From: Clostridia bacterium
Lineage (GTDB): Bacteria > Bacillota > Clostridia > UMGS1810
NCBI GenBank assembly: GCA_045606045.1
Contig: JAZURE010000032.1
Coordinates: forward strand, 9,863-73,862
Direction of reading: 5' to 3'
DNA: 64,000 bases
Notes under the pieces: generated by a model
The model's input: the letters and a program-made list of their open reading frames with translations, nothing else
Told to the model about the DNA's origin: nothing
Database searches by the model: none
Position numbers and translations under genes: made by a program
In this document: one piece after another, positions 1 through 64,000 of the stretch
Numbering within the stretch: position 1 is the first letter of the stretch
Layout of the letters: each line of letters begins with the position of its first letter

Positions 1-495
1 TGGTATACCCACATATAAGCTTATTGAGTTCTCTGGCATGGTCTTTATAAGAAGTTTTTCCTTTTGTGCCACTTTAATTGCAAGCTCTGTCTTATCTGTG
101 TTGCATTCGTATACACTTTCAAAACGATTTTTAATATCAGGTATTTGCATGCCTCTTTCGCTTAATTCCCGCACCATTTTACTTGGACGGATGCCAGTTA
201 TAAGCCCCCACGGAAGATTTGTGCCCAAAGCGGATTTGAATACTTCATTTATGGTTTTCTTTACATAAATCTTATTTTCACATTCTGCACAAAAACAGCT
301 TTCATACTTTTTGCCGTCAAGCATCAATGCAGCCGTATACTTGTATTTGCCATTCGAATATATAACCTCGGATATAACATAATCCCCGTTTTCGGGGATT
401 GTGTCTGTGAGTTCAATTTTAATTTTGGGAATGTGTGCGGTTATCATTTCACGAGATGCATATTCTTCGTTATGATTTTTAAGAATTAAATACAT
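1..495 (-). CDS. HemZ-like radical-SAM coproporphyrinogen dehydrogenase family protein, N-terminal part (ORF runs off the left edge)
   Basis: Hand translation of the minus strand from the ATG at 495 (GAGGA RBS upstream) stays open to position 1: MYLILKNHNEEYASREMITAHIPKIKIELTD...LPWGLITGIRPSK. It is absent from the ORF track because there is no stop in the window. The family call rests on N-terminal resemblance only. Confidence 0.45.
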   Translation of the reverse strand, partial: MYLILKNHNEEYASREMITAHIPKIKIELTDTIPENGDYVISEVIYSNGKYKYTAALMLDGKKYESCFCAECENKIYVKKTINEVFKSALGTNLPWGLITGIRPSKMVRELSERGMQIPDIKNRFESVYECNTDKTELAIKVAQKEKLLIKTMPENSISLYVGIP

Positions 496-505
496 ACTGA
501 ATTCC

Positions 506-1123
506 TCATACAAATGGATTGTTGTTTTTCTCAAATTCTATAGTGGTGCGGTTTCCGTGACCGGGGTATACAATGGTACTCTCGCTTAAGGTGTACAGTT
601 TGCTTTGTATGGAGTGCCTTAGAATATTAAAGCTTCCGCCTGGAAAATCAGTTCTTCCTACAGAACACTCAAATAAAGTATCACCGCTGAAAAGTGTGTC
701 TTCGTACAGAACACATATGCTTCCTCTTGTGTGCCCGGGTGTGTGTATAATCCTGATGCAGTCATTTCCAAAGGGGAGAGTCTGTCCGTCTTTGACGATG
801 AGGTCTGCTTTTGTTACAGGTGAGTGGGAGCCGAAAGCTGCGCAAAGATTTGTATTGGAATCGTTTAGTGCTTTTGCGTCATCTTCATGTATTATAACAG
901 GAACATCAAACCTCTCTTTGACCTTGTCAAGAGCACCAATATGGTCTACATGAGCATGCGTGAGAATGATGTATTTTAAATCGGCACCGCTGTCCTCAAC
1001 CATTCTTACGGCAAGGGCGGGATTTGCACCGGGGTCTACTACAAACATCTCGTTTGTAGCTTCATCGGTAACCATATAAAAATTTGCACCAAGCTCACCT
1101 AAGGGAGCAGTTTTTATAGTCAT
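506..1123 (-). CDS. MBL-fold metallo-hydrolase (hydroxyacylglutathione hydrolase-like)
   Basis: 205 aa with the THAHVDH metal-binding motif, followed by HTPGHT and a GD..F motif. Confidence 0.8.
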   Translation of the reverse strand: MTIKTAPLGELGANFYMVTDEATNEMFVVDPGANPALAVRMVEDSGADLKYIILTHAHVDHIGALDKVKERFDVPVIIHEDDAKALNDSNTNLCAAFGSHSPVTKADLIVKDGQTLPFGNDCIRIIHTPGHTRGSICVLYEDTLFSGDTLFECSVGRTDFPGGSFNILRHSIQSKLYTLSESTIVYPGHGNRTTIEFEKNNNPFV

Positions 1124-1134
1124 ATTTGTATACC

Positions 1135-3315
1135 TCAGTTATTTCTCGAAACTTCTACAATATCTTTGAGCCGTCCGAGCTTCTTTATAAGCACATTTAG
1201 CTGTTCGGTATTGGATACCTCTACGGAAACTTCCACAATACCAAGTCCTTCCTTTGTGGAGCGTGCGTTGAGCGTTCTTAAGGACACCTTGGTATCGTTT
1301 ACGATATTTGCAACCTCAAGCACAAGTCCGTCTCTGTCGGCACATACAATCTTGATTTTGGAAAGGTAAGAGGTGCTTGCATTGTTTTCCCAGGACACAT
1401 CTATAAGTCTGGCTCGCTCCTCCTCATTCTTGTGTATAGCAGCTATATTTATGCAGTCCTGACGGTGTATTGATACACCTCTGCCTCTTGTTATATAGCC
1501 TATTATCTTATCCCCGGGTACAGGGCTGCAGCATTGTGAATATCGTATAAGGCAGTTGTGTATGCCCTTAACAACAATTCCGTCGGAGGATGATTTCTTT
1601 GACTTAACGGGCGAATCCAAAGAAAGACTTACAGGAAGCAACTCATCCTTGGTATTGTTCTTTTTATATTCGTCTTTTAATTTGTTTATGACATTAGTTA
1701 CAACAAGACCGCCGTAGCCTATATTTGCATACAAGTCGTCCTCACTTGCATATCCATAGCGCTTTACAAGCTTGGTTATATATTCGGGCGAAGCTAAATT
1801 CAATGAAGAAAGTCCCTGACGGCGAATTTCCTTGTCTATCATATCCTTGCCGAGCAGGATGTTTTCCTCTCGGTTTTCCTTTTTGAACCATGTGTTTATC
1901 TTGTTTCGTGCCTGACCTGTCTTTACAATCTTGAGCCAGTCCATGCTTGGTCCGTGTACTGAGGATGATGTTACTATTTCCACTATATCGCCGTTTTTGA
2001 GCTGATATTCAAGCGGAACGATTTTGCCGTTTACCTTGGCGCCCTGCATCCTGTAGCCTATGGCAGAGTGTATGCTAAACGCAAAGTCAATGGGTGTAGA
2101 ACCCGCAGGGAAGGAGAGGACATCTCCTTTAGGTGAAAATACAAACACCTGATCTGTAAAAAGGTCTATGCGCAAGGTCTGCAGGAATTCCTCTTCGCTT
2201 TTGGCATCGCTTTGAACATCGAGTATTTGTCTTACCCATTGGAATTTTTGCTCTGTATCTATATCGTGTTTTTGCGGGTTTTCTTTGTACTTCCAATGCG
2301 CTGCGATACCGTTTTCGGCTACTTCGTGCATCTCCTTTGTGCGTATCTGTATTTCAAAGGGTCTGCCGTCCGTACCGATGACGGTGGTATGCAGGGACTG
2401 GTACATATTTGGCTTTGGCATTGCTATATAGTCCTTGAATCTGCCGGGCATGGGTTTGTACAGCTCATGTGCGGCACCAAGGGCAGCATAACAGTCGCTT
2501 ACCGTTTCTGTAACAATTCTTACTGCAAAAAGGTCATATATCTGGTCAAGAGTTTTATTCTGGGTGTACATCTTTCTGTATATGCTGTAAAAGTGCTTGG
2601 GCCTGCCGTCTATAGTACATTTGATGTTAAGGGTTTCAAGCTTCTGCTTTAAATCAAACTTTATAATGTCGATGTACTTTTCGCGTTCCTGACGCTTTTG
2701 GTTAATTCCTTTTACTATTTCAAAGTATGCGATAGGGTCAAGGTATTTAAGTGATAAATCTTCAAGTTCCCACTTGATTTTATACATACCGAGTCTGTGG
2801 GCAAGAGGTGCAAATACGCTTAAAGTTTCGCGGGCTTTTTCCCTCTGCTTTTCCTCGCTCATGCTTATGAGTGTGCTCATATTGTGCATACGGTCTGCGA
2901 ATTTTATTATTATAACTCGGATGTCGCTTGCCATGGCAAGAAACATTTTTCTGAGATTCTCCATATCTCTTTCTTCCTTGTTGGAGAATTCTATCTTTTC
3001 GAGTTTTGTAACACCGTCTACAAGCAAAGCCACCTGCTCACCAAAGAGTTTCTTTATATCCTCACTTGAATATTGCGTATCTTCAACTACATCATGGAGC
3101 AAAGCAGCGCATACGGAATCCACATCCATCTGCATTTCGGCAACAATAAGCGCTACTGCAAGGGGGTGGGTAATATAGGGCGTGCCGGAAATTCTCTTCT
3201 GGTCCTTGTGAGCCTCATATGCGAGATTGTATGCAGTGTGGATTTTTTCAATATTTGCTGATGGATTATTTAATTTTATAGTTTCTATAAGCTTTTCAAA
3301 AGTTTGCTTTGGCAT
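1135..3315 (-). CDS. relA: bifunctional (p)ppGpp synthetase/hydrolase RelA/SpoT family
   Basis: 726 aa with an HD domain (HDVVEDT), a RelA_SpoT synthetase core, and TGS and ACT-like C-terminal regions. Confidence 0.95.
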   Translation of the reverse strand: MPKQTFEKLIETIKLNNPSANIEKIHTAYNLAYEAHKDQKRISGTPYITHPLAVALIVAEMQMDVDSVCAALLHDVVEDTQYSSEDIKKLFGEQVALLVDGVTKLEKIEFSNKEERDMENLRKMFLAMASDIRVIIIKFADRMHNMSTLISMSEEKQREKARETLSVFAPLAHRLGMYKIKWELEDLSLKYLDPIAYFEIVKGINQKRQEREKYIDIIKFDLKQKLETLNIKCTIDGRPKHFYSIYRKMYTQNKTLDQIYDLFAVRIVTETVSDCYAALGAAHELYKPMPGRFKDYIAMPKPNMYQSLHTTVIGTDGRPFEIQIRTKEMHEVAENGIAAHWKYKENPQKHDIDTEQKFQWVRQILDVQSDAKSEEEFLQTLRIDLFTDQVFVFSPKGDVLSFPAGSTPIDFAFSIHSAIGYRMQGAKVNGKIVPLEYQLKNGDIVEIVTSSSVHGPSMDWLKIVKTGQARNKINTWFKKENREENILLGKDMIDKEIRRQGLSSLNLASPEYITKLVKRYGYASEDDLYANIGYGGLVVTNVINKLKDEYKKNNTKDELLPVSLSLDSPVKSKKSSSDGIVVKGIHNCLIRYSQCCSPVPGDKIIGYITRGRGVSIHRQDCINIAAIHKNEEERARLIDVSWENNASTSYLSKIKIVCADRDGLVLEVANIVNDTKVSLRTLNARSTKEGLGIVEVSVEVSNTEQLNVLIKKLGRLKDIVEVSRNN

Positions 3316-3341
3316 ATATATTCCTCCTTGGGCAACAATAA

Positions 3342-5324
3342 CTATGCCTTGTATTTTCTGTATGTTTCAGAGATGGTAAGGTCATTTTTACAGTCAAAAT
3401 TAATTCCTTTTGTTATTGTGTATTCATCATCAGTTGAAACAACATCCAGAATATTAAGTTCCTCAAAAACCCTGAGGGCAGTTTCAACCTTGGGGTTGAT
3501 AAACTTTAGTTTTAGGTATCTGTCCGCTTTAACAAAGTCATGTTTCCGGAATGTGTTGCATCCTGAATATATCTTGCTTCTTATATCAACAAATATGTTT
3601 TTCAGTTCATCATATGTGAGATTTTTGGATAAGGGAGAAAATTTTATATCGCGTATTATAAATTGCGGACGCACTGTGCCTCTAAATGAATTGATGCCCA
3701 GGTTTCCCACAACGGATATATAGTCGCCTACACAAAAATCCTTGATTGCTTCCGACATGGAAAATGCGGGAAATTCGCGTTTTGTGCCGTTTTGGGATAC
3801 AGTAATAAAAGCGTGCTTTTTGTTTTGCGTATATCTGATATCTTCTATACGAACATCCTTCACGCAGAATACAGGTGTGCGGTTTTCTATTCCGTACGGC
3901 TCAAGTACGGAGAGGGACTGTACATTGGCAAGCACAATATCCGACAGGGATATAACGCAGTCTACCTCTATAGAGGGAGTGCGCACCTCCTCTGTAAGAA
4001 GCGGTGCCATGTAAGAATCAATTTTTTTATAGAATTCTTCTGCACTGTCGGGCTTTAGTGTAAAACCTGCAGCAAGCTCATGACCGCCAAATCTTATCAA
4101 TTCTTCCGAACAAGCGGTAAGAGCATCAAAAAGGTTTATTCCCTTTATACTTCTGCCGGAAGCTTTGCCTGTACCATCGGGATTTATGCTTACTACGGCA
4201 CTTGGTTTGTAGTACTTTTCTGTAATCTTTGAGGACACAATACCTATTATTCCGTGCGCCCAGTTCTCTTTTGCCACAAGAATGAAATTTTTGCCTGAGA
4301 GCTTGTCTCTTTCTATGATTTCAATACATTCGTCAAATATTTTCTGCTCCGTTGTTTGTCTTAATTTATTGCAGTTGTCAAGCTCTTCTGCAAGAGAAAG
4401 GGCAGTCTTGTCGTTTGCTTCCAGAAGAAGCTTTACAGAATTCTGCGCATTTTGCATTCTTCCTGCGGCATTAAGCCTTGGAGCAATGGCAAAGCTTATA
4501 TCGGCAGAGGTTATCTCGTCCTGCTTTATTCCAGCAACAGTCATTACTGCCTTTATGCCGGAATTATCTGTGATTTTAAGCTTTTCAAGACCTTTGGAAA
4601 CTATATAACGGTTTTCATCGCGCAGGGGCACCATATCCGCTACAGTTCCTATTGCAACTATATCGCAATATCTGTAAAATATGTCTTTGTCCATACCTGA
4701 ATGTGCATATATCAGCTTAAAGGCAACACCTACACCTGCAAGTGCATCAAAAGGATAGGAGGCACTTGTGATTTTAGGATTGATTACTGACACAGCCTCC
4801 GGAAGAGTTTCCTTTAGGGCATGGTGGTCGGTTATTATTACATCTATCCCTTGCTCTTTTGCATATGCTACTTCCTGTGTGGCGGTAATGCCTACATCCA
4901 CAGTTATTATAAGTGTAATGTGTTGCTTTTTTAATGTATCAATTGCGCCGCAGTTCATACCGTAGCCCTCTTGTATTCTGTCGGGTATATAGTATATTAC
5001 ATCAGCACCAAGCGATTTTAGATAATCAAAAAGAATATAGGTTGCACTAATGCCGTCGACATCATAGTCGCCGTATACGGCAATTTTTTCCTTGTTTTTA
5101 AGCGCAATATTAATTCTGTCTACAGCCTTTTTCATATCGCTTAGCAGAAAGGGATTGTATAAAAGGCTCTCATCTGCAGACAAAAAACTTTTTGCATCAT
5201 CAAAGCTGAATCCTCTTGCACAGAGTATATTTGCCACAAGAGGTGAAACATTAAGATTTTCTGATATACGCAGTGCTTCTGTATTGTCTATATTTGGCAT
5301 AAGCCATTTTTTTGAGTTATACAA
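3342..5324 (-). CDS. recJ: single-stranded-DNA-specific exonuclease RecJ
   Basis: 660 aa with DHH-family motifs (GDYDVDGISA, ITDHH) and a DHHA1-like GGHxxAAG motif. Confidence 0.9.
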   Translation of the reverse strand: MYNSKKWLMPNIDNTEALRISENLNVSPLVANILCARGFSFDDAKSFLSADESLLYNPFLLSDMKKAVDRINIALKNKEKIAVYGDYDVDGISATYILFDYLKSLGADVIYYIPDRIQEGYGMNCGAIDTLKKQHITLIITVDVGITATQEVAYAKEQGIDVIITDHHALKETLPEAVSVINPKITSASYPFDALAGVGVAFKLIYAHSGMDKDIFYRYCDIVAIGTVADMVPLRDENRYIVSKGLEKLKITDNSGIKAVMTVAGIKQDEITSADISFAIAPRLNAAGRMQNAQNSVKLLLEANDKTALSLAEELDNCNKLRQTTEQKIFDECIEIIERDKLSGKNFILVAKENWAHGIIGIVSSKITEKYYKPSAVVSINPDGTGKASGRSIKGINLFDALTACSEELIRFGGHELAAGFTLKPDSAEEFYKKIDSYMAPLLTEEVRTPSIEVDCVISLSDIVLANVQSLSVLEPYGIENRTPVFCVKDVRIEDIRYTQNKKHAFITVSQNGTKREFPAFSMSEAIKDFCVGDYISVVGNLGINSFRGTVRPQFIIRDIKFSPLSKNLTYDELKNIFVDIRSKIYSGCNTFRKHDFVKADRYLKLKFINPKVETALRVFEELNILDVVSTDDEYTITKGINFDCKNDLTISETYRKYKA

Positions 5325-5497
5325 AGTTCACACCACGCTTAAAGTTTTTATTCTGTCATTATAACATTTCTGTACATAAAGTGCAAGCTATAATTACACA
5401 ATAAGAATAAAATGTAAATTTTTCCATTTGTTCTTGTAAACTGTTGCAAACTGTGTTACAATATATACCAAGAATTTTCTTTTTAGGGGTGCAACAC

Positions 5498-5734
5498 ATG
5501 TCAAAACCATTTGGATATAAAATTGCTGTTGCACTTACTACGGTACTGCAGGCAGGGATATCCGCAGTCGTGCCTGTAGGCATATGTATATTGGGGGCGA
5601 GATTTCTTGTGGATAAATTTTCTCTCCCGGAATACACTACACTTATTGGAATAATTCTGGGGGTGCTGTCGGGTTTTTACAGTATGATAAAATATATTTA
5701 CTCAGCAATCAAAGCTACAGATAGCAGAAAATAA
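5498..5734 (+). CDS. AtpZ/AtpI-like small membrane protein preceding the atp operon
   Basis: Start moved to the internal Met (MSKPFGYK) that follows an AGGGGTG RBS. The protein has two hydrophobic helices and sits at the head of the atp operon. Confidence 0.5.
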   Translation: MSKPFGYKIAVALTTVLQAGISAVVPVGICILGARFLVDKFSLPEYTTLIGIILGVLSGFYSMIKYIYSAIKATDSRK

Positions 5735-5750
5735 GTAAAGGAAGATTATT

Positions 5751-6167
5751 ATGTTTTTGAAGCAATCATCTAAACAAACACTCAAAATACTCATAGGCTC
5801 AGTTATACTGGCAGGCATTATGATAGCGGTGTTTGCACTTTTGGGGTATTTTTCGCTTAGTGTTGTCTCGGGTGCTGCTTTGGGAATTGTAACTGCTGTT
5901 TTAAATTTCTTTCTTCTGGCACTTACACTTGAATATGCTCTTGGCAAAGGTGCTGGTAAGGCTCAGGGTATTATGGGACTTTCCTACACTGTAAGAATCG
6001 TTGTAATAGCGGTGATTGTTGTTTTTGCTATCAAAGCACCTTATATAAACTATGTAGCTACCGCAATTCCTCTGGTGTTTCCGAGGATTGTGATATATGC
6101 CCTCAATTTCTTAGACAAGGATAAAAAGGAGGAGGTCGGCAGTGAACGGACCGCAGATACTATTTAG
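5751..6167 (+). CDS. atpI: ATP synthase subunit I-like membrane protein
   Basis: 138-aa polytopic membrane protein immediately upstream of, and overlapping, atpB. Confidence 0.6.
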   Translation: MFLKQSSKQTLKILIGSVILAGIMIAVFALLGYFSLSVVSGAALGIVTAVLNFFLLALTLEYALGKGAGKAQGIMGLSYTVRIVVIAVIVVFAIKAPYINYVATAIPLVFPRIVIYALNFLDKDKKEEVGSERTADTI

Positions 6168-6867
6168 AATACCCATATTTGGCGGGATACCTGTCACGGA
6201 GACTATCGTAAACATGTGGGTTATAATGGCAATCATTGCAATTATATCTATTTGGCTTGGAGCAGGGCTTAAACTAAGACCCGAGAGCAAAAAGCAAATT
6301 GTTGCAGAAAAGCTTGTTTCCATGCTTTATAAATTAGTTTCCGACACTATGGGCGAAAAGAATATAAAATACGCGCCGTATATAGGGACACTTTTTACAC
6401 TGTCTATTTGCGGAAGCGTGTCCAGTCTTTTTGGTGTCCGTCCGTATACGGCAGACCTTAGTGTTACGCTTGGATGGGCGCTTGTTACCTTTATGATGGT
6501 ACAGCTTACATCCATAAAAACAAACGGAATTCTTGGATGGCTTGGAGGTTTTGTTAAACCCATACCGCTTCTTTTACCTCTTAACATAGTAAGTGAGGTT
6601 GCAAACCCGATTTCAATTTCGTTCCGTCATTTTGGAAACATCGCGGCAGGTATGGTAATAACCTCATTGTTATACGGAGCGCTTGCATCGCTGAGTGCCG
6701 TAGTACTTCAGTTTATACCAAATGCCTTTATAAACTCCATACCAATATTTCAGCTTGGTTTACCTGCAATTTTGTCGGTATATTTTGATTTGTTTTCGAG
6801 TTTTCTGCAAGCATACATTATTGTAATGCTTACAATGGTTTTCGTATCAGGAGCCTCAGAGGCTTAA
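6142..6867 (+). CDS. atpB: F0F1 ATP synthase subunit a
   Basis: GTG start, 241 aa. It carries the conserved ...SFRHFGNI... arginine region of subunit a. Confidence 0.9.
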   Translation: MNGPQILFRIPIFGGIPVTETIVNMWVIMAIIAIISIWLGAGLKLRPESKKQIVAEKLVSMLYKLVSDTMGEKNIKYAPYIGTLFTLSICGSVSSLFGVRPYTADLSVTLGWALVTFMMVQLTSIKTNGILGWLGGFVKPIPLLLPLNIVSEVANPISISFRHFGNIAAGMVITSLLYGALASLSAVVLQFIPNAFINSIPIFQLGLPAILSVYFDLFSSFLQAYIIVMLTMVFVSGASEA

Positions 6868-6873
6868 ATATAA

Positions 6874-7161
<288 letters not shown>

Positions 7162-7185
7162 TTTTCTAAGAAAGGCGTAGTACAA

Positions 7186-7692
7186 ATGGAAGAATTTTTG
7201 GCTTTTGTAACTATAGATGTATGGACGCTCATTTTTACATGGGGTAACCTTATAATACTTTTTCTTCTTATGAAAAAGTTTTTGTTTAAGCCCGTAAAAA
7301 ACATGATTGATGCGCGCGAAGAGGAAATAAACTCCAAGCTTGACAGTGCGGATGAGAGTGTAAAAACTGCTAACCAAATGAAAGCAGAGTATGAAAATCT
7401 TCTTTCAGGTGCCAGGTCGGAGGCTGACGAAATTGTTAAGACCGCCACAAAAAAGGCGATGCTGAAGGAAGAGGAAATCCTTTCCGAGGCGCACGACAAG
7501 GCGCGAGGCATAATGGAACGCGCGCAGGCAAAAATCGAGCTTGACAAAAAGAAGATGGCAAACGATGTTAAAAACGATGTGGCTTCCATGGCGATATCTA
7601 TAGCATCCAAGATAATCGAAAAGGATTTGTCGGAAAAGGACAATGAAGCTATAATAGAAAAATTCATAAACGAAATAGGTGATGATAAATGA
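7186..7692 (+). CDS. atpF: F0F1 ATP synthase subunit b
   Basis: N-terminal TM helix followed by a long charged coiled coil. Operon position is consistent. Confidence 0.85.
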   Translation: MEEFLAFVTIDVWTLIFTWGNLIILFLLMKKFLFKPVKNMIDAREEEINSKLDSADESVKTANQMKAEYENLLSGARSEADEIVKTATKKAMLKEEEILSEAHDKARGIMERAQAKIELDKKKMANDVKNDVASMAISIASKIIEKDLSEKDNEAIIEKFINEIGDDK

Positions 7693-8225
7693 GCGAATTA
7701 GTAGTAGGCTATGCCAAGGCGCTTTATTCACTTGCAACGGATATGAAAACAGAAGATAAAATCCTTTCCCAAATGAAAGAAATTTCAGATTCGTTAAAGG
7801 AAAACCCTGATTTTATCAAACTTCTTAATTCGCCTGCTCTAACTCTCGAAGAGAGGCACAGGGCAGCAGAAAATGCCTTTGATGGTGCCGAAGAAATCCT
7901 TATTAATTTCATAAAGCTTCTTACAGAGGGCAGACTTATGCACCTTTTTCAAAAATGTGAGAGAAGCTTTGAAAATGAATACAACATAAGTCACAATATT
8001 GAGGTTGTTACCGTAGAGAGTGCTTATGAGCTTAATGACAGTCAAACGGCAGCACTAAAGAGCAAGCTTGAAGATATGACAGGAAAAAAGATTAAAATCA
8101 AATCCCTGCTTCGTCCCGAGCTTCTTGGCGGAATTGTTGTAAAAATGCGCGGTATTCAATATGATGGCAGTATATCCAAAAAACTGGATGATATATTTGG
8201 CGATATACACAATGTAATAGTATAG
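7689..8225 (+). CDS. atpH: F0F1 ATP synthase subunit delta (OSCP)
   Basis: 178 aa between atpF and atpA, with the OSCP-like C-terminal LLGG..V motif. Confidence 0.85.
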   Translation: MSELVVGYAKALYSLATDMKTEDKILSQMKEISDSLKENPDFIKLLNSPALTLEERHRAAENAFDGAEEILINFIKLLTEGRLMHLFQKCERSFENEYNISHNIEVVTVESAYELNDSQTAALKSKLEDMTGKKIKIKSLLRPELLGGIVVKMRGIQYDGSISKKLDDIFGDIHNVIV

Positions 8226-8235
8226 GTGATAGCAT

Positions 8236-9750
8236 ATGGAACTTAAATCAGCTGATATCAGCAAAATAATAAAAGACAGAATAAAAAACTACAACACTAA
8301 AATATCACAGGACGAAACAGGATATGTCATACAGATAGGTGATGGTATATCCAAGGTACACGGTCTCGACAACTGTATGGCAAACGAACTTGTTAAGTTT
8401 TCAAACGGCTCATACGGCATGGCACTTAACTTGGAGGAGACCTCTGTGAGCGTTGTTATGCTTGGTACAGACGCAGGGATAAAGGAGGGCGACATTGTTA
8501 CAAGAACAGGCAGTGTTGTTTCTGTTCCCGTAGGAGATGCACTCATAGGCAGAGTAGTTAACGCAATTGGCGAGCCTATAGATGGTCTTGGTCCTATAGA
8601 TACAGGCGAGGTGCGTCCTATAGAATCAAGTGCTCCCGGAATTATAGAAAGAAAGTCTGTTAATGTACCTCTTCAGACAGGTATCAAAACAATAGACTCC
8701 ATGATTCCTATAGGCAGAGGTCAGCGTGAGCTTATTATAGGCGACAGACAAACAGGTAAAACCGTAATTGCCCTCGATACCATAATAAATCAAAAGGGTA
8801 AGGATGTAATCTGTATATATGTTGCTATAGGACAGAAGCGTTCTACCGTTGCTCAAACTGTTGAGACACTTAAAAAATCAGGGGCAATGGATTATACAAT
8901 GGTTGTTTCCGCTACGGCATCTGAAATGGCGCCACTTCAGTATATTGCGCCTTATTCTGGCTGTGCAATGGGTGAGCACTTCATGTCTCAGGGCAAGGAT
9001 GTACTGATTGTATATGACGACCTCTCCAAGCACGCTGTGGCATACAGAGCGCTTTCACTTCTTATAAGGCGTCCTCCGGGCAGAGAGGCATATCCCGGTG
9101 ATGTTTTCTATCTTCATTCAAGACTTTTGGAAAGAGCTGCAAACATCGCACCCGAATACGGCGGCGGTTCTCTTACTGCTCTTCCTATAATCGAAACGCA
9201 GGCAGGCGATGTGTCTGCATATATACCTACAAATGTTATATCCATTACCGACGGTCAGATATTTTTGGAAACCGAGCTTTTCCACAGCGGTGTAATGCCC
9301 GCTGTAAACCCCGGTATTTCCGTTTCCCGTGTTGGCGGTAATGCACAGATTAAGGCTATGAAAAAGGTATCGGGCAGACTTAAGCTTTTGTATTCGCAGT
9401 TTAGAGAGCTTCAGTCTTTTGCACAGTTTGGCTCCGACCTTGATGAAGATACAAAGAAAAGACTTCGTCAGGGCGAAAGAATAGTGGAAGTCTTAAAACA
9501 GGGAAGAAATACTCCTGTAGATGTAGAAAAGCAGGTTGCTATAATTTATGCAGTGACAAACGATTTGCTTGAGGAAATAGATGTTGATAAAATCCGTGAC
9601 TTTGAAAGCGGACTTTACGAATTTCTTTCTGTTTCCAGAAGTGAAATCCTTGATGAAATTAAAGCAAAGGGTGACCTTAGTTCTGATACTGAGGATAAGC
9701 TTAAAAATGCAATTCTGGAGTATAAGGACAGGTTTTTAAACGGCAGATAG
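8236..9750 (+). CDS. atpA: F0F1 ATP synthase subunit alpha
   Basis: 504 aa with Walker A GDRQTGKT and typical alpha-subunit sequence throughout. Confidence 0.97.
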
Positions 9751-9762
9751 GCGGTGAAATAG

Positions 9763-10605
9763 ATGCCATCCTCAATGAAGGATATCAAAAACAGAATTAA
9801 AAGCATTGAGGGAACAATGCAGATAACAAAAGCAATGGAGCTTGTTGCCGCATCCAAACTTCGCAAGGCAAGGCAGAGGATAGAGGTTTCCAGACCGTAT
9901 TATGAGTTTTTGAGACAGGCGATAGATTCGTTGGATGTATCAAAAAACACTGCATCATCTGTGTTTTTTGACAATACCAAAAACGGAAAGCCTTGCTATA
10001 TACTTATTGCAGGCGACAGAGGTCTTGCGGGCGGTTATAATTCCAATCTTTTTAAAAAATTTTTCGGAGACACCAAGGATGCGGATGTATGTGTTGTTCC
10101 TGTAGGGAAAAAAGCTTATGAATTCTGCAAAAGAAATAACTATGAAATCATATATGACAGCTTTGGCACTGCAGAGGATGTTTCTATAGGAGATTGCTAT
10201 GCTCTGGGAGATATCCTGTGCGAAAAATACAAAGATGGATATCTTAGCTCAATATATATCTGCTATACCGAAATGGTGTCTGTAATGTCGCAGATTCCCA
10301 GCACACGCAAGCTTCTTCCATTTGATTTGAAACAAAATAACTCCGTGCGTACGGTTGCAATATATGAGCCATCGGCAGACAGCGTGTTTGAACGCATAGC
10401 AGAGAGCTTTGTTTCAGGCTCATTCTATGGTGCACTTTGCGAGTCGCAGGCTTCGGAGTTTGCATCTCGCAGAATGGCTATGGATAGTGCCAGCAAGAAT
10501 GCAGGCGAAATGATAGATACTCTTACACTAAATTACAACAGAGCAAGACAGGCTGCTATTACGCAGGAAATAACGGAAATTGTCTCGGGCGCAGAGGCTC
10601 TGTGA
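9763..10605 (+). CDS. atpG: F0F1 ATP synthase subunit gamma
   Basis: 280 aa with an N-terminal IK.RI.S...T.KIT.AMELVAA region and a C-terminal ITQEI.EIVSGAEAL region. Confidence 0.92.
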   Translation: MPSSMKDIKNRIKSIEGTMQITKAMELVAASKLRKARQRIEVSRPYYEFLRQAIDSLDVSKNTASSVFFDNTKNGKPCYILIAGDRGLAGGYNSNLFKKFFGDTKDADVCVVPVGKKAYEFCKRNNYEIIYDSFGTAEDVSIGDCYALGDILCEKYKDGYLSSIYICYTEMVSVMSQIPSTRKLLPFDLKQNNSVRTVAIYEPSADSVFERIAESFVSGSFYGALCESQASEFASRRMAMDSASKNAGEMIDTLTLNYNRARQAAITQEITEIVSGAEAL

Positions 10606-10608
10606 TAA

Positions 10609-12027
<1,419 letters not shown>

Positions 12028-12030
12028 TCA

Positions 12031-12432
12031 GTGAGGGAATTTAACCTTCAGATATTCACTCCCGACGGTGTGGCATATGATGATACCGCAGAAAGCATAG
12101 TTGTAAGAACTTCAAGCGGAGATGTGTGCATACTTTTCGGACATATAGATTACGCCTCAACCATAGATTTTGGCAGAGTAAAAATACGCAAAAACGGAGA
12201 GGAAAAGTACGCAGCATGCATGGGTGGAATTCTCATGGTTTCAAAGGGTGATGTACGCATAGTTGCCACTACCTTTGAGTATTCTGATAAAATTGACCAA
12301 AATCGTGCTCTTGCCGCCAAGGAAAAGGCGGAGAGCATTATAGAGAAATCTTCGGACAACAAAGAGATCGCACTTGCCGAAATCAAGCTAAAGCGTGCGT
12401 TAAATCGTCTGAGTGTTGCAAATATAAAATAA
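12031..12432 (+). CDS. atpC: F0F1 ATP synthase subunit epsilon
   Basis: GTG start, 133 aa, last gene of the operon. Confidence 0.88.
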   Translation: MREFNLQIFTPDGVAYDDTAESIVVRTSSGDVCILFGHIDYASTIDFGRVKIRKNGEEKYAACMGGILMVSKGDVRIVATTFEYSDKIDQNRALAAKEKAESIIEKSSDNKEIALAEIKLKRALNRLSVANIK

Positions 12433-12483
12433 CAGAACAGGGCACATTAGCTGTGCCCTGTATTCAAAAGCGGAGGAAAAGTT

Positions 12484-13089
12484 ATGAAAAAGGCAACTTC
12501 TTTTTTTATGATTGTACTTACTGTTGTTTTTATCCTTGGCGGTTGCCAGAGCAAGAAAGCATCCAAGGTGTTAGAAGAGCCTAAAATAAAGAAAGAGAAA
12601 AAGTCACAAGAAATAAGCTTCCCAAAAGAATTTGCAGGTGAATATTGGTTTTCATCCGGTGCAGGTGCATGGCGTACATATCTTGTATTAAAGGATGACG
12701 GCACTTTTACAGGAGAGCATACCGACACAAACATGGGAGAATCCGGTGACGGATACGAAGCCACACAGTATATCTGTAATTTCGAGGGTGAATTTAAGAT
12801 TGTGGAAGAGAATGACGGTGTATACACCGCACAGCTTACAAAGCTTTCGAGCGAAAAAGAAATAAATGAAGAATGGATTAAAGACGATGTGCGTTATGTT
12901 GCATCTACTCCTTATGGCATAGATGGAGGAAGCGAGTTTATATTGTATCCTCCAAGCACACCTACAGAGGAACTTAGCGAAGAGCTTTTGTCATGGTGGC
13001 CAAAGAGATTTGAAACCGTACAGCCCGACACGCTTACACAATATGCAATATATAATGTTACAACGGGCGAAGGCTTTTTTGCAGATTAA
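12484..13089 (+). CDS. putative lipoprotein, unknown function
   Basis: Signal peptide with a lipobox (LGGC) followed by a hydrophilic domain. Confidence 0.6.
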   Translation: MKKATSFFMIVLTVVFILGGCQSKKASKVLEEPKIKKEKKSQEISFPKEFAGEYWFSSGAGAWRTYLVLKDDGTFTGEHTDTNMGESGDGYEATQYICNFEGEFKIVEENDGVYTAQLTKLSSEKEINEEWIKDDVRYVASTPYGIDGGSEFILYPPSTPTEELSEELLSWWPKRFETVQPDTLTQYAIYNVTTGEGFFAD

Positions 13090-13119
13090 TTATATTTAAC
13101 TTCAAGGAGAGTGTTTTAG

Positions 13120-14919
13120 ATGGCAAAGGGAAAGATATCGGTACATACCGAAAATTTACTTCCAATTATTAAAAAATGGCTTTATTCAGACAGTGATATA
13201 TTCTTAAGAGAGTTGGTTTCAAATGCACAGGATGCCATAATGAAACTCAAAAAGCTTGTCTCACTCGGAGAATACAACTGCGATGATAGATTTGAAATTC
13301 ATGTTGAAGCCGATGAAGAAAAGGGAACTATTTCCATTTCGGACAACGGCATAGGTATGACACAGGACGAAGTGGAAAAGTATATAAATCAGGTAGCTTT
13401 CTCGGGTGCTGAGGAATTCATTAAGAAATATGAGGACAGCAAGGATGAAAAAAATCAGATTATAGGACACTTTGGTCTTGGTTTCTATAGTGCATTCATG
13501 GCGGCAACCGAGGTTGAAATAGATACCTTGTCCTATGCGGATGGCGCCAAGGCGGTGCATTGGGTTTCCGACGGAGGCACGGAATTTGAGATTTCCGAGG
13601 GAAGCCGCACAGGAAGGGGTACAACTGTTACCTTGCATATTTCTGAAGATTTCAAAGAGTTTTTAAAGGCGTACAAGCTTAGAGAAACACTCAATAAATA
13701 TTGCGGCTTCCTGCCTGTGGAGATATATCTTGACGACAAGAGCGAAACCGAGGATAAGAAACCTATAAATGATATAAATCCTCTTTGGCTGAAGAAACCG
13801 TCTGAGTGTACCTGTGAGGAATATATTGAATTCTATCATAAAGTGTTTTTTGATTTTAATGAGCCGCTTTTCTGGATACATCTCAATGTGGATTTTCCGT
13901 TCAATTTAAAAGGTATTTTGTATTTCCCAAGACTCAATCATGAATATCAGAGCCTGGAAGGTCAGATTAAGCTCTATAACAATCAAGTATTTATTGCCGA
14001 TAACATCAAAGAGGTAATACCTGAGTATCTTTTGCTTTTAAAGGGTGTAATAGACTGCCCCGATTTACCTCTTAATGTTTCGAGAAGTTTCCTTCAGAAT
14101 GACGGCTATGTTTCCAAGGTTTCTAATCATATTACAAAGAAAGTAGCAGATAAGCTTAACGGATTATATAAAACTGAGAAAGAAAACTATGAGAAATACT
14201 GGGACGATATAAATCCTTTTATCAAGTACGGATGTATGCGTGACGATAAATTCTTTGATAAGGTTAAGGATATAATCGTATTCAAAAAGCTCGACGACAG
14301 CTATGTGTCTTTAAAGGAACTGTCCGAGGGTGAAACCAAGGAAGTTTTCTATGTTACGGATACCGCATCACAGAGCCAGTATATCGAGCTTCTCTCTACC
14401 GAGGGTATAGAGCCTGTACTATTGAATAATGTGATTGACAACCACTTTTCGAGCTTCCTTGAATACAAGATTACAGACATTTCATTTAAGAGGGTAGATT
14501 CATACATTACGGATTCTCTTAAAAAGGATGAAGATTCCAAGGGTGAGGATACAATTAAAATCAAGGATATTTTTGCAAAATTCCTAAGTTCAGATAAAAT
14601 CGTTGTAGAAAACTTAAAATCCGATAAGATATCTGCAATGTTTGTCATAAGCGAAGAAGCACGCAGAATGGAAGAAATGCAAAAACTCTACGGCGGCATG
14701 AATATATCCGAGATGCCAAAGCCCGAAGAGACATTCGTGATAAACGCAAACAGCTCTCTTGTAAAGAAGATTTCGCAAATAACCGATGATAAGATAAGGG
14801 ATTTGGTTTGCCTTAATGTCATAGATATGGCAAAGCTGTCGCACAACACTTTAAACGGGCAGGAACGCGATGAATTTATAGAAAGAAATGCTGAAATCAT
14901 GAATATGATAATGGGTTAA
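13120..14919 (+). CDS. htpG: molecular chaperone HtpG (Hsp90)
   Basis: 599 aa with the N-terminal GHKL ATPase motifs ELVSNAQDA and DNGIGM, and GHFGLGFYS. Confidence 0.95.
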   Translation: MAKGKISVHTENLLPIIKKWLYSDSDIFLRELVSNAQDAIMKLKKLVSLGEYNCDDRFEIHVEADEEKGTISISDNGIGMTQDEVEKYINQVAFSGAEEFIKKYEDSKDEKNQIIGHFGLGFYSAFMAATEVEIDTLSYADGAKAVHWVSDGGTEFEISEGSRTGRGTTVTLHISEDFKEFLKAYKLRETLNKYCGFLPVEIYLDDKSETEDKKPINDINPLWLKKPSECTCEEYIEFYHKVFFDFNEPLFWIHLNVDFPFNLKGILYFPRLNHEYQSLEGQIKLYNNQVFIADNIKEVIPEYLLLLKGVIDCPDLPLNVSRSFLQNDGYVSKVSNHITKKVADKLNGLYKTEKENYEKYWDDINPFIKYGCMRDDKFFDKVKDIIVFKKLDDSYVSLKELSEGETKEVFYVTDTASQSQYIELLSTEGIEPVLLNNVIDNHFSSFLEYKITDISFKRVDSYITDSLKKDEDSKGEDTIKIKDIFAKFLSSDKIVVENLKSDKISAMFVISEEARRMEEMQKLYGGMNISEMPKPEETFVINANSSLVKKISQITDDKIRDLVCLNVIDMAKLSHNTLNGQERDEFIERNAEIMNMIMG

Positions 14920-14925
14920 AGTGAA

Positions 14926-14962
14926 AACAAGCTGTTTCTCTGTGAAATAGCTTGTTTTTTTT
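14926..14962 (+). terminator. intrinsic terminator after htpG
   Basis: Stem AACAAGCT/AGCTTGTT followed by a run of 8 T. Confidence 0.7.
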
Positions 14963-14972
14963 AAAATAAGTA

Positions 14973-15001
14973 TTGACAAAGTGCGGCTTATTTGCTATAA
15001 T
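14973..15001 (+). promoter_or_regulatory. sigma-70-type promoter for tRNA-Gly
   Basis: TTGACA, a 17-nt spacer, then TATAAT (perfect consensus), about 27 nt upstream of the tRNA. Confidence 0.7.
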
Positions 15002-15028
15002 ATTAACTCGTAAGGACAATATTTGTTT

Positions 15029-15103
15029 GCGGGAGTGGCTCAGTGGTAGAGCGTCACCTTGCCAAGGTGAACGTCGCGAGTTCGAATCTCGTCTTCCGCT
15101 CCA
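15029..15103 (+). tRNA. tRNA-Gly (anticodon GCC), CCA encoded
   Basis: Manual cloverleaf: acceptor GCGGGAG/CTTCCGC, D arm GCTC..GAGC, anticodon stem TCACC/GGTGA with loop TTGCCAA, and T arm GCGAG-TTCGAAT-CTCGT. Confidence 0.92.
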
Positions 15104-15104
15104 G

Positions 15105-15137
15105 AAAAAGCATGCTGAATTTTTCAGTATGCTTTTT
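15105..15137 (+). terminator. intrinsic terminator after tRNA-Gly
   Basis: Stem GCATGCTGAA/TTCAGTATGC followed by TTTTT. Confidence 0.65.
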
Positions 15138-15168
15138 CAATTAAATCTGTATTTTGTCGGAATTCCTA

Positions 15169-15196
15169 TTGACAAATTTCCCAAAAAGTGTATAAT
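15169..15196 (+). promoter_or_regulatory. sigma-70-type promoter of the pflBA leader
   Basis: TTGACA, a 16-nt spacer, then TATAAT. Confidence 0.6.
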
Positions 15197-15204
15197 ATAA
15201 TTGT

Positions 15205-15273
15205 CCTTGCAACTGACGGAACATAGATAACTATGAGGGAGCAAGGTCATGTTAAATGCCGACCGTCTGGGCT
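15205..15273 (+). promoter_or_regulatory. ZTP (pfl-motif) riboswitch aptamer
   Basis: P1 CCTTGC/GCAAGG encloses ACUGACGGAAC, a small hairpin (AUAG-AUAA-CUAU) and GAGGGAGC. The 3' subdomain has hairpin GGUC..GACC followed by GUCUGGGC. GACGG in the 5' part can pair with CCGUC in the 3' part, which is a covarying pseudoknot relative to the GGCG/CGCC I recall from ZTP aptamers. The pfl gene context matches. Confidence 0.7.
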
Positions 15274-15302
15274 CCTGTATTTTGAGGAGCCTTTTATTTT
15301 TT
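15270..15302 (+). terminator. riboswitch expression-platform terminator upstream of pflB
   Basis: Stem GGCTCCT/AGGAGCC followed by TTTTATTTTTT. The 5' arm overlaps the conserved CUGGGC of the aptamer. Confidence 0.7.
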
Positions 15303-15318
15303 GTAAGGAGGAAAAACT

Positions 15319-17544
15319 ATGACATATCACAGAGGTTTTAAAGAGGGAAACTGGAACACAGCAATAGATGTTGCTGATTTTATAAAGCTTAATTACACAT
15401 ACTATGCGGGAAATTCCGATTTCCTTGCAGGTACTACCGAAAGAACAGATAAGGTAAAAGCGAGGGTAGAAGAACTCCTCGTCGAAGAAAACAAAAACGG
15501 CGGTGTACTGGAGGTGGATACAAATGTTGTATCCTCCATACTTTCGCATGCTCCAGGCTACATTATAGAGGGTGAGGATATCATTTTGGGTCTTCAGACA
15601 GACAAACCCTTAAAGCGTGCCGTAAATCCATTTTCGGGCTATCGAAATACAGTACAGGCCTGCGAAGCATACGGCTATGAGATAGGTGACAATGTCAAGG
15701 ATGAGTTCAAATACAGAACAACACACAATACAGGTGTTTTCAGAGTATATACAGATACAATGAGAAAGGCGAGACATGCGGGTATATTAACAGGTCTTCC
15801 CGATGCTTATTCCAGAGGCAGAATCATAGGAGACTACCGCCGAATTGCTCTTTACGGTATGGATTATCTTATTAAGCAGAGAAAACTCGACAAACAGAGA
15901 ATAAGCGAGCGCCTCATGACAGCAGAAAACATTCAGCTTCTGGAAGATATACAAAAGCAGCTTGAATTTATGACACAGCTTATTACCATGGCGGAACAGT
16001 ACGGATGCGATATTTCCCGTCCTGCCAACAATGCAAAAGAGGCTATACAATGGCTCTATTTTGGATATTTGGGCGCTGTAAAGGAGCAGAACGGTGCAGC
16101 AAACAGTATTGGTAGAATTTCTTCTTTCATAGATATCTACATAGAAAGAGACTTAAAAGAGGGTACACTGGATGAACTGGGTGCTCAGGAATTAATAGAT
16201 GACCTTGTTCTTAAAATGCGTCTTGTAAGACATTTGAGAACTCCTGAATACAACGACCTTTTTGCAGGAGATCCTGTGTGGGTTACCTGCTCGCTTGCAG
16301 GGGCTACCACAGAGGGTGTGCCTATGGTTACAAAGACCTGCTACAGATTCCTGCAGACTCTCTACAACCTCGGACCAAGTGCAGAACCCAATATTACAGT
16401 TTTATGGTCTCAAACGCTTCCCGAAGCATTCAAAGAATTTTGTGCGAAGGTTTCAATAGACACCGACTCTATCCAGTACGAAAATGATGATGTTATGCGC
16501 ACTGATTTTGGCGATGACTATGCCATAGCTTGCTGTGTATCTGCTATGAAAACAGGTAAGCAGATGCAGTTCTTCGGTGCAAGGTGCAACCTTGCAAAAG
16601 TACTCTTGCTTTCGTTAAATGGCGGTAAGGACGAGGTGTACGGCGAACAGATTGCTCCGGAAGGCAGAGTATTTGACGAGAGTGTTCTGAATTACAATAG
16701 TGTAATGGAAGCATTCAAAAGCTATGCTTCATGGATGGCAAAGCTCTATGTGAATACAATGAATATCATCCATTACATGCACGACAGATATGCCTACGAG
16801 AGACTCATGATGTCACTTCATGATGTAGAGCCGGAAAGACTAATGGCATTTGGCATAAGCGGTCTTAGTGTCCTTGTAGACAGTCTTAGCGCCATAAAAT
16901 ATGCCAAGGTTACACCGATAAAAGACGAAAGAGGAATCATAACAGACTTTAAGTGTGAGGGCGAATTCCCCAAATACGGAAATGACGATAACCGCGTGGA
17001 TGAGATTGCAAAATGGGTAACAGAATTTTTCTATACCGAGCTTTGCAAAACACCCACATACAGAAATGCTATCCACACATTATCCATACTCACTATTACA
17101 TCAAATGTAGTTTATGGCAAAAAGACAGGCGCTACTCCCGATGGCAGAAAGAAAGGCGAGCCTTTCGCTCCCGGTGCAAACCCCATGCACGGACGTGACT
17201 GCGAGGGTGCACTTGCATCACTTAATTCCGTTGCCAAGATAGATTATGCCTGCTGCAGAGATGGTATTTCCAATACATTCTCCATTACACCTGATTCTCT
17301 GGGTGTGGACGATGAAGACAGAACAAAGAAGCTTGTGGCTATCCTTGACGGTTATTTTGTTCAAAAAGCTCACCATCTTAATGTGAATGTATTAAACAGA
17401 CAAAAACTCATAGATGCCATGAATGATCCTACACTTTATCCGTCTCTTACCATACGTGTAAGCGGATATGCTGTAAACTTCAATAAGCTTACAAAGGATA
17501 AGCAGTTGGAGGTTATTTCCAGAACATTCCACGAAAAAATGTAG
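15319..17544 (+). CDS. pflB: pyruvate formate-lyase (formate C-acetyltransferase)
   Basis: 741 aa with the glycyl-radical motif RVSGYAVNF near the C-terminus and an active-site CC dyad (IACCVSAM). Confidence 0.95.
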
Positions 17545-17555
17545 GGGAGATATTT

Positions 17556-18272
17556 ATGACGGGATATGTTCATTCTTTCGAAAGTCTTGCTGCTGTAGAC
17601 GGCGAGGGCTTAAGGTGTGCTGTTTTTCTTTCGGGTTGTCCCATGAGGTGCGTTTGTTGCCACAATCCTGATACATGGCTTTTAAAAAACGGCATCGAAA
17701 CCTCACCCGAAGATATGGCTGCCAAAATAGAAAGATACAAACCGTATTTTGGAATTGATGGTGGAGTTACTTTCAGCGGGGGAGAGCCATTGTGTCAGGC
17801 GGAGTTTATAAACGAAACCTCAGAGATACTTAGGTGTAAGGGCATAACCTACGCTGTAGATACTTCCGGCTCAGTCGAGCTTACTTCTCCTGTGAAGACT
17901 GCACTGGAAAATGCAAAATTTGTCATTCTTGATTTGAAATTTTGGGACGAGGATTCGTATGTTAAATATACCGCACATTCTATGAAAAACACTCTCCTTA
18001 CTCTTGACTACCTCGAAAGTATAGGCAAGAGGGTGTGGATACGTACAGTAATTATCCCCGGAATAAATGACACCAAAGAACATATGGATAAATATCTTAT
18101 TCATTTAAGAGATAAGACTTGTGTAGAAAAATACGAGCTTTTGGCGTTTCATACAATGGGATTTTTCAAATATGACAAATTAAGCATACAAAATCCGCTT
18201 GAAAACACCGAGCCGCTATCTCAAAACATCAGAAATGAATTGCAGAAATACATAAATGATGTTTTCTTGTAA
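17556..18272 (+). CDS. pflA: pyruvate formate-lyase activating enzyme (radical SAM)
   Basis: 238 aa with a CPMRCVCCHN radical-SAM cluster motif, immediately downstream of pflB. Confidence 0.92.
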   Translation: MTGYVHSFESLAAVDGEGLRCAVFLSGCPMRCVCCHNPDTWLLKNGIETSPEDMAAKIERYKPYFGIDGGVTFSGGEPLCQAEFINETSEILRCKGITYAVDTSGSVELTSPVKTALENAKFVILDLKFWDEDSYVKYTAHSMKNTLLTLDYLESIGKRVWIRTVIIPGINDTKEHMDKYLIHLRDKTCVEKYELLAFHTMGFFKYDKLSIQNPLENTEPLSQNIRNELQKYINDVFL

Positions 18273-18359
18273 AAATATTTCTAAAATTATTGACTTTACA
18301 AAAAAATTTTGTTACTATTAAGGAAATAGTTCAATTTTAGGTTATATAGGAGCGAAATT

Positions 18360-18629
18360 ATGATTACCAGAGAAGTTACCGTACTTAACGAAGTGGGTCT
18401 TCATGCAAGACCTGCCACATTCTTTATACAAAAAGCAAATGAATTTAAATCTTTCATTACCGTTGCCAAGGATGAACGCAAGGTAAATGCAAAGAGCCTT
18501 CTTGGAGTTCTCTCTCTGGGAATTATCAAAGGCACCAAGATTATAATTACTGCGGACGGTACTGATGAAAGCGAAGCTATTGATGAACTGGAAGCTCTTA
18601 TTATGTCGAATTTTGCAGATATAGAATAG
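18360..18629 (+). CDS. ptsH: phosphocarrier protein HPr
   Basis: 89 aa with the His15 motif GLHARPA and the Ser46 motif KSLLGVLSLG. Confidence 0.92.
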   Translation: MITREVTVLNEVGLHARPATFFIQKANEFKSFITVAKDERKVNAKSLLGVLSLGIIKGTKIIITADGTDESEAIDELEALIMSNFADIE

Positions 18630-18692
18630 TATTGTTACATAGCCTCCGCATGAATATGTGGGGGCTATATTATATTTGTATATAGGTGATAT

Positions 18693-20558
18693 ATGAATAG
18701 CGAAATCAACGAAAAATTAAAAACTCTTCCCGACAAAAGCGGAGTATATATTATGAAATCCGCCTCGGGCGAGATAATATATGTAGGCAAGGCAAAAAAT
18801 TTAAAAAACAGAGTTCGCTCGTATTTTAAATCGTATAATCATCCGCCAAAGGTCAGCTCGATGATTGCAAATGTAGATAGTTTTGAGTATATTATGACCG
18901 ACAGCGAGCTTGAGGCTCTTGTACTTGAAAACAATCTTATAAAAGAGAATATGCCAAAGTACAATATTCTTTTAAAGGACGATAAAACATATCCTTTTTT
19001 AAAGATTACGGTAAAGGAATTATATCCCAGAATTTTTCTTACAAGAAAGATTACAAAAGACGGCGCTTTATATTTCGGACCATATCAGAATTCTGCAGAC
19101 CTCAAGCAGCTTATTGCTCTTGTTAAGGAAATCTTTTGTTTAAGACATTGTTCTACCGAATTTTTGGAGGGTTTTAGTCCAAAAAGACCATGTCTCTATT
19201 ATCAGCTCGGACAGTGCAAGGGTGTATGCAGTGCAAATATAACACCGCAGGAATACGGTGTGTTAATTGATAAAGCCATAGATTTTATAAATGGAAACAC
19301 ATCTGAAGCAGAAGAGACACTTAGTATGCAGATGAAAAACGCTGCAGATGAACTTGACTTTGAAAAGGCTGCACTTTGCCGTGACAAGCTAAATGCAATA
19401 AATTCATTAAGACAAAAACAAAAAATTACCAATCCCAAAGGGGACGACACAGATGCTATAGCTATTTATAATGCAAACGGTACCTCGTGTATACAGGTGT
19501 TTTTTATACGAAACGGCAATATCATTGGTAAGGAGCACTATTTTGTTTTGGATACCGACGGAATTTTTGAAAGTGAAATACTTTCAGAGTTTTTGAGGGA
19601 TTATTATTCGGATTCTACCTTTATCCCGGGAAAGCTTCTTGTTCAATATGAGGTTGAAGATGCCGAAATCCTTGAAAAATTCATTTCTGACAAAGCCGGA
19701 AAATCTGTTAAAATAAAGACACCTAAGATAGGCGCAAATGCAGCTCTTATGAGAATGATAGCCGCCAATGCCAAAAAGGACCATAGTGAGCGAGAGCTAA
19801 AAATCATGCGTGACATTTCATTTAAGAACACCGCACTTACAGAGCTTACTGAGCTTATGGGACTTGAAAAGCCACCGATGTACATCGAAGCGTACGATGT
19901 TTCAAATTTAGGGCCGTCCACTTCTGTAGCATCCATGGTAGTATATAAAAACGGCAGACCCTGTACAAAAAAATATAAGAATTTCCGTATGAAGACTGTA
20001 TCGGGACAGGATGACTATGCTTCAATGAAAGAGGCGATAACACGGCGACTTACCCGTGCCAAATCCGAAATGCTGCTTATAGAAGAAGGAAAACTTGAAG
20101 AATCAGATGCATCATTTTTACCGCTGCCTGATATCATACTGGCAGACGGAGGTGAGGGGCACCGCAATGTAGCACTTGAGGCAGTCGGGGACTTCGATAT
20201 ACCTGTTTTTGGAATAGTAAAGGACTCCAATCATCAGACAAGGGCGATTGTTGGCGAAAGCGGAGAAATACGCCCCGATAAAAAATCAAATGCTTTTATG
20301 CTCATAAAAAATATTCAGGATGAGATGCACAGAAGAGCAGTGGGATATCTTAATAATCTCCAGAAGAAAAAGGTTGTTGCAAGCGAACTTGATTTAATAC
20401 AGGGAATCGGAGCGAAGCGAAAAAAACTCCTGCTTTCCAAATTCAAATCAATGCGTAATATACGAAATGCTTCTATAGATGAATTAAAAGCAGTAGACGG
20501 TATAGATGCTAAAACCGCAGAGAATATTTATATGTTTTTCAGAGAAAATAAGAATTAA
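18693..20558 (+). CDS. uvrC: excinuclease ABC subunit C
   Basis: 621 aa with an N-terminal GIY-YIG domain (GVYIM...IIYVGKAKNLKNR), a UVR domain, and C-terminal endonuclease and HhH regions. Confidence 0.95.
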   Translation: MNSEINEKLKTLPDKSGVYIMKSASGEIIYVGKAKNLKNRVRSYFKSYNHPPKVSSMIANVDSFEYIMTDSELEALVLENNLIKENMPKYNILLKDDKTYPFLKITVKELYPRIFLTRKITKDGALYFGPYQNSADLKQLIALVKEIFCLRHCSTEFLEGFSPKRPCLYYQLGQCKGVCSANITPQEYGVLIDKAIDFINGNTSEAEETLSMQMKNAADELDFEKAALCRDKLNAINSLRQKQKITNPKGDDTDAIAIYNANGTSCIQVFFIRNGNIIGKEHYFVLDTDGIFESEILSEFLRDYYSDSTFIPGKLLVQYEVEDAEILEKFISDKAGKSVKIKTPKIGANAALMRMIAANAKKDHSERELKIMRDISFKNTALTELTELMGLEKPPMYIEAYDVSNLGPSTSVASMVVYKNGRPCTKKYKNFRMKTVSGQDDYASMKEAITRRLTRAKSEMLLIEEGKLEESDASFLPLPDIILADGGEGHRNVALEAVGDFDIPVFGIVKDSNHQTRAIVGESGEIRPDKKSNAFMLIKNIQDEMHRRAVGYLNNLQKKKVVASELDLIQGIGAKRKKLLLSKFKSMRNIRNASIDELKAVDGIDAKTAENIYMFFRENKN

Positions 20559-20579
20559 ACCTATTGTGGAGGGATTTGT

Positions 20580-21182
20580 ATGGAACTCAATGCTGTAAAC
20601 AAAATCGGATATGGTCTGTATATACTTACAACCAACGCAGACGGAGTGGACAACGGCTGTATAATCAACAGCGTTTGTCAGGTGGCTTTAAATCCTGACA
20701 GAATCATCGTTTCCGTAAATGCTTCGGGATACACCTGCGAGCTTATAAAGAAGTCGCAGAAATTCAATTTATCAATACTCAGTGAGGAAACACCTTTTTA
20801 TGTTTTTGAGCACTTCGGTTTTGTATCGGGCAGAGAAAAGGATAAGTTTGAAAAAAATGACAATCTTTTCAGAAGTAAAAACGGAATATATGTAGTGCCT
20901 AAATATGCCAATTCATATCTTAGTGCAGAGGTTACGGATATTATCGATATGGGTACACATATACTTTTTGTTGCCACGGTAACAGAACAGCAGATACTCG
21001 ATGACACTGCATCAATTACCTACGATTATTACCACAAAAACACCAAACCTAAACCGCAGGATACAAAGAAAACGGGTTACAGATGTGAAATATGCGGTTA
21101 TATTTATGAGGGTGATGATATTCCCGGAGATTTTATTTGCCCCATATGTAAGCACGGTGTAAGTGATTTTACAAAGATATAA
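20580..21182 (+). CDS. flavin reductase domain fused to a C-terminal rubredoxin (high-molecular-weight rubredoxin type)
   Basis: N-terminal flavin-reductase-like domain plus C-terminal YRCEICGYIYEG...FICPICKHG (two CxxC pairs). Confidence 0.8.
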   Translation: MELNAVNKIGYGLYILTTNADGVDNGCIINSVCQVALNPDRIIVSVNASGYTCELIKKSQKFNLSILSEETPFYVFEHFGFVSGREKDKFEKNDNLFRSKNGIYVVPKYANSYLSAEVTDIIDMGTHILFVATVTEQQILDDTASITYDYYHKNTKPKPQDTKKTGYRCEICGYIYEGDDIPGDFICPICKHGVSDFTKI

Positions 21183-21315
21183 TTGATAAGGTGATGTGAA
21201 AGCATATTTCACATCACCTCCGTATTTTACAAAAATGTTAATATTTCCCGTAACACTTGAAAAAATATATGGGATATTGTATAATAACACATTATGTTTA
21301 AATGAGGTTTTTTTA

Positions 21316-22161
21316 TTGTTCGGATATGTAAATGTTTATAAGGACGAGCTTAAATTTAAAGATTACAACATATACAAAGCCTATTATTGCGGTTTGTGCA
21401 AAGCACTTGGCAGAAGACATAATCAGATTTGCAGACTTGCACTGAATTATGACTTCACTTTTCTTGCACTCATTTGTGACTCTCTTAAAGAAGAAAAAGC
21501 TGTCTTTAAGGCAGAGGGATGTCTGAAAAGAGCAGGAAAAAGACCTGTGGTGATGCAATCCTACGGACTTGATTTTGTGGCGGATATGAATATATGGTTT
21601 ACATATCTTAAGCTAAAAGACGATATATCCGACAACAAATCTCCAAAAGCTTTATTTGCAATTTTGCCCTTTGTTTTAAGGGCACGGAGAATAAAGAAGC
21701 TATATCCTGAGCTTTGCGGGAAATCTCAAATCCATCTCAAAAGATTATCATTTTTGGAAAAGTCAAAGTGTGATGCCATAGACAAAGCCGCCCACGAGTT
21801 TGCCTCTGTACTTGAGGCTATGTTTGAAGAGGCAGACCACAGCCTCAAAGAAACAGGATATGCTCTTGGCAGGCTTATCTACATTGCAGATGCCTGCGAT
21901 GATATGACAGATGATTATAAAAAGGGTACTTACAATCCGCTTTGTCTTCAGTATGATTTTGACGGTAAGTACAGCCAAAATCTTAAAGCTGACATCAGCA
22001 CACTTTTGTATAATTCGCTTTCTGCCTTTGCAGATGAATACGAAAAACTTTTTGTAAAAAAGAATAAAGTTTTGCTCGACAACATAATTTATATGGGCAT
22101 AAGAGCAAGATGTGATTTTATAATAAACGAAAGGATAATATGCGATGAAAGATCCGTATAA
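21316..22161 (+). CDS. DUF5685-like protein, unknown function
   Basis: I prefer the TTG start at 21316 (reads M/L-FGYVNVYKDELKFKDY..YYCGLCKAL, TGAGG RBS upstream) over the upstream GTG in the ORF track. The family call is from memory of that N-terminal signature. Confidence 0.55.
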   Translation: MFGYVNVYKDELKFKDYNIYKAYYCGLCKALGRRHNQICRLALNYDFTFLALICDSLKEEKAVFKAEGCLKRAGKRPVVMQSYGLDFVADMNIWFTYLKLKDDISDNKSPKALFAILPFVLRARRIKKLYPELCGKSQIHLKRLSFLEKSKCDAIDKAAHEFASVLEAMFEEADHSLKETGYALGRLIYIADACDDMTDDYKKGTYNPLCLQYDFDGKYSQNLKADISTLLYNSLSAFADEYEKLFVKKNKVLLDNIIYMGIRARCDFIINERIICDERSV

Positions 22162-22735
22162 AATTCTTGGTGTAAACCATAACGCAACCGAAGAACAAAT
22201 AAAAGATGCTTATAAGGAACTGGTAAAAAAGTATCACCCCGATAAGTATGTTGACAATCCGCTTGCGGATTTGGCTTCGGAAAAAATGCAGGAAATCAAT
22301 TGGGCTTACAATGAGCTTACAAAAAGCAAATCTTCATACCAGAATTCAGGTCAAAGCGATAGATTTGCAAATTTTAATCAGGTGCGTACACTCATAAACC
22401 AGAACCGCATCAATGAGGCACAGAACGCACTAAATGCCATGGCAGTACGAAATGCCGAATGGCACTACCTTATGGGTATTGTTATGCAGCGAAAGGGATG
22501 GCATGATATGGCATATCAGCACTTTAATTCCGCCTGCTCTGCAGACCCTTATAACGAAGAGTATGCTTCTGCCAAGGCAAACATGGATGCCCGCCGTGCA
22601 AGCTATATGAACACAGGGTATTCACAGGGGTATCCTCAGGGCGGAAGTTGCAACACCTGCGATATGTGTCAAAGTCTTATTTGCGCTGATTGCTGTTGCG
22701 AATGTCTTGGAGGAGACCTTATATCATGCTGCTGA
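22145..22735 (+). CDS. J-domain protein with Cys-rich C-terminal tail
   Basis: N-terminal DnaJ domain (DPYKILGV...KKYHPDK) and a C-terminal CNTCDMCQSLICADCCCECLGGDLISCC region. Confidence 0.8.
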   Translation: MKDPYKILGVNHNATEEQIKDAYKELVKKYHPDKYVDNPLADLASEKMQEINWAYNELTKSKSSYQNSGQSDRFANFNQVRTLINQNRINEAQNALNAMAVRNAEWHYLMGIVMQRKGWHDMAYQHFNSACSADPYNEEYASAKANMDARRASYMNTGYSQGYPQGGSCNTCDMCQSLICADCCCECLGGDLISCC

Positions 22736-22748
22736 GAGGTGAGATATA

Positions 22749-23243
22749 GTGCAAAAAAAGATTGCTTACGGAGGGATTGCATCTGCACTTTGCATAATTC
22801 TTCTTGCAATGTCTTCGTATCTGCCTACACTTAAGGCTGCCACGCTCTTTTCGGCATCCGTAATCCCTTATGTAGTATGCAAATTTCTAAATATAAAAAG
22901 CGCATTTCTTATGTACGGTGCAACTGCAATTCTGGCATTTCTCATATGTCAGTCAGGCTCGCCCGAGGTTGCCTTTTCCTTTGGTATTTGTTTTGGAAAT
23001 TATCCGGTTTTTGCGGCAATGCTTGAAAGGAAGAACTTGATTTTTAAACTTATATCAAAAATGCTGCTTTATACCCTTTATTTTATTGCGGTATATCTTG
23101 TTTTTACAAAGCTTCTGCTTTTACCGCTACCGTGGTCTCCCTTTATACTGTTCGCTTTGGGAATCTTTGTATTTGCTATATATGATTACCTCATACAAAG
23201 GACAGGGGAATACCTTTTGTATATTTTAAAAAGAAGTAGGTAA
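22749..23243 (+). CDS. polytopic membrane protein, unknown function
   Basis: 164 aa with 4-5 hydrophobic helices. Confidence 0.55.
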   Translation: MQKKIAYGGIASALCIILLAMSSYLPTLKAATLFSASVIPYVVCKFLNIKSAFLMYGATAILAFLICQSGSPEVAFSFGICFGNYPVFAAMLERKNLIFKLISKMLLYTLYFIAVYLVFTKLLLLPLPWSPFILFALGIFVFAIYDYLIQRTGEYLLYILKRSR

Positions 23244-23303
23244 GGCTTGAATTTTTATTAAATATATATTATACTATCAATACTAATTTACGGAGGAATA
23301 CAA

Positions 23304-24521
23304 ATGAGCGTATATGATACACTTAAAGAACGCGGACTTATAGCACAGGTTACGCACGAAGAAGAAATCAGAAATTTACTGGAAAACGAAAAGGTCACTT
23401 TCTATATAGGCTTTGACCCCACGGCAGACAGTCTTCATGTAGGACACTTTTTGCAGATGGTTGTAATGAAGCATATGCAGGATGCAGGCCACAGACCTAT
23501 TGCTCTTGTAGGAGGCGGTACAGGTCATGTAGGCGACCCCTCAGGCAGAACGGATATGCGTTCCATGATGACTACCGAAACCATCAATTATAACTGCGAA
23601 AGATTTAAAGAACAGCTTAGCCGTGTGATTGATTTTTCGGACGATAAGGCTATTATGGTAAACAATGCCGACTGGCTTTTAGAGCTTAACTACATTGAAT
23701 TTTTAAGAGACATCGGTGCTCATTTTTCTGTTAACAGAATGCTTACAGCAGAGTGCTTCAAGCAAAGACTTGAAAAAGGCTTGTCCTTCCTTGAATTTAA
23801 CTATATGCTTATGCAGAGCTATGACTTTCTTATGCTCTACAGAAAGTACGGATGTAAGATAGAGCTTGGCGGTGATGATCAGTGGTCGAACATTCTTGGA
23901 GGTATAGAGCTTTGCCGTAAGAAAGACCAGGCGCAGACCTATGGTATGACCTTTACTCTCCTCACAAACAGCGAAGGCAAAAAGATGGGTAAAACTCAGA
24001 GTGGTGCGCTCTGGCTTGACCCTAATAAGACATCCCCGTATGATTTCTATCAGTACTGGGTTAATGTTGACGATGCCGATGTTATTAAGTGCCTAAAGCT
24101 TCTTACATTCCTGCCTTTGGAGGAGATAGAGGTAATGTCTCAGTACAAGGATTCGGAAATAAATAAGGCTAAGAGAGTGCTTGCATATGAGGTTACAAAG
24201 CTTGTTCACGGTGAGGAAGAAGCTGAGAAGGCTCAAAAGGCTGCCATGGCACTTTTTGGCGGCGGAAATGATGACAGCAGCATGCCAACAACTGAAATTA
24301 CCGAAGCTGACCTTGGCAAAACCATCCTTGATATCATGCTTATTGCAGGTCTCATTCCATCCAAGGGTGAGGGCAGACGCCTTGTTCAGCAGGGCGGTGT
24401 AAGCATCGATTCCGACAAGGTTACTGATTTTAATCTTGTTATAGACAAAGCTATGTTTAATGACGGAAAAATAATAATCAAAAAGGGTAAAAAAGTTTTC
24501 CACAAATTTGTTTTGAAATAA
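23304..24521 (+). CDS. tyrS: tyrosine--tRNA ligase
   Basis: 405 aa with a class I HIGH-type motif (HVGH), KMGKT (KMSKS) and a C-terminal S4 domain. Confidence 0.95.
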
Positions 24522-24529
24522 AATTTCTG

Positions 24530-24557
24530 CGGAGTATCCATTCGGATGCTCCGTTTT
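24530..24557 (+). terminator. intrinsic terminator after tyrS
   Basis: Stem CGGAGTATCC/GGATGCTCCG followed by TTTT. Confidence 0.7.
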
Positions 24558-24584
24558 GATTATTTACAGGTAATTTTTGGCTTA

Positions 24585-24600
24585 AGATACAAGTATTTTA
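24585..24600. repeat. attL core (AGATACAAGTATTTTA)
   Basis: Identical 16-mer at 57446..57461. It lies exactly at the host/phage junction. Confidence 0.8.
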
Positions 24601-24620
24601 TGAAAAGTCAAGGGGTAAAT

Positions 24621-24642
24621 GCGAAAAAGTGCAAAAAATTTT
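24621..24642. repeat. 22-bp terminal inverted repeat, copy A (GCGAAAAAGTGCAAAAAATTTT)
   Basis: The perfect reverse complement is present at 26418..26439. A partial inverted copy lies at 57413..57430. Confidence 0.8.
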
Positions 24643-24655
24643 TTAATTAGCATTT

Positions 24656-25696
24656 TTAGGCGGATAAAACGCTGTTTATACAAGCCTCGTATATCTCGGC
24701 AGAGCTATAATAGTTAAATATCCCTCTCGGGTAGTTATTTATCCACTTTTCGAGCTTGCGGGTGTCTGCGGGAGTAACTTTCTCAAAGCTAATTCCTTTC
24801 GGGTAGTGTCGGCGTATCATTTTATTTTGATTTTCATTTGAGCCGCGCTCGTATGAGCTGTACGGGTGGCAATAGTATATCTCGGTACGGTTTCCTTTTC
24901 GGCGGCAGCTCCGCTCTATGCCGAGGTAGTCGGAAAACTCGGAGCCGTTGTCTATTGTTATAGTTTGAAATACCTTTGAGAAATTCGCGCCGTATGCCCG
25001 CTCGATACCGTCAAGAGCTTTTATAACGCTTGCGGCTGTGTGGTCTTTCATTATGCGGATAATTTCGTAACGGGTGTACCGCTCCGTAAGTACAAGAAAA
25101 GTCTTTTTTGTGCCTTTCTTGCCGACTACACAATCCATTTCCCAATGTCCGAAAGAGCAACGCTCCGCAACCTCTGCGGGGCGTTTTTCTATGCTCTTAC
25201 CCTGCGGAGCTCTGTTTGGCTTTACTCGAGCGTATTTTTGTTTATCCTTATTTTTCTTTACGGGCAAGTCCTTATTTGTTATAGTGAGGAAAATACCGTC
25301 CTCGATATATCTATAAAAAGTCGTCTTTGATATGCTCGTATTGAATTGTAAGCCCTTGCGCTTAATTTCGCCCAGGATAGCCCCAGGAGCGTATTTTTCT
25401 ACCGATACTTTATACTCAAGGTATGTAGCGTACTCGTGGTCGGTACCTATTTTTAAGCCCGCTCCTTTTGCTTTAAGGTTGGCGCGGTATTTTTCCTCCG
25501 CAATATCGGGGCTGTAGCGTTCCTCCTCGGTGTAGTCGCTGTTGAGGTGGGTATAAACGCCCCGCTTTAATTCTCTATATATTGTGCTGATGTGCACGCC
25601 GAGCTCGGCGGCCATTTGTGCAGGCTTAACTCCGACTTTCTGCCAAGCCTCTATTTTTAGTCTATCTGTAAAAGTAAGGTGTTTATACTTGCTCAT
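24656..25696 (-). CDS. IS30-family DDE transposase/recombinase
   Basis: 346 aa with an N-terminal HTH (LTFTDRLKIE...LGVHISTIYRELKRG) and a DDE core (GHWEMD ... TIDNGSEF ... NENQNKMIRRHYPKG). Confidence 0.9.
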   Translation of the reverse strand: MSKYKHLTFTDRLKIEAWQKVGVKPAQMAAELGVHISTIYRELKRGVYTHLNSDYTEEERYSPDIAEEKYRANLKAKGAGLKIGTDHEYATYLEYKVSVEKYAPGAILGEIKRKGLQFNTSISKTTFYRYIEDGIFLTITNKDLPVKKNKDKQKYARVKPNRAPQGKSIEKRPAEVAERCSFGHWEMDCVVGKKGTKKTFLVLTERYTRYEIIRIMKDHTAASVIKALDGIERAYGANFSKVFQTITIDNGSEFSDYLGIERSCRRKGNRTEIYYCHPYSSYERGSNENQNKMIRRHYPKGISFEKVTPADTRKLEKWINNYPRGIFNYYSSAEIYEACINSVLSA

Positions 25697-25718
25697 AATA
25701 AAATCACTCCGTTTTATT
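25692..25718. repeat. 27-bp direct repeat covering a translation initiation region (copy 1)
   Basis: CTCATAATAAAATCACTCCGTTTTATT is identical to 56956..56982. On the minus strand it reads AATAAAACGGAGTGATTTTATTATGAG. Confidence 0.85.
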
Positions 25719-25751
25719 AAAATAAAATAGAGGGAGCCGTAAAGCTCCCTC
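25719..25751 (-). terminator. intrinsic terminator between the RHH gene and the transposase gene
   Basis: Minus-strand stem GAGGGAGC/GCTCCCTC followed by a U-rich tract (TATTTTATT). Confidence 0.55.
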
Positions 25752-25758
25752 CTTGATA

Positions 25759-25944
25759 CTACGCTAAAAAGCCCTCAATAGCCTTTTTTATAACTTGCGC
25801 TTGCGGCACGCCCTCGGCTGCGCATTTTTCCTTGAAAGCCTCCGCCATTTCTTTAGGGACTCTAACCGCTATTACATCATAAGTTTTTTGATTATATCGA
25901 GTTTTAACCTCTGTAGATGTTTTAGTTTTTCTTTTCTCTGCCAT
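25759..25944 (-). CDS. ribbon-helix-helix (CopG/Arc-like) DNA-binding protein
   Basis: Start moved to MAEKRKTK after an AAGGAGG RBS. The sequence ...YDVIAVRVPKEMAEAFKEKCAAEGVPQAQVIKKAIEGFLA fits a beta-strand plus two-helix pattern. Confidence 0.65.
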   Translation of the reverse strand: MAEKRKTKTSTEVKTRYNQKTYDVIAVRVPKEMAEAFKEKCAAEGVPQAQVIKKAIEGFLA

Positions 25945-25958
25945 AGCCTGCCGCCTCC

Positions 25959-26126
25959 TTAAAATAATTCGTTGGTAGTTACATACTCCCACAGCTCGTC
26001 TATTGTCGCGCAAATATCCTTTGAAACATCAAAGGCAAGCTCGAGCTTTCCGCTGTCGGTCTTTACCGTCCATTTTGTAGCCGACTCCGTTACGGTGTAG
26101 GTTTTTTCGCCTTTTACAATAACCAT
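25959..26126 (-). CDS. hypothetical protein (55 aa)
   Basis: Hand-translated: MVIVKGEKTYTVTESATKWTVKTDSGKLELAFDVSKDICATIDELWEYVTTNELF. It has an AGGAGG RBS and is below the ORF-track size cutoff. Confidence 0.45.
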   Translation of the reverse strand: MVIVKGEKTYTVTESATKWTVKTDSGKLELAFDVSKDICATIDELWEYVTTNELF

Positions 26127-26213
26127 AGCGTCCTCCTATTGATTTTTATATATATCTATGCTATAATAGGACTTACGAGAGGGGCGATTGCTCGCCCTCT
26201 CTCTGCCTTGAGC

Positions 26214-26351
26214 TTATTTGCTCTCGGGTTTTGCCTTGCTCGGCTTTGGCTTTACAAGTGTTATAGTAACTTTGACTCGTTCCACCGTGTCGTTATTCTG
26301 TAACGCTTTCGCCAGGTCTTGCAGGGCTTTTTCTATGCCTTGACTTTCCAT
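26214..26351 (-). CDS. hypothetical protein (45 aa)
   Basis: Hand-translated: MESQGIEKALQDLAKALQNNDTVERVKVTITLVKPKPSKAKPESK. It has an AAAGGAGG RBS and is the first ORF after the consensus promoter. Confidence 0.45.
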   Translation of the reverse strand: MESQGIEKALQDLAKALQNNDTVERVKVTITLVKPKPSKAKPESK

Positions 26352-26378
26352 AGGCTTATTACCTCCTTTCTGTATATT

Positions 26379-26407
26379 ATTATATCATACTGCTTGCAGT
26401 ATGTCAA
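26379..26407 (-). promoter_or_regulatory. consensus sigma-70-type promoter (minus strand) of the small-ORF/RHH/transposase operon
   Basis: The minus strand reads TTGACA, a 17-nt spacer, then TATAAT, about 20 nt upstream of the AAAGGAGG RBS. Confidence 0.7.
26386..26403. promoter_or_regulatory. 18-bp palindromic operator candidate inside the promoter spacer
   Basis: CATACTGC-TT-GCAGTATG has perfect 8-bp arms. It fills the -35/-10 spacer of the minus-strand promoter. Confidence 0.55.
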
Positions 26408-26417
26408 TAGTTATTTG

Positions 26418-26439
26418 AAAATTTTTTGCACTTTTTCGC
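26418..26439. repeat. 22-bp inverted repeat, copy B
   Basis: AAAATTTTTTGCACTTTTTCGC is the exact reverse complement of 24621..24642. It lies between two divergent promoters. Confidence 0.8.
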
Positions 26440-26447
26440 GGAAAATA

Positions 26448-26476
26448 TTTACTATTTTCTCGGTTTGTGTTATAAT
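26448..26476 (+). promoter_or_regulatory. sigma-70-type promoter (plus strand), divergent from the 26379..26407 promoter
   Basis: TTTACT, a 17-nt spacer, then TATAAT, with TGT immediately upstream of the -10 (extended -10-like). Confidence 0.55.
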
Positions 26477-26482
26477 ATAGGC

Positions 26483-26658
26483 ACCACACAAAAATTATAT
26501 AATGGTTACACTATTGAAAGTGCCTCATTTCGTCAAAAAATGTAGGCTCTACTTTTCGCATTTTCGATAGTGTAGAAAAATTTTTGTGTGGTAGCAAATC
26601 GGAGCTTGCGTTTTTTATGCGTGTAGCTGCGATATGGGCTACACGCATTTTTATTTTT
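26483..26658 (+). ncRNA. highly structured leader or small RNA ending in an intrinsic terminator
   Basis: Perfect 14-bp stem 26483..26496/26579..26592, with a nested 14-bp stem 26506..26519/26562..26575 (two G-U pairs). Then hairpin ATGCGTGTAGC/GCTACACGCAT (26617..26648) followed by TTTTATTTTT, right before the RBS of the 26676 gene. Confidence 0.5.
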
Positions 26659-26675
26659 AGGAGGCTATAACATCT

Positions 26676-26969
26676 ATGAAAAAATTAAAAACCTGGCAAT
26701 TAGTATTACTTATTATCTTTTATCCCGTAGGGCTTGTATACTTTATTGTATGGCTGTGCAAAAGAAACAAGGTGCAAGCGGTACCCGCTCCGAAAAAAGA
26801 CGAAAGCTATTATTTTGATTTAGTATTTGTAAATAAGGGCAGTAAAGTATACCATAACGACCAAATGTGCGCCGAGAGCCGTAATTGTAACTCTGTAGAA
26901 ATGCACGAAAAGGACGCTATAAAAAAAGGGTTGCACCGTTGCAAAAGATGTTACGGCAATATAGAATAA
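26676..26969 (+). CDS. membrane-anchored small protein with a Cys/His-rich C-terminus (Ada-type zinc-finger-like); one of only two plus-strand transcription units in the prophage
   Basis: 97 aa with an N-terminal TM helix (LVLLIIFYPVGLVYFIVWL) and a C-terminal ..YHNDQMCAE..C....HRCKRC region. Confidence 0.6.
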   Translation: MKKLKTWQLVLLIIFYPVGLVYFIVWLCKRNKVQAVPAPKKDESYYFDLVFVNKGSKVYHNDQMCAESRNCNSVEMHEKDAIKKGLHRCKRCYGNIE

Positions 26970-26976
26970 TAAAACG

Positions 26977-27008
26977 AAAAAGGCAGAGGCTAATAAGCCC
27001 CTGCCTTT
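26977..27008. terminator. bidirectional terminator between convergent genes
   Basis: GGCAGAGGC/GCCCCTGCC stem flanked by an A-run and a T-run. Confidence 0.5.
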
Positions 27009-27013
27009 AATGT

Positions 27014-27571
27014 TTAGTCGCTTTCGTCCTCGTCGGCTCCGTTGTAGCATTTTGCTTTTGCCTCGTCTATTGTTTTTGTGATTTCGGCGAGGTATTTTTC
27101 TTGAGCTGCTCTAATTTCTGCGATATTGTTTTGTACGGTGTTTCTTAATATATGTGTTGCGCCCGTACCTGGGTGTTGTACCTTAAAGCCGTATACCTCG
27201 TTGTCGTAACGCATAAATTTTCTTGCGCCGTCTTTTGGTATAGAGTGCGGCTCCGTACCAAACTCTATCCAATGCGGCGAGGCGTGCGAGGGTAGCTTGC
27301 CCTTTTTCTTTACTTTCTGCCAAGAGTAAAAGCCTATTTGTAGCGTTGGTTGCCCCGTTTTGTAATTTATCATAGCCCAAGAGCCTATATGGTTTTTTAT
27401 TCTTTTCGAGCGTGGCGGCAAGTCTGCTCGTAATTTCTTGCGTATTACTTTTGCGGACTCTCTTAACGCGGTTTTTGATAAATTTACAAGTGTTTTCTTT
27501 ACCTCGGGGCTTACATCTATAAACTTAATCTCTACACCGTTTTTATTATATAAAGTTTTAGGGGTTGCCAT
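27014..27571 (-). CDS. HK97 gp10-family phage protein (neck/tail-completion type), displaced from the structural module
   Basis: 185 aa. The ...IKNHIGSW...WIEFGT..HSIP... pattern resembles the HK97 gp10 family. Confidence 0.55.
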   Translation of the reverse strand: MATPKTLYNKNGVEIKFIDVSPEVKKTLVNLSKTALRESAKVIRKKLRADLPPRSKRIKNHIGSWAMINYKTGQPTLQIGFYSWQKVKKKGKLPSHASPHWIEFGTEPHSIPKDGARKFMRYDNEVYGFKVQHPGTGATHILRNTVQNNIAEIRAAQEKYLAEITKTIDEAKAKCYNGADEDESD

Positions 27572-27658
27572 TGCATTACTCCTTTCTAAATGCGAAAAGG
27601 CGACGGGCGCAGTTTCCCGCTATCCCGCCGCCCTTTCTTTATGTGAATTTAAGGAGGA

Positions 27659-28801
27659 CTATTTAAGCAGCTCGTTTACGCGCTTTTGTACGGCGGAGTA
27701 GTCGTACCCCGCTGCCTCGAGCTTGTTTTTTCGAGCTGCGCCGCTGCCCCATTTTCCCGCTATAACCTCGCGGGCGATTTCGTCAACGGTCTTTACGGGC
27801 ACGCCTGCCGAAACAGCGGAGCCGCTTTCGGTTGTAATATAGGTGCTGTAGCCCGCCGCCTTGAGTTTCTTCTCCATAGCCTCGGCGTTAGCTTTTACGC
27901 TGTACGCCCCTACTTGTACCTTGTAATAGCCGCCGTTCTGTACGATATATGTATCAAAGCCCGCAGCTTTCAGCTTTGCCTCAAGAGTCGCAGCGTTTGC
28001 CTTATTGCTAAAGGCTCCCGTTTGTACTCTATAAAGAGTCTTTGCGGGCTCCGTAGGCTTTGCGGAGGGTTGTGTTATGCCGTCGAGATATTTTTTTACA
28101 AGTGCCTTAAATTTTTTCCAATTAGTTAAGGCTGTAGCTGCATTTGTGCTGCCGAAAATATACGACGGGCACCACTTTTCGCCAGGTACGAGCGTAGTAC
28201 ATTGCTTGTCTATATCAGCAATACTCTTTCCCGCCGATTTATTAACCCAATATGTATGGGTAACAAGATTGTCAATAGTGAGCCCGTGTCGCCATAACAG
28301 CCAGGCGGCAAGGCGGGCGGCATTGTCTTTTGCTTTTTCGTCGTGAGCTGTCGTATCGCCCATAATAACCTCAATACTTAAACTTGTCATATTTCCGCCG
28401 CCGTTTGTGCTGCCGTCGCCTGCGTGCCAAGATACTTCGGCAGAGCCGAGAGCGTCGGCGGCACACATACCCGTACCTGCGCGGAGATTTTGCCAAGCTG
28501 CAACATCATCTACATAAAAATGCACCCTCGCCGATAGCATATTTTCATTATATGTTGCTCTTGTATACTGCTCTGCGTCGTCGTATACATTGTCGAGGTC
28601 GTTCGTGTTGTGAATTGTTACGCTTAAAACCTTTCCCGTGTTATTTGTTAATAGTTTTTCGCTTTTGTATAGAGAGTTTGCGCCAAAGCCTGCTTTTTTT
28701 GCCTTTGTGCTATCTTTCCAACGGGTGCCGTTAGGTATAATTTTCTCATTTACGGTAAGCCCGTTAATTTTATATGTTGCGTTAGGTGTCAAAAGTGCCA
28801 T
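27659..28801 (-). CDS. endolysin: N-acetylmuramoyl-L-alanine amidase (Amidase_2/PGRP) with two SPOR repeats and a CW_7-like C-terminus
   Basis: The amidase region (..VTIHNT...HFYVDD...SWHAGDG...SLSIEV) is followed by two YRVQ(T/V)GA(F/Y)S.KANAE....KLKAAG repeats and a C-terminal IAREVIAGKWGSGAARKNKLEAAGYDY region. Confidence 0.85.
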   Translation of the reverse strand: MALLTPNATYKINGLTVNEKIIPNGTRWKDSTKAKKAGFGANSLYKSEKLLTNNTGKVLSVTIHNTNDLDNVYDDAEQYTRATYNENMLSARVHFYVDDVAAWQNLRAGTGMCAADALGSAEVSWHAGDGSTNGGGNMTSLSIEVIMGDTTAHDEKAKDNAARLAAWLLWRHGLTIDNLVTHTYWVNKSAGKSIADIDKQCTTLVPGEKWCPSYIFGSTNAATALTNWKKFKALVKKYLDGITQPSAKPTEPAKTLYRVQTGAFSNKANAATLEAKLKAAGFDTYIVQNGGYYKVQVGAYSVKANAEAMEKKLKAAGYSTYITTESGSAVSAGVPVKTVDEIAREVIAGKWGSGAARKNKLEAAGYDYSAVQKRVNELLK

Positions 28802-28803
28802 TT

Positions 28804-29058
28804 CTACGCCTCCGTTTTTTCTTTAAGTTTGTGCATATATTCGTCCGCCTGGATAGCCTCGGGAGTAAAGCTGTTATTTTTCCACCAAGCCCACAAAGTA
28901 GCCGCTACGGTAGCAGCAGCAGTAAGCCAAGCGTACAGCTCCTCCTCCGCGAAGGGCAGAGGGTTTTTGCCTAACATTGTTAAAATGGTATTAACCAGGG
29001 TAACAAAAAGCACAATAGCTCTTATAATGGTTTCTGTAGGTATTTTCTTATTTTGCAT
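28804..29058 (-). CDS. holin
   Basis: Start at MQNKKIP after a GGAGGAG RBS. It is 84 aa with two hydrophobic segments and a charged C-terminus, directly upstream of the endolysin. Confidence 0.7.
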   Translation of the reverse strand: MQNKKIPTETIIRAIVLFVTLVNTILTMLGKNPLPFAEEELYAWLTAAATVAATLWAWWKNNSFTPEAIQADEYMHKLKEKTEA

Positions 29059-29060
29059 TG

Positions 29061-29354
29061 TTATTCTCCTCCTTTTATTTCGTCTATTCTGTGGTGCGCT
29101 TGTTTGCAAGACTCCTCGCACCTGGTAATACGCTCGTTGTAGCTTTCGAGCGTGTGGTGTGTTTCTCTACTGTCCCTTTTCAAATCGTCAACGCCCGCTT
29201 TTATATAGCCAACATCCGAAATAAGCACGCCGTCGCTTTTTGCCTCGGCTTTGGTGTCCGCTTTTTCTCTTTGTCGAAAAGTAAGCCAGGAAAAAACGAA
29301 AGTTACCGCCATACCCGCGAGCGTACATAAGAGGTTTATTGAAAATTCACTCAT
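29061..29354 (-). CDS. small membrane protein with a coiled-coil tail (lysis-cassette associated)
   Basis: 97 aa with an N-terminal TM helix and a position adjacent to the holin. Confidence 0.45.
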   Translation of the reverse strand: MSEFSINLLCTLAGMAVTFVFSWLTFRQREKADTKAEAKSDGVLISDVGYIKAGVDDLKRDSRETHHTLESYNERITRCEESCKQAHHRIDEIKGGE

Positions 29355-29366
29355 AGCACATACTCC

Positions 29367-29549
29367 TTAATTGTATTCTTTGCCGATTGTTTCGAGCTCG
29401 GCGGCGGCTGTGCTGCGCATTTGTTGCAATTCCTCGTCGGTGCTGTATGCGATTTTAGCCTGCTCGATAATTTCCGCCTGCTTTTGGATAATATCAGCCT
29501 GCAAGCGAGTTACTATGCAGAGCCTCTCTATAACCTCAAGTAAGCTCAT
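29367..29549 (-). CDS. hypothetical protein
   Basis: 60-aa helical ORF in an operon-like arrangement. Confidence 0.4.
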   Translation of the reverse strand: MSLLEVIERLCIVTRLQADIIQKQAEIIEQAKIAYSTDEELQQMRSTAAAELETIGKEYN

Positions 29550-29916
29550 TTTCGGAGCCCTCCTCGCTGTCGGGAGGTGTTGGAAATTTTACATCAAAGG
29601 GAAAGCCTGCTTGTGTAGGCAAGTCCCTTAATGCCTGGCGATACTCCGCCCAAGCTCCCTTGAATATTTTTGAAAGCGAGGTAATAAACTTTGTCGCAGA
29701 GGAGAGGTCGAGCCCGAGGCGGTCAAGGGACATTTGCGCGTCGCTGTTGTCGAGCAGCTTATTACGAATTTTGCGGGCAAGCGCTGCCGCCTCCTCCTCG
29801 TTACGCTCCTCACAAGCGGCGACGTATGCCGCTTTTAATATTTCCTCGAGTTCTGCTTTTTTAGCTGCCGCCATTGCCTCAACCTGGGCGAGGCGTTTGT
29901 GGTAATTGTTGTTCAC
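29536..29916 (-). CDS. tail-fibre assembly/chaperone-like protein
   Basis: 126 aa. The ...RNKLLDNSD...W.EYRQALRDLP...P motif resembles phage tail assembly chaperone-like domains. Confidence 0.45.
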   Translation of the reverse strand: MNNNYHKRLAQVEAMAAAKKAELEEILKAAYVAACEERNEEEAAALARKIRNKLLDNSDAQMSLDRLGLDLSSATKFITSLSKIFKGAWAEYRQALRDLPTQAGFPFDVKFPTPPDSEEGSENELT

Positions 29917-30943
29917 GGTTTGAGCCCTCCAATTCCTTATAGAATTTAATCATTTTACGCCGCTCGTGGTATGTATTCCCGCGAGCTGCATTTGCAAGCC
30001 AAGAAACGAGCGACTCGCGCGTAGTGCCTGGCGCATAGTCGCCGCTTTGCTCTTTGGCATATAGCTTTTTGAGCTTTCGGCGTTGCTTTCCTTGTTTCTT
30101 TTTATCCATTTTGCGTATAATCGCTCCCGAGTCGGTAACGATAAAACGCCATTGCAGCAGCTTTACGCCCTGGCGGAGTGGATAAAGCGAGGTTTTGCCG
30201 TTGAGCTGTAGCCCGATAGCGTTTACTTGCTTTTCTATCTCTGCGCGGCAATGCTGCAAAAATTCCTTGTCCTGGTGGACTAACACAAAGTCGTCCATAT
30301 ACCGTATATAATGCTTTACTCGGAGCCGCTCTTTTATAAAGTGGTCGAGGTCGTCGAGTACAGCAAGAGCTACGAGCTGCGATACCTGGGAGCCGAGCCC
30401 GATACCCGTATCGCCGCCGAAAGAGTCTACAATTTCGCAGGCTCGAGCCGCTATTTGCGTGTCGGTAACGCGCTTACATATTGCAGCCTTTGCTATATCG
30501 TGGCGTATACTCGGGAAATAGTGGTGTATATCACATTTAAGCACCCACCCGTCGCAGCCGTGAGCTTTATAATAACGGCGTAGATGTGCCGTCATACGGT
30601 TTAATGTATAATCGACTCCGCGCCCGCGCAGGCAGGCGCAATTATCGGTTATAAAAGACTTTGTTATCTGCTCGTAGAGTCCGTTATCACATAGCGAGCG
30701 TGGAAATTGTCGGTCTTTTAAGCGAGTTGCTACAATTTCCCGTCGTTTCGGCTCGTATATGGTAAAGTGTTGGTACCTATCTATTCTATATTTGCCGTTT
30801 AAGAGGCTTTCTCTCAATCGGTAAGTATTTTTTAAGGCGTTGCCCTCATAGCCTACGGTACTATCTTTCCAACGGATATTACGGCAGCTTTGTTTTAACC
30901 CCTTGTAGAGGTTGTCAAAAGATATAACTTGATTATAAGACAT
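29879..30943 (-). CDS. diversity-generating retroelement reverse transcriptase
   Basis: 354 aa with RT motifs including IRYMDDFVLV (YMDD) and an SQ-containing motif 4 (GLGSQVSQL). It is immediately 3' of the TR. Confidence 0.9.
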   Translation of the reverse strand: MSYNQVISFDNLYKGLKQSCRNIRWKDSTVGYEGNALKNTYRLRESLLNGKYRIDRYQHFTIYEPKRREIVATRLKDRQFPRSLCDNGLYEQITKSFITDNCACLRGRGVDYTLNRMTAHLRRYYKAHGCDGWVLKCDIHHYFPSIRHDIAKAAICKRVTDTQIAARACEIVDSFGGDTGIGLGSQVSQLVALAVLDDLDHFIKERLRVKHYIRYMDDFVLVHQDKEFLQHCRAEIEKQVNAIGLQLNGKTSLYPLRQGVKLLQWRFIVTDSGAIIRKMDKKKQGKQRRKLKKLYAKEQSGDYAPGTTRESLVSWLANAARGNTYHERRKMIKFYKELEGSNREQQLPQTPRPG

Positions 30944-31237
30944 ATTAAAAAGGCGGACGCATAAAAAGGACTACCTCGTAAGGTACCTTTGTCGCCCGCA
31001 ATATTCCCTCCTTTTCGGAGGTAGGACGGTCGCTCCTTGTGTGAGCTGCGCTGCTTTGGTCTTTCGACTACTTGAAAACGGGCTTTTCTCACAATCGGGG
31101 GCGACTCCGTTAGCATTGTTCGCGTTGTTGTTGTTCAACGCTCCCGAGGTATTCACATTGCGCTCGTTGTTCGCGTTCCCAGGGTTAGGGGAACGGAGCC
31201 AACAGTTACGCGCCGAGCCAAAAAAATAGCAACCGCC
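30944..31237 (-). ncRNA. DGR template RNA (TR plus spacer region between avd and the RT gene)
   Basis: Noncoding interval that contains the TR and a downstream spacer with hairpins (for example CCTCCGAAAAGGAGG). The exact extent is inferred. Confidence 0.6.
31091..31219 (-). repeat. DGR template repeat (TR)
   Basis: 129 bp collinear with VR1 and 96 bp collinear with VR2. All differences fall on TR adenines on the coding strand. The frame is AAC-rich (NANNERNVNTSGALNNNNANNANGVAP). Confidence 0.92.
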
Positions 31238-31648
31238 CTACATTTCTTTGTACTTTTCCTTGTCGGACTTTATCCAGGCTTTTAATAAGTCGTCTGTCTT
31301 GAGTATTAACCCCGTCCAAAACTCTACTTTATCGCCCGAAATATAGCCCGCTCCGTATGCGTCGTCGATAAGGTCTAATAGAGCGTCAAGGTGCGCGTGC
31401 GCTTTGACTTGCTCCATACGGCGGTAGTTGTATTCCTCGGCATTTGTTACATATACCGAGTTCGCGTGCCGTATGCAAACACAAGCCTCGCGTACCTCCG
31501 CAGCTATCGGAGCCGCATACAGCCAACGGGTGCTCTTTGGAAAGTGTTTATCATTCTTTAATTGACTTAAAGAATAGTTTTTAAGCTCCCGCGCTTTATT
31601 TAATACTTGCAGCTTGCCCTCGCCTCTGTCGCCTTTCCTAACGCTCAT
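31238..31648 (-). CDS. avd: DGR accessory variability determinant (Avd), four-helix-bundle type
   Basis: 136 aa, located between the target gene and the TR, with a basic helical sequence ending ...LLKAWIKSDKEKY. Confidence 0.75.
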   Translation of the reverse strand: MSVRKGDRGEGKLQVLNKARELKNYSLSQLKNDKHFPKSTRWLYAAPIAAEVREACVCIRHANSVYVTNAEEYNYRRMEQVKAHAHLDALLDLIDDAYGAGYISGDKVEFWTGLILKTDDLLKAWIKSDKEKYKEM

Positions 31649-31666
31649 ATTAAAACCTCCTTTTAA

Positions 31667-31684
31667 CCGCCTCTACCGAGGCGG
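31667..31684 (-). promoter_or_regulatory. GC-rich hairpin downstream of VR1 (DGR homing hairpin/cruciform candidate)
   Basis: CCGCCTC-TACC-GAGGCGG: 7-bp stem, 4-nt loop, 20 nt from the VR1 end. Confidence 0.7.
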
Positions 31685-31692
31685 ATTGTCGA

Positions 31693-33708
31693 TTATGCGA
31701 TTATACAAGCGGGGGCGACTCCGTAAGCATTGCTCGCGCTGTTGCCGTACAACGCTCCCGAGGTATCCACATTGCGCTCGTGGTACGCGTGCCCAGGGTT
31801 AGGGGAACGGAGCCAACAGTTACGCGCCGAGCCCGCCGCGTCGTATTTGATACGCTCGGTATCGGTTAAGCCCTCGTAAAACTCTAACAGCGTACCGTCC
31901 TTATAGGTCGCGCTGTCGTAGGTACCGTATATTTCGGGACGAGAAAGTAAGAAAAATCTGTCCTTTAATGTGTATACCTGGTTTGTGGCAAACTCTGTAC
32001 CGTCGAGGCTGTTTACCTCAAAAATAGAGTTAGCACGGCAAGGGATAGCCGCAGGCTGCACTACCGCCAAAAAGTCGGCAGGCAAGCCGCGCACAAAGCC
32101 GTTATAACTTGTATTCCAAGAGGGCGGACGGTCAAAAACAGTAGTAGGAGCCCATACGCCGCCCGCTGCTGCGTCGCTGTTTAACCATTGACGAGCCGCG
32201 CTCTGTGCGTAGTTATTCGAGCCGTACCGTATGCGGTGCGTGTGGTTAAGGTTTTCTACGGTACCGTCAGCTACGCCGAGGCTTGTACCGTCTGCGGACT
32301 CTGTTACAGCTACGCTCTCAATAACCGCCGTAGCTGCATTGCTTGCGTATGTACTGATTTTTGTATCGGTGCTTTGCTTTTGGTAGCCCCAGGGGAACAT
32401 AATTACGCCGCCTGCGGGTACGGGTTTTGTAAGTGTAAACGAAAGCGTTTTGCCTCCGCCGTATGTCGTGTCGTAGCCTGCAAGCAGGGTAAAATTATAA
32501 GTGCCTGCGGGTAATTCCTCGGCAGCATAATAAAGAGCCTCCGTAGCGTCAAAAACAAAGCTACGATATGTACCGTTTGCGGTGCCGTATACATACTTTG
32601 TTTCGAGCGTCATTGTATGAGTGAGCTTTTTATTTGCTGCGATATGGTTGTCGTGTCCTCTTACAACCCAGGTAATAACCGCTCCCGTAACGGAGTCCTC
32701 TGTAGTAAACTCATAACCAACGGGAAAGAGTGTAGCTCCAAGCCCGAGGCGTACAGCGTTTTTAACATCTTCCCAGGTCTTAATAGCCGTAAGAGTGTCA
32801 ATATGTACGCTTGTTTGCACGCCCTCTCTGTCTGTTACGGTAATAGTTGCTCCCGTAGCCGTCTGCTCTGCGGAAATATTAACATTTTCCGCGCCCTCGG
32901 CTGCCTCTGCTGCTGCGTTAGCCGCGTCCGCTGCCTTGTTGGCATTTTCTGTAGCAGTATTTGCGTTGTCGGTAGCAGTATTTGCCGCTCCCGCTGCGGT
33001 GTTTGCCGCTCCCGCTGCCGCGTCCGCTGCTGTTTTCGCGGTGTTGGCTGCGTCTGTCGCTGCGCGAGCTCCCATTGCTGCCGTATCGGCGTTTGTGGTC
33101 GCTGTATCTGCATTGTTAGCCGCTGTATTAGCCTTTTTTGCGGCTGCGTCTGCCGCTGCTTTTGAGGTATTCGCAGCCTCGGCGGCTCCGTTGGCTGTTT
33201 CAGCTGCTGTTTCGGCTGTTTCGAGTGCCTCTGTAGCGTCCTCTACGGCTGCGGCTGCATCTTTTGCTGCCTGGTCGGCTGTAGTAGCCGCTCCGTTAAT
33301 CTTATTAAAAGCGTCTATAAGGGCGTTATACTCGTCGGAGGAGGCGGGAGCGTCCTTGTCAAAGGCTGCGCGCTCAACATCTATATAAAATGTCTGAGAG
33401 CTCAAGAGCTCCTCTCCCTTATAAAGTCCGATTTCCGCAGCAGCTACGCCAGGAGCAGCGAGAGCTTGCGCTGTGAGCTCGGCAATAATAACGCCGTTTT
33501 CGATTTTAGCGTCGTTTAATACCGTGTGCCCGTCCGCTTTTGTGAGCTGCAAGCGAGGAGTAATGCCCTCCTCGAGTGCGTAGCTCTGTCCGCCGTTAAG
33601 TGGCGTAATTTCAAGAAAACGGGTTTTATTATCGTTCTGCTTTGCAAAAACGGTAATAGGCATTGTATCGCGTCCAAAATCGAGGTTTATTTTTTGCTTA
33701 ATCTCCAT
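31693..33708 (-). CDS. tail fibre/receptor-binding protein, DGR target 1 (BppU-like N-terminus, Ala/Asn/Thr-rich stalk, C-terminal CLec-type variable domain)
   Basis: 671 aa. The N-terminus (MEIKQKINLDFGRD..) resembles the baseplate upper protein N-domain. The C-terminus ...CWLRSPNPGHAYHERNVDTSGALYGNSASNAYGVAPACIIA contains VR1. Confidence 0.85.
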   Translation of the reverse strand: MEIKQKINLDFGRDTMPITVFAKQNDNKTRFLEITPLNGGQSYALEEGITPRLQLTKADGHTVLNDAKIENGVIIAELTAQALAAPGVAAAEIGLYKGEELLSSQTFYIDVERAAFDKDAPASSDEYNALIDAFNKINGAATTADQAAKDAAAAVEDATEALETAETAAETANGAAEAANTSKAAADAAAKKANTAANNADTATTNADTAAMGARAATDAANTAKTAADAAAGAANTAAGAANTATDNANTATENANKAADAANAAAEAAEGAENVNISAEQTATGATITVTDREGVQTSVHIDTLTAIKTWEDVKNAVRLGLGATLFPVGYEFTTEDSVTGAVITWVVRGHDNHIAANKKLTHTMTLETKYVYGTANGTYRSFVFDATEALYYAAEELPAGTYNFTLLAGYDTTYGGGKTLSFTLTKPVPAGGVIMFPWGYQKQSTDTKISTYASNAATAVIESVAVTESADGTSLGVADGTVENLNHTHRIRYGSNNYAQSAARQWLNSDAAAGGVWAPTTVFDRPPSWNTSYNGFVRGLPADFLAVVQPAAIPCRANSIFEVNSLDGTEFATNQVYTLKDRFFLLSRPEIYGTYDSATYKDGTLLEFYEGLTDTERIKYDAAGSARNCWLRSPNPGHAYHERNVDTSGALYGNSASNAYGVAPACIIA
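31705..31833 (-). repeat. DGR variable repeat 1 (VR1)
   Basis: 129 bp with 11 mismatches to the TR, all at TR adenines. Confidence 0.92.
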
Positions 33709-33727
33709 TTGAAAGCCTCCTCAAATT

Positions 33728-33979
33728 TTATTCGGTAGCCTCGTAGCCCGCTACGATATTTTCCCTCTCCTCGATTTCAGCCTCGAGCTTTGCTTTTTCA
33801 GCCTGGAGGCTTTCGAGGTCGGTACCCTCTGCTGCATTATCAATCTGCTTGCAAAGGTTTTCGTATCTACGCTGCGCATTTGCGAGAGCGTAGAGGTCGT
33901 CGGACTTTTCATAGATAACGCGCTGTACCTCTACGCGCTTTCCGTTTTCGTATTTTGTGCTTGTAATTTCGGTTGTCAT
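33728..33979 (-). CDS. hypothetical coiled-coil protein
   Basis: 83-aa ORF within the tail module. Confidence 0.45.
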   Translation of the reverse strand: MTTEITSTKYENGKRVEVQRVIYEKSDDLYALANAQRRYENLCKQIDNAAEGTDLESLQAEKAKLEAEIEERENIVAGYEATE

Positions 33980-34003
33980 AGGTCTACATCTCCTTTATAA
34001 AAA

Positions 34004-34399
34004 TTATTCAAAGGTAATAAAGCCCTCAAGGGCTCCTATGGTTTCGGGAGCTATAAGCTGCTCTCCGATTTCCTCGGCAGAGATAGTAATAAACGGTATT
34101 TCTATCTGCGCGTCGGTTTCTCCGAGCTCCGCGAGGCGTTTGTGGTATTCGTCCCTTGTCGCTATGTCGGCAAAGGTAATACGCCCGTCGCTCGATACTT
34201 TAGGATTGCCTTTTTCGTCCTTTGCGGCGAGCTCTCTTATGAGCTTTGCCTCCTCCTGGGCGAAAAACTGATACTCCGCCTCGAGGGTTTTATACATCTT
34301 GTGTATATCTCGGGCGGTTGTGTATGGCAAGCGTAATTTTTTAAGCTCGCCAAGCGCGGGGGCCGCTTTAATTATTTGTGAGTAGTTCATTTTTAACAC
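34004..34399 (-). CDS. hypothetical phage protein
   Basis: 131-aa ORF within the tail module. Confidence 0.5.
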   Translation of the reverse strand: MLKMNYSQIIKAAPALGELKKLRLPYTTARDIHKMYKTLEAEYQFFAQEEAKLIRELAAKDEKGNPKVSSDGRITFADIATRDEYHKRLAELGETDAQIEIPFITISAEEIGEQLIAPETIGALEGFITFE

Positions 34400-34405
34400 T
34401 CTCCT

Positions 34406-35746
34406 TTATGGTATCGCGTTAAGTTCGTCCCTTAACGCATTTAAGCCCGCTGCCGTTACGGTGTCGCCGCTGCTTACCGTATAGAGGTAGGAGCCGTAGC
34501 CGCTTATGCCTTTTATAGCATTTACGGCTTGATTATACATTGCGGCGGTAAAGTCATTGCCTTTGTAAGCATAGGTAAAGCTGTAGCTGCTCAAGCCCTT
34601 ATACTCTCTAAAAGCGTTTATACGCGCCGTTAATGCGTTCCACTCGGCAGCAGTAAGGTTAAAGCTGCCGCCGCTTGTTTTGGTGTAAGTCCAGGAAAAA
34701 TTACTCGGTCTTACCGCTGCTGCCTCGGGAGGTTGTATGTATAGGTCAATAACGCCCGTACTGCTGCCGCTGTATTGGCATATCCACACATAATAAGTAG
34801 TGCCTGCGGTTACATTGTAGGTTATAGCGAAATTGCTACTCGGTCCCGAGTCGTCGTCCTCCTCTATCGGAGAGGACGGCGCGCCGTTTGTTGAGTCAAA
34901 CGCGCTTGAGGTGCTTAAAAAGCCGTATGTGTCCTCGTCGCCCATTGTAAAGAAATTAGCCTCGCCGCTATTTTCAAAGCTAACCGAGTATCTCTTTATT
35001 TGTTTTGCGCTCAAAGAAAAGCTCGCGCTTTTTTCCTCGCTGATTGTCCCGAGTGCTCCCGACGATACCGTCCAAGATTGCCCTGGAGGCTCTATATATA
35101 GAGTCGTTTTGCCCGTTGTAGAGCTTGAGTAGCCTCTAACCCAAATATAATAATTTGTGCCTGCGGTAACATTGTAGGATATAAAAAAGTTTGGTGCGCC
35201 GTTTGTGTCGTCGTCCTCTTTAAGAGGAGAGGAGGGCGCGCCGTTCTCACTATCCCACCCCGTAGAGGTGCTCAAAAAGCCGTAAGTATCTGCACTTGTG
35301 CCCTCGGTGTAAAACTTTGCTGTCCCGCTATTTGCAAACGATACTTTGTATCTATATAACGAGTATTCACTCAAGGAAATAGAAACGCTTTGCAGAGTAG
35401 ATAACGACGAGCTGAAAGTATACGGGTATAGTTCCCAGGAGTCGGAGGGCTCTACATATTCCTCCTCGCCCTCGGCGCGGATATATATATCCTGGGTGCC
35501 CGAGTAGGTAAACGGGTTTGAGTAACTGTATTGTACTGTGCCCGAGGTGCTGCCTAATCGGTATACCCACCTTGTAAAATTACACCCGCTCGCAGGGTTT
35601 GCGGTAAACCTTATGCTATAGCTAAAACCACTTAACGAGAGTGTGTCGCCGTTGTCTACGGTATAGCTTTGGCTAATTCCATAGACATAAATATCCGTAG
35701 AGGCGATAGTTTCGTCGTTTCCGTAACAAGTAAACGAAAAGCTCAT
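34406..35746 (-). CDS. tail-associated protein with two pre-peptidase C-terminal (PPC)-like domains
   Basis: 446 aa with an internal duplication: ...Y(R/S)VSF.NSG.A.F.T.G..DTYGFLSTS...DS.NGAPSSP.(K/E)EDDD.....NF.I.YNVTAGT.YY.W......STG...LYI.PP occurs twice. Confidence 0.55.
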   Translation of the reverse strand: MSFSFTCYGNDETIASTDIYVYGISQSYTVDNGDTLSLSGFSYSIRFTANPASGCNFTRWVYRLGSTSGTVQYSYSNPFTYSGTQDIYIRAEGEEEYVEPSDSWELYPYTFSSSLSTLQSVSISLSEYSLYRYKVSFANSGTAKFYTEGTSADTYGFLSTSTGWDSENGAPSSPLKEDDDTNGAPNFFISYNVTAGTNYYIWVRGYSSSTTGKTTLYIEPPGQSWTVSSGALGTISEEKSASFSLSAKQIKRYSVSFENSGEANFFTMGDEDTYGFLSTSSAFDSTNGAPSSPIEEDDDSGPSSNFAITYNVTAGTTYYVWICQYSGSSTGVIDLYIQPPEAAAVRPSNFSWTYTKTSGGSFNLTAAEWNALTARINAFREYKGLSSYSFTYAYKGNDFTAAMYNQAVNAIKGISGYGSYLYTVSSGDTVTAAGLNALRDELNAIP

Positions 35747-35761
35747 ACATATACCACCACC

Positions 35762-38356
35762 TTACCCAAATACCGCAACAGAGGTACCGCTGCCCGCGTG
35801 GTCTAATACCCAATCTTGAGTAGCGAGTAAATAGCCGTTTGCGTATATCATAGGCTCGTCATATCCCGAGTCGTTACCTAAACCCGTAAACCTTACAGAG
35901 GAGGCGCTAAAATACAGTCCCGTAGGCGACAAGCTGCCTAAATGGTCGCCGACAGTTCCCATTTGTGCGCCGCTGTTAAAGATTATAGACTTTGTACCGC
36001 TTGCGGAGCTTGAGCCTATATACAGATTTCCCGCTACTTGAGCAATATTTGTACTTATTCGGTCTGCGCTTATAGTGCCCGTAGTGATATTCGCGCCGTT
36101 AATTGTCGTATAGCCCTCTGTTTCGAGGTCGTCGAAAGTAACAACGCCCGAAAAGCTAACAGAGGCGGAGTCGATAGTAACGCCGTTATGCTTTATGCGT
36201 ATTGTGCTGCTCGTACTGCCGTTTGTGGTAGTAAGAGTAATACCGTCGTATATAGCGTCGCCTGCCGCCTCGTAAGCCTCGTCGTAAACCTCCGAGCTTT
36301 TAGCATAGGCTGTAAGGTCTATTTTGCCTGCGTTAATTGATACGGAGCTCGTGTCGTCGTTAATTGCCGCAATAATGCTCGCGCTGTCAATTACATTTCC
36401 GCCGCTTGTAGATGTTACAACGAGGGAGATTTTGTCCGCGAGCTGCGTAATTTCGGAGGACATTTCCGTTTTCGTCGGGTATGAGGTCAGCTTGCCGTCC
36501 GTATACTCATTTGCGCCGCTTTCTGCGTCAGCCGCCAGGGTTTCCGCATAGGTGCGGGCAGCCGTTACGGTCAAGCTGATAGCGTCGGCTGATTGCTTAA
36601 TCGCGGAGGACATTTCCTCGGTAGTAGGGTAAGCCGTGAGCTGCTCCTCGGTGTAGTCGTTGGCGTTGCTCTCCGCGTCCGCTGCCAGGGTTTCGGCATA
36701 GGTGCGAGCTGCGGTTACGGTTAAGGCTATTGCGTCCGCCGATTGCTTAATCGCGGAGGACATTTCCTCCGTTGTGGCATAATCGGCGAGCTTAACATTT
36801 ATAGAGCTTAATAACTCCTGGTCTGCAACCTTGAAAGCCTGCGTTACAGAGCTCTCTACATTGCCTATAGCGTCTGTTACCTCTTGCTTATACTCCGCAG
36901 AGATAGCAGAGGCTTTTACGCTGTCAGCTTGCAGCAAAACGCCGTTAAGAGTTCCCGCTGTGATAAAGTCGGCTACGATTGCGCCGTCCATTGTCATAGC
37001 GAGAGCAAACTCTCCATTATAACCCGTAGAGGAGTACCCGAGTCCGCCGCTATTCCAACGCCATACTTTTACTGCCTCCTCAATAGTAGGCGCGTCAAGT
37101 ATGAGTATTTCTTGCGGCTTTTCTGCGGGGTTTAATACCACATATCCGCCCGAGTGCCCCGTAATAAGGTTTGTAGCGTTCAAAATAGCCTTTTTGAGCT
37201 CCTCGGAGGCTTTGGCTTGCCCTTTCCTTATTGAGTCCTTAATTTGCTCAATAGCGTTATTTTGAGCGTTTATAGTGTCTGCAAGAGTGCTCTTTGCGTC
37301 GCCGAGCTCTACGCTTTCGTATTTCTCCGCCAGGGAGTCGTAAACGGTCTTAATAACCTTTGCAGAGGCATTAACGCCGAGCTGCGAAAAGTGTACCGTT
37401 ACCGTGTCGCAGAGCTTAACCCTCTCAAGCGGTGCAATGTTTTTATATTCCTCTGTTTGCCATAACTGAATAAAAGAAACGGTTATGCTTACCTTTGGCG
37501 TGCCGAGTCCCGCTCCCGCTGCGTATGCGGTTGCTTTTTCCCTCAAGGCAGCCTCGGTAATTTTCTCGTCCTCTCCAAACTCTGCGGAAAAGTCCATAAT
37601 ATAGGCTTTGCTGTGTCCGATATTCTCGGCTTTTTGGAGTGGCAGCACCTTTTCCGAAAGGAAAACATATACCTCTTGCTTTTCTTCGTCGTCCTCGCCG
37701 TCCTCCTGGTATACAGCATAAGGCATTAAATGCGTATAACAATCGGCTATATTAGCCTCTTGCTTGAGGTCTTTAAGGTTTTTGCCGTATTCAATGAGTA
37801 CGCCGTTATCCGCTCCGCGCTGCTCGTGCAGCTTAATAACGAAATTGTCAAACTCATACTCTCCGCCCCATACATCAAGGACGGAGCCTTCTTGTCCGCC
37901 CAGGATAGCGCGGACAGAGCAGGGAGTAGGAATACTCGTGCTGTTGAGCGTTGAAATGTCGCTTATAACACTAAACGGGCAAGGCAAGCCCGCCTCCTCG
38001 ATAGCGCGGTTAATTGCCATTTGTGGCGTTGCACTTTTAATAGAAAAACCGAGAGTTGGTATGCCGTTTAAGTCGTAGCTGATGTGCTCCGCAGAATATG
38101 TAACGAGCCCCTTTAACGGCTTGCTCGATTTATATACGCGGAATAGCTGCGGCTCGCTCGTTTCGTTGGCTTTAGCCTTAATAATGCAGCCCTCGGTAAT
38201 TTTGTCGTACCATTGCCCCGTAATAGGGTACTGCAACGAAAGCTCGTAGCTCCCGTTGCGTTCCTCTGTTACCGTAGCTTTTGCGGTATCTCTTAAAAAG
38301 CCGATACCATTGTGCAAAAAGTCGGTTTCGTTTTTTGCGTATAAAATTGGTATCAT
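35762..38356 (-). CDS. tail-associated lysin/minor structural protein (Tal-like)
   Basis: Start at MIPILYAKNETDFLHNGIG.L, the typical N-terminus of siphovirus tail endopeptidase/minor structural proteins. It overlaps the Dit stop. The C-terminal half is repeat-rich and fibre-like. Confidence 0.75.
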   Translation of the reverse strand: MIPILYAKNETDFLHNGIGFLRDTAKATVTEERNGSYELSLQYPITGQWYDKITEGCIIKAKANETSEPQLFRVYKSSKPLKGLVTYSAEHISYDLNGIPTLGFSIKSATPQMAINRAIEEAGLPCPFSVISDISTLNSTSIPTPCSVRAILGGQEGSVLDVWGGEYEFDNFVIKLHEQRGADNGVLIEYGKNLKDLKQEANIADCYTHLMPYAVYQEDGEDDEEKQEVYVFLSEKVLPLQKAENIGHSKAYIMDFSAEFGEDEKITEAALREKATAYAAGAGLGTPKVSITVSFIQLWQTEEYKNIAPLERVKLCDTVTVHFSQLGVNASAKVIKTVYDSLAEKYESVELGDAKSTLADTINAQNNAIEQIKDSIRKGQAKASEELKKAILNATNLITGHSGGYVVLNPAEKPQEILILDAPTIEEAVKVWRWNSGGLGYSSTGYNGEFALAMTMDGAIVADFITAGTLNGVLLQADSVKASAISAEYKQEVTDAIGNVESSVTQAFKVADQELLSSINVKLADYATTEEMSSAIKQSADAIALTVTAARTYAETLAADAESNANDYTEEQLTAYPTTEEMSSAIKQSADAISLTVTAARTYAETLAADAESGANEYTDGKLTSYPTKTEMSSEITQLADKISLVVTSTSGGNVIDSASIIAAINDDTSSVSINAGKIDLTAYAKSSEVYDEAYEAAGDAIYDGITLTTTNGSTSSTIRIKHNGVTIDSASVSFSGVVTFDDLETEGYTTINGANITTGTISADRISTNIAQVAGNLYIGSSSASGTKSIIFNSGAQMGTVGDHLGSLSPTGLYFSASSVRFTGLGNDSGYDEPMIYANGYLLATQDWVLDHAGSGTSVAVFG
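36430..36795 (-). repeat. about 2.4 tandem copies of a 150-bp (50-aa) repeat inside the Tal gene
   Basis: GATTGCTTAATCGCGGAGGACATTTCC recurs at 36591 and 36741, with a diverged copy near 36455. The protein repeat is TTEEMSSAIKQSADAI.LTVTAARTYAETLAADAES. Confidence 0.8.
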
Positions 38357-39075
38357 AAGCAGCACCACCTCGGCACGATTTCGAGCTGCTCGACATTGCC
38401 AACCCAAGAAATAACATTGTTACCAGGTAGCAAGGTAGGAAAGCCCGCTCCCGCCATTTTGTTATTTTGCGGCTGTACGCCTTTGTAGGCGTTCATAATA
38501 TCGGAGTCAATCTCGATATACTCGTCTATATCCGAAAAGGTAAACGAGTCATTATTTACGGTTAATGTAATGTCCCCGCTGCCGACGATTTTTATATACG
38601 GAGCAGAGGGGTAATACTCTGCATTATAAAGGCTGCCCGCCTTTGTGAATACGACGGGCTTTTGTCCCTCGAAAGAATACTTAAAAGGCTTGCAATTAAA
38701 AGACAAAGACAAAGAGCCCAGGTCGCGGAGCTCTTGCTCTATGTCTACCTCGTCGGAGTAGGAGCCCAGGCGGAAATATTTTCCGTCGTAGCTGTCCCAC
38801 AAAGGGAAATAGCCCTGCTCCGCCAGGAGCCAACCTTTTATTTTGTGTGCAAGCTCTACAAACTCAAAGGCAGTATTATTAAGCAAATTACACTTATACG
38901 GGACGGAGATATTTTTATAGCGTCCGTTGTCCGTGATAAGGTCGCCGCTGCGCCCTGGTACGCTTGTATAGCTTACATCACGAGAGGCTCCCTTGTAGGA
39001 GCCTTTCTCGGTTATAAGTAAGCCAAACTCAAGGGAGCTGTGGTCTTTGAACATAAAAAACGGTAATTTTTCCAT
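38353..39075 (-). CDS. distal tail protein (Dit)
   Basis: 240 aa located between TMP and Tal, with a siphovirus tail-component-like N-terminus. Confidence 0.7.
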   Translation of the reverse strand: MEKLPFFMFKDHSSLEFGLLITEKGSYKGASRDVSYTSVPGRSGDLITDNGRYKNISVPYKCNLLNNTAFEFVELAHKIKGWLLAEQGYFPLWDSYDGKYFRLGSYSDEVDIEQELRDLGSLSLSFNCKPFKYSFEGQKPVVFTKAGSLYNAEYYPSAPYIKIVGSGDITLTVNNDSFTFSDIDEYIEIDSDIMNAYKGVQPQNNKMAGAGFPTLLPGNNVISWVGNVEQLEIVPRWCCL

Positions 39076-41261
39076 TATGCAAATACAACTCCTTTTCGTT
39101 TGATTTTTTCTGCTATGAGCTCTAATAAGAGGTCTACAAAGCTATCTATGTCGCCCTTGTCGTCGGTGTTGAGGTTTTCAATATAAACAGCTTTCTCTCC
39201 GAGCTCGATTTTAACAACGAGTCGTCCCTCTCCGCTCTTTTCTGCTGCCGCAGCCATTGCGGAGGAGTAGTCCTTGTTTTCGCTTGCCGTTAAGACGCGC
39301 TCGCCTTTATGCAGCAGCGCGGGGTATTCGTCGTAAGGTACATACTCCATACCGATACGGAGGCGGGAGAGCTGCTTAATGTTAAGTCCCTTTCCGCCTA
39401 CGCCTGGTACCCAATCGGGTATTTTAATTTTGTTAAGCCCTCGGATAAAGACATTTATACCGTCAATTATCCAATTTATAGGTACCTTAAAGGCGTTTTT
39501 AATACCCTCAAATATGCTGCCGAAAATCTTAACCACAGCGTCCCAGGCTCCGCGCCAATTTCCCGTAAAGACATTTTTTACAAAGTCTATAATGCCGCTG
39601 AAAGCGTCCTTTACATTGCCAACTACTGCGCCGATACTCTCGAAAGCTCCCTTAAATACGCCGCTTAATACCTCTGCTACAAGCGAGAGAGCCGCTTTTA
39701 ACGGTGTTAATATAGTGTTTATTAACCCCGTAAATAAGCTGATAAGAGGCGGTAAAATAAGATTGAGCAAGTCGAGCAAGGGCTGCAACAATGTAAACAG
39801 AAGCTCGAGTATAGGCTGCAATATCGGCATAAAGAGCTCGAGCAGGCTAATTATTACGGGCAGTACCGCCTCGAGCAGGCTTGTAAATATCGGCATAAGC
39901 TGATTAAGCAACTGCGTTAATATAGGCAGTATCATTTCTATAATTTGCAAGATAGGCGGCAAGAGCGTTTCTATTAACTGAATAATTACGGGCAAAACAG
40001 CCTCTATAAGCTGTACCAGGATAGGCAGCACCGTATTTATAAGGTTAATTAAAACGGGCAAAATAGCGTCTATAATTTGCAAAACAAACGGTAATAACAT
40101 CTGCACAAGCTGCAATACAACGGGTAATATTGCCTGCACTATTTGCAACAGCGGAGGCAATAACGCTTGTAAGAGCTGAATAATTATAGGCAGTACGGTA
40201 TCGAGTATTTGAGTTATAAGCGGCATAAGCCCCTCTATCAAAGAAACAACAATAGGCAGCACTTGCTCTATAATTTGAATTAAAAACGGTAGGAGCTGCT
40301 GTATCAAACTCACAATAACGGGTAGTATTGCCGATATAATAGACTCAAGCGGAGGCAGTAGTGCCGATACCAAGTCCATTAGTACGGGGAAAAGCGTTTC
40401 CACGAGCGAAAACAACGGAGGTAATAGCTGCTCAAACAAGCTCGTTATAACGGGTATAAACTTGTCAAAAAGAGCTTGTATTTTCGGCAGGCTGCTTATA
40501 ATCATATCCGCTATTTTTTGGATAAGCGGTATAGCAGCTATGCCTATTCTGTTCATAAGTCCGCCGAAAGCGTCCTTAATATTGGCGATTGTATCGCCGA
40601 GCACTACGCCCGCCTTTACTGCGTCCTCCGACATTACTATACCAAGGTCGTCAGCCTCTTTTTTTAGAGCCGCCATACCCTCGGAGCCTGCGTTTAACAA
40701 CGGCAACATTTCGGTATAGCTTTTGCCGAGTAAGTCGTTACCGATTGCGTTACGCTCCGCTCCGTCCTCCATATCCGCAAGAGCTGCGGTAATTGCGTTA
40801 AATTTCTCCTCGGTTGACATTGTGTTAAGCTCGTCGAGGGAGAGTCCTAAACGCGATATAGAGGTCGCCGCAGTTTTCGAGCCGTTGTTTGCGTCGTCTA
40901 CTACATCAGACATTTTTTTAATGCCGTTTTTGAAAGAGTCTACGCTAACTCCGCTTTGGTCGGCGGCGTGTTTCCACCTTTGGAGTTCCTCTCGGTTTAT
41001 GCCCGTTCTTTCGGATAGCTTGTCGATATAGTCCGCTTGTTCTGCGGTTTTCATAGCCATACCGTAAGCGGCAGTACCAACAGCAGCAGCTCCCGTTACT
41101 ACAGCCGTACCCATTGCTACGGCTCCTTTTGCGATAGAGGAGAAAGCCGAGCCTATTTTTGAGCCGCTATTTTCCGCCTTTTTCGTAGTATTATCAATAC
41201 TGTCGTCGGCTTTTTTGTTATCTACTAAAACCTCGCCGAAAAGCGTAAATATATTTGCCAT
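39075..41261 (-). CDS. tape measure protein
   Basis: 728 aa. It is the largest gene downstream of the G/GT chaperones and has a long helical repeat region. Confidence 0.85.
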   Translation of the reverse strand: MANIFTLFGEVLVDNKKADDSIDNTTKKAENSGSKIGSAFSSIAKGAVAMGTAVVTGAAAVGTAAYGMAMKTAEQADYIDKLSERTGINREELQRWKHAADQSGVSVDSFKNGIKKMSDVVDDANNGSKTAATSISRLGLSLDELNTMSTEEKFNAITAALADMEDGAERNAIGNDLLGKSYTEMLPLLNAGSEGMAALKKEADDLGIVMSEDAVKAGVVLGDTIANIKDAFGGLMNRIGIAAIPLIQKIADMIISSLPKIQALFDKFIPVITSLFEQLLPPLFSLVETLFPVLMDLVSALLPPLESIISAILPVIVSLIQQLLPFLIQIIEQVLPIVVSLIEGLMPLITQILDTVLPIIIQLLQALLPPLLQIVQAILPVVLQLVQMLLPFVLQIIDAILPVLINLINTVLPILVQLIEAVLPVIIQLIETLLPPILQIIEMILPILTQLLNQLMPIFTSLLEAVLPVIISLLELFMPILQPILELLFTLLQPLLDLLNLILPPLISLFTGLINTILTPLKAALSLVAEVLSGVFKGAFESIGAVVGNVKDAFSGIIDFVKNVFTGNWRGAWDAVVKIFGSIFEGIKNAFKVPINWIIDGINVFIRGLNKIKIPDWVPGVGGKGLNIKQLSRLRIGMEYVPYDEYPALLHKGERVLTASENKDYSSAMAAAAEKSGEGRLVVKIELGEKAVYIENLNTDDKGDIDSFVDLLLELIAEKIKRKGVVFA
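39717..40487 (-). repeat. about 22 consecutive 11-residue (33-nt) Leu-Pro repeats within the tape measure gene
   Basis: Pro recurs every 11 residues from about residue 270 to 505 (LLPPLESIISA ILPVIVSLIQQ LLPFLIQIIEQ VLPIVVSLIEG ...). Confidence 0.8.
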
Positions 41262-41264
41262 AGG

Positions 41265-41956
41265 TTAGCCTCCTCTCTTTTTATCAGCCTCAACAAATGG
41301 CATAAGCTCCGCCATAATATCCTCGGCTGTTCTTTCTTTTTTTGCTTTGGGCTGCGGTGCGTCGGAGTCCGAAAATACGAGCTTTATAAACTCGTCGTAC
41401 TCCATAACCTCGAGCCCTGGTTTTATTTTTGATACTGCATAATTTACAAGCCATAAAGGGAAAAGCCGCTTTTCAAGCTCGAGCTTTTGAGCTTCCGCCT
41501 CCTCTTTATAGGCATAAGAAAGCAGCCCACCAAGAGCCACCAAAGGTAGACTCTCGATAAGCTGCCAATCGTAGTATTTATGCAGTAGCGTTAAGCTCCT
41601 TGCTCTACTTTCTTTCGTAGAGCACGCTTGAAAAAACTTACAACGCCCTCGTCGTGGATAAATTCGTTAATTACCTCCGCTGCGTCGAGCTTGTTCGCCT
41701 CCTCAAGGCTAACGCCTTTATAAGAGGCTACAAGGGGCGGGAGGTCGTCGGCGATTTTGCCGAGCTGCGGTGTAAGTTCCGCTACAATTTCCATAGCCAA
41801 GACTCCGACTTTTTCTTTGTCGAGTTGCTTAAAAGCCTCCTCGGCATTGTCGGGCTCTTTGAAAATGTCAACGCCTTTGAGTTTTTCAATGGCGGGTGTA
41901 ATATCGAGTTTGCCTATAATTTTAAGCAAAATAGGCATAGTACCGATTGTTAGCAT
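41265..41956 (-). CDS. tail assembly chaperone G-T fusion product via -1 programmed frameshift
   Basis: The -1 frame from the slippery site is open (hand-checked, no stops) into the ORF 41265..41543. Confidence 0.6.
41591..41956 (-). CDS. tail assembly chaperone (gpG-like)
   Basis: 121 aa located between the major tail protein and the TMP. Confidence 0.7.
   Translation of the reverse strand: MLTIGTMPILLKIIGKLDITPAIEKLKGVDIFKEPDNAEEAFKQLDKEKVGVLAMEIVAELTPQLGKIADDLPPLVASYKGVSLEEANKLDAAEVINEFIHDEGVVSFFKRALRKKVEQGA
41630..41636 (-). promoter_or_regulatory. -1 ribosomal frameshift slippery heptamer T_TTT_TTC
   Basis: The minus strand reads AGT TTT TTC AAG, 13 codons before the G stop. It is positioned as X_XXY_YYZ in the zero frame. 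Confidence 0.6.
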
Positions 41957-41981
41957 TGTGGCTCCTCCTTAAATTCTTGTA

Positions 41982-42617
41982 TTATTCCTCGTTTTCGTCG
42001 CCGTTTGCTGCGGGCTGTTCGCCCTCGTTGTTTACGGCTGCGGCTGCTGCCTCGTCGTCGGTAGGCATAACGGGCGGCTTGTCAATTTCTGTAACCTCCC
42101 ATAAATCGCCGTCGAGGTCGCTATGCTTATAGTGAGCTAAAAACTCAAAGCCGAGCTCGCCCTCTGCTTTCTGTACCGCCTTTGCAGTAAAGCCCGTTTC
42201 GTGCATAGGGTTATAAATTACAATTTTCTTATATTTGCCGCCTATGAGCTTTGCAAACATTGTAACATTCTTGAGGTACGCCTCAAGAGGAATAACGCCC
42301 GTTTTCGGGTTTTTAATTGTCTTGCCGTCGTCGCTTGTGATAGTGCAGTTAGGAATAGCAAGCGCGAGGTTTTCCTGGCTCATACAAAGAGTAGTAACCT
42401 TAATAGAGGCTCCCTGCTCCTCGATAACCTGGGCTCCCGCCGTCTTGCCGTGTTTTCCGTCAAAATCAATGTCGCGGACGGTTACAGTAGCGACAAACTC
42501 TCCGCCGCCGCGAGTCGGAGCCAGGACGCGCTCGTCTGTTTCTCCATAGTTGAGAAAAATAACCGACTCGTCAATCTGTATATTCTCAATTTGCTTTTTA
42601 GTGAGATTTGTAACCAT
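41982..42617 (-). CDS. major tail protein
   Basis: 211 aa at the position upstream of the chaperones, with an acidic C-terminal extension. Confidence 0.7.
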   Translation of the reverse strand: MVTNLTKKQIENIQIDESVIFLNYGETDERVLAPTRGGGEFVATVTVRDIDFDGKHGKTAGAQVIEEQGASIKVTTLCMSQENLALAIPNCTITSDDGKTIKNPKTGVIPLEAYLKNVTMFAKLIGGKYKKIVIYNPMHETGFTAKAVQKAEGELGFEFLAHYKHSDLDGDLWEVTEIDKPPVMPTDDEAAAAAVNNEGEQPAANGDENEE

Positions 42618-42628
42618 TGCGTTACCTC

Positions 42629-43006
42629 CTAATAGTAGAATAATCTTGCCGACATAGACAAGCGACGGTGCGCTATGTCAAATTCGCTGTCGGCTACGGT
42701 ATTTTGATTATCAAAGCCTATATGCCCGTACAAGCCAGGCGCGGCAATGATTGCATTATAAAGCCCGTTGCGGAGGTTGTCGCACGCCCTCTCGAGTTCT
42801 ACTGCTGCCTCGGGTTTCTTTTCGTCCGCCCAAACATCAATATAGAAAGAGGCGAGGTCGCCGCTTTCAAGGTCGATAATGTTAATGCCGCTTACTACCG
42901 CATACGGAAACGCCGTTTTTGTCGGTGCCTCGTCGTATGTGGTCGGCAGAATATTATTAACCCGCTCCGTAAGAGCTTTTATAAATGCCTCTGTATTTAC
43001 TTTCAT
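42629..43006 (-). CDS. tail completion/terminator-like protein
   Basis: 125 aa located between the head-closure and major tail genes. Confidence 0.5.
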   Translation of the reverse strand: MKVNTEAFIKALTERVNNILPTTYDEAPTKTAFPYAVVSGINIIDLESGDLASFYIDVWADEKKPEAAVELERACDNLRNGLYNAIIAAPGLYGHIGFDNQNTVADSEFDIAHRRLSMSARLFYY

Positions 43007-43028
43007 AGGGCGCAGCCTCCTTTCGCTT

Positions 43029-43334
43029 TTAGCTTTCGACTACTAAAGCCTGGCAAATGAGCTCGAGGCACTCGTTTTTTACAGGATATGTACGGATAAT
43101 ACGGTACATCTTGCCGTTATATTCAAAGTGTCCCTCTCCGCTATAGTCAAGCTCTTTTATCTCTACGCAAAGCTCGGGGCGGTAGCCCTGGGCTTGTGCC
43201 TGGTAAAACTCATTTCTCTTAACGCCTTTAGAATTACAAAAAACCTCGCGCTTTTCGTAGTCCTTATATGGCTTTCGGAGAGAGTCGAGCTTTTCCGTTT
43301 CAACGCACAAAAAGCCGATTTCTCGCCAATACAT
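43029..43334 (-). CDS. head-tail adaptor/head closure protein
   Basis: 101 aa. ...VFCN.KGVKRNEFYQAQAQGYRPE..... resembles SPP1 gp16-type head closure proteins. Confidence 0.6.
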   Translation of the reverse strand: MYWREIGFLCVETEKLDSLRKPYKDYEKREVFCNSKGVKRNEFYQAQAQGYRPELCVEIKELDYSGEGHFEYNGKMYRIIRTYPVKNECLELICQALVVES

Positions 43335-43336
43335 AG

Positions 43337-43636
43337 CTACGCCTCCTCGATATATTCACTTGATAGCTGCAAATGCTTTTTAAGCATATCGTAGCTGTTG
43401 CGGTACTTTTCCGCGTCCGCGTTATCGAGTCCAAACTCGGCTTTTACATAACAGACAATAGCCCGCTTTATAAGCGCGTCGCTTTCGTCCTCAACCTTTG
43501 CCGCTTTGATACCGCCTAATAGGAGGTCGGCGCGAGCCGCTCCTATTAGGTCGGTAATTTCTGCGTCAAAATGAGTATGGCTTATGCGTAGGTATCGGCG
43601 AACATCATAAACAAACTGATTTGAGATATTCGCCAT
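43337..43636 (-). CDS. head-tail connector protein (gp6-like)
   Basis: 99 aa. ...YLRI....FDAEITDLI.AA..DL....I resembles Phage_connect_1-type proteins. Confidence 0.6.
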   Translation of the reverse strand: MANISNQFVYDVRRYLRISHTHFDAEITDLIGAARADLLLGGIKAAKVEDESDALIKRAIVCYVKAEFGLDNADAEKYRNSYDMLKKHLQLSSEYIEEA

Positions 43637-43652
43637 AGGTCAGCCCTCCCGA

Positions 43653-44849
43653 TTATGCAGAGGCTTTCTTCTTGCCGTATGCAAGGGTATTAGGCTGCGC
43701 TGCGCCGCCCATAATTGTATATGCGGTGTAGTCGTTGGCGCGTTTCTTGCCCGAGCTGTCTTTTGCAATGCTGATAGCCTCAACAACATTAAGTCGATAG
43801 TAACGCTTAACATTGCCGATAACAAAGTCGCCGTCATTTAAGTACGGGTCAACCTCAACGGGGTATGTCGCAACAGACTTAACACCCACGCCGTTAATAG
43901 GTGTAAAGATGTAGTTACCGTTATCGTCCTTTGTAAATGAAATTTCCTCGACAATGGACTGTGCAACATAAATCTTTGCTCCGATTTTCTGCTTTTTGCC
44001 GAGCTTGCCGAGTGCCTCGCCGATACCGTCAAGAGCAGTACCAGTATACTCGTGCTTGATAGCCTCAACAGTTGCGCCTTTCAGTTCCTCGTTACCGCTG
44101 CCGTAAATAAGTTCAGTTACAGCCTTGTCCTGTACCTGCTCAATAAGTTCTGCGGTAATGTAGGAAATAAACTCCTCTACAGCCATTGCCTCGAGTTTCC
44201 AAGAAACACGGATTGTTTCGGAAATTTCGGACAAGCCGAGGTTAAGCTCCGCCCACTGAATAGAGCCGTCCGCTGTCTGTTCGGTTTCTTTCTTGTTCTT
44301 TGCGCCCGTTGCTGTTACCTTGTACGGGAATTTAAGCAAGCCAGGGATAGCTGTGCGTGCAGCGTCGCGGAAAATAGGAGATACAAGGCTGATAGCCTCC
44401 ATAAGCGCGGTATTGATGTCAGTAGGAATAAAGAGTCCGCCGTTGTTGATACCGTCTGCGCCCTCTGTCGCTGCTACATATTCGGTAGCCGTTGTAGTAA
44501 GCGCGGTTTCAAGTGCTCTTTTTTCTACCTCTGTCAGCTTACGCTGCATAAGAGTTTTAGCCCAAGCTGTACGATACTCGGGAGAGCCGAGGACATTTTC
44601 TCTTGTAAATGTGGGCTCCTGGGTGCTGCGGCTTGTAACGGGGTTAGTAATAGGGTTTCCTGCGACAGTTCCCGCGTTAATTCCGCCTGCAATAGTCTTT
44701 CTGCGCTCGATACCCTGCATTTCTGTATCAAGGTCGCGGAGCTCCTTTTCGATTTCGTCGAGGTTTGCGTTTGCGTCGGTTTCGAGCATAGCTCTTAACT
44801 CCGCCTTGCGAGCGTTAATTTCTGCAATTCTTTTAGTAAACATAGTCAA
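43653..44849 (-). CDS. major capsid protein, HK97 family (with N-terminal scaffold-like delta domain)
   Basis: 398 aa with a coiled-coil N-terminus, immediately downstream of the prohead protease. Confidence 0.85.
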   Translation of the reverse strand: MTMFTKRIAEINARKAELRAMLETDANANLDEIEKELRDLDTEMQGIERRKTIAGGINAGTVAGNPITNPVTSRSTQEPTFTRENVLGSPEYRTAWAKTLMQRKLTEVEKRALETALTTTATEYVAATEGADGINNGGLFIPTDINTALMEAISLVSPIFRDAARTAIPGLLKFPYKVTATGAKNKKETEQTADGSIQWAELNLGLSEISETIRVSWKLEAMAVEEFISYITAELIEQVQDKAVTELIYGSGNEELKGATVEAIKHEYTGTALDGIGEALGKLGKKQKIGAKIYVAQSIVEEISFTKDDNGNYIFTPINGVGVKSVATYPVEVDPYLNDGDFVIGNVKRYYRLNVVEAISIAKDSSGKKRANDYTAYTIMGGAAQPNTLAYGKKKASA

Positions 44850-44866
44850 ATTCTCCTTTTCTGTTT

Positions 44867-45463
44867 TTAGAGTAAAGTTTTAGCTATAAGCAACTTGCGG
44901 CGGCGGGCTTGCTCCAAAGCCTTAAACTCTTTCGAGTGCTCCTCCTCGAAAAAGCCTCGCGCTGAAATTGAGGTTTCGTTATACGCGGGAATATCCACCG
45001 CCGAAACATCATATAGCTTTTTTATTTTAGTTATCGTCCGAGTATGAGTATCGACATTGTAGCTCGACTCCTCAATAGTGAACGAAAAACTCATTTTGTC
45101 AATGTAGCCGCCTTTGATTTCTTCGTAGAGGTTGCGCCCCTCTACAGTTCCTCCCAGGTTAGCCTCTGCGTCTAACCCGTTATCGTCGATAAATAGCTGT
45201 AAAGTCTTGTTACGGAGGCGGGCTACAACCTTTCCTCCGTGATTGTAATTAAAAATTACATCACTCATATCGCAATTATCGAAAGCCCCTCGGGCTATTA
45301 CCTCGTAATACTTAACGCCGTCGCACTCAAAAAGGCAAGTAGGCGTATCGAACACAACTGCGCGTCCGTGCACAATATAGTCGGAGCCGCTTTCGGACTC
45401 GGCTTTATCGGGTGCAAGCATTTGGCTAAAATTTCGGTATTCTCTGTTTGGTTTTCTCGGCAT
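44867..45463 (-). CDS. prohead maturation protease, HK97 family
   Basis: 198 aa between the portal and capsid genes, with the ...DVSAVDIPAY... region. Confidence 0.8.
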   Translation of the reverse strand: MPRKPNREYRNFSQMLAPDKAESESGSDYIVHGRAVVFDTPTCLFECDGVKYYEVIARGAFDNCDMSDVIFNYNHGGKVVARLRNKTLQLFIDDNGLDAEANLGGTVEGRNLYEEIKGGYIDKMSFSFTIEESSYNVDTHTRTITKIKKLYDVSAVDIPAYNETSISARGFFEEEHSKEFKALEQARRRKLLIAKTLL

Positions 45464-45466
45464 TTT

Positions 45467-46747
45467 TTACTCCTCCTCTGTTTGGTTTTTGGTGCCCTCG
45501 GGTACCGCTGTCTGTGCGGTACCCTCTGCGGGCGGGGTTGTTTCTGTTTTTTCGCCTAATTGATACTCGTCGGCTTTGGCTGCATTAACCATATTGAGCG
45601 TTTGCACGCGACGCGCGCCCTCCTCGCCTCCAAGTGGTGCCATATTATAGGCAAGCAATACGCCGTCAATGGTAATAGCTCCAATATCGGCAAGAAATTT
45701 AAGCGTAGTAGTCTTGTCCGAGAGTTTCTCGTTTTGCAAGCTGTTACCCTCAAAGATAATCTCGTTACCATAGGAGGGCTCTTTACCCGAAAAGATAGCG
45801 TTTGTAAACGCCTGGGTACATTGCTCAAAAAACGGTTTAATTTCTCCGTTATAATAAGCTGCTGCCTCCTCGGGCGACTCCTTATTTTGCACGATTTTTT
45901 CGTTAGTGCCGAAATAATCGTAAATTTCGGACTTAACATACGCAAGTTGTCCCGTAGGTATAGGCGTTTGCTTGTCCGTAATAGGTGTATACTCGTACTT
46001 ATTGTCGGTAACAATAACGCCCGCTCCGTTGTTTTCCATTTTGAGGTTATCGCGTATAAACTCGTCGCGGCGGTTTTTTAAGTCCTCGTTTTTGGTGGAG
46101 GCTTGAATTTTCAAAATACCTCTAACAACAGCAATAAGTTCTGCAAACTTACTCATTGATTGATTAAAAGTGTTTGCCGTTTCAAGCACGGGGAATACGG
46201 GGCGATTATTTTCTCCGAAAATGTCATTTTCGTTAAAATGTGAGCCGATATGTATTAAGTCTGTATACGGACAAGTGTAACGATTTCCCGTTGCAAAAGT
46301 CATACGGCAATATAATTCGCCCTGGTACTCGATAAGTTCGATAGAGTTTGCGTTGATATTATAAAGAGCCTCGAGCTTTCCCGTATATTCGTTCCATACG
46401 GGGTATACGAAAGCGTTGTTATAGAGCTTGTATTGTGTGGCAAGCCTATAATAAAACTTGTATGCTGTCGTATATGGGTTAGGCTTAAACTGTAAAAGCT
46501 GATTGTATTTGCTCTTTACATCAGTTAATTTCCCCTCTCCGCGCCGTATGTGTCGCGGTTTTACCGTTGCCGCTCGGCGTGCAAAGCCGTTTACTGCGGC
46601 GCGCACCGTATTTACATCATAAGCATTGCCCGAAAAAGGGGTAAATGTCGTTTGCCAAGTGTTTAAGAGCTTGTATGTCTTAAAGGCACCCGTAACACTC
46701 TTGACTTTCCCAAAAATTTTTTGAAAAAGTCCTCTTTTTTCTTGCAT
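45467..46747 (-). CDS. portal protein, HK97 family
   Basis: 426 aa downstream of terL. Confidence 0.8.
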   Translation of the reverse strand: MQEKRGLFQKIFGKVKSVTGAFKTYKLLNTWQTTFTPFSGNAYDVNTVRAAVNGFARRAATVKPRHIRRGEGKLTDVKSKYNQLLQFKPNPYTTAYKFYYRLATQYKLYNNAFVYPVWNEYTGKLEALYNINANSIELIEYQGELYCRMTFATGNRYTCPYTDLIHIGSHFNENDIFGENNRPVFPVLETANTFNQSMSKFAELIAVVRGILKIQASTKNEDLKNRRDEFIRDNLKMENNGAGVIVTDNKYEYTPITDKQTPIPTGQLAYVKSEIYDYFGTNEKIVQNKESPEEAAAYYNGEIKPFFEQCTQAFTNAIFSGKEPSYGNEIIFEGNSLQNEKLSDKTTTLKFLADIGAITIDGVLLAYNMAPLGGEEGARRVQTLNMVNAAKADEYQLGEKTETTPPAEGTAQTAVPEGTKNQTEEE

Positions 46748-46751
46748 TTAA

Positions 46752-48404
46752 TCACCCCACATTATACATAAAATCGTCATAGTATTTGACATAGATAACC
46801 CAGGCATTAAGCAGGCTTACCGCCCCGTCGATACGGCGTTTGTCGGTTATCTTGACGGGTTGAATATTATTTAACCCGCTTTTCTTTACTGCCGTATTTG
46901 ATAAGCACCAAAGCAAAATAGGGTTATTGTTATAATTAACTATCTTGTCGGCGAGAGCTGCGCCCATTTCTCGCATAGGTTGGCTCCAAGTAAAAGGTCC
47001 CTGCGCTACGGGCTCCATAGTAAAGCCGTTGTTTTTCATTTCCTCCACCCAATAGCCCGCTAACGCTCTATCGTAGCCGACTTTGAAAGCGTCTATAGAG
47101 TGCTCGTCGCGCATTTGGCAAAACCAGGCTGTTACATCAGAAAAATTAACGCGGTTTCCGTCGCAGATAGTGAGCAAGCCCCGCTCCGCCCAAAGGCGAT
47201 ACGGTGCCTCGTTTGTGTTTTTCTCCTCCAGGTGTTCTATGCGCGCCTGCGGGAGGAAATATTGCTGCAATACATAAACCGTTTTGTCGCCTGGTTTTCT
47301 TATAAGCAGCGTAGCCGCTGTTAAGTCGGTAGTAGCCGAGAGGTCGCAGCCGCCTATAGCGTATGTATTGTATACCTCGGACATATCGAAAGTAGCAGCG
47401 TTTTTAATTTCCTCAAAGGATAACCAAACATTGCTCTCGTTTTCGCGTATGTTAAAGTCTTTACATAGTACGCCTGGTAAGTCAGCAGGGTTATTCTTTG
47501 CCCTCTCAACGAAAGCGGCAAGGGTTTTATACTGTTTGATTTTGCCGAGCCCTGGGTTTGCTTTTATCCACATTTGAGGGTTAGTCCACTCGTCGCGGCT
47601 GTCGAGCTCGTAGAGTATCGGCAAAAATGTATCGTCTTTTTTGGTACCGTCCGCGAGCTCGCAAGCAAGCTCGTACATATTGTCAAAAATACATTCGCGT
47701 ACAGTTCCCGCCGTTGTTATCATAACGACGAGGGGCTGCCTGCGGCTCGAGGTCGATTGTTTCATAACCTCGTATAGGTTTCTGTCGCGGATAGCGTGCA
47801 GTTCGTCTATAATAACAGCGTGAGAGTTCAAGCCGTCAAGCGTATTTGAGTCCGAGGCGAGAGCCTCGAAAATAGAGGAGGTAGCAGGGAAATAAACATC
47901 ATTACGACGCTTTTTTATAACCGCCCGCAGCTCGGGCGATTGCTTAATCATATTGACAGCCTCGGTCAATACCTTTTTTGCCTGGTCTTTTTTGGTCGCT
48001 ACGGAGTATATTTCCGCTGCGCCCTCATAGTCGGCAATGAGCATATATAACGCAATACCCGATAGCAGGGTAGACTTACCGTTTTTTCGTCCACACAAAA
48101 ACATAGTTTCACGAAAACGACGGTAGCCCGTTTCCTTTTCAAGCCAACCGAAAAGCAGTTGTATAAATGCTTTTTGGAATAATTCGAGCTCAAGCGGAGC
48201 TCCGATAGTTCCCTGGGATTGCTTGCAAAAGGTTTCGATAAAGAGTATAGGTCGCTCGCCCGTTTCCTCGTCGAAATAATAGGGAAAGTCGGCAGGCGGT
48301 GCCTCCATTTCTGCAATAAGTCGAGAGTAGACAGCTTTAACACGCCTACTCGTTACAATCTCGCCGCTCTCTATGCGGCTATAGTATTCTTTTACCCAAT
48401 TCAA
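46752..48404 (-). CDS. terL: terminase large subunit
   Basis: 550 aa with Walker A-like CGRKNGKS, and an AVIIDELH Walker B motif followed by a nuclease domain. Confidence 0.9.
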   Translation of the reverse strand: MNWVKEYYSRIESGEIVTSRRVKAVYSRLIAEMEAPPADFPYYFDEETGERPILFIETFCKQSQGTIGAPLELELFQKAFIQLLFGWLEKETGYRRFRETMFLCGRKNGKSTLLSGIALYMLIADYEGAAEIYSVATKKDQAKKVLTEAVNMIKQSPELRAVIKKRRNDVYFPATSSIFEALASDSNTLDGLNSHAVIIDELHAIRDRNLYEVMKQSTSSRRQPLVVMITTAGTVRECIFDNMYELACELADGTKKDDTFLPILYELDSRDEWTNPQMWIKANPGLGKIKQYKTLAAFVERAKNNPADLPGVLCKDFNIRENESNVWLSFEEIKNAATFDMSEVYNTYAIGGCDLSATTDLTAATLLIRKPGDKTVYVLQQYFLPQARIEHLEEKNTNEAPYRLWAERGLLTICDGNRVNFSDVTAWFCQMRDEHSIDAFKVGYDRALAGYWVEEMKNNGFTMEPVAQGPFTWSQPMREMGAALADKIVNYNNNPILLWCLSNTAVKKSGLNNIQPVKITDKRRIDGAVSLLNAWVIYVKYYDDFMYNVG

Positions 48405-48769
48405 GGCTTTTTCGGTACCTTGTTCGGTTTAGTAGCAAACATCATAAGAGCCTGCCCCGCTTTGTCCGCCTCGGAGTTTGGCTCGAGGTCGGAGAGCTGT
48501 TTAATGGTGGCATTATAATTCTTTACCATTGCGTTATAAGGCTGTAAAAGAGGGTGCGCTCTTTCGATTTTGTACGCGCCCTGCGGCATTTCAACGACGA
48601 GTCCGTCCTCGTTGATTTTTGCCTCCATATCCTCCAAAGAAACGAGCATATAAGCGGCTCGTTCAATCAATTTTTTCGCGATTTCGAGCTGTTCTTTGGG
48701 TAGATTTTTGTATATTTTCTTAATTCTGTTCTGCTCTTTCTTTTGTCGCGCATATAATGTAGACTCCAC
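48401..48769 (-). CDS. terS: terminase small subunit (P27-like)
   Basis: 122 aa that overlaps the terL start. Confidence 0.65.
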   Translation of the reverse strand: MESTLYARQKKEQNRIKKIYKNLPKEQLEIAKKLIERAAYMLVSLEDMEAKINEDGLVVEMPQGAYKIERAHPLLQPYNAMVKNYNATIKQLSDLEPNSEADKAGQALMMFATKPNKVPKKP

Positions 48770-48863
48770 TTAAAAACTCCTTTCTTTTGGTTTTGGGTAG
48801 GGGGGTAATGCACACAAGGGGCGGTCATAAAAGGGGCTTAAACACGGTTCATAAAATACAAGG

Positions 48864-49100
48864 TCAAACTTTTTTAACGGGGGGGATAGTTTGCTCTTGT
48901 GCGCCTGCTTTGTGTACCTCGATAGCAACAACATTGATAGCGTTAAGTATTAACTTTGTGCCCTCTACGGTATCGAGTAATACTGTGCCCTCCTCAAGCG
49001 CAGTAGCGAGCCGCTCTTGAAAGTCGTCTGTAGTTGCCTCGACATTGAAAGACAATGCCGCATTGCTTGTATATATAATTATCTCGCATACTTTGCTCAT
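48864..49100 (-). CDS. hypothetical protein
   Basis: 78-aa ORF between the HNH and terS genes. Confidence 0.45.
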   Translation of the reverse strand: MSKVCEIIIYTSNAALSFNVEATTDDFQERLATALEEGTVLLDTVEGTKLILNAINVVAIEVHKAGAQEQTIPPVKKV

Positions 49101-49396
49101 AGGTAGCCCTCCCTTTCTACGAGGTTTCCCTCGCTATCAAACATAAGCCCGCTTGCTGTAGCAGGCTGTCCCTCGTGCTCTATAGCGTGGCACTCACGGC
49201 ATAGCAGCTCGAGGTTATCCTCCGAAAGCGTGATACTCGGGTTATCTATGTTGTGCGGTGTAAGGTGTATTTTGTGGTGTACTATTTCTCCAGGCTTACC
49301 ACACCGTACACATAGCCCCAGGTCGCGCTTAAATATATATTCCCTGGTATCTCTCCAGGTCTTGCTTAAATAAAACTTGCGTGCAAACTCTTGCAT
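49097..49396 (-). CDS. HNH endonuclease (terminase-associated)
   Basis: 99 aa with C..CG...(E)IVHHKIH....N......L..LC..CH. Confidence 0.85.
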   Translation of the reverse strand: MQEFARKFYLSKTWRDTREYIFKRDLGLCVRCGKPGEIVHHKIHLTPHNIDNPSITLSEDNLELLCRECHAIEHEGQPATASGLMFDSEGNLVEREGYL

Positions 49397-49556
49397 ATAA
49401 CAGCGTCCCGCCCTCTCCGCCGTAGTGAGTGTTATATCTACTCCCGATACAACGACAAAGCGAGCCGCTATTTGCAGCTCGCCTCAACCGTCTATTTCTA
49501 CGGTATCAGTATACAGCAGCAAAAAGCAAGTTTCTATACAGCCTTTTTTCAAATGC

Positions 49557-49997
49557 CTAAATTGAGGGTAGAGCCGAGGCTCCATAGTAGAGCAAAGCAA
49601 ACTCTGCTACAGCTTTATTTCGGAGGTTATAAACCGTAGTAAGCGACTCTACATAAAGCTCCTCCATAATAGCCTCTTTTGAGCGTTTCTCAACATACCA
49701 CAAAACGACGACTTTTTTATATTCCTCGTTAAGTTGGTCTATGATGTTTTCGAGCTCCGCGAGCTTGCGCTGCGTTTCCGCTATGTTTTTTGAGCACTCC
49801 GAAAGCTCTAAAAGCTCGTTTAGGGTGTCGCTTACATAGTGCGAGTCGGTAAAAGGCTTGTTATAGTCAATAGCCCCAGGCTCGCGCGGTTTTCCTTGCT
49901 CTATTAAGCGTTGCTCTCTTTTCTGCAAATTTTCTAACGCCTTTTTTAGCGTTGGTATCGAGCCGAGCACTTGCTCCGCCGCCTTAAAGTAGTTCAT
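49557..49997 (-). CDS. putative late-gene transcriptional activator (sigma-70 region-4-like, ArpU/RinA type)
   Basis: 146 aa with a C-terminal HTH-like region (VVVLWYVEKRSKEAIMEELYVESLTTVYNLRNKAVAEF), just upstream of the packaging module. Confidence 0.5.
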   Translation of the reverse strand: MNYFKAAEQVLGSIPTLKKALENLQKREQRLIEQGKPREPGAIDYNKPFTDSHYVSDTLNELLELSECSKNIAETQRKLAELENIIDQLNEEYKKVVVLWYVEKRSKEAIMEELYVESLTTVYNLRNKAVAEFALLYYGASALPSI

Positions 49998-50022
49998 AGC
50001 ATAACCTCCTCTCTGTTTTTTG

Positions 50023-50160
50023 CTAAAATGTTACTGTTACATTGAGCACCGCAGCAGCGAGCCAATATACAGCGCGTTTATAATCTTTGCCAATTACGCA
50101 CATAACCGCCGCGCCTACATCAAGCAAAATAAGCGCAACGGGGAAAATATACATAGACAT
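50023..50160 (-). CDS. small membrane protein (45 aa)
   Basis: The internal Met after an AAGGAGA RBS is preferred. The protein has two hydrophobic segments. Confidence 0.4.
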   Translation of the reverse strand: MSMYIFPVALILLDVGAAVMCVIGKDYKRAVYWLAAAVLNVTVTF

Positions 50161-50191
50161 TTTCGTTTTCTCCTTTCCCTGGGAGGCGTTT

Positions 50192-50971
50192 TTACTGTCG
50201 CTCATAATAACCTCGCTTTCTACTCCGTTTCGGAGTCGGCTTTTTATACATTTTGACGGTCAAATAATAGCCGCCGTTAATTTCGTTGTAGTACGGCTTA
50301 ACCTCTGCCAGGGAGTAACCCTCGTAGAGTCGCTCGAGCTCCTCGTGCATATCGTAGCCGCTGTCGTGAATTTCTTTGACTTTGTATTGCGGCAGCCTGC
50401 CGTCCCGCTCCGAGGTTTTAGGCTGCTCAAGGTTTCGACTTGCACACCAACGCTTGCCGAGTATAGGCTCCTTTATGAGATACTTTGCAATGCCGACTAT
50501 GCCGTACTCGTCAAACTGTAAAGGCTTTGCTGTCGTATAGCCTCGGCTCCATATTTCCGCAAGGGTGTTTATATCTACGCCGCCGCTCATAACGATATGG
50601 TGGTGCAGGCGTGCGCTTTTCTTGCCGATTTCGGTAACTGCGACATATTTTAAGTCGGGTAAACCGTTCTTTTTGCGGTACCGCTTGACTCTGCGGAGGA
50701 AATTTTGCATTTCTCTTTGTGCGTCCTCGGGAGAGCCTGGGTAGTTCTCGTCGCTGTATGTAAGGTCAAACCTTATGTCCTTTTTTGTAAAGTTTGTATT
50801 AAGCAAGCGTATTAACTTGCGCTCGGCGTTTCTTTGGTTAAGCCTTTTTTGAGTTTCCGAGGTCGGCTTACGCTTTTTGCTCCGTCCTCGCTGATATTCA
50901 AAAACGGGGAATATATCTACCTCCAAATACTCGCCGCAATAGTGTTTCTTTTCTCTGTATAGGCAACGCAT
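50192..50971 (-). CDS. HUH-superfamily rolling-circle replication initiator-like protein
   Basis: 259 aa with motif 1-like IRFDLTY, the HUH motif RLHHHIVM, and the Tyr motif GIAKYLIKE. Confidence 0.65.
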   Translation of the reverse strand: MRCLYREKKHYCGEYLEVDIFPVFEYQRGRSKKRKPTSETQKRLNQRNAERKLIRLLNTNFTKKDIRFDLTYSDENYPGSPEDAQREMQNFLRRVKRYRKKNGLPDLKYVAVTEIGKKSARLHHHIVMSGGVDINTLAEIWSRGYTTAKPLQFDEYGIVGIAKYLIKEPILGKRWCASRNLEQPKTSERDGRLPQYKVKEIHDSGYDMHEELERLYEGYSLAEVKPYYNEINGGYYLTVKMYKKPTPKRSRKRGYYERQ

Positions 50972-51283
50972 ATTTTAACCTCCGTGTATACTCTTGGGGC
51001 TCTGCCCCAAACCCCGAGGTTTAACGCTTTAGTTTTCCATAAGGGAATATTAAAAAGCAGCGGAGGAGGCAGGCTCATTTCCGCCCACTCTCATACGCTC
51101 ATACTAAAAACTCATAACGCGCTTATTTAGCATCTATCCTCTCTGCAAATAAAAGCATAGTTTCCTCGGTCTATATCTGCCAACAAAACAAGAGTATTAT
51201 ATTTTTGTCCCTCTCGGTTTTTGGTCGTTAAGTTATTATCCATTACGAGCCCAAAATACAAGAGGCTTTTTTCGCTCTTTCTA

Positions 51284-51312
51284 TTGACTTTTTGTTGCCT
51301 CTGTGCTATAAT
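51284..51312 (+). promoter_or_regulatory. near-consensus sigma-70-type promoter on the plus strand, opposing the early operon
   Basis: TTGACT, a 17-nt spacer, then TATAAT. Confidence 0.65.
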
Positions 51313-51318
51313 AATTAC

Positions 51319-51385
51319 AAGATGTTAAGCAACACAAAGGCGGTTGCTGCGGCTATCACTCGGGCGGAGTGGTAGCCGCTTTTTT
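51319..51385 (+). ncRNA. candidate small RNA of about 65 nt (countertranscript-like)
   Basis: It starts about 7 nt after the -10. It ends in an 11-bp stem GCGGCTATCAC/GTGGTAGCCGC (51349..51379) followed by TTTTTT. Confidence 0.5.
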
Positions 51386-51837
51386 CATTTAATAAATTGC
51401 CAGGATTGAGGCGGGCGGGTTATGCCAAAGTCCGAAAGAGGGCGAGGCTTTGCAAACCTCGTAGGATTGCTTACTACATAGGCGTAAACATCTTTGCCGC
51501 CTGCATACGCTACGAGCTGCTCCTCGGTAAGACAAGCTCTCTTTGCTATTTCTGCGCGAGCTGCTGCCTCCTCGGGTGTATTGCTCTTGTGTAGAGCCGC
51601 TCCGAAAGCGTCAGTTTTTATAATTACATTACAAGTATAAAAGCCTACTACAGCTCCCGCTCCAGGAAACAACACGCCTCCCGAGCCTTTATATAGGTGC
51701 TTTGTTTCATACATATATATAGTATAAGGAAACGCACCGCCGCTCGGGGCTGTTTTCCTCATTTCGTAGCCCTTGAGCTCTTTTAAGATGTTCTCGGCGT
51801 GTTCGTGGTGTATTGATTGCATTATTACGCTGCTCAT
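51385..51837 (-). CDS. ASCH (PUA-like) domain protein
   Basis: 150 aa. The N-terminal SIHHEHAENILKELKGYEMRK region resembles the ASCH domain start. Confidence 0.5.
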   Translation of the reverse strand: MSSVIMQSIHHEHAENILKELKGYEMRKTAPSGGAFPYTIYMYETKHLYKGSGGVLFPGAGAVVGFYTCNVIIKTDAFGAALHKSNTPEEAAARAEIAKRACLTEEQLVAYAGGKDVYAYVVSNPTRFAKPRPLSDFGITRPPQSWQFIK

Positions 51838-52484
51838 TTTTTACCCTCCGAGGCTGCCTTGTACTCTGCCGCTTTGGTTAATACTTTTATAGAGTAGCTC
51901 GTTTCGTATACGCCTTTGTCCCAAAGGACGGAGGCTCCGTATTCTCCCATATTGTACGCCATACATACCCTTGAGGGCTCGTCGTACTTTTCAAACAATC
52001 GGCGGAGGATATAAAGCCCGCCGCGTATGTTTTGGTAAGGCTCTGTAAAATCAGTAATACCCAGGGCGGAGGAGAGCTCCGCGTGGTTGCATTTGTTTAT
52101 CTGCATTAAGCCGCTATCATTTGTCCCGCTCACTATATCGGGCTCAAACTTTGACTCTGTATACATAACCGCCATTACAAACTCAAAGTCGAGGTAGTAC
52201 GCCTCGCATAAATAATAGGTAAACTCTTGCAGCTCGACGGGTAAATCGCACTCGAGAGGCTCAAAGCCTGCCGCCATTTCATAGCTAAAGGTCGTCCCGC
52301 CTTTTTCTGTTATGTATCTACCGTCGCGGGTACCGTACCGCTCCGACGAGCCCGAGCTGCGCGGAGTAGCCGCCGCAACGATAATACCGCCAATAATGGC
52401 TCCTACCAGGAATATACATATAATAAAGGTAATAATCTGTCGCTGCGCTTTTCTACGCTGCGGTCTTTTTGTTTGATGTGTCAT
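51834..52484 (-). CDS. membrane-anchored lytic transglycosylase (SLT domain)
   Basis: 216 aa with an N-terminal TM helix and SLT motifs: YTESKF (catalytic Glu-Ser), GLMQIN and AYNMG. Confidence 0.8.
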   Translation of the reverse strand: MTHQTKRPQRRKAQRQIITFIICIFLVGAIIGGIIVAAATPRSSGSSERYGTRDGRYITEKGGTTFSYEMAAGFEPLECDLPVELQEFTYYLCEAYYLDFEFVMAVMYTESKFEPDIVSGTNDSGLMQINKCNHAELSSALGITDFTEPYQNIRGGLYILRRLFEKYDEPSRVCMAYNMGEYGASVLWDKGVYETSYSIKVLTKAAEYKAASEGKK

Positions 52485-52495
52485 AGGTTAACCTC

Positions 52496-53095
52496 CTAAA
52501 ATTCTATTTCGCGGAGGTCTATTCCGCCTGCGGTTTTTAACCTCTCGTAAACGCCTTTTAATTCGTGCACAAAAAACCTTGCGCGCTGCTCTGTGCTGCC
52601 GTCCTCTCCTAAATGATGTAAAAACTCATTTTTTGCTAAACAAGCAGGCTTTAATACCGCCTTTAGTGGCTCGCCCTCCGAAAGACATATTTTTAGAATT
52701 TGAGCAAGCGTTTTTCCTGCGCGGCGGGCAAATTTTATATCCGCGCCGTATTCTTTGCCGTTCAGTATGTACTCTTTTTGCCAATCAAAGAGGGAAAAGC
52801 CGAGCACTTGCTCTACCTTTTTTATTGTCCTCTCCTGGCGGGCTTGTTTCTCTTTTAAGAGGGTATCTCTTTCAAGGCGTATTTGTTCTATAGCCGCCGT
52901 TTCGTCTACAAAGCAAAAGTCTACTCTTTTTCCGTCGTCTTTCCTCGTAGTGTCAAGCTCAATAACTAAAGGCTCTTTGTATCTCTCGTCGAGTAATAAA
53001 ACGCCCTCGTTTATCATTCGGTGTAGGTGTATAAGCATTAAATTTTTACACTCTTCCGAAATAAGAGCTTTTAACTGTAAAATAATCAGTTTCAC
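52496..53095 (-). CDS. hypothetical protein
   Basis: 199-aa ORF in the early region. Confidence 0.5.
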   Translation of the reverse strand: MKLIILQLKALISEECKNLMLIHLHRMINEGVLLLDERYKEPLVIELDTTRKDDGKRVDFCFVDETAAIEQIRLERDTLLKEKQARQERTIKKVEQVLGFSLFDWQKEYILNGKEYGADIKFARRAGKTLAQILKICLSEGEPLKAVLKPACLAKNEFLHHLGEDGSTEQRARFFVHELKGVYERLKTAGGIDLREIEF

Positions 53096-53289
53096 AATAT
53101 AACCTCCTTAACTCTTGACGCGTCCGCAATAATTACGCTGTTGCAGTTTTTGTCTAATAGCTCCGCCTGCAAAAGCAGCTTGCCCTCTCGCAGCCGATAA
53201 ATTATAGCGGAAACACATTTATAAATAATACCGTTATGCTCTACTTGGCAGCCGCTAAATAGAGCGTTTTTAATTTCCTCATTTGTCAT
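53092..53289 (-). CDS. hypothetical protein
   Basis: 65-aa ORF with an overlapping stop/start with the neighbouring gene. Confidence 0.4.
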   Translation of the reverse strand: MTNEEIKNALFSGCQVEHNGIIYKCVSAIIYRLREGKLLLQAELLDKNCNSVIIADASRVKEVIL

Positions 53290-53379
53290 ATAGCCGCTCC
53301 CGTTCCTTATTTCTTTTTATTACTTATAAGCACTAAAGTAATAAGCGTAGCGCATATAATAAGGGTAATAATTACTCCG

Positions 53380-53613
53380 TTACTCATTGTCTACCTCCTC
53401 AATATCATAGTCCCAGGATAAATTAGCGCACGATTTCGCCAGGCGTTCCGCTGCGTTTTCGGCTCTTTTTTTGCTTGTGTATTTCTTTGCCTGCTCGCGC
53501 TGCGAGCCCGCTACAGCCGCGTATCTTTCTCCGAGTACGCTGTATGTGCCTCCCGAGATATACTCGGGAGGGCTGCCGTCGTTATATTTGAATTTGATAA
53601 TGTATTTACTCAT
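53380..53613 (-). CDS. hypothetical protein
   Basis: 77-aa ORF. Confidence 0.4.
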   Translation of the reverse strand: MSKYIIKFKYNDGSPPEYISGGTYSVLGERYAAVAGSQREQAKKYTSKKRAENAAERLAKSCANLSWDYDIEEVDNE

Positions 53614-53626
53614 TTGTCGCCTCCTA

Positions 53627-53642
53627 TGCGCCTAACGGCGCA
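53627..53642 (-). promoter_or_regulatory. GC-rich hairpin downstream of VR2 (DGR homing hairpin candidate)
   Basis: TGCGCC-TAAC-GGCGCA: 6-bp stem, 4-nt loop, 29 nt from the VR2 end. Confidence 0.65.
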
Positions 53643-53644
53643 GA

Positions 53645-54334
53645 TTACTTAAAGATTGAGGGATTGAAAATACAAGCGGGGGCGACTCCGTAAGCACAGT
53701 GCGCGTTGTAGTTGCCCAACGCTCCCGAGGTATTCACAATGCGCTCGCTGTACGCGTACCCAGGGGTGCAGCTCCAGGGTGTTATAGTCCATACCCAGGT
53801 ATCGTATTTAGGCACGAAAGCTCTATACTTTCTGTAAAGGTCGTCCGAAAGCAAAGCGATAAAGTCCTCGGAGGTACCGTAGCTCTTGTCGCCGTTGTCC
53901 GCTGTTAAGTCGGAAATAATCGGTATAAGGTCGCCCTTGTCAAAATTCTTTATGTATTCCTCGTTAAGGAATTTGCGGAGGGTAGAGCTGCGCCAATCGT
54001 TGCAGCAGTTCTCGTCGTAAGGCATTTCGGGCTCGAGCCTCTTTGCCGCTACAGCAAGTACGCCGCCCTGCTTATAGCCCAGGGCTACAAACTCCATACC
54101 GTTATAATTAAAGTGCTCGCCCGCCGTTGGTATCTTGTCGCTTATAGGCTCGGGCTTGCCCTCTCCGTTCTCCTGGTCGTCCTCGTATTCGTCCTCATAC
54201 TCCGCAGGGGTAAAAATGCCTGCAAAAGCGAGGGAAACAACCGCCTCGGCTCTTTTCTTGTTGTCCTCGGGGTTTGGGTTGGTCGCTATGTCGTCGCAAA
54301 GGGACTCTATAGCTGTTAAAATGCTGCTGTTCAT
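53645..54334 (-). CDS. DGR target 2: small acidic protein with a C-terminal CLec-type variable domain, no signal peptide seen
   Basis: 229 aa with an acidic linker (EYEDEYEDDQENGEGKPEP). The C-terminus ...WSCTPGYAYSERIVNTSGALGNYNAHCAYGVAPACIFNPSIFK contains VR2. Confidence 0.8.
   Translation of the reverse strand: MNSSILTAIESLCDDIATNPNPEDNKKRAEAVVSLAFAGIFTPAEYEDEYEDDQENGEGKPEPISDKIPTAGEHFNYNGMEFVALGYKQGGVLAVAAKRLEPEMPYDENCCNDWRSSTLRKFLNEEYIKNFDKGDLIPIISDLTADNGDKSYGTSEDFIALLSDDLYRKYRAFVPKYDTWVWTITPWSCTPGYAYSERIVNTSGALGNYNAHCAYGVAPACIFNPSIFK
53672..53767 (-). repeat. DGR variable repeat 2 (VR2), remote from the cassette
   Basis: 96 bp collinear with TR 31091..31186, with 13 mismatches, all at TR adenines. 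Confidence 0.88.
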
Positions 54335-54346
54335 AAATTAACCTCC

Positions 54347-54799
54347 TTAAATATTCTCGTATGTATCTACGAGCTTTTGTAATTCTGCAAAAAGCGGAGC
54401 TATTGCTCGCTTGTTCTGCCTTGCATTAAGTAGCTGCTTTCCCAGGGCATAGAAAGCGGATAGCTCCCGCTCCGTAGCTTTTGCCTGCTCAACAGCCTTT
54501 CGGGCGTTCTTAACCTCTGTACGGGCTGCCCTCATTTCGTCAAACTCTTTTGCCGAGAGCTGCACGCTTGCCGTTACGCCTTTTGCTTTGCCTCCGCCTC
54601 TTAAATGGTATAGACGGTTGCGCGTTGCGTCCTGGGAGCGGTTGAGCTCCTCGGCGAGCTGCGAAATAAACTTGCGCTCTTTTTGGTACCCGCGCAGCAG
54701 CAGCTCGTCCTCCTCGGGAGTCCAGGCTCCCGTCTTAACCGCTGCCCGCTCGGGTGTAAATTCGTGCCCGCATTGCGGACATTTTACAGCTTTACACAT
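54347..54799 (-). CDS. zinc-ribbon plus Myb/SANT-like HTH protein
   Basis: 150 aa with an N-terminal CPQCGHEF motif followed by WTPEEDELLLRGY. Confidence 0.45.
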   Translation of the reverse strand: MCKAVKCPQCGHEFTPERAAVKTGAWTPEEDELLLRGYQKERKFISQLAEELNRSQDATRNRLYHLRGGGKAKGVTASVQLSAKEFDEMRAARTEVKNARKAVEQAKATERELSAFYALGKQLLNARQNKRAIAPLFAELQKLVDTYENI

Positions 54800-54977
54800 T
54801 TTTTAATTCCTCCCGTATATTTCTCTTTATGGTCTGCAAACAATCCTCCCCAGGCTCACGCATACAGCCTTGCGTATCTCCGAGCATAAAGGAGCAAGGG
54901 CAGATGTCGCAATCATTGCCGTCGCTTGTCATTTCAAAAATTATTTCTGCGACTCTTTGCAATTCTTTTTCGTTCAT
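54792..54977 (-). CDS. small Cys-rich hypothetical protein
   Basis: 61-aa ORF. Confidence 0.4.
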   Translation of the reverse strand: MNEKELQRVAEIIFEMTSDGNDCDICPCSFMLGDTQGCMREPGEDCLQTIKRNIREELKNV

Positions 54978-55927
54978 TGCGCGAGCCTCCTTTGTTTGTG
55001 TAGTGATAATTGCTCGCTAAAAAAGCTACTAATATTAAAATTGTTGTTTCTTATTTGAAAAGCGTCGCCACATTGCACAATGTCGGGGTAATTATCATTA
55101 GCAACGAGCATAGCGTGCTTGTCTATCTCGTAAGCGTAATACTCTACATTAGTAAAGCCCATTTTATCCAGGCAATAGCGGCCCGTACCTATACCGTCGT
55201 ACATTGATACGACTACTATTTTTTCGTTGCGGGGCACATTTCCAAGTGCGCCATTAAGAATATGTATAATAATTTCTGCCGTCCAACCGTTACCCGTGCC
55301 GTTGTATCGTTGGCTGTCGCTTACAGCTTTTGTATAGTTGTCGGGTAGCGTTTGCAAGCGTTCATATTCTATCGGTGTTAATTTTCTCGGTATGCCGTTT
55401 TGCATTACCTTTTTAACGCGGTGTCCGCCTCCTCCGTCGCAAGTAAGAGTAGGCGATTTGTAGTTGATGTTGTGTACGCGCTTTATAATATCCATTGCTT
55501 TAATATCCATTAAAGCGCATACTGCTTTATCGTCGCCGAGAGGCGTAAAAGGTGTATTTGTATACCAATATTTTGACGGTACCTCCGAGGCGGGTAACAA
55601 TATGTCTTTTAGGACGAGTCCTCTTTCTTTTGGTTGTTCAACCGTCCAATTAAAACCGTAAAACCGCTTCCGATTTTGAGCAGATAATAAAGAGCTGTTT
55701 ATGTGCATAAGTTCAGTATTGAGCTCGTAGCTTATTTGCTCTTTGATTGCTTGAGCTGCAGACTCGTTATTTTCGTATAAGAAAAGGTCGGGCTTGAATT
55801 TTTCTTTTGCTATTAAGTAATTTTTGAATAGTTCCCAACCGAGCCCGCTTGCCGTTGTTTCTCTGTCTTTTGCGCGAGCTACGCTCCAATGAGTGCAAGG
55901 GCTGCCGCCTATCAAAATTCTAATCAT
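54974..55927 (-). CDS. DNA (cytosine-5)-methyltransferase with apparently circularly permuted motif order (IV-X then I-III)
   Basis: 317 aa. Motifs in order: GGSPCTHWS (IV) at residues 7-15, FLYENN (VI), QNRKRFYG (VIII), LTPIEYERLQTLPDNYT and GNGWTAEII (IX/X), then VVSMYDGIGTG (I), YAYEIDKHA (II) and GDAFQI (III) at the C-terminus. Confidence 0.7.
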   Translation of the reverse strand: MIRILIGGSPCTHWSVARAKDRETTASGLGWELFKNYLIAKEKFKPDLFLYENNESAAQAIKEQISYELNTELMHINSSLLSAQNRKRFYGFNWTVEQPKERGLVLKDILLPASEVPSKYWYTNTPFTPLGDDKAVCALMDIKAMDIIKRVHNINYKSPTLTCDGGGGHRVKKVMQNGIPRKLTPIEYERLQTLPDNYTKAVSDSQRYNGTGNGWTAEIIIHILNGALGNVPRNEKIVVVSMYDGIGTGRYCLDKMGFTNVEYYAYEIDKHAMLVANDNYPDIVQCGDAFQIRNNNFNISSFFSEQLSLHKQRRLAQ

Positions 55928-56724
55928 AAAATATCCTCCTCGATATAATCAAATAAGGTAAGCTGTTCGTAGTGTGGAGTAGCTATATAAGCGTCTACCT
56001 TTGCGGAAATTTCCTTGAAAGTTTGTCCGTACTTAAAGCCCTCCGATACCTTGTTAGGTACGCCGTCGAAAATAACGAGCTCCTCCCATAATTCGGGGTG
56101 GTTAGTCTTTAGGTAGGCAAATTCTTTTATAGTTTGATTAGGACAAAACCAACAGCCGCCACGCTTTGCAAACTTGTATGTAGGAGAGATAAGGTTGTAA
56201 GGTCTTAAAATGTCGTATGTTTGCTCCTCTATAATTCCTTGTTGCTCAAGTAGGGAAATTTGCCCTTTTTTATGAACGCGCTCGAGTCTTTCAGGCTCGT
56301 CGGCAGCTATGCCGATATATTCCTGGTATTCTCTGTCCAACGATTTAAGATAGCGTTTCATTGGGTTTACTTTTTCTCTGTTCAAAACGCACATACCTCC
56401 GAGGAGCCAGGCTGCAAGTTTTCCCTTTCTTTCCGCTTTGCGGGGGTTTTCAATCGGGCGGTAGAAATTATAAACATAATCTCTTTCGCCCTCGACTACT
56501 TTAACCTTGTAACCCCAGGACTCAAAAAGCGGTATTGCGTGATTAAATATCCACTCTATTACCTCCGGATATTCGGCGTATATGCCCCGTTTTTTGTCAA
56601 ACCATATTAAAGAAATAATAATAAGGTCTATAGGTATTCCGAGTTCGTGAGCTAATACTATAGTCGCTGTAGAGTCTTTGCCGCCGCTCCAACATATAAT
56701 ATTTAGCTTTGTTTCGGTACTCAT
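55924..56724 (-). CDS. PAPS-reductase-family (PP-loop ATP pyrophosphatase) protein
   Basis: 266 aa with the PP-loop motif WSGGKDS and a C-terminal GGCWFCP motif. Confidence 0.75.
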   Translation of the reverse strand: MSTETKLNIICWSGGKDSTATIVLAHELGIPIDLIIISLIWFDKKRGIYAEYPEVIEWIFNHAIPLFESWGYKVKVVEGERDYVYNFYRPIENPRKAERKGKLAAWLLGGMCVLNREKVNPMKRYLKSLDREYQEYIGIAADEPERLERVHKKGQISLLEQQGIIEEQTYDILRPYNLISPTYKFAKRGGCWFCPNQTIKEFAYLKTNHPELWEELVIFDGVPNKVSEGFKYGQTFKEISAKVDAYIATPHYEQLTLFDYIEEDIL

Positions 56725-56960
56725 AATGCTTTTAGCACATCATTTGCAATAGCTCTTTCGCTGTCGGCTGTTATGCAAACTCTGCGCTTATAACCATTTT
56801 TATACAGAATAACGCAAAACTCGTCGCGGGTACCTTCGTTGTATTCATAAGAGAGGGACTCTACGCCGTCGTCGAGTCTTTTTATAAACGGCTGCAAGCT
56901 AAACTCGATAAAATCGCTTTTTTCTATAAAAGGTATAGAAAAACATTGCTCTCTACTCAT
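56721..56960 (-). CDS. hypothetical protein
   Basis: 79-aa ORF. Its initiation region is identical over 27 bp to that of the transposase gene. Confidence 0.45.
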   Translation of the reverse strand: MSREQCFSIPFIEKSDFIEFSLQPFIKRLDDGVESLSYEYNEGTRDEFCVILYKNGYKRRVCITADSERAIANDVLKAL

Positions 56961-56982
56961 AATAAAATCACTCCGTTTTATT
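56956..56982. repeat. 27-bp direct repeat covering a translation initiation region (copy 2)
   Basis: Identical to 25692..25718. Confidence 0.85.
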
Positions 56983-56990
56983 TATATTTT

Positions 56991-57242
56991 TTACTGCGCC
57001 GCTGCGGTCTTTCGGTGCCCTCGGCGTTTGATACTGTCTTGTACGGTCTTTTGTGCAATGTCCGCACTATAACCGTTGCGCCCGTTGTTGTCGAGCTCGC
57101 CCGTACTGCCTCTCGTCATTTCTCTATAAATGGTCGCAAGATGTACTCCGAGCTTGGAGGCAATTTCTACGAGGCTTGTATTTGCTGTATAAAGAGCCTC
57201 AATACTCTTTCTATCCTCAAATGTGAGGTATCGGCAAGTCAT
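56991..57242 (-). CDS. stand-alone IS30-type helix-turn-helix protein (paralog of the transposase N-terminus)
   Basis: 83 aa. LTFEDRKSIEAL......IASKLGVHLATIYREMTRG aligns with transposase residues LTFTDRLKIEAW......MAAELGVHISTIYRELKRG. No DDE domain is present. Confidence 0.7.
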   Translation of the reverse strand: MTCRYLTFEDRKSIEALYTANTSLVEIASKLGVHLATIYREMTRGSTGELDNNGRNGYSADIAQKTVQDSIKRRGHRKTAAAQ

Positions 57243-57280
57243 ACGCGCTTAACTCCTTTCTTTTTATCTTTGGAGAGAGT

Positions 57281-57310
57281 AAGGAGCGGAGGACGCGCCC
57301 TCCGCTCCTT
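57281..57310. promoter_or_regulatory. perfect 12-bp-arm palindrome upstream of the first early gene (operator or 5'-UTR hairpin)
   Basis: AAGGAGCGGAGG-ACGCGC-CCTCCGCTCCTT. Confidence 0.5.
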
Positions 57311-57387
57311 ATTCCCTTATGCTAAAATCTCACAACGCGCTCGAGTCGCACCTCTGCGGAGCTCTATCCTCGTTATGAGCAAAAGCC

Positions 57388-57433
57388 ATAAAAAAATAAG
57401 TGCGTTAGGTCTAAAAAACCTTTCGCACTTATT
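57388..57433 (-). terminator. minus-strand intrinsic terminator at the right prophage end
   Basis: 10-bp stem AATAAGTGCG/CGCACTTATT (57395..57404 / 57424..57433), followed on the minus strand by a T-run. Confidence 0.45.
57413..57430. repeat. degenerate inverted-repeat copy C
   Basis: The reverse complement AAGTGCGAAAGGTTTTTT matches AAGTGCAAAAAATTTTTT (24627..24644) at 15 of 18 positions. It lies 15 bp inside attR. Confidence 0.45.
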
Positions 57434-57445
57434 ATAAAACTTTAT

Positions 57446-57461
57446 AGATACAAGTATTTTA
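57446..57461. repeat. attR core (AGATACAAGTATTTTA)
   Basis: Identical to 24585..24600. Confidence 0.8.
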
Positions 57462-57471
57462 GCCAAAAGAC

Positions 57472-57500
57472 TTTACTTTTTTCGTAAAATGTATTACAAT
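57472..57500 (+). promoter_or_regulatory. candidate thrC promoter
   Basis: TTTACT, a 17-nt spacer, then TACAAT, about 40 nt upstream of the thrC ATG. Confidence 0.4.
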
Positions 57501-57540
57501 ATACTCTATACATGAATTTTTAAACTCGGAGGTTACATAG

Positions 57541-59034
57541 ATGCAATATCAGAGCACCAGAAACAGTAATTTTAAGATATCTTCTGCACAGGCAATTAAG
57601 AAAGGTATCTCGGAGGAGGGAGGTCTTTTTGTCCCCGAAACAGTACCCCAGGTTAGTGTAGAGGAAATATCTCAGCTTTCACAGCTGAAATATATAGACA
57701 GAGCAAAGAATATTCTTTCAAGGTTTCTTACAGATTACACTGATGAGGAGATATCCGAATGCTGCACCAAGGCATACAGCGAAGAAAAATTCGGCTCTTG
57801 TGATACTGCACCTGTGGTTAAATTAAGCGATACCATGCACATACTTGAGCTTTGGCACGGACCCACATGTGCATTCAAGGATATGGCTCTTCAGATACTT
57901 CCTCATCTTCTTACAAAGGCTGTAAAAAAGACGGGCGAAAACAATACCATTGCCATACTTGTAGCTACATCAGGCGATACAGGTAAAGCAGCGCTTGAAG
58001 GCTTTAAGGATGTAGACGGCACTGTAATACAGGTGTACTATCCCAAGCAGGGTGTGTCCGAAATACAGAAGCTTCAGATGGTTACTCAGGAGGGCGCAAA
58101 TGTGTCTGTGGTTGCGGTTGAAGGTAACTTTGACGATGCGCAGACAGGTGTTAAGAAGATTTTTACCGACGAAGCATACAAAGGTGAACTTGCCAAAAAG
58201 AATTATTCGCTTTCCAGCGCAAATTCTATCAACTGGGGACGCCTTGTTCCGCAGATTGTGTATTATTTCAGCGCATATGCTGATTTGCTTAAAAACGGCG
58301 ATATTTCCCTTGGCGAAAAGATAAATATATGTGTTCCCACAGGTAATTTCGGAAACATACTTGCCGCTTATTATGCTAAAATAATGGGTCTTCCCGTAAA
58401 TAAACTCATATGTGCTTCCAACAAAAACAGCGTTCTTACGGAATTTATTGAAAACGGCACTTACAGCAGAAACAGAGATTTTTATACAACAATTTCGCCG
58501 TCAATGGACATAATAATATCATCAAATCTGGAAAGACTTCTCTATCTTATGTCAGGCATGGATGACAAACTCATTACAAGCTACATGAATTCACTTGCCG
58601 AAAAGGGTGAGTACTCTGTAAACGACGATATATTCTCGCAGATTAAAGAGTCTTTTGCGGCAGGCTGCTGCGATGATACAATGACCAAGGATACCATAAA
58701 GAAGATAAAGGATGAATATAATTATACTGCAGATACACATACTGCAGTAGGCATCAAGGTTTATGAGGATTATGTCAAGAAAACGGGCGACTGCACAAAA
58801 ACGGTAATAGCATCAACTGCTAATCCGTATAAATTCAATAAGAGTGTTCTTGAAGCACTTTCAACAGAAAATCTTGAAGCATACGATGAATTTGAGCTTC
58901 TCGATAAACTTTCAAAAATAAGCGGTATCAAGATTCCCGATTCTTTAAGTAAATTAAAAGAAAAGGAAATTCGTTTTACAGCTTCTTGCAATAAAAACGA
59001 TATGAAAACCACAGTTTCTGACTTTTTAAAATAA
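57541..59034 (+). CDS. thrC: threonine synthase (long form)
   Basis: 497 aa with MQYQSTR... at the N-terminus and the PLP-lysine region GPTCAFKDMALQ. Confidence 0.9.
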   Translation: MQYQSTRNSNFKISSAQAIKKGISEEGGLFVPETVPQVSVEEISQLSQLKYIDRAKNILSRFLTDYTDEEISECCTKAYSEEKFGSCDTAPVVKLSDTMHILELWHGPTCAFKDMALQILPHLLTKAVKKTGENNTIAILVATSGDTGKAALEGFKDVDGTVIQVYYPKQGVSEIQKLQMVTQEGANVSVVAVEGNFDDAQTGVKKIFTDEAYKGELAKKNYSLSSANSINWGRLVPQIVYYFSAYADLLKNGDISLGEKINICVPTGNFGNILAAYYAKIMGLPVNKLICASNKNSVLTEFIENGTYSRNRDFYTTISPSMDIIISSNLERLLYLMSGMDDKLITSYMNSLAEKGEYSVNDDIFSQIKESFAAGCCDDTMTKDTIKKIKDEYNYTADTHTAVGIKVYEDYVKKTGDCTKTVIASTANPYKFNKSVLEALSTENLEAYDEFELLDKLSKISGIKIPDSLSKLKEKEIRFTASCNKNDMKTTVSDFLK

Positions 59035-59059
59035 TACAAAAAATCTTGGGGGTTTTTCT

Positions 59060-59740
59060 GTGAAGAAGAGCTATGGTGTAGTAATTGCCGCCGGAGGAAG
59101 CGGCACAAGATTCGGTACCGATATTCCAAAGCAGTTTGTTGAAATTTCGGGTATACCTGTAATTGCACACACTATTTTACCGTTTCAAAACTGCAAGGAA
59201 ATAAAAAAGATTGTTATAGTTGCTCATAAGGATTATCTTGTCTTTTGCAGCGATATACAAAAGCGCTTTGGTTTTAGCAAAGTATCTTCCATAATTGAGG
59301 GCGGTGCTACCAGACAGGCGAGCGTTTTTAAAGGAATTAAGGCTCTTGATACCGACTATGTGCTTATTCACGATGCAGCAAGACCTGTTATCTCAGAGGA
59401 AAAGATATCCATGTGCTGTGAGGAGGTTGCCAAATCAGGCTCATGTGCTCTCGGAATTCCGAGTGTAGATACCATAAAGGTGTCGCTTGACGGAGAATAT
59501 ATTTCATCCACACCGGACAGAAGTACCTTGTGGCAGATACAGACACCGCAGTGCTTTGAAAGAGATTTTATACTAAAGTGTCATAGAAGAGCCGCATATG
59601 ACGGATTTGAGGGCACAGATGATTGCATGCTTGCAGAGATGGCAGGCGCAAAGGTTAAGCTTATACAAGGCGACAGGACAAATATCAAAATCACAGATTA
59701 TGCCGACCTTGCGCTTGCGGAGGTGCTATTAAATGATTAG
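59060..59740 (+). CDS. ispD: 2-C-methyl-D-erythritol 4-phosphate cytidylyltransferase
   Basis: GTG start, 226 aa, with [17 protein letters not shown] and VLIHDAARP. Confidence 0.9.
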
Positions 59741-60212
59741 AATAGGTACAGGATACGATGTACACAGACTTGCAGAGGGCAGAAAGCTTATCCTTGGCGG
59801 TGTAGAGATTGAATACGAATTGGGACTTTTGGGGCATTCAGATGCCGATGTGCTCGTTCACGCAATTATGGATGCACTTCTTGGCGCTGCGGCACTTGGC
59901 GACATAGGAAAGCTTTTTCCCGATTCCGATGCATCATACAAAAATGCGGACAGTATCAAACTGCTTCAGAAAGTAAAAGAAGTCCTTGATTCACACTCGT
60001 ATTCAGTTGTAAATGTTGATTCAACTGTCGTGGCGCAAAGCCCGAAACTTTCCCCGTACATCGATGAGATGCGAAAAAACATAGCGCACTCTCTCGGAAT
60101 AGATACAGACAGCGTAAGTGTTAAAGCGACTACTACCGAAAAGCTTGGATTTGAAGGACAAGGACTCGGTATTTCATCACAAGCTGTATGCTTGATTACA
60201 AAAGGAGAATGA
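59733..60212 (+). CDS. ispF: 2-C-methyl-D-erythritol 2,4-cyclodiphosphate synthase
   Basis: 159 aa with [10 protein letters not shown] and [19 protein letters not shown]. Confidence 0.93.
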
Positions 60213-60214
60213 TT

Positions 60215-61885
60215 ATGCTGACAGATATTCAAATTGCACAAAACGCAAAGCCCCAACACATCGGAAACATTGCCAAGGGTCTTGGTCTTACAGAGGACCA
60301 CATCGATTACTATGGCAAGTACAAAGCAAAAATCAATCTTGAGGTTATGGATGAATTAAAAGACAAGGAAGACGGAAAACTCATCCTTGTTACTGCCATA
60401 AATCCCACACCCGCAGGCGAGGGTAAGACTACTATCACCGTAGGTCTGGGGCAAGCTATGAACAAAATCGGCAAGAAAGCCGTTATTGCCTTAAGAGAGC
60501 CATCGTTGGGACCTGTAATGGGTGTTAAGGGCGGTGCTGCAGGCGGCGGATATTCTCAGGTTGTTCCCATGGAGGATATAAATCTTCACTTTACAGGAGA
60601 TATGCATGCCATAACTGCTGCAAATAATCTTCTTGCGGCACTTTTGGACAACCATATCAAGCAGGGCAATGAACTTGGAATTGACCCTACAAACATTGTT
60701 TTCAAGCGCGTTATGGATATGAATGACAGAAGCCTCCGAAATATAGTTGTAGGTCTTGGAGGAAAGCTTAACGGGACACCCAGAGAAGACGGCTTTATGA
60801 TAACCGTTGCTTCCGAAATCATGGCGATACTCTGTCTTGCATCAGATTTGCAGGACCTCAAAAACCGCTTTGCAAAAATTATAGTTGCCTACACATATTC
60901 AGGTAAGCCTGTTACTGCACATGACCTTAATGCAGAGGGTGCCATGACACTTCTTATGAAGGATGCAATTAAGCCAAACCTTGTGCAGACACTTGAAGCT
61001 ACACCATGCCTTATGCATGGCGGACCTTTTGCCAACATCGCTCATGGCTGTAACAGCCTTATTGCTACCAAAATGGCATTAAAGCTTGCAGACTATACCA
61101 TTACAGAGGCAGGCTTCGGTGCTGACCTCGGTGCAGAAAAGTTCCTTGACATTAAGTGCCGTTTCGGCGGTCTTAAGCCCGATGCAGTTGTAATTGTGGC
61201 AACTATTCGTGCGCTCAAATACAATGGCGGCGTAAAGAAGGATATGCTGAAAGATGAAAACCTTGAAGCACTCGAAAAGGGTATCGTAAATCTTAAAAGG
61301 CACATAGATAATATGCGCTCATACGGTGTAAGTGTAGTTGTAGCGGTAAATGCTTTCATAACCGATACCGATGCCGAAAAGCAGTATGTAATTGATTATT
61401 GCAACAAGATAGGCGTTAAGTGCGCAATGGCAGAGGTTTTTGCCAAAGGCGGCGAAGGCGGCGTTGAACTTGCAAAGGCTGTTTGCGAAACCATAGATAA
61501 CGAAAAGTCAAACTATGCACCCTTGTACGATACAGACCTTTCCATAAAGGATAAGATAAATGCCGTTGCTACCAAAATATATGGTGCTTCGGGCGTTATA
61601 TATACAAAAAAAGCAGAAAAGAAAATAAAACAGCTCGAGGATATGGGACTCGATAAGATACCCGTATGTATGGCAAAAACCCAGTATTCTTTGTCGGATG
61701 ACCCTGCACTTCTGGGTGCACCTACAGGCTTTGATATTACCGTAAGAGATGTTAATATTTCAAACGGTGCAGGCTTTGTTGTATGTCTCACAGGCGATAT
61801 AATGACAATGCCCGGTCTTCCCAAGGTACCTGCCGCAAACAATATTGATATCACAGAAGACGGAGAAATAGTCGGTCTGTTTTAA
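60215..61885 (+). CDS. fhs: formate--tetrahydrofolate ligase
   Basis: Start at MLTDIQIAQ after an AAAGGAGA RBS. It carries the [11 protein letters not shown]-loop and typical FTHFS sequence. Confidence 0.93.
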
Positions 61886-61896
61886 TTGGAGGATAC

Positions 61897-62322
61897 ATGG
61901 AATATATTTCTCACACTGCAGAAGATACAGAAAACATAGCATATGAATTTGCAAAGACTTTGAAAGGCGGAGAGATTATAACTCTCGACGGGGATTTAGG
62001 TGCAGGCAAAACTGCCTTTACCCGAGGCCTTGCGCGCGGACTTGGTATAACCGATACTGTTTCCAGTCCTACATTTACTATAGTAAATGAATACAGAAAC
62101 GGCAAAATCCCTCTTTTCCATTTCGATGTATACCGTGTAGAAACTTCGGATGAAATGTATGATATAGGCTGGGAGGACTACCTTGTTCAAGGGGCAGTCA
62201 TTGTAGTTGAGTGGGCAAAAAATATTCCTGATTTATTTGATAATAGCTGTATTTTCATAGACATTGTAAAAGACCTTGGCATTTCCGAGGATTACAGAAA
62301 AATCACAGTAAAAGGAGCATAA
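61897..62322 (+). CDS. tsaE: tRNA t6A37 biosynthesis ATPase TsaE
   Basis: 141 aa with GDLGAGKT Walker A and SPTF(T)IV. Confidence 0.88.
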   Translation: MEYISHTAEDTENIAYEFAKTLKGGEIITLDGDLGAGKTAFTRGLARGLGITDTVSSPTFTIVNEYRNGKIPLFHFDVYRVETSDEMYDIGWEDYLVQGAVIVVEWAKNIPDLFDNSCIFIDIVKDLGISEDYRKITVKGA

Positions 62323-62326
62323 AGCA

Positions 62327-63025
62327 ATGTACATTTTTGCTATGGATACTTCCTCGGTTACTGCTACTGTAGCAGTTATTACAGAAGAAAAACTTTTGGG
62401 AGAATATTCTGTTTCAAACAGACTTACTCATTCAAGGACAATTCTTCCCATGGCGGATGAACTTCTTAAGAATCTCGAGCTTGAGCTTAAGGATATAGAT
62501 GTATTTTCGGTTTGTACAGGACCAGGCTCATTTACTGGCTTAAGGATTGGAATGGCTACTGTCAAAACCATGGCACAGGCACTTTCCAAACCGATTATAG
62601 GTGTTTCTTCACTTGATGCTTTAGGATTAAGTTTTTATACTGCAGACGATACTGTTGTATGTCCTATAGTGGATGCAAGGCGTGACGAGGTGTACAATGC
62701 TTTGTATTCCTGCGGCAAAAAGATTTGCGAAGACAGAGCGCTTAATATTGATTCCCTGCTTAGTGAACTTCGCGGCAAAAAGGTTATCTTTTGCGGTGAT
62801 GCTGCCATTCTTCACAAGGATAAGATAGAGGGCACTTCAGGAGAAAACTGGCAGATAGCACCGCAGCACCTTATATTGCCAAAGGCATCTTCTGCGGCAT
62901 ATGCTGCACTTAAAAGGACAGAGGAAAATTCATTCGATGACCCTTGTACATTAAACCCTGTATATTTGCGTAAATCACAGGCAGAACGGGAATTGGAAGA
63001 AAGAATTAACGGAGGTAACAAATGA
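62327..63025 (+). CDS. tsaB: tRNA t6A37 biosynthesis protein TsaB
   Basis: 232 aa with an N-terminal ...DTSS....VAV region and a GPGSFTGLRIG motif. Confidence 0.88.
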   Translation: MYIFAMDTSSVTATVAVITEEKLLGEYSVSNRLTHSRTILPMADELLKNLELELKDIDVFSVCTGPGSFTGLRIGMATVKTMAQALSKPIIGVSSLDALGLSFYTADDTVVCPIVDARRDEVYNALYSCGKKICEDRALNIDSLLSELRGKKVIFCGDAAILHKDKIEGTSGENWQIAPQHLILPKASSAAYAALKRTEENSFDDPCTLNPVYLRKSQAERELEERINGGNK

Positions 63026-63459
63026 TGGTAGTTATAGGATCAGATCACGGCGGTTTTGAATTAAAGAACATATTGGTAAATTTTCTTAAAGAAAAAAATT
63101 ACGATGTGTTGGATGTAGGTACATATAGCGAAGAGAGCGTGGACTATCCAGATATAGCCGATGCCCTCTGCGCCAAAATAAACGATGGCACCTGCGAGAG
63201 AGGAATTCTCGTGTGCGGTACGGGTATCGGCATGAATATGTGTGCAAATAAGCATAAGGGAATAAGAGCCGCACAGTGTCACGATACTTTTAGTGCAAAG
63301 ATGACAAGACAGCACAATAACGCCAATGTTCTTACCATGGGCGGAAGAGTTGTTGGAAGCGAACTTGCAAAAGATATTGTTACAGAGTTTCTTACAAATG
63401 AATTTTTGGGTGGCCGTCATGAAGCGCGCGTCAATAAAATGATGTCATTGGAAAAATAA
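63022..63459 (+). CDS. rpiB: ribose-5-phosphate isomerase B
   Basis: 145 aa with GSDHGGFELK and GILVCGTGIGM. Confidence 0.9.
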   Translation: MMVVIGSDHGGFELKNILVNFLKEKNYDVLDVGTYSEESVDYPDIADALCAKINDGTCERGILVCGTGIGMNMCANKHKGIRAAQCHDTFSAKMTRQHNNANVLTMGGRVVGSELAKDIVTEFLTNEFLGGRHEARVNKMMSLEK

Positions 63460-63475
63460 TTCGGAGTAAATAGAA

Positions 63476-63958
63476 ATGATTGAAGCTATTGAAAATTTTT
63501 TGGTGGGCATCAATCCCAGCTTTGGCGTATTTGCGGTGTCTCTTGTTCCTGTAATTGAATTAAGAGGCGCAATTCCGCTTGGGATAGGGCTTGGATTAAA
63601 TTGGTTTTGGGTGTATATAATAAGTGTTATTGGCAATCTTTTGCCCGTACCTTTTATTATACTTCTTATAAGACCTCTTATAAACTGGCTATTGCACTCA
63701 AGGATGTTTCGCAAGGTGGGCTTGTGGCTTGATGAACGCACCCAGAAGAAAACCGAAGCTATGAACAAATATAAAAAATTAGGTCTCTTTATATTTGTTG
63801 CCATACCTTTTCCGGGTACAGGCGCATACACCGGTGCCATGATAGCCGGTATGCTTAATATGAGACTAAAAGATGCGATACCCACCATTACTTTAGGTGT
63901 ATTGGTCGCAGGAATTGCGATGCTTATTATTTCATGCGGGGTTAAACTACTGTTTTAA
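63476..63958 (+). CDS. small polytopic membrane protein (COG2426-like)
   Basis: 160 aa with 4 hydrophobic helices and the ...IELRGAIP.G motif. Confidence 0.55.
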   Translation: MIEAIENFLVGINPSFGVFAVSLVPVIELRGAIPLGIGLGLNWFWVYIISVIGNLLPVPFIILLIRPLINWLLHSRMFRKVGLWLDERTQKKTEAMNKYKKLGLFIFVAIPFPGTGAYTGAMIAGMLNMRLKDAIPTITLGVLVAGIAMLIISCGVKLLF

Positions 63959-64000
63959 AAGCTAACTCTGTATTAACAAAAGAAGGGAATGTGTTTTAAT

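Follow-up and report, generated by a model that had tools for sequence, protein, structure and literature searches.

An IS30-family DDE transposase as the probable integrase of a temperate tailed prophage in a Clostridia bacterium

The window analysed here, a stretch of 64,000 nucleotides from a Clostridia bacterium (contig JAZURE010000032.1), contains a prophage of 32,846 bp in minus-strand orientation (24601-57446), whose termini match the ends of related phages base for base. Almost all of its genes lie on the minus strand, and Pfam scans identified phage modules for structure, packaging and lysis among them (terminase, portal, protease, capsid, tail, holin, amidase) but no tyrosine or serine integrase: when every open reading frame (ORF) of at least 40 aa between 24.5 and 57.5 kb was searched against Pfam, none carried a Phage_integrase, Resolvase or Recombinase domain, in agreement with an earlier annotation made from the DNA letters only (hereafter the sequence-only reading), which had seen no such recombinase in the insert.

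The gene nearest to the left terminus (L-end) encodes a 346-aa IS30-family DDE transposase (24656-25696, minus strand), which is full length, faces outward, has its stop codon 54 bp from the terminus at 24601, and is the putative integrase of the phage. Its family, already named in the sequence-only reading, is confirmed by an N-terminal helix-turn-helix domain and a catalytic core (Pfam HTH_38, E = 4e-9; rve, E = 8e-8), by a score of 225 bits against the NCBIfam model NF033563, "IS30 family transposase" (cut-off 80; profile positions 1-266 of 267), and by a match to phrog_4646 (E = 1.8e-137). Across seven phage homologues there is no variation at the three candidate catalytic positions, D188, D249 and E288. 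Further inward, on the same strand, a terminator-like hairpin (25729-25752) separates the transposase gene from an ORF for an RHH (Arc/CopG-like) regulator (25759-26013), which matches RHH_1 in Pfam and Arc-like repressor PHROGs and whose true start is probably the ATG at 25944; behind it lie two small ORFs that are kept in relatives, one of 55 aa (25959-26126) and one of 45 aa (26214-26351). The promoter of this operon (26379-26407, minus strand) consists of TTGACA and TATAAT boxes 17 nt apart with an upstream TG, agrees with the consensus at 12/12 positions, and is arranged identically in relatives and in the closest named phage, Faecalibacterium phage FP_Lagaffe (below, Lagaffe); this promoter and all others in this work were predicted by consensus matching. 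A divergent promoter (TTTACT-17 nt-TATAAT with TG; 26448-26476, plus strand) runs into a structured RNA and a 97-aa ORF, and an Rfam scan of the window returned no match in or near the module.

Exactly as the sequence-only reading had stated, this module is bracketed by a perfect 22-bp inverted repeat. There are just two copies of the repeat, GCGAAAAAGTGCAAAAAATTTT, in the whole window, at 24621-24642 (plus strand) and 26418-26439 (minus strand), where chance alone would give none, and the similarity stretches to 34 nt at 85%; between the two copies lie, all on the minus strand, the transposase, RHH, 55-aa and 45-aa ORFs and their promoter. The outer copy, which carries the tandem half-sites ATGCGAAAA and AGTGCAAAA and is kept in the L-ends of relatives, forms the inner and putatively protein-binding part of the L-end; the internal copy sits between the -35 boxes of the two divergent promoters. 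A perfect repeat around a transposase operon that is complete and has a promoter, in a prophage with no other recombinase, could point to an autonomous IS30-like insertion sequence (IS) of 1.8 kb with passenger genes, which inserted beside the end of the prophage or took the place of its original integrase and thereby immobilized it. That reading is largely refuted and we regard it as very improbable. The outer copy begins 20 bp inside the real terminus, which is at 24601; the 1.8-kb unit is not flanked by a separate duplication (the earlier failure to see one of 2-3 bp at its flanks was correct); and beyond the internal copy there is conserved phage sequence in 13 relatives, never host DNA. 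Where an L-end locus extends 2.5 kb or more inward and retains the close-type transposase, it always runs into tail-completion and lysis genes, and wherever enough sequence is available the inward order is transposase, small ORFs, tail-completion-like protein, amidase and holin. This constancy of module position and gene order in relatives, together with intact prophage ends that match those of mobile relatives, argues against a lost integrase and an immobilized prophage. Nor does the unit behave as a plain IS: free-standing copies were sought in phages, plasmids and L-end loci and none was found, blastn giving 0 matches among PLSDB plasmids and, among GenBank phages, matches to the transposase gene only (65-71% identity). 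Lagaffe, an active phage whose transposase is 56.6% identical at the protein level, has the same layout. One related locus (L066), in which two tips lie 2.5 kb apart, was considered as a miniature IS and ruled out, being a deletion remnant with no transposase gene.

The termini of the mobile unit were set by where relatives diverge into different host flanks, in a comparison of about 100 related ends. The terminal 26 bp on the transposase side, TGAAAAGTCAAGGGGTAAATGCGAAA (24601-24626), whose terminus abuts different host DNA in relatives, and those on the other side (R-end), which read TATAAAGTTTTATAATAAGTGCGAAA on the minus strand (57421-57446), are imperfect inverted repeats with 17/26 matches (24601-24626 against 57446-57421). 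Terminal inverted repeats of about 20-30 bp, as in the IS30 family, thus stand at the very ends of the unit, and both contain the motif TAA(A/G)TGCGAAA. Across the four motif groups compared (GCGAAA, GTAACAAA, GCACA and GCAGAA) the end motif shifts in step at both ends. A third, degenerate copy of the 22-bp repeat that had been noted near the right end ("copy C", 57413-57430) is real, but it is better seen as belonging to the 26-bp terminal repeat on the right. The sequence-only reading had named lack of conservation of copy C in relatives as a point against its interpretation; the motif is conserved, with the concerted changes just described, and this check favours copy C. Copy C also supplies the 5' arm of a hairpin that is conserved and has a T run behind it (57395-57433, minus strand), directly downstream of a -10 box at the R-end, and the hairpin arms show compensating changes between subtypes. 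A third end subtype was seen at loci L051, L059, L068 and L127.

The earlier inventory of the right end had overlooked an inward-facing gene for an 83-aa protein (56991-57242, minus strand) that has an HTH_38 domain only (E = 5e-12; phrog_11420, E = 5.5e-36). This "truncated IS30", a remnant reduced to its DNA-binding part, is a paralogue of the transposase N-terminus, with 39% identity to transposase residues 5-78. At locus L115, a transposase gene has an HTH_38 gene close behind it.

In the circular forms of relatives, including those of Lagaffe type, the ends are joined through 2-3 variable bases, the junctions of relatives reading TTGACTTTTCA-(TT/CA/AA/TT)-TAAAAAGTTTTA(C/G)AAT, in the manner of an IS30 minicircle junction. 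The reactive intermediate of IS30 has abutted ends about 2 bp apart, and the joined-end junction of IS30 of E. coli was reportedly treated by Kiss, Szabo and Olasz in PNAS in 2003. Like the prophage, IS30 has an HTH plus DDE transposase and ends in inverted repeats of about 26 bp, but it is an element of 1.2 kb, whereas the cargo here is a 32.8-kb phage, with a 15-bp target duplication and targeting relative to promoters. The phage transposase would bind the motif that the two ends of the circular genome have in common. An exact-protein look-up of the 83-aa protein and two metagenome scans retrieved no circular form of this particular prophage.

The prophage is flanked by a direct repeat, AGATACAAGTATTTTA, at 24585-24600 and 57446-57461, which the sequence-only reading had taken for a 16-bp att site. 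The repeat consists of a 15-bp target-site duplication, GATACAAGTATTTTA (24586-24600, with the right copy at 57447-57461), and one coincidental base. In 21 independent insertions of related phages the duplication is 14-16 bp long and its sequence differs at each site: 18 window-type pairs have 14, 15 or 16 bp (15 bp in 14/18), and to these are added one 15-bp pair matched by eye and two Lagaffe-type pairs of 15 bp. A perfect 16-bp repeat at both borders, and a predicted attB that by eye is part of a long palindrome, might still be interpreted as the attL/attR core of an unrecognised site-specific recombinase. This is contradicted by the comparison and retains next to no probability, as the flanking repeat is a different one in each of the 21 insertions and is missing from the circular junctions of relatives, which hold only 2-3 bp between the same termini, and as the Pfam search of ORFs of at least 40 aa offers no candidate recombinase. 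Rebuilding attP from the 16-bp repeat as a core was likewise tried and ruled out, since it gives 30 nt between -35 and -10 boxes, against 17 nt in the real junctions of relatives. An empty host site was not found by exact-protein look-up of TyrS, and metagenome scans for the predicted empty site (TTAAGATACAAGTATTTTAGCC) and for the tyrS-side flank gave 0 matches.

The transposase would accordingly be one that inserts with a 15-bp stagger. IS30 elements usually duplicate 2-3 bp of target (IS30 itself 2 bp), a fixed stagger of 15 bp is about five times this, and because the two are so far apart the integration chemistry may differ from that of canonical IS30. Within the same family, IS1630 reportedly targets and duplicates inverted repeats, to judge by the title of a 1999 paper by Calcutt. 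The duplications of IS1630 in Mycoplasma fermentans measure 16, 23, 25 and 26 bp (PMC3317919). They resemble those of the window phages in being long, and the target in the window is likewise part of a palindrome; they differ in their variable length, against a tight 15 +/- 1 bp, and in that IS1630 is a plain IS.

Taken together, we consider it highly likely that a temperate tailed phage of the Lagaffe or "IScream" class occupies the stretch from 24601 to 57446 in intact form, with a domesticated IS30-family DDE transposase in the role of integrase, as one of the two options of the sequence-only reading had it. The role of the transposase is supported by its identity to the Lagaffe protein, by the varied host sites of close relatives, which have the same ends and a duplication of their own at each site, and by the circular junctions of relatives. 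Near-identical relatives that are mobile occur as the pairs L043/L094 and L122/L123, and from these, the intact ends and the intact DDE triad we infer that this prophage is probably active as well. Staphylococcal ICE6013, proposed earlier as a precedent, makes a fair comparison: an IS30-like transposase moves this large element via a circular form. ICE6013 is conjugative and its duplications are short, and published phage examples are nearer.

Those examples begin with Lagaffe, which forms virions; the paper that describes it identified an IS30-type integrase and remarked with surprise on the flanking direct repeats (Cornuault et al., Microbiome 2018, PMC5883640); the homologous protein of Lagaffe is annotated as "Integrase, IS30 transposase family". 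Lagaffe shares with the window phage the order of lysis genes, small regulators, transposase, junction and HTH_38 gene, and also a diversity-generating retroelement (DGR); it differs in its structural genes, its size (48 kb) and its end tips (GG/CG-GAAAAG, against T-GAAAAG or T-AAAAAG in the window type). More recently, the IScream phages have been described as integrase-less tailed prophages with an outward full-length IS30 gene at one end and an inward truncated one at the other (Wirbel, Hickey et al., Nature 2025, PMC12823448). As given in the main text of that paper, they inhabit gut Clostridia, the same phage is found in different host contexts, and circles and DNase-protected DNA are demonstrated for one from Blautia hansenii; on gene content, the window fits every criterion stated there. 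Both papers also cite an engineered chimeric phage in which the IS30 transposase substitutes for the integrase. Tailed phages with an IS30 transposase as integrase are therefore an established class (PMC5883640, 2018; PMC12823448, 2025), of which this prophage is one more example, and its architecture, earlier called unusual, is so by comparison with classical phages but not within this class.

The insertion of these phages is oriented, with the HTH-gene end facing a host promoter. A host promoter of sigma-A type that points away from the phage typically has its -35 box 25-27 bp beyond the R-end: a promoter stands at 24-28 nt, with a peak at 26, in 42/56 non-redundant R-end flanks, as against 5/50 L-end flanks. 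In the window this is the promoter of the host thrC gene (TTTACT-17 nt-TACAAT; 57472-57500, plus strand), which is directed away from the prophage and has the start of its -35 box at a distance of 25 nt from the tip, in keeping with the rule. Insertion upstream of a promoter such as that of thrC would leave the upstream region of that promoter intact. The oriented insertion at a set distance from host -35 boxes suggests that the phages read the promoter itself, or promoter-bound RNA polymerase, as TnGBS elements do with an unrelated transposase. TnGBS inserts in a set orientation ahead of sigma-A promoters, at 15-17 bp from the -35 box (PMC3942029). TnGBS and related ISs thus resemble the window phage in using a DDE transposase instead of an integrase and in keeping a fixed promoter distance; they differ in that the transposase of TnGBS is Mutator-like and belongs to an unrelated superfamily, that TnGBS is a conjugative element, and that its distance is 15-17 bp rather than 25-27 bp from the tip.

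The internal copy of the 22-bp repeat can be understood in several ways. In 13 window-type relatives it is identical over 16-22 nt to the phage's own L-end and always lies just upstream of a -35 box. It might be a working "inside end", with which the L-end occasionally pairs so as to move the 1.8-kb module alone; the sequence-only reading had similarly given the left repeat a choice between a near and a far right end. In favour of this, the inner 22 bp match the L-end without a difference and so resemble it more closely than the real R-end does, the orientation is right, with internal copy and R-end alike inverted with respect to the L-end, and the main text of the IScream paper compares the architecture to a composite transposon (PMC12823448). 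Nevertheless, the 20 terminal bases of the L-end, including the tip T-AAAAGT common to both real ends, are missing beside the internal copy; the L-end loci examined included no product of such pairing, and no free-standing 1.8-kb unit was found; and two deletion derivatives, L066 (2.5 kb) and L015 (7.6 kb), both end in the usual L and R tips, all of which makes a working inside end improbable. A second possibility is that the copy is the decaying relic of the inner end of an ancestral IS, with no present function. It has diverged in a few window-type relatives (L048, L027/L090), and no convincing third copy was found in the more distant Dulem virus 34, MT835543, nd4 and nd12 when the subtype-specific motif was sought, so that the internal site may count in only part of the family. 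We consider a relic unlikely: the identity of the copy to the L-end persists in the 13 relatives while the surrounding spacers differ, its position is fixed relative to both -35 boxes, and Lagaffe, in which the L-end and internal copy share about 10 bp rather than 22 bp, retains tandem GCGAAAA half-sites at the corresponding place.

Most likely, then, on the geometry of the locus, the internal copy is an operator or accessory site and not a transposon end, because it lacks the terminal 20 bp, never borders host DNA and sits between divergent promoters. It would be bound by the HTH domain of the transposase, by the 83-aa HTH-only paralogue, or by both. Phage Mu, a tailed phage that integrates by DDE transposition, has an internal site between divergent promoters that is both operator and transposition enhancer, and a small Mu regulator and the N-terminus of the Mu transposase have a DNA-binding domain in common. 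The internal copy would resemble this operator/enhancer region, and it possibly descends from the inside end of an ancestral IS. The likeness is one of analogy only, as the transposase families differ; moreover, Mu replicates by transposition and packages host flanks, whereas the phages treated here have cos/terminase-type packaging and circular junctions.

A further feature concerns the ends themselves. The L-end carries an outward-facing -35 box, TTGACT (24606-24611, minus strand), and the R-end a -10 box, TATAAT (57431-57436). In the circular joints of relatives two such boxes assemble a consensus promoter, with the -35 box of the transposase end 17 bp from the -10 box of the other end, facing the early genes; a hand count gave a spacing of 17 nt in 10/11 junctions. 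Judging by this arrangement, integration would split the junction promoter and silence the early operon, and circle formation would rebuild it and turn the early genes on. Since the Pfam scan of prophage ORFs of at least 40 aa contained no CI/XRE-type repressor domain, the split early promoter could replace a classical repressor switch. The internal repeat and the HTH-only paralogue might in addition form a Mu-like operator/enhancer circuit that controls the supply of transposase. That all these elements operate jointly, namely a 15-bp stagger, oriented promoter-proximal insertion, a split early promoter and a Mu-like internal circuit, is a tentative proposal, with a chance that we put somewhat below even.

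The 15-bp stagger, the promoter-distance rule and the split promoter are not described in the main texts of PMC5883640 and PMC12823448, and the main text of the latter makes no mention of inverted repeats, target sites, direct repeats or promoters; the figures and supplements of both papers may already show some of these details. The features added here (the duplication, the oriented insertion, the junction promoter and the internal copy) extend the account of the IScream phages and do not contradict it.

For this family of phages, the 15-bp duplication accounts for the direct repeats of Lagaffe that were found surprising in 2018. The fixed promoter distance amounts to a concrete integration-site rule for these abundant gut phages, and it explains how one phage can settle in many hosts with no conserved att site. 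Boundaries defined by the terminal repeats are exact, and they allow the annotation of such prophages, which are overlooked by integrase-based prophage finders. Finally, the division of the junction promoter between the two ends suggests a lysogeny switch that can be tested and would need no repressor.

The 346-aa transposase at one end of the prophage (24656-25696, minus strand) carries HTH_38 and rve domains (Pfam) and scores 225 bits against the NCBIfam IS30 model (cut-off 80); its residues D188, D249 and E288 are invariant among seven phage homologues. It is bracketed, as the sequence-only reading had observed, by a perfect 22-bp inverted repeat: GCGAAAAAGTGCAAAAAATTTT has exactly two copies in the 64-kb window (24621-24642, plus strand, and 26418-26439, minus strand), where none would be expected by chance, and the pair can be extended to 34 nt at 85%. 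Also between the copies, on the minus strand, lie an RHH ORF (25759-26013), ORFs of 55 and 45 aa, and a perfect consensus promoter (26407-26379). A terminator-like hairpin (25729-25752, minus strand) separates the RHH and transposase genes, which suggests that the transposase is synthesized solely by read-through from a very strong promoter. A Pfam scan of the translations of all ORFs of at least 40 aa between 24.5 and 57.5 kb gave no tyrosine or serine recombinase, in agreement with the sequence-only reading; the matches were to terminase, portal, protease, capsid, tail, holin, amidase, reverse transcriptase, rolling-circle-type Rep, methylase and other families. At the far end of the prophage there is an HTH_38-only ORF of 83 aa (56991-57242; E = 5e-12), previously overlooked, whose product and the transposase's first 78 residues share 39% identity.

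Two explanations had been proposed for this arrangement: either the DDE transposase module serves as the integrase of a tailed temperate phage, or an IS has replaced the original integrase and left the prophage immobile. The first is right. In a tblastn search of GenBank phages the top match to the transposase was Faecalibacterium phage FP_Lagaffe (56.6% identity, full length), in which the homologue is annotated 'Integrase, IS30 transposase family', followed by Clostridium phage Saumur, phages nd4 and nd12, Dulem virus 34 and several virome contigs. Lagaffe has the same arrangement as the window's prophage: lysis genes, one opposite-strand gene, small regulators, transposase, a short gap, the HTH gene and early genes. 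The main text of Cornuault et al. 2018 (PMC5883640) assigns the Lagaffe integrase to the IS30 family and shows virion production. The main text of Wirbel, Hickey et al. 2025 (PMC12823448) names the class 'IScream phages', defined as integrase-less prophages with a conserved outward IS30 transposase at one end and an inward truncated IS30 without the catalytic domain at the other; it counts 22 in the authors' data, reports 1,780 candidates from a catalogue of gut viruses, and demonstrates circles and DNase-protected DNA for a phage of Blautia hansenii. The window's prophage has all of the defining features and is a new member of this class, and since the class is already published, the finding as first written is not novel. 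The second is not supported. Some relatives (L043/L094 and L122/L123) carry ends identical to the window's, but at other loci, so the lineage is mobile. Exact-protein look-ups and metagenome scans retrieved neither a circular form nor an empty site of the window's own prophage.

The limits of the element were defined from its relatives. Transposase-side tips (L-ends) were gathered by an IMG/VR scan with the sequence immediately downstream of the transposase gene, HTH-gene-side tips (R-ends) by a second IMG/VR scan with the other-end sequence, and further ends by scanning one genome per species with a degenerate pattern fitting both. In all relatives the L-end reads ...TTGACTTTTCA and then diverges into unrelated DNA, and the R-end starts TA(A/T)AAAGTTTTA(C/G/T)AATAAGTGCGAAAGG. 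By these ends the element spans 24601-57446, with terminal inverted repeats (24601-24626 and 57446-57421) that match at 17 of 26 positions; as the true left terminus is 24601, the outer copy of the 22-bp repeat starts 20 bp inside it. A motif common to both ends differs by subtype (GCGAAA in the window and Lagaffe, GTAACAAA in Dulem virus 34 and MT835543, GCACA in nd4, GCAGAA in nd12) and varies in step at the two ends, as the sequence of a protein-binding site should be expected to do. The third repeat copy noticed earlier, which is part of the R-end, is thus conserved. A third end subtype (TAAAAAGTCAAGCGTTAAATGCGAAAAATATCAC...) occurs at four loci (L051, L059, L068 and L127), with a transposase about 61% identical (seen in L059 and L068); at the first three the promoter-like flank adjoins the transposase-side end, reversing the arrangement of the main group. 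At another locus, L115, the HTH_38 gene is just ~1.8 kb from the tip. Two deletion derivatives retain both tips together with a duplication of 14-15 bp. L066 (1352-3875; 2.5 kb) has no transposase but still has the HTH gene, a terminase fragment and a small number of early genes; L015 (the whole contig) is ~7.6 kb long. Either could be a non-autonomous element mobilizable by a resident phage.

IS30 elements usually duplicate 2-3 bp of target DNA, far from what is found here. Wherever both ends of one insertion were at hand, comparison of the flanks gave, for 18 window-type insertions, duplications of 15 bp in 14 (the window included), 14 bp in three and 16 bp in one, with a different sequence in each; L122/L123 add a further 15-bp pair, matched by eye, and two Lagaffe-type insertions have 15 bp. 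In the window the duplication is GATACAAGTATTTTA (24586-24600 and 57447-57461). A 16-bp direct repeat here had been taken for attL/attR; the sixteenth matching base is due to chance, and an att core is rejected because the repeats differ from site to site and the circles of relatives do not contain the 15 bp. Circular relatives carry only 2-3 variable bases between the same termini (TT, CA, AA, TT), so that the 15 bp are the host's and not the phage's. Such a duplication accounts for the direct repeats flanking Lagaffe, remarked on as surprising in the main text of Cornuault et al. 2018 (PMC5883640). Long duplications have a parallel within the family in IS1630, for which 16-26 bp are reported in PMC3317919. 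The predicted empty site (24560-24600 joined to 57447-57470, TTTTGGCTTAAGATACAAGTATTTTAGCCAAAA), a long imperfect palindrome, has the tyrS terminator (24529-24554) on one side and the thrC promoter on the other; by eye, several other target sites also look partly palindromic.

Insertion in this class is oriented and promoter-proximal, as judged from a non-redundant set of flanks inspected for sigma-70-type promoters directed away from the phage. At R-ends, 42 of 56 flanks contain such an outward-directed promoter, of the sigma-A type, with 24-28 nt between the tip and its -35 box (nearly all 25-27 nt, and exactly 26 nt in 26 of the 42); at L-ends only 5 of 50 do. The thrC promoter (57472-57500) begins 25 nt from the prophage tip, and because the duplicated 15 bp form the outer part of these 25 nt, the native upstream region of the host promoter is preserved. 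This distance rule was not found in the main texts of PMC5883640 or PMC12823448. Of known systems TnGBS comes closest: by means of an unrelated transposase, it inserts at a distance of 15-17 bp upstream of the -35 box (PMC3942029).

It had also been suggested that one left repeat might pair with either a near or a far right end, the near copy (26418-26439) closing a 1.8-kb unit. This is not supported. The near copy lacks the 20 terminal bases of the true end; in relatives, conserved phage sequence and never host DNA continues beyond the internal site; no free-standing 1.8-kb unit occurs in the plasmids or phages searched; and wherever an L-end retains a close-type transposase and 2.5 kb or more of inward sequence is available, the genes run in the order transposase, small ORFs, tail-completion-like protein, amidase and holin. 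The near copy is therefore not an alternative end, and the two small derivatives, one without the transposase gene, use the normal tips. In 13 window-type relatives the internal site lies 1.8-2.4 kb from the tip, has 16-22 nt identical to the L-end of the same phage, and in every case immediately precedes the transposase-operon promoter's -35 box; in the window, 10 nt separate it from that box and 8 nt from a divergent promoter's -35 box. At the equivalent place in Lagaffe there are tandem GCGAAAA half-sites, and more distant subtypes have no clear third copy. The position points to an operator or accessory site for the transposase HTH domain, the 83-aa paralogue or both, the most likely role, with about an even chance of being correct; it would loosely resemble the operator/enhancer of phage Mu. 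The copy may be derived from what was the inside end of an ancestral IS. Downstream of the divergent promoter lies a structured RNA (26482-26660, plus strand; MFE -61.4 kcal/mol, z = -7.1) that matches no Rfam family, ends in a terminator (26617-26648) and precedes a 97-aa membrane-like ORF (26676-26969), the sole plus-strand phage ORF; one possibility is a lysogen-expressed small RNA or leader.

Several other features were observed. A diversity-generating retroelement (DGR; 29879-33708 and 53645-54334) comprises an RVT_1 reverse transcriptase (29879-30943), a template repeat (31091-31219), an accessory-like ORF (31238-31648; assigned by size and position, without a family match) and a variable repeat (31705-31833) at the C-terminus of a 671-aa BppU_N/DUF6273 tail fibre; all 11 mismatches between the repeats fall at template adenines, and a more diverged second copy (72%) forms the end of a 229-aa DUF6273 protein 22 kb away. 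This tailed phage also encodes a rolling-circle-type replication initiator (50192-50971, minus strand; Pfam REP_ORF2-G2P; phrog_3584, E = 6e-82), of a family whose Pfam name (ORF2/G2P) links it to small phages with single-stranded DNA; among these, Spiroplasma phage R8A2B likewise has an IS30-like transposase. In the C5 cytosine methylase (54974-55927, minus strand) the Pfam match begins only at profile position 38, which aligns with the protein's first residues, and by eye the C-terminal residues look like the motif usually found at the N-terminus; the domain order may therefore be circularly permuted. In the host region, a tRNA (15029-15100, plus strand) precedes a ZMP/ZTP riboswitch (15199-15279; 55.8 bits), and an ORF (15319-17544) lies downstream of the latter.

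When the two ends are joined they yield a promoter, with TTGACT from the L-end and TA(C/G/T)AAT from the R-end, directed toward the 83-aa HTH gene and early genes. The spacing by hand count is 17 nt in 10 of 11 circular junctions and 16 nt in the other. The window's junction would read ...CCCCTTGACTTTTCA-NN(N)-TATAAAGTTTTATAATAAGTGCG..., with a spacing of 5 nt, 2 coupling bases and 10 nt, or 17 nt; including the 16-bp repeat would give 30 nt, the first indication that the repeat is not an att core. Between the R-end -10 box and the HTH_38 gene, the leader (57243-57446, minus strand) is structured (z = -5.65): directly after the -10 box is a hairpin with a T run, its arms showing compensating changes between subtypes, and a second hairpin (57274-57317) has compensating changes in L066. 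By starting within the 5' arm, junction-promoter transcripts might avoid the termination that read-in transcripts would undergo.

Nowhere does the main text of PMC12823448 use the terms inverted repeat, target site, direct repeat, promoter or Lagaffe. Relative to that text and the main text of PMC5883640, the additions made here from sequence comparison are the exact ends, the 15-bp duplication, the promoter rule, the putative split promoter and the operator-like copy. We hypothesize that integration, by parting the two halves of the junction promoter, would help to silence the prophage, and that formation of the circle would reactivate its early genes.

Follow-up and report, generated by a model that had tools for sequence, protein, structure and literature searches.

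A gut Clostridia/Oscillospirales bacterium carries a prophage in which a reverse transcriptase (RT) gene lies close to a tail-fibre gene, which raises the question of whether the two form a working diversity-generating retroelement (DGR) and, if so, which genes this element rewrites. We analysed a stretch of 64,000 nucleotides of contig JAZURE010000032.1 (assembly GCA_045606045.1), hereafter the window, of which the prophage takes up roughly 30 kb (about 27-57 kb). The locus is very probably a BPP-1-type DGR that rewrites two genes from one template repeat (TR). As judged from sequence it is complete and evidently active, with the window copy itself probably so.

Components of the cassette

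The original prediction was of a complete DGR of a known system class, and target, Avd, TR and RT were indeed all found present and intact, in the minus-strand order target(VR1)-avd-TR-spacer-RT (Table 1). The lengths (671, 136 and 354 aa) and coordinates given earlier for the flanking genes agree with the list of open reading frames. The cassette is embedded in the tail-fibre module, as had been proposed: on one side it is flanked by the fibre gene and on the other by the gene for a tail-fibre assembly chaperone, which at its start shares 38 nt with the end of the RT gene.

Table 1 Features of the DGR locus in the window
Feature	Coordinates	Strand	Evidence
Tail-fibre assembly chaperone (context)	29536..29916	-	Pfam Phage_tail_APC 1.2e-12; PHROG tail fiber assembly 2.9e-18
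DGR reverse transcriptase, 354 aa, intact	29879..30943	-	Pfam RVT_1 1.3e-10; PHROG 1423 2.3e-101
TR-RT spacer, structured RNA, seven helices	30944..31090	-	RNAalifold covariation
TR 3' end:spacer duplex	31031..31103	-	Helices 1 and 2 of the covariation fold
TR, template repeat	31091..31219	-	33 adenines, 14 AAY codons in VR frame
avd, accessory variability determinant, 136 aa	31238..31648	-	PHROG 3206 'Avd protein of DGR' 7.4e-29
Hairpin/cruciform after VR1, CCGCCTC-GGTA-GAGGCGG	31667..31684	-	DNA fold -11.7 kcal/mol, z -2.9
Large target gene (tail fibre), 671 aa	31693..33708	-	Pfam BppU_N 3.5e-12, DUF6273 1.9e-18
VR1, variable repeat	31705..31833	-	129-nt ungapped TR match; 11 mismatches, all TR adenines
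IMH-like 3' end of VR1, GGAGTCGCCCCCGCTTGT	31705..31722	-	TR counterpart (IMH*) 31091-31108, A replaces C at 31095
Hairpin after VR2, TGCGCC-GTTA-GGCGCA	53627..53642	-	Seen 3' of VR2; GTTA loop shared with relatives
Small remote target gene, 229 aa	53645..54334	-	Pfam DUF6273 4.9e-6; PHROG 9958 1.8e-50
VR2, 96-nt copy of TR 31091-31186	53672..53767	-	13 mismatches, all TR adenines, P 5e-8

The RT, predicted to be a YMDD enzyme with an SQ motif, contains both YMDD and LGSQVSQ, the latter matching the DGR signature [I/V/L]GxxxSQ, and the equivalents of bRT R74, I76 and D138 could be aligned. It is of the same length as in most sister contigs, with all catalytic and signature residues, and is intact. 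Its closest solved structure in the PDB is the bRT of Bordetella phage BPP-1 (8ub7_A, E 3.4e-20); group II RTs (E 3e-7) and retron RTs (E 4e-5) matched less well. In tblastn searches it matched RTs of Faecalibacterium, Bacteroides and Bordetella phages, groups with described DGRs.

Identification of the 136-aa protein as Avd, previously called Avd-like, is supported by its PHROG match and by the predicted IVS/Avd fold. The Pfam search returned no match, and the NCBIfam model DivGenRetAVD gave a full-length but weak match (18.9 bits against a curated cut-off of 80). The AF2 model is a four-helix bundle (pLDDT 88.9), with 2rld/2gsc, 4dwl_D (bAvd) and 8ub7_C as top Foldseek matches (TM 0.69/0.83).

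The large target combines an N-terminal baseplate-anchoring BppU_N domain, Ala-rich fibrous repeats and a C-terminal DUF6273 domain bearing VR1, which makes up the final 43 codons save for the last three residues. Besides PHROG 19280 (1.4e-239) it matches tail-fibre PHROGs. The fibre with a CLec-type C-terminus that had been proposed is upheld in part: Pfam and PHROG agree with a fibre, whereas a Foldseek search did not recover the C-type lectin fold, which rests on the literature. The AF2 model of residues 470-671 (pLDDT 85.5) matched DUF6273 phage proteins in BFVD. In the small target, 22 kb away, DUF6273 is preceded by a helical/acidic N-terminus; homologues of this protein are found in the Faecalibacterium phages Toutatis and Lelie as well as in nd4 and nd12.

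Adenine-restricted variation of the repeats

Compared by machine at a constant offset of 614, TR and VR1 align over 129 nt without gaps, as in the earlier hand alignment, and identity drops to background directly beyond either end. The 11 mismatches (TR 31095, 31111, 31119, 31125, 31131, 31132, 31135, 31153, 31168, 31171 and 31177) are exactly those listed before; every one is T on the plus strand, that is A on the coding (minus) strand of TR, and none falls on a non-adenine TR position. With 33 A in 129 nt, the probability of this by chance is C(33,11)/C(129,11) = 7e-8. In the VR frame TR translates as GSARNCWLRSPNPGNANNERNVNTSGALNNNNANNANGVAPDC, and the translations quoted for both repeats were correct, with 14 AAY codons in TR, which sits outside any real gene. 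A repeat search of the window independently recovered the TR/VR1 family together with a third copy at 53672. This copy is VR2, in the 229-aa DUF6273 protein; its 13/13 mismatches at TR adenines and its variation between contigs bear out the remote target to which the original prediction also referred.

Ten contigs from other metagenomes have an identical Avd (10/10) and mostly an identical TR (8/10), while their ten VR1 comprise eight distinct sequences, one of them shared by three contigs. Each of the nine contigs with the standard TR shows 13-22 A-site differences in VR1; non-A changes were seen in two of them only, one apiece. Family-wide, comparison of 20 VRs with TR gave 302 A-site and 11 non-A differences: between natural contigs VR variation is almost confined to A sites. 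Adenines of AAY codons are altered in 35-80% of copies, with a spectrum of A>G 118, A>T 94 and A>C 58. The DGR layout with A-only mismatches recurs in 17 MAG prophages (RT identity 49-97%). VRs differ even among contigs that are 99% identical in RT, and VR turnover is therefore very recent. VR2 varies too: the five copies compared all differ from one another, and among contigs L011-L014 the changes fall on TR-A positions with one exception.

One of the 11 mismatches stands apart. Position 31095 is A in TR but C in all 19 correctly registered VR1 of the family and in all five VR2 examined, and it falls in that part of TR which is paired to the spacer; it is therefore a fixed IMH/IMH* difference and no product of mutagenesis, and 10 mutagenic differences remain in the window copy. 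The IMH pattern itself has exactly three matches in the window, one each in TR, VR1 and VR2, against 0.04 expected.

Hairpins, spacer RNA and a putative mechanism

Downstream of each VR is a GC-rich hairpin whose loop has 4 nt. That of VR1 lies 20 nt past the repeat and 8 nt (31685-31692) past the stop codon, and agrees with the published dimensions of DGR hairpins, namely a 7-10 bp GC stem, a 4-nt GRNA loop and a distance of 4-34 bp (PMC3240598). Its stem is maintained by compensatory changes in relatives L029, L032 and L033; in L028 and L036 the stem is unchanged and the loop different. The VR2 hairpin, 29 nt past VR2 and 2 nt (53643-53644) past the stop codon, is only 6 bp long and folds no more stably than shuffled sequences do (z -1.0); its loop, GTTA, deviates from the GRNA consensus (PMC3240598). 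The same loop recurs 3' of VRs in L032 and L033.

The spacer between TR and RT is a covarying structured RNA and a relative, below threshold, of the Rfam RT-2 motif. RNAalifold, run on 10 relatives, gave 38 pairs, and compensatory changes occur in 21 of these; the paired share of cells is 91%, compared with 33-49% in slid controls, and 0/500 shuffles reached the observed value. RT-2 (RF03077), likewise a structured RNA that directly precedes an RT gene (Weinberg et al. 2017, PMC5737381), scored 32.1 bits (E 6e-6), less than the gathering score of 40. The full model (1-222) was matched with common stems and the conserved AAGUAG...GAAAG...AAGGAG segments, but two long insertions of the model are missing from the spacer. 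In the relative L043 the corresponding place in the order avd-(TR-like)-RNA-RT is taken by a bona fide RT-2 (131.6 bits). Weinberg et al. assigned only RT-10 to a DGR and speculated about the other RT motifs (PMC5737381). A search for promoters and terminators yielded none above shuffled expectation.

Two helices of the fold join the TR 3' end to the spacer: CGCCCC (31103-31098) pairs with GGAGCG (31036-31031), and TGTGAG (31093-31088) with CTCACA (31045-31040), with compensatory changes such as TGCGAG/CTCGCG in L029 and GGGGG/CCTCC in L033. This is presumed to be the template:primer duplex, analogous to TR118-129:Sp47-56 of the BPP-1 RNP (bioRxiv 10.1101/2023.10.23.563531).

From BPP-1 we infer transcription as one RNA, cis-priming, an Avd-RT complex and homing. 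The RNA spanning TR and the 147-nt spacer would fold such that the TR 3' end (GTCGCCCC...TGTGAG) pairs with spacer nucleotides 31045-31029, and RT with Avd would prime cDNA synthesis at this duplex. TR would be copied from about 31106 towards 31219, faithfully at non-adenine bases and with random bases inserted opposite adenines. The cDNA would replace the homologous VR, guided by the GC-rich IMH (GTCGCCCCCGC) and by the GC-rich 4-nt-loop hairpin just downstream of each VR. In this way the 671-aa tail fibre could be rewritten at 14 AAY codons of its DUF6273 tip, with up to about 15^14 variants, and the 229-aa protein at 13 AAY codons of its DUF6273 domain.

Alternative readings and known relatives

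Could the repeats be ordinary paralogous or recombining DUF6273 segments that happen to lie near a retron, group II intron or defence RT? DUF6273 proteins are common in phages, and the NCBIfam matches of the RT, among which there is no DGR RT model, are headed by a group II intron maturase model (70 bits), then Drt3a and retron models, all of them far under their cut-offs. Ordinary divergence, however, would not restrict 302/313 differences to one template base; TR lies outside real genes and is invariant while VRs change; bRT is the nearest relative of the RT, in which the DGR-specific motif stands in place of QGxxxSP; and Rfam found neither intron RNA domains nor retron msr/msd. Given the adenine bias, the invariant TR and the bRT-like RT, we regard this explanation as effectively refuted, with a negligible chance of being true.

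That the locus is a DGR leaves room for decay, the element having been active in the recent ancestry of the phage lineage and being inactive in the window copy, with historical VR differences. A sister contig (L001), 99% identical, has a premature stop at RT codon 126, and inactive copies therefore exist in the population; in another, L005, TR is out of step with its own VR at 12 non-A sites, so that both decay and mismatch occur. The window copy, by contrast, has a full-length RT with its catalytic and signature residues, a TR identical to the population consensus, and intact Avd, IMH, hairpins and spacer helices, and this, along with the very recent VR turnover, makes a fossil unlikely. It is quite improbable that the adjacent fibre is the sole true target and VR2 a relic acquired by recombination and no longer diversified. 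The short and unremarkable VR2 hairpin with its non-consensus loop, the TR homology of just 96 nt and the small sample (n=5) would fit such a relic, but all five copies differ, at TR-A positions with the exception mentioned, the exact IMH is retained with its fixed C, and homologous small targets with their own VRs were reported in Lelie, CP11, nd4 and nd12 (PMC11792537, PMC10743442).

The two-target DGR favoured here resembles the prototype of BPP-1 (mtd-avd-TR-brt) in the order target(VR at 3' end)-avd-TR-spacer-RT, adenine-specific mismatches, a TR rich in AAY codons, the RT signature motif (with bRT, 8ub7, as top PDB match), the four-helix Avd fold, a TR/VR difference immediately 3' of a GC-rich IMH, a GC-rich 4-nt-loop hairpin after VR, pairing of the TR 3' end with the spacer, and a tail-fibre receptor-binding protein as target. 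It differs in its RT, which aligns with bRT over 287 residues at modest similarity (E 3e-20), in a target domain that is DUF6273 instead of Mtd (neither sequence nor Foldseek searches matched the target here to Mtd), in the presence of two targets, one remote, in a spacer RNA that is in or near the RT-2 motif whereas BPP-1 has RT-10 (PMC5737381), and in its Gram-positive host, a gut anaerobe.

DGRs are also carried by Faecalibacterium phages Lelie and Toutatis and prophage CP11 (PMC11792537) and by gut phages nd4 and nd12 (PMC10743442). Shared with these are Oscillospirales or gut hosts, a single TR, and a large structural plus a small (~230-290 aa) target, both with DUF6273 and VR at its C-terminus; the small target of Lelie, Toutatis and nd12 likewise lies away from RT, at 12-16 kb. 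RT identity to them is 35-42% and small-target identity 30-35%; a nucleotide search found no similarity to any deposited phage, and the best phage-record match of the RT reaches only 52% (MT838839). The large target here is BppU_N-anchored with a C-terminal DUF6273, lacks Ig domains and is no 'tentaclin', and the prophage is smaller. Pairs of large and small DUF6273 targets have already been published for Faecalibacterium phages, and the DGR described here is a good example of a well-known system rather than a new kind.

Components of the retroelement and its two targets

A machine comparison at a fixed offset of 614 nt recovered an ungapped match of 129 nt between the template repeat (TR) and VR1, the variable repeat at the 3' end of the fibre gene, with identity dropping to background directly beyond either end. 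The two repeats are collinear and differ at exactly the 11 A-sites that the original prediction had found by hand: each mismatch is a T on the plus strand of the TR copy, which is an A on its minus (coding) strand, and none of the 11 falls on a non-adenine TR position. Adenines make up 33 of the 129 nt of the TR, and the probability that all 11 mismatches fall on them by chance is 7e-8. Translated in the frame of the VR, the TR reads GSARNCWLRSPNPGNANNERNVNTSGALNNNNANNANGVAPDC and includes 14 AAY codons. It is non-coding and situated between avd and the reverse transcriptase (RT) gene, 147 nt upstream of the latter; 9 nt separate the end of VR1 from the stop codon in the large-target ORF. A repeat search independently recovered this repeat family together with a third copy at 53672. 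This copy, VR2, matches TR 31091-31186, has all 13 mismatches at TR adenines, and its end is 24 nt away from the stop codon in a 229-aa ORF. The latter is placed among early, non-structural genes, between the gene of a DNA methyltransferase and that of an SLT-domain (lytic transglycosylase) protein predicted to be transmembrane.

The closest solved structure to the RT in a PDB search was the RT of the BPP-1 diversity-generating retroelement (DGR), bRT (8ub7, E 3.4e-20, residues 4-290), whereas RTs of group II introns, retrons and Drt systems matched at 3e-7 or weaker. DGR RTs are distinguished by the signature [I/V/L]GxxxSQ instead of QGxxxSP (PMC7826257). The predicted SQ motif was recovered as LGSQVSQ, aligned to I181-Q187 of bRT, and the YMDD motif falls on the catalytic aspartates D215/D216, so that the catalytic YxDD is intact; equivalents of bRT F66, R74, I76, A78 and D138 are also conserved. 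Taken at the level of sequence, these features argue for the affiliation of the enzyme with the DGR clade. No DGR RT model was found among its NCBIfam matches, the top ones being group II maturase and Drt3a, far under their cut-offs. Matches in phage records (tblastn) came from Faecalibacterium, Bacteroides, Bordetella and Vibrio phages, with identities of no more than 52%.

Of the two accessory proteins accepted for a DGR, Avd or HRDC, the locus encodes Avd. Its match to NCBIfam DivGenRetAVD runs end to end but is weak (18.9 bits against a cut-off of 80); no Pfam match was found, nor any meaningful PDB sequence match, either with the single protein or with a 25-sequence profile. Since these sequence searches were uninformative, we compared folds. 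The AF2 model is a four-helix bundle (pLDDT 88.9), for which the top Foldseek matches were the IVS-protein pentamers 2rld and 2gsc, the BPP-1 Avd (4dwl) and 8ub7_C; superposition on the last, the Avd chain of a DGR ribonucleoprotein (RNP), gave TM-scores of 0.69/0.83 and an rmsd of 1.9 A. The proposed Avd-like nature of the 136-aa protein is thus borne out by PHROG 3206 and by the IVS/Avd fold, with a score under the curated NCBIfam cut-off.

Both target proteins pass the Pfam gathering cut-off of 23.5 bits for DUF6273, the large one with 67.3 and the small one with 26.9 bits. The C-terminus of the former had been described as CLec-type. Its AF2 model (residues 470-671) is confident (pLDDT 85.5) and matches DUF6273 phage proteins in BFVD. 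In the PDB, Foldseek matched it only to 9qa6 (E 4e-7), the IgA peptidase of Thomasclavelia ramosa, at the N-terminal DUF6273 domain; structures of Mtd, TvpA, FGE and lectins were all absent from the matches at E <= 10. The lengths of 671, 136 and 354 aa predicted for the fibre, Avd and RT ORFs were confirmed, and with target, Avd, TR and RT each found, the sequence supports the interpretation of a fully assembled DGR.

Coordinates of the retroelement, its targets and flanking genes
Feature	Position	Strand	Remarks
Host TyrRS	23304-24521		
IS30-like transposase	24656-25696		HTH_38 + rve; between host TyrRS and prophage
Tail-fibre assembly chaperone	29536-29916		
DGR RT, 354 aa	29879-30943	-	Pfam RVT_1; PHROG 1423, 2e-101
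Spacer	30944-31090	-	between TR and RT gene
TR	31091-31219	-	
avd, 136 aa	31238-31648	-	PHROG 3206 'Avd protein of DGR', 7.4e-29
VR1 hairpin CCGCCTC-GGTA-GAGGCGG	31667-31684		7-bp stem, loop GGTA, 20 nt after VR; z -2.9
Large target, 671 aa	31693-33708	-	N-terminal BppU_N (baseplate anchor); Ala-rich repeats; C-terminal DUF6273
VR1	31705-31833	-	
VR2 hairpin TGCGCC-GTTA-GGCGCA	53627-53642		6-bp stem, loop GTTA, 29 nt after VR; z -1.0
Small target, 229 aa	53645-54334	-	DUF6273; contains VR2
VR2	53672-53767	-	
Threonine synthase	57541		beyond prophage
Formate-tetrahydrofolate ligase	60188		beyond prophage

Natural variation of the variable repeats

Ten contigs from other metagenomes (L001-L010) were retrieved by an exact search with the Avd sequence. 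Compared with the window, they have 96-99% identity in the RT gene and, in eight cases, an identical TR, yet the ten carry eight distinct VR1 sequences, one being common to L006, L009 and L010. Nine contigs have the standard TR; comparing each VR1 with the TR of its own contig gave 13-22 differences, all at adenines except for one non-A site each in L003 and L004. The closest genomic copies are prophages in metagenome-assembled genomes (MAGs) of gut Clostridia, Acutalibacteraceae, Oscillospiraceae and Ruminococcaceae, with RT identities up to 97%; in all of them the DGR is laid out alike and the TR/VR differences are A-specific. Contigs and MAG prophages (L015-L026, 82-97% RT identity) together gave 20 distinct VRs, in which 302 differences are at TR adenines and 11 elsewhere. 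The adenines of AAY codons are each altered in 35-80% of copies, the encoded residues spanning many amino acids, and the spectrum of changes comprises 118 A>G, 94 A>T and 58 A>C. A pattern of this kind would be expected if an invariant template were used again and again for mutagenic retrohoming. The comparison, made between samples, stands in for the read pile-up proposed in the original prediction. Scans of additional metagenome and viral contigs with an A-masked pattern added eight distinct VRs.

Exact-protein look-ups around VR2 gave only short contigs. Four further copies of this region, from other samples (L011-L014), each have a different VR2, differing at TR-A positions with one exception. 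In this between-sample comparison, both VR1 and VR2 vary among contigs with identical Avd and TR, which points to ongoing diversification of the two targets. Three of the contigs (L011-L013), independent of one another, start within or beside VR2 (window 53672-53800), which is compatible with assembly breakage at the repeat or at a variable, heterogeneous site.

Decay also occurs among the sister contigs. In L001 (ERZ27297539 k141_953959) the RT gene (4706-5770, 99% identical) has a nonsense codon at residue 126, and the VR retains 18 differences, all at adenines; this locus exemplifies a recently inactivated DGR. The TR of L005 (jgi 3300029305 Ga0307249_10028729; TR 4430-4558, VR 3816-3944) departs from the family TR at 13 positions, and its VR conflicts with its own TR at 12 non-A sites, agreeing with the window-type TR at nine of these, which suggests that the TR was replaced or recombined once homing had last taken place, or that the assembly is chimeric.

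Spacer RNA, proposed copying start and rarely changed adenines

The spacer was aligned for ten sequences with 49-97% RT identity. The consensus structure has seven helices with 38 pairs in total, of which 21 pairs show compensatory changes; 91% of cells are paired, compared with 33-49% after shifting the partners by 1-3 columns, and none of 500 shuffles reached the observed values. Two helices join the 3' end of the TR to the spacer: CGCCCC (31103-31098) with GGAGCG (31036-31031) in helix 1, and TGTGAG (31093-31088) with CTCACA (31045-31040) in helix 2. By eye, helix 1 is two pairs longer (GTCGCCCC:GGAGCGAC). From the covariation, the RNA downstream of the TR is thus predicted to be structured and to pair with the TR 3' end, and the counterpart of helices 1 and 2 in the BPP-1 RNP is the template:primer duplex TR118-129:Sp47-56. 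Two GNRA-capped stem-loops, GTC-GAAA-GAC and CCTCC-GAAA(A)-GGAGG, may correspond to the Avd-binding or stop elements known from other DGRs.

The Rfam motif RT-2 (RF03077) matches 30932-31085 over its full model length (32.1 bits, E 5.7e-6 in a 361-nt search). As this score is below the gathering score of 40 bits, the spacer is a divergent relative of RT-2 and not a member by the Rfam criterion. A bona fide RT-2 (131.6 bits) is located at 5703-5917 of a more distant relative, L043 (JAZURO010000202.1), the RT of which is 38% identical to that of the window; it sits between the RT gene and an avd-like gene with a TR-like DUF6273 C-terminal segment. No VR for this segment was found within the 13 kb searched, so the locus supports the position of RT-2 only. 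It suggests that RT-2 may be a class of DGR spacer RNA. Of the RT motifs, RT-10 was the only one that Weinberg et al. assigned to a DGR; about the others they speculated (PMC5737381).

The 18-mer GGAGTCGCCCCCGMTTGT has exactly three copies in the window, in TR, VR1 and VR2, against 0.04 expected. Following the GC-rich GTCGCCCCCG, both VRs have C and the TR has A (31095). The equivalent position is C in 19 of 19 VR1 and five of five VR2 of the family, and 31095 is therefore a fixed difference between the GC-rich 3' end of the VR (IMH) and its TR counterpart (IMH*), rather than a mutagenic event, leaving ten mutagenic changes in VR1 of the window. A putative IMH that differs from IMH* is thus present at the 3' ends of the VRs. 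Each VR is followed downstream by a GC-rich inverted repeat with a 4-nt loop, similar to the homing hairpin/cruciform of BPP-1, which has a GC-rich stem of 7-10 bp and a 4-nt loop and lies 4-34 bp from the VR (PMC3240598). The VR2 hairpin is slightly off this consensus in its 6-bp stem and its loop, GTTA and not GRNA. In more distant relatives the stems change in sequence but stay paired (CCGCCCC/GGGGCGG, CCGCGCC/GGCGCGG and CCGCCC/GGGCGG).

In BPP-1, the first TR base copied into cDNA is the one immediately 5' of the duplex (bioRxiv 10.1101/2023.10.23.563531), and by analogy copying would begin at about 31106. With such a start the last 15 nt of the TR, 31095 included, would never be transferred, and adenine 31106, the synonymous third position of a GGA codon, would remain unchanged; it is unaltered in 13 of 13 VRs. 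The first templated positions of BPP-1 resist misincorporation (PMC7826257).

Adenine 31106 (index 113, counted along the minus strand of the TR) is one of four isolated TR adenines that are almost never altered in the VRs, the others being 31142 (index 77), 31164 (index 55) and 31150 (index 69); three of the four stand in a G-A-G context. Index 77 is altered in none of 13 VR1 and none of five VR2, and in about one of 26 distinct VRs, against 35-80% at AAY adenines. Protein-level selection could account for the similarly rare changes at index 55 (in GAG) and index 69 (in ACC), but it cannot explain 31142 and 31106, each being the third, synonymous base of a GGA codon. At index 113 the nearness of the start site may be the cause. 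A rule that G-A-G adenines are never mutated was rejected, as one extra contig, L099, carries a VR in which both index 69 and index 77 are A>G; this is the only VR with a change at the latter. The rarely altered adenines are therefore mutable, but about ten times less often than those of AAY codons. Per-site misincorporation in BPP-1 spans only ~30-76%, without a clear sequence rule ('no obvious relationship ... with primary sequence'; PMC7826257).

Taken jointly, these observations would allow a reading in which adenine mutagenesis is strongly site-dependent beyond protein-level selection and the spacer is a divergent RNA of the RT-2 class, giving an orphan Rfam motif a role in DGR template priming; we consider this combination rather unlikely. 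If the low mutability were a property of the RT-RNA complex, through local sequence or template structure, it would provide a natural handle on misincorporation frequency, a question left open by the BPP-1 work.

Prophage context and significance

The window represents a bacterial chromosome with an inserted prophage at ~27-57 kb, which encodes lysis, DGR and tail-fibre, tail, capsid, portal, terminase, replication, small-target, methylase and PAPS-reductase genes. As predicted, the cassette is embedded in the tail-fibre module: it is flanked by the fibre gene and by the chaperone gene, which the RT gene overlaps by 38 nt, and holin and endolysin genes are next after the chaperone. No integrase was identified among the prophage ORFs scanned against domain libraries. 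No match to the cassette was obtained by megablast among 50,697 phage records; no close phage has been deposited. A promoter and terminator scan of 29400-34000 gave counts no higher than those of shuffles and is thus uninformative on transcription units.

Several further features of the region were recorded. The IS30-like transposase gene is flanked by 34-nt inverted repeats (24621-24654 and 26406-26439, 85% complementary). On the host chromosome, a tRNA gene (15029-15100, plus strand) is followed by a ZMP/ZTP riboswitch (15199-15279, plus strand, 55.8 bits) just upstream of a 741-aa ORF (15319-17544). Internal repeats in tail genes are located at 36414-36767, 34784-35245 and 39943-40456; an 881-aa Prophage_tail protein contains three 150-nt tandem units, a 446-aa protein adjoining the fibre has a 357-nt internal duplication, and a 728-aa ORF, presumably the tape measure, shows 66-nt periodicity. 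A tail-completion/Neck1-like ORF (27014-27571, minus strand; PHROG 5, 1.6e-8) is situated beyond holin and endolysin at the prophage's left edge, where a virion-assembly gene would not usually be expected.

Overall, the sequence data support a canonical, intact DGR of the BPP-1 type, from a lineage with clear recent activity, that would diversify the tip of a tail fibre and, at a remote site, a small DUF6273 protein. The nearest analogues in the literature are the DGRs with two targets in Faecalibacterium phages Lelie and Toutatis, in CP11 and in phages nd4 and nd12. Homologues of the small target were found in Toutatis, Lelie, nd4 and nd12, at 12-16 kb from the RT in the three phages with both matches mapped. 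The arrangement of a large plus a small DUF6273 target is already published for Faecalibacterium phages, such a pair having been described in Lelie and CP11 (PMC11792537). Two DUF6273 targets were described in nd4 and nd12 (PMC10743442).

The additions made here are modest and leave the current understanding of DGRs unchanged: an RT-2-like RNA in the spacer that is predicted to pair with the TR 3' end, as in BPP-1; one apparent 'A mutation' that is a fixed IMH/IMH* difference and would mark the copying start; and adenines, synonymous ones included, that are almost never mutated. As a clean DGR that can be resolved in full, in a prophage of uncultured gut Clostridia and with natural evidence of both targets being rewritten, the locus can serve as a reference for annotating a widespread prophage family, present in dozens of MAGs and metagenome contigs.

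Follow-up and report, generated by a model that had tools for sequence, protein, structure and literature searches.

The prophage and its repeats

The window, that is, the whole 64,000-nt stretch of DNA analysed here, contains a 32.9-kb prophage delimited by a 16-nt direct repeat (24585-24600 and 57446-57461), with an IS30-family DDE gene at its left end and the host genes thrC, ispD, ispF and fhs starting at 57541. Its virion genes are siphovirus-like (Dit, Tal, TMP), and one tail-completion gene is kept outside the main late block. The prophage carries a DGR cassette with a reverse transcriptase (RT) 36-52% identical to the RTs of DGR-bearing gut phages, a template repeat (TR), and an Avd protein which was recognised by PHROGs alone, with no match in Pfam or NCBIfam; RT motifs, Avd, TR and IMH are all intact. 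Two proteins carry a variable repeat: Target1, with a baseplate-attachment domain (BppU_N) and a C-terminal VR1, and the small, remote Target2 (Table 1). VR2 had been placed 22 kb from the TR, which holds for the integrated map (22.6 kb) but not for the circular form. Since the prophage measures 32.9 kb between its att repeats, the distance there is about 10.3 kb (8.9 kb in a circular 30.9-kb relative), and the larger figure is an effect of the prophage map.

Table 1. Features of the prophage, its DGR cassette and its two targets, in window coordinates
Feature	Position	Strand	Description
Prophage with both VRs	24585..57461	.	32.9 kb; 16-nt direct repeat AGATACAAGTATTTTA at both ends
DGR reverse transcriptase	29879..30943	-	354 aa; RVT_1; motifs LGSQVSQ, YMDD
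TR, template repeat	31091..31219	-	full 129 nt pairs with VR1; 31091-31186 (3' 96 nt) with VR2
Avd accessory protein	31238..31648	-	136 aa; phrog_3206 'Avd protein of DGR', E 7.4e-29
VR1 hairpin	31667..31684	-	CCGCCTC-GGTA-GAGGCGG; 20 nt past VR1; loop matches GRNA consensus (PMC3240598)
Target1	31693..33708	-	671 aa; BppU_N (Pfam 3.5e-12), Ala-rich coiled region, DUF6273 (1.9e-18); tail-fibre PHROGs
VR1, 3' end of Target1	31705..31833	-	96-nt core 31705-31800; homology reaching TR 31219
VR2 hairpin/cruciform	53627..53642	-	TGCGCC-GTTA-GGCGCA; +29 nt from VR2, +2 nt from stop codon, without T-run
Target2	53645..54334	-	229 aa; Pfam DUF6273, phrog_9958, AF2 model, Foldseek; helical hairpin 3-41, acidic disordered linker ~42-70, DUF6273/C-lec-like domain 71-229
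VR2, variable repeat	53672..53767	-	3' 96 nt of TR homology; Target2 residues 190-221
IMH-like 3' end of VR2	53672..53689	-	GGAGTCGCCCCCGCTTGT; TR counterpart ends ...CCCCCGATTGT (IMH*)

A scan of the window that allowed up to 30 substitutions found the 96-nt element only three times, as TR, VR1 and VR2. VR2 differs from TR 31091-31186 at 13 positions, all 13 on TR adenines (hypergeometric p = 5.1e-8), while adenine makes up 31 of the 96 nt on the coding (minus) strand of the TR; coordinates, strand, mismatch count and each of the 13 positions given in the first-pass annotation were reproduced exactly on recomputing, as was the restriction to adenines. The 96-nt core of VR1 differs at 11 positions, again all on TR adenines (p = 9.6e-7), and TR-VR1 homology is longer (129 nt) than that of VR2, which covers only the 3' 96 nt. 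The mismatches of both VRs fall at codon positions 1-2 of AAC/AAT codons with a single exception, TR 31095. Just five mutated positions are common to VR1 and VR2, and the bases differ at two of these, indicating that the two repeats diversified independently, as had been proposed.

The exception, an A to C change at codon position 2 of a GAT codon, is fixed in VR1 and VR2 of every relative (VRs carry CCCCCGCTTGT, TRs CCCCCGATTGT), as seen when all VR1, VR2 and TR copies of the lineage from the window, IMG/VR contigs and MAGs were compared. It therefore distinguishes IMH from IMH* and did not arise by mutagenesis, so that the 13 mismatches stand in number and position but this one has to be read differently. 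The 3' end of VR2 is the GC-rich IMH GGAGTCGCCCCCGCTTGT seen in VRs, as opposed to ...GATTGT in the TR.

The hairpin downstream of VR2 was considered as an intrinsic terminator and ruled out, since a T-run is absent and the next gene's RBS follows directly. It is kept in 12 relatives, with both-sided change at three pairs, and 85.7% of cells are paired, compared to 25-62% with the pairing slid. Relatives have GATA or GGTA loops and stems of 5-7 bp. Phage VR hairpins have been described as GC-rich stems of 7-10 bp with a 4-nt GRNA loop, 4-34 nt past the VR (PMC3240598); the VR2 hairpin is alike in its GC-rich stem and 4-nt loop, but its stem is shorter (6 bp) and its loop, GTTA, is off the GRNA consensus.

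Counting the window, six genomes have TR and VR2 together on a single contig. In these, VR2 showed 10-17 mismatches to its cognate TR, all at adenines and none at any other base, whereas most non-cognate TRs gave 3-9 non-A mismatches, except for genome pairs with the same TR at non-A positions. TR-VR2 spacing is conserved in these genomes (21.8-23.5 kb). Relatives with 1.3-2.4% divergence outside VR2 show differences at 13-14 of the 31 adenine sites and at 0 of the 65 other VR sites (14/31 and 0/65 in the one at 1.3%), and the entropy of Target2 over 52 orthologues has its maxima exactly at the 13 AAY codons; VR2 is thus hypervariable, not invariant, across relatives. Adenine-only differences, tracking of the cognate TR, the IMH and the downstream hairpin together indicate, on the sequence evidence, that VR2 is a genuine target in trans of the RT/Avd/TR cassette and has been used recently, which bears out the earlier identification of a second DGR target.

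A second, TR-divergent lineage has a pair of one large adjacent and one small remote target on one 31-kb contig. In other lineages (L081, L085, L089, L090) the TR was not found within +/-10 kb of the loci, so that DGR-target status is read there from the IMH and hairpin signatures only. About 25 further matches of the contig pattern scan (Acidobacteria, archaea, others) were unrelated chance or peptide-motif matches and were set aside.

Target2 and its gene neighbourhood

The Target2 ORF is preceded by an RBS (AAGGAGG) 8 nt upstream. Its product has a pI of 4.4 and the acidic linker already described for this 229-residue protein, and the earlier view that it lacks a signal or TM segment agrees with our analysis: signal peptide, TM segment and lipoprotein anchor were looked for and none was found, with a maximum 19-residue Kyte-Doolittle mean of 0.96. 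Of 150 family representatives, only 3 have TM-like segments, and one of these is a mis-merged protein. Pfam DUF6273 matches Target2 partially (26.9 bits against a cutoff of 23.5) and is matched in 89 of 116 subfamily members; the match to phrog_9958 is strong (E 1.8e-50).

Structure prediction, which the first-pass annotation had suggested, gave a C-lec-like (DUF6273) fold with a pLDDT of 91.8 when AF2 was run on a diverse 116-sequence alignment; an earlier model from close orthologues alone (pLDDT 49) was discarded. Foldseek matched the model to DUF6273 proteins in BFVD (E 1.8e-9) and to PDB entry 9qa6 (E 4.3e-6, probability 1.0; profile E 9e-4), with weak matches to canonical C-type lectins (E 0.7-4). 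The model places the 13 hypervariable residues encoded by AAC/AAT on C-terminal beta-strands. Conservation is as high in the N-terminal module as in the globular domain, and the linker is free to vary. As modelled, the VR2 product is a soluble protein in which a flexible acidic linker joins a two-helix N-terminal module to a DUF6273 (C-type-lectin-like) binding domain.

As had been noted before, Target2 lies among non-structural genes, the order being HTH_38, PAPS-reductase-like, C5 methyltransferase, Myb-like, Target2, SLT and Rep, followed past Rep by a DUF1492 regulator (49557-49997), HNH and terminase. Similar placement was seen throughout the small-target subfamily: in all 12 contexts read, among 928 family clusters, the gene was in an early/replication/DNA-modification region, and in none was it in a tail or head module. 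Some subfamily members are fused to Lar_restr_allev (E 9e-14), HTH_3/CI or YopX domains, with no virion domain among the subfamily fusions found. The Lar domain is N-terminal in three relatives (P0164, P0271, P0293) and C-terminal in one (P0142), and a CxxC pattern scan of the subfamily found zinc-ribbon-like modules at either terminus. Target2 itself has no match to the Lar zinc ribbon (PF14354), which is seen in relatives only; the Lar-fused relatives are a lead to function and do not make Target2 a Lar-type protein. Early-region position and the Lar-like, HTH and YopX fusions favour, without proving, a non-tail role.

Readings of the small target

The best explanation in our view, at a probability of roughly 0.55, is a joint one, in which VR2 is a genuine second target and Target2 an early-operon, self-acting programmable binder. 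By established DGR biology, the TR would first be transcribed, and RT with Avd would make cDNA from it with random copying at adenines. This cDNA would replace DNA with TR homology that ends in a GC-rich IMH and is followed by a short GC hairpin, at two sites: VR1, in the baseplate-attached tail protein by the cassette, and VR2, at a distance of about 10 kb in the circular form. In Target2, the 13 residues on the predicted C-terminal beta-strands would be rewritten.

Two other explanations concern the origin and present state of VR2. Its similarity to the TR could come from duplication of or recombination with VR1, or from chance, rather than from retrohoming, and Target1 and Target2 share 45% identity over their C-terminal 71 residues. 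However, BLASTP detects no similarity between the two DUF6273 domains beyond the TR-homologous stretch, the differences are confined to adenines in a pattern unlike that of VR1, and VR2 follows the lineage-specific non-A changes of the TR; adenine restriction and cognate-TR tracking effectively refute such an origin. It is also improbable, though less extremely so, that VR2 here is a relic which homed formerly and is now no substrate, for example because of a sub-optimal hairpin. The short stem and the GTTA loop would fit this, as would phage Lelie, in which read-level variation was absent at both VRs in culture (PMC11792537), but VR2 has no non-A mismatch to the present TR, the near-identical relatives L043, L048 and L068 differ in VR2 while sharing the GTTA loop, and RT, Avd, TR and IMH are intact.

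With regard to function, we consider it about an even bet, judging from sequence, that Target2 is an early-operon product acting as a programmable binder on its own and not a tail component. Against this, every phage DGR target characterised by experiment is, to our knowledge, a binder exposed on the virion. We leave a sizeable minority chance that Target2 is a virion-associated accessory receptor-binding protein or adhesin with an Mtd-like role, which would be produced inside the infected cell and dock by its N-terminal hairpin on the tail or head to give a second, independently tunable specificity. Tail-borne Target1 and Target2 have the C-lec/DUF6273 scaffold in common and one TR serves both, and the conserved N-terminal module with its variable linker has the classic adaptor-plus-head layout; that module may be a virion-docking adaptor, and gene position is no proof of timing or location. 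The phage tolerates a structural gene outside the late block (the tail-completion gene), and an Mtd-like receptor-binding role was assumed by the authors of PMC10743442 and bioRxiv 10.1101/2024.10.15.618418. On the other hand, the gene was in a tail or head module in 0/12 contexts, an attachment domain of the Mtd-like beta-prism, Ig or BppU kind is absent from Target2, and the fusion partners in the subfamily of Target2 are cytoplasmic modules.

For the small DUF6273 targets at large, it is possible, if somewhat unlikely, that they are non-virion, early, cytoplasmic DGR-programmable binders directed against a variable factor of the host or of a competitor, such as a component of restriction or defence. 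Through diversification, some of the genomes that enter a new cell would then bring along a variant that binds this factor. The recurrent methyltransferase, PAPS-reductase-like and Lar-like neighbours and the Lar-type zinc-ribbon fusions point to an intracellular target. Intracellular C-lec 'antigen sensor' targets are described for bacterial DGRs in the accessible text of PMC10907252; if the intracellular reading is true, this would be the first phage DGR with such a target and a parallel to those sensors. If the small targets are non-virion, the picture of phage DGRs as retuners of host attachment needs a second chapter, and the present lineage, whose genomes of 31-33 kb combine two VRs with clear cis-elements, would lend itself well to testing the idea.

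Comparison with known systems

The first-pass annotation had implied that a remote small target is new, which is not borne out. Small stand-alone DUF6273 second targets remote from the cassette have been published (PMC10743442, PMC11792537, bioRxiv 10.1101/2024.10.15.618418), and a catalogue of non-adjacent DGR targets inside prophages dates from 2017 (Wu et al. 2018, PMC5758913). The prophages of that survey resemble ours in having one adjacent and one non-adjacent target less than 50 kb apart in the same prophage, but the small DUF6273 class and its early-region position were not characterised there.

VR2 is like the system of BPP-1 Mtd (Guo et al. 2011, PMC3240598) in its adenine-specific TR-to-VR transfer and the GC-rich IMH at the VR 3' end; the BPP-1 GC hairpin, with a 4-nt loop and 4-34 nt downstream, is sufficient for targeting heterologous genes in trans. 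The proteins differ: Target2 lacks the beta-prism/beta-sandwich of Mtd, has a two-helix hairpin as its N-terminus, is not adjacent to tail genes, and gave no match to Mtd by sequence profile or Foldseek. The only solved structure matching the Target2 model, 9qa6, is the N-terminal DUF6273 domain of the Thomasclavelia ramosa IgA peptidase (PMC12402451), a domain of a secreted, cell-wall-anchored bacterial protease and no DGR target, for which the accessible text of that source states no role.

Closer are nd4_tgt2 and nd12_tgt2 (Baykov et al. 2023, PMC10743442), which are small as well (234 and 294 aa), with a single DUF6273/C-lec domain, short flanking helical segments and the VR at the 3' end of the gene, 29-31% identical to Target2 (E 4e-14 and 2e-9, respectively). 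As with Target2, their genes lie in the early/replication block, about 10-12 kb from the RT. Of the named phages in the collection, nd12 has the RT closest to that of the window (42% identity), and it has an IS30-family transposase about 5 kb upstream, an IS30-family gene being present in our prophage too. Unlike the window phage, with its siphovirus-like virion genes and BppU_N first target, nd4 and nd12 are small myoviruses and have as first target a 'tentaclin', in which an N-terminal C-lec is combined with Ig domains; by the definition of PMC10743442, Target2 lacks tentaclin features, having no Ig/Fn3 domains and a C-terminal C-lec domain. The N-terminal helical hairpin and acidic linker are specific to the Target2 lineage and differ from the second targets of nd4 and nd12.

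Faecalibacterium phages Lelie and CP11 (Gulyaeva et al. 2024, PMC11792537) and Toutatisvirus (bioRxiv 10.1101/2024.10.15.618418) have, like the window, one TR with a large and a small DUF6273 target. They differ in TR sequence and a GVRPAL-type end, in having the domain of the small target near the N-terminus with a C-terminal tail, where Target2 has its domain C-terminal, and in that no perfect-stem GC hairpin with a 4-nt loop was found past their VRs. Their small target, which lies 15-17 kb from the TR and belongs to the core genes of the phage group, is 34-35% identical to Target2; the VR/TR match of Lelie orf58 was re-derived here, and by tblastn Target2 matches nd4_tgt2, Lelie orf58 and Toutatis gp24 with E values of 1e-11 to 4e-14 (30-35% identity). 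The neighbours of the Lelie gene (methyltransferases, a gene with a cell-wall hydrolase domain, Rep, a late regulator) are similar to those in the window.

Target2 is another member of this published class of small stand-alone DUF6273 second targets, and the present case, which spans a whole lineage of Acutalibacteraceae/Ruminococcus prophages, is one more well-documented example in a class with three published descriptions. Large DGR surveys miss targets that do not adjoin the RT (PMC8144416); the small targets missed in this way appear, from their sequences, to form a coherent family with early-region placement and, in some members, fusion to cytoplasmic modules. What is new here is the placement of the small-protein subfamily in the early/replication region in each of the 12 contexts and the Lar-like zinc-ribbon fusions of some of its members.

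Variable repeats and their template

The diversity-generating retroelement (DGR) cassette in the window is complete, and on the minus strand it runs through Target1 (the 671-aa tail protein that carries VR1), the accessory protein Avd, the template repeat TR, the reverse transcriptase RT, a tail-fibre-assembly-like gene, a holin and an amidase endolysin. Searched on both strands with the 96-nt core of TR, and with as many as 30 substitutions tolerated, the window yielded three copies: TR, VR1 and VR2, the last within the gene for the 229-aa protein Target2. This reproduced exactly the VR2 coordinates and the 13 mismatch positions of the first-pass annotation. TR has 31 adenines in 96 nt (minus-strand reading), and all 11 VR1 mismatches (hypergeometric p = 9.6e-7) and all 13 VR2 mismatches (p = 5.1e-8) fall at these adenines, so that the adenine restriction of VR2 held on recomputing. 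With the exception of the fixed A->C at TR 31095, the altered adenines occupy the first two positions of AAC/AAT codons. Every VR1 and VR2 of every relative ends in ...CCCCCGCTTGT and every TR in ...CCCCCGATTGT; judged from these ends, the change at 31095 is the distinction between IMH and IMH* (the 3' end boxes of VR and TR) and no product of mutagenesis. Thus, while all 13 mismatches lie at TR adenines as first described, the one at 31095 does not count as diversification. TR-VR1 homology extends to 31219, 129 nt in all, while VR2 corresponds to the 3' 96 nt of TR only. VR1 and VR2 have only five mutated positions in common, two of them with different bases, and therefore diversified independently of each other, as had been proposed. 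Target2 upstream of codon 190, the VR2 homology's first AAC codon, is without TR homology, yet codon 190 is hypervariable (entropy 2.7 in orthologues).

Features of the window and of related loci (L-numbers, relative loci or contigs; P-numbers, representatives of the small DUF6273 family)
Feature	Position	Strand	Remark
Direct repeat AGATACAAGTATTTTA, left	24585-24600		16 nt
IS30-family DDE transposase	24656-25696	-	HTH_38 + rve
RHH/CopG-like gene	25759-26013	-	beside DDE gene
Tail-completion/Neck1-like gene	27014-27571	-	phrog_5; weak HK97-gp10 match
RT	29879-30943	-	RVT_1; LGSQVSQ and YMDD motifs
TR core	31091-31186	-	96-nt search
Avd	31238-31648	-	phrog_3206, E 7e-29
Target1	31693-33708	-	BppU_N + DUF6273
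VR1 core	31705-31800	-	11 mismatches to TR
VR1 hairpin	+20 nt after VR1		CCGCCTC-GGTA-GAGGCGG
Promoter-like site, terminator	51284-51379	+	TTGACT-17-TATAAT with TG
Hydrolase-type gene, window	51834-52484	-	
VR2 hairpin	53627-53642		TGCGCC-GTTA-GGCGCA; 29 nt past VR2, 2 nt past stop codon
Target2	53645-54334	-	
VR2	53672-53767	-	13 mismatches to TR
Target2 codon 190	53765-53767		TR 31184-31186
83-aa ORF	57242-56991	-	55% identity to HTH_38-family ORF beside IS30-like gene in L085
Direct repeat, right	57446-57461		16 nt
Host genes begin	57541		thrC, ispD, ispF, fhs and others
Target2 helices	residues 3-18, 22-41		AlphaFold2
Target2 disordered acidic stretch	residues ~42-70		AlphaFold2
Target2 globular domain	residues 71-229		AlphaFold2
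Hydrolase-type gene, L089	8818-9561		
Hydrolase-type gene, L082	7381-7974		
Lar-type (PF14354) fusion P0164	L084 921-1745		N- or C-terminal
Lar-type (PF14354) fusion P0142	L087 1132-1818		N- or C-terminal
Lar-type (PF14354) fusion P0271	L090 10001-10801		N- or C-terminal
Lar-type (PF14354) fusion P0293	L091 10001-10816		N- or C-terminal

VR2 in relatives

By pattern scans of IMG/VR and of a set with one genome per species, copies of TR, VR1 and VR2 were found in viral contigs and in many MAGs of Acutalibacteraceae, Ruminococcus and Clostridia. In the six genomes with TR and VR2 on one contig, spacing between the two is kept at 21.8-23.5 kb and the 10-17 positions that separate VR2 from its own TR are all adenines, with no non-adenine mismatch in any of the six. 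Compared with TR variants from other genomes, VR2 shows 3-9 non-adenine mismatches, save in pairs with the same TR at non-A positions; VR2 therefore tracks lineage-specific TR changes, a pattern explicable only by repeated copying from TR. In three relatives whose Target2 shows 1.3-3.2% divergence outside VR2, differences affect 13-14 of the 31 adenine sites and none of the remaining 65 sites of VR, and the entropy peaks of 52 full-length Target2 orthologues (residues 190, 193, 195, 196, 199, 201, 207-210, 212, 213 and 215) are exactly the AAY codons of TR. VR2 is thus hypervariable in relatives, contrary to the scenario, raised earlier, of an invariant VR2 beside a varying VR1. We hold VR2, with about 95% probability, to be a genuine trans-target of the DGR, with recent activity in this lineage.

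VR2 and VR1 have a GC-rich end box in common. The VR2 hairpin has no T-run, and the RBS for the gene downstream comes directly after it; its stem is kept across 12 distinct relatives, with both-side changes in 3 of 7 pairs and 85.7% of cells paired, as against 25-62% with the 3' arm slid. In BPP-1, an IMH together with a hairpin of this kind suffices for homing to a heterologous gene (Guo et al., PMC3240598), and phage DGR targets carry GC stems of 7-10 bp with 4-nt GRNA loops, 4-34 nt after VR (PMC3240598). The window hairpin is slightly off this consensus, with its 6 bp stem and GTTA loop; in relatives the loop is GATA or GGTA.

Other DGR-like lineages (L009, L010, L014, L015 and L016 from IMG/VR, and L008) have the same 21-nt VR end, TACGGAGTCGCCCCCGCTTGT. 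A TR of its own is present in L008; five contigs have one VR-like sequence in common, invariant among them, and no TR within the contig DNA examined. The 18-nt IMH pattern also matches Acidobacteria genes (L047, L050, L052, L053, L067, L071, L074) in which it codes for a conserved N-terminal peptide, ...IGVAP(A/D)CPYGYYDYAPYNCAP; these matches look like a peptide-level coincidence unrelated to DGRs.

Fold and genomic position of Target2

In the AlphaFold2 model of Target2, built with a diverse 116-sequence alignment (pLDDT 91.8), the variable residues are on the last, C-terminal strands of the globular domain (196-200, 206-210, 214-217, 220-223). Foldseek matched the model to viral DUF6273 proteins (best E 1.8e-9) and, among solved structures, only to 9qa6, the DUF6273 N-terminal domain of T. 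ramosa IgA peptidase (E 4.3e-6); canonical C-type lectins came below 9qa6 with non-significant E-values, and no match resembling Mtd, the BPP-1 tropism determinant, was found by fold (Foldseek) or sequence profile. Outside the TR-homologous 71 residues no similarity between Target1 and Target2 is detectable, and therefore one TR serves two divergent DUF6273 scaffolds. With a pI of 4.4 Target2 is acidic, and it lacks any hydrophobic segment, in agreement with its initial description.

Inward from the right end of the prophage, which is bounded by the direct repeat, the minus strand encodes the 83-aa ORF, a 79-aa ORF, a PAPS-reductase-like gene, a C5 DNA methyltransferase, a 61-aa ORF, a Myb-like gene, Target2, ORFs of 77, 65 and 199 aa, a membrane-anchored SLT transglycosylase, Rep (REP_ORF2-G2P), a DUF1492 regulator and HNH, then terminase, portal, protease and capsid genes, tail genes, the DGR cassette, lysis genes, the tail-completion gene, the RHH protein and, at the left end, the IS30-family DDE gene. 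Target2 thus lies in a non-structural block, as annotated. The distance of 22 kb from TR holds only on the integrated map (22.6 kb); in circular form the genome separates the two by ~10.3 kb along its other arc. The 30,865-bp IMG/VR contig 3300045988_071380 is a closed circle (55-nt terminal overlap, RT split across the junction) in which lysin, tail-completion gene, IS30-like DDE, methyltransferase, Myb-like gene and Target2 are contiguous, with VR2 8.9 kb from TR. No tyrosine or serine recombinase was found in the window prophage, and the same DDE gene lies between lysis and early genes in the circular relative L001, in L085 and in the gut phage nd12; the DDE transposase therefore looks like the phage's integrase.

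Both here and in L001, the tail-completion gene is separate from the main structural block and sits past the endolysin. A strong plus-strand promoter-like site occupies the 300-nt gap between the Rep and phrog_3136 genes, with a 13-bp-stem terminator ~40 nt past it; this pair, antisense to the phage operon, may specify a small RNA.

Role of Target2 and published second targets

The small DUF6273 family comprises 928 clusters at 50% identity, mostly of 160-300 aa. We read the neighbourhoods of divergent members, and in 12 of 12 readable contexts, the window included, the gene is in an early, replication or DNA-modification region, and in none of the 12 is it part of a head or tail module. The neighbours are methyltransferases, a 3D-domain protein, Rep and antiterminator Q in the gut phages Toutatis and Lelie; in nd4 the gene is past the lysin and ahead of genes for a record-annotated 'DNA polymerase III alpha subunit' and SSB, and in nd12 it is 5 kb past an IS30 transposase. 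P0139 is between ParB and N6_N4 methyltransferase/Rep/HNH; P0152 follows SSB, Hydrolase_2 and N6 methyltransferase and precedes Lar, PAPS reductase, ParB and terminase; P0130 follows CI-like HTH, IS30 DDE, HTH_38 and PcfJ and precedes Rep and HNH; P0218 is fourth in an early operon divergent from a CI-type repressor, ahead of DNA methylase, SLT, Rep and TerL; P0271 and P0293 are among DnaB, RecJ and RNA ligase, or SNF2, UDG, PAPS reductase and GIY-YIG. On one 31-kb contig of a TR-divergent lineage, the small target is directly upstream of Rep, DUF1492, HNH and TerL, with Target1, Avd, TR and RT elsewhere on that contig. A peptidoglycan-hydrolase-type gene (membrane-anchored SLT, Hydrolase_2 or 3D-domain protein; gp16 in Toutatis) recurs in early operons with the small DUF6273 gene.

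We infer, at roughly even odds, that Target2 is an early-operon soluble binder and no tail component. The main rival, a virion-docked accessory adhesin, is possible with the odds somewhat against it. The authors of the published small DUF6273 targets assumed a receptor-binding role. A Pfam census of 116 small members found none fused to a virion domain. The same census found Lar_restr_allev fusions in 2 of the 116 (the N-terminal match of P0164 being full-length, E 9e-14) and one fusion each to an HTH_3/CI-type domain, YopX and Zn_ribbon_4; a CxxC pattern scan added five members with a zinc-ribbon-like module at one terminus or the other (P0130, P0142, P0143, P0164, P0185). Fusion of the small DUF6273 domain with a Lar-type zinc ribbon, a restriction-alleviation domain (PF14354), occurs at the N-terminus in P0164, P0271 and P0293 and at the C-terminus in P0142. 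Target2 might more specifically be a programmable intracellular or anti-restriction binder, which we consider less likely than not.

Several distant members, the Lar fusion P0164 included, keep a GC box and a 4-nt-loop hairpin 23-25 nt past the GVAPAC motif, the hairpin being in most cases inside the coding sequence; the loop is GACA, which fits GRNA, in three of four (P0139, P0130, P0164) and CACA in P0129. Retention of both elements suggests that these distant members are probably DGR targets too, although a search of their contigs, over up to 10 kb on either side, found no TR. P0271, 78% identical to P0164, has lost the hairpin.

Wu et al. (PMC5758913) compiled non-adjacent DGR targets located within prophages, and metagenome surveys miss such targets, according to Roux et al. 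(PMC8144416). The small stand-alone DUF6273 second target is a class published three times, including nd4_tgt2 and nd12_tgt2 (PMC10743442) and the second VR of Toutatisvirus, 17,480 nt from TR and core to 98.8% of genomes (bioRxiv 10.1101/2024.10.15.618418); for Lelie orf58 (PMC11792537) we re-derived the VR/TR match. Target2 is homologous to these published targets at 29-35% identity, and is therefore a further case of an already known class of second target.
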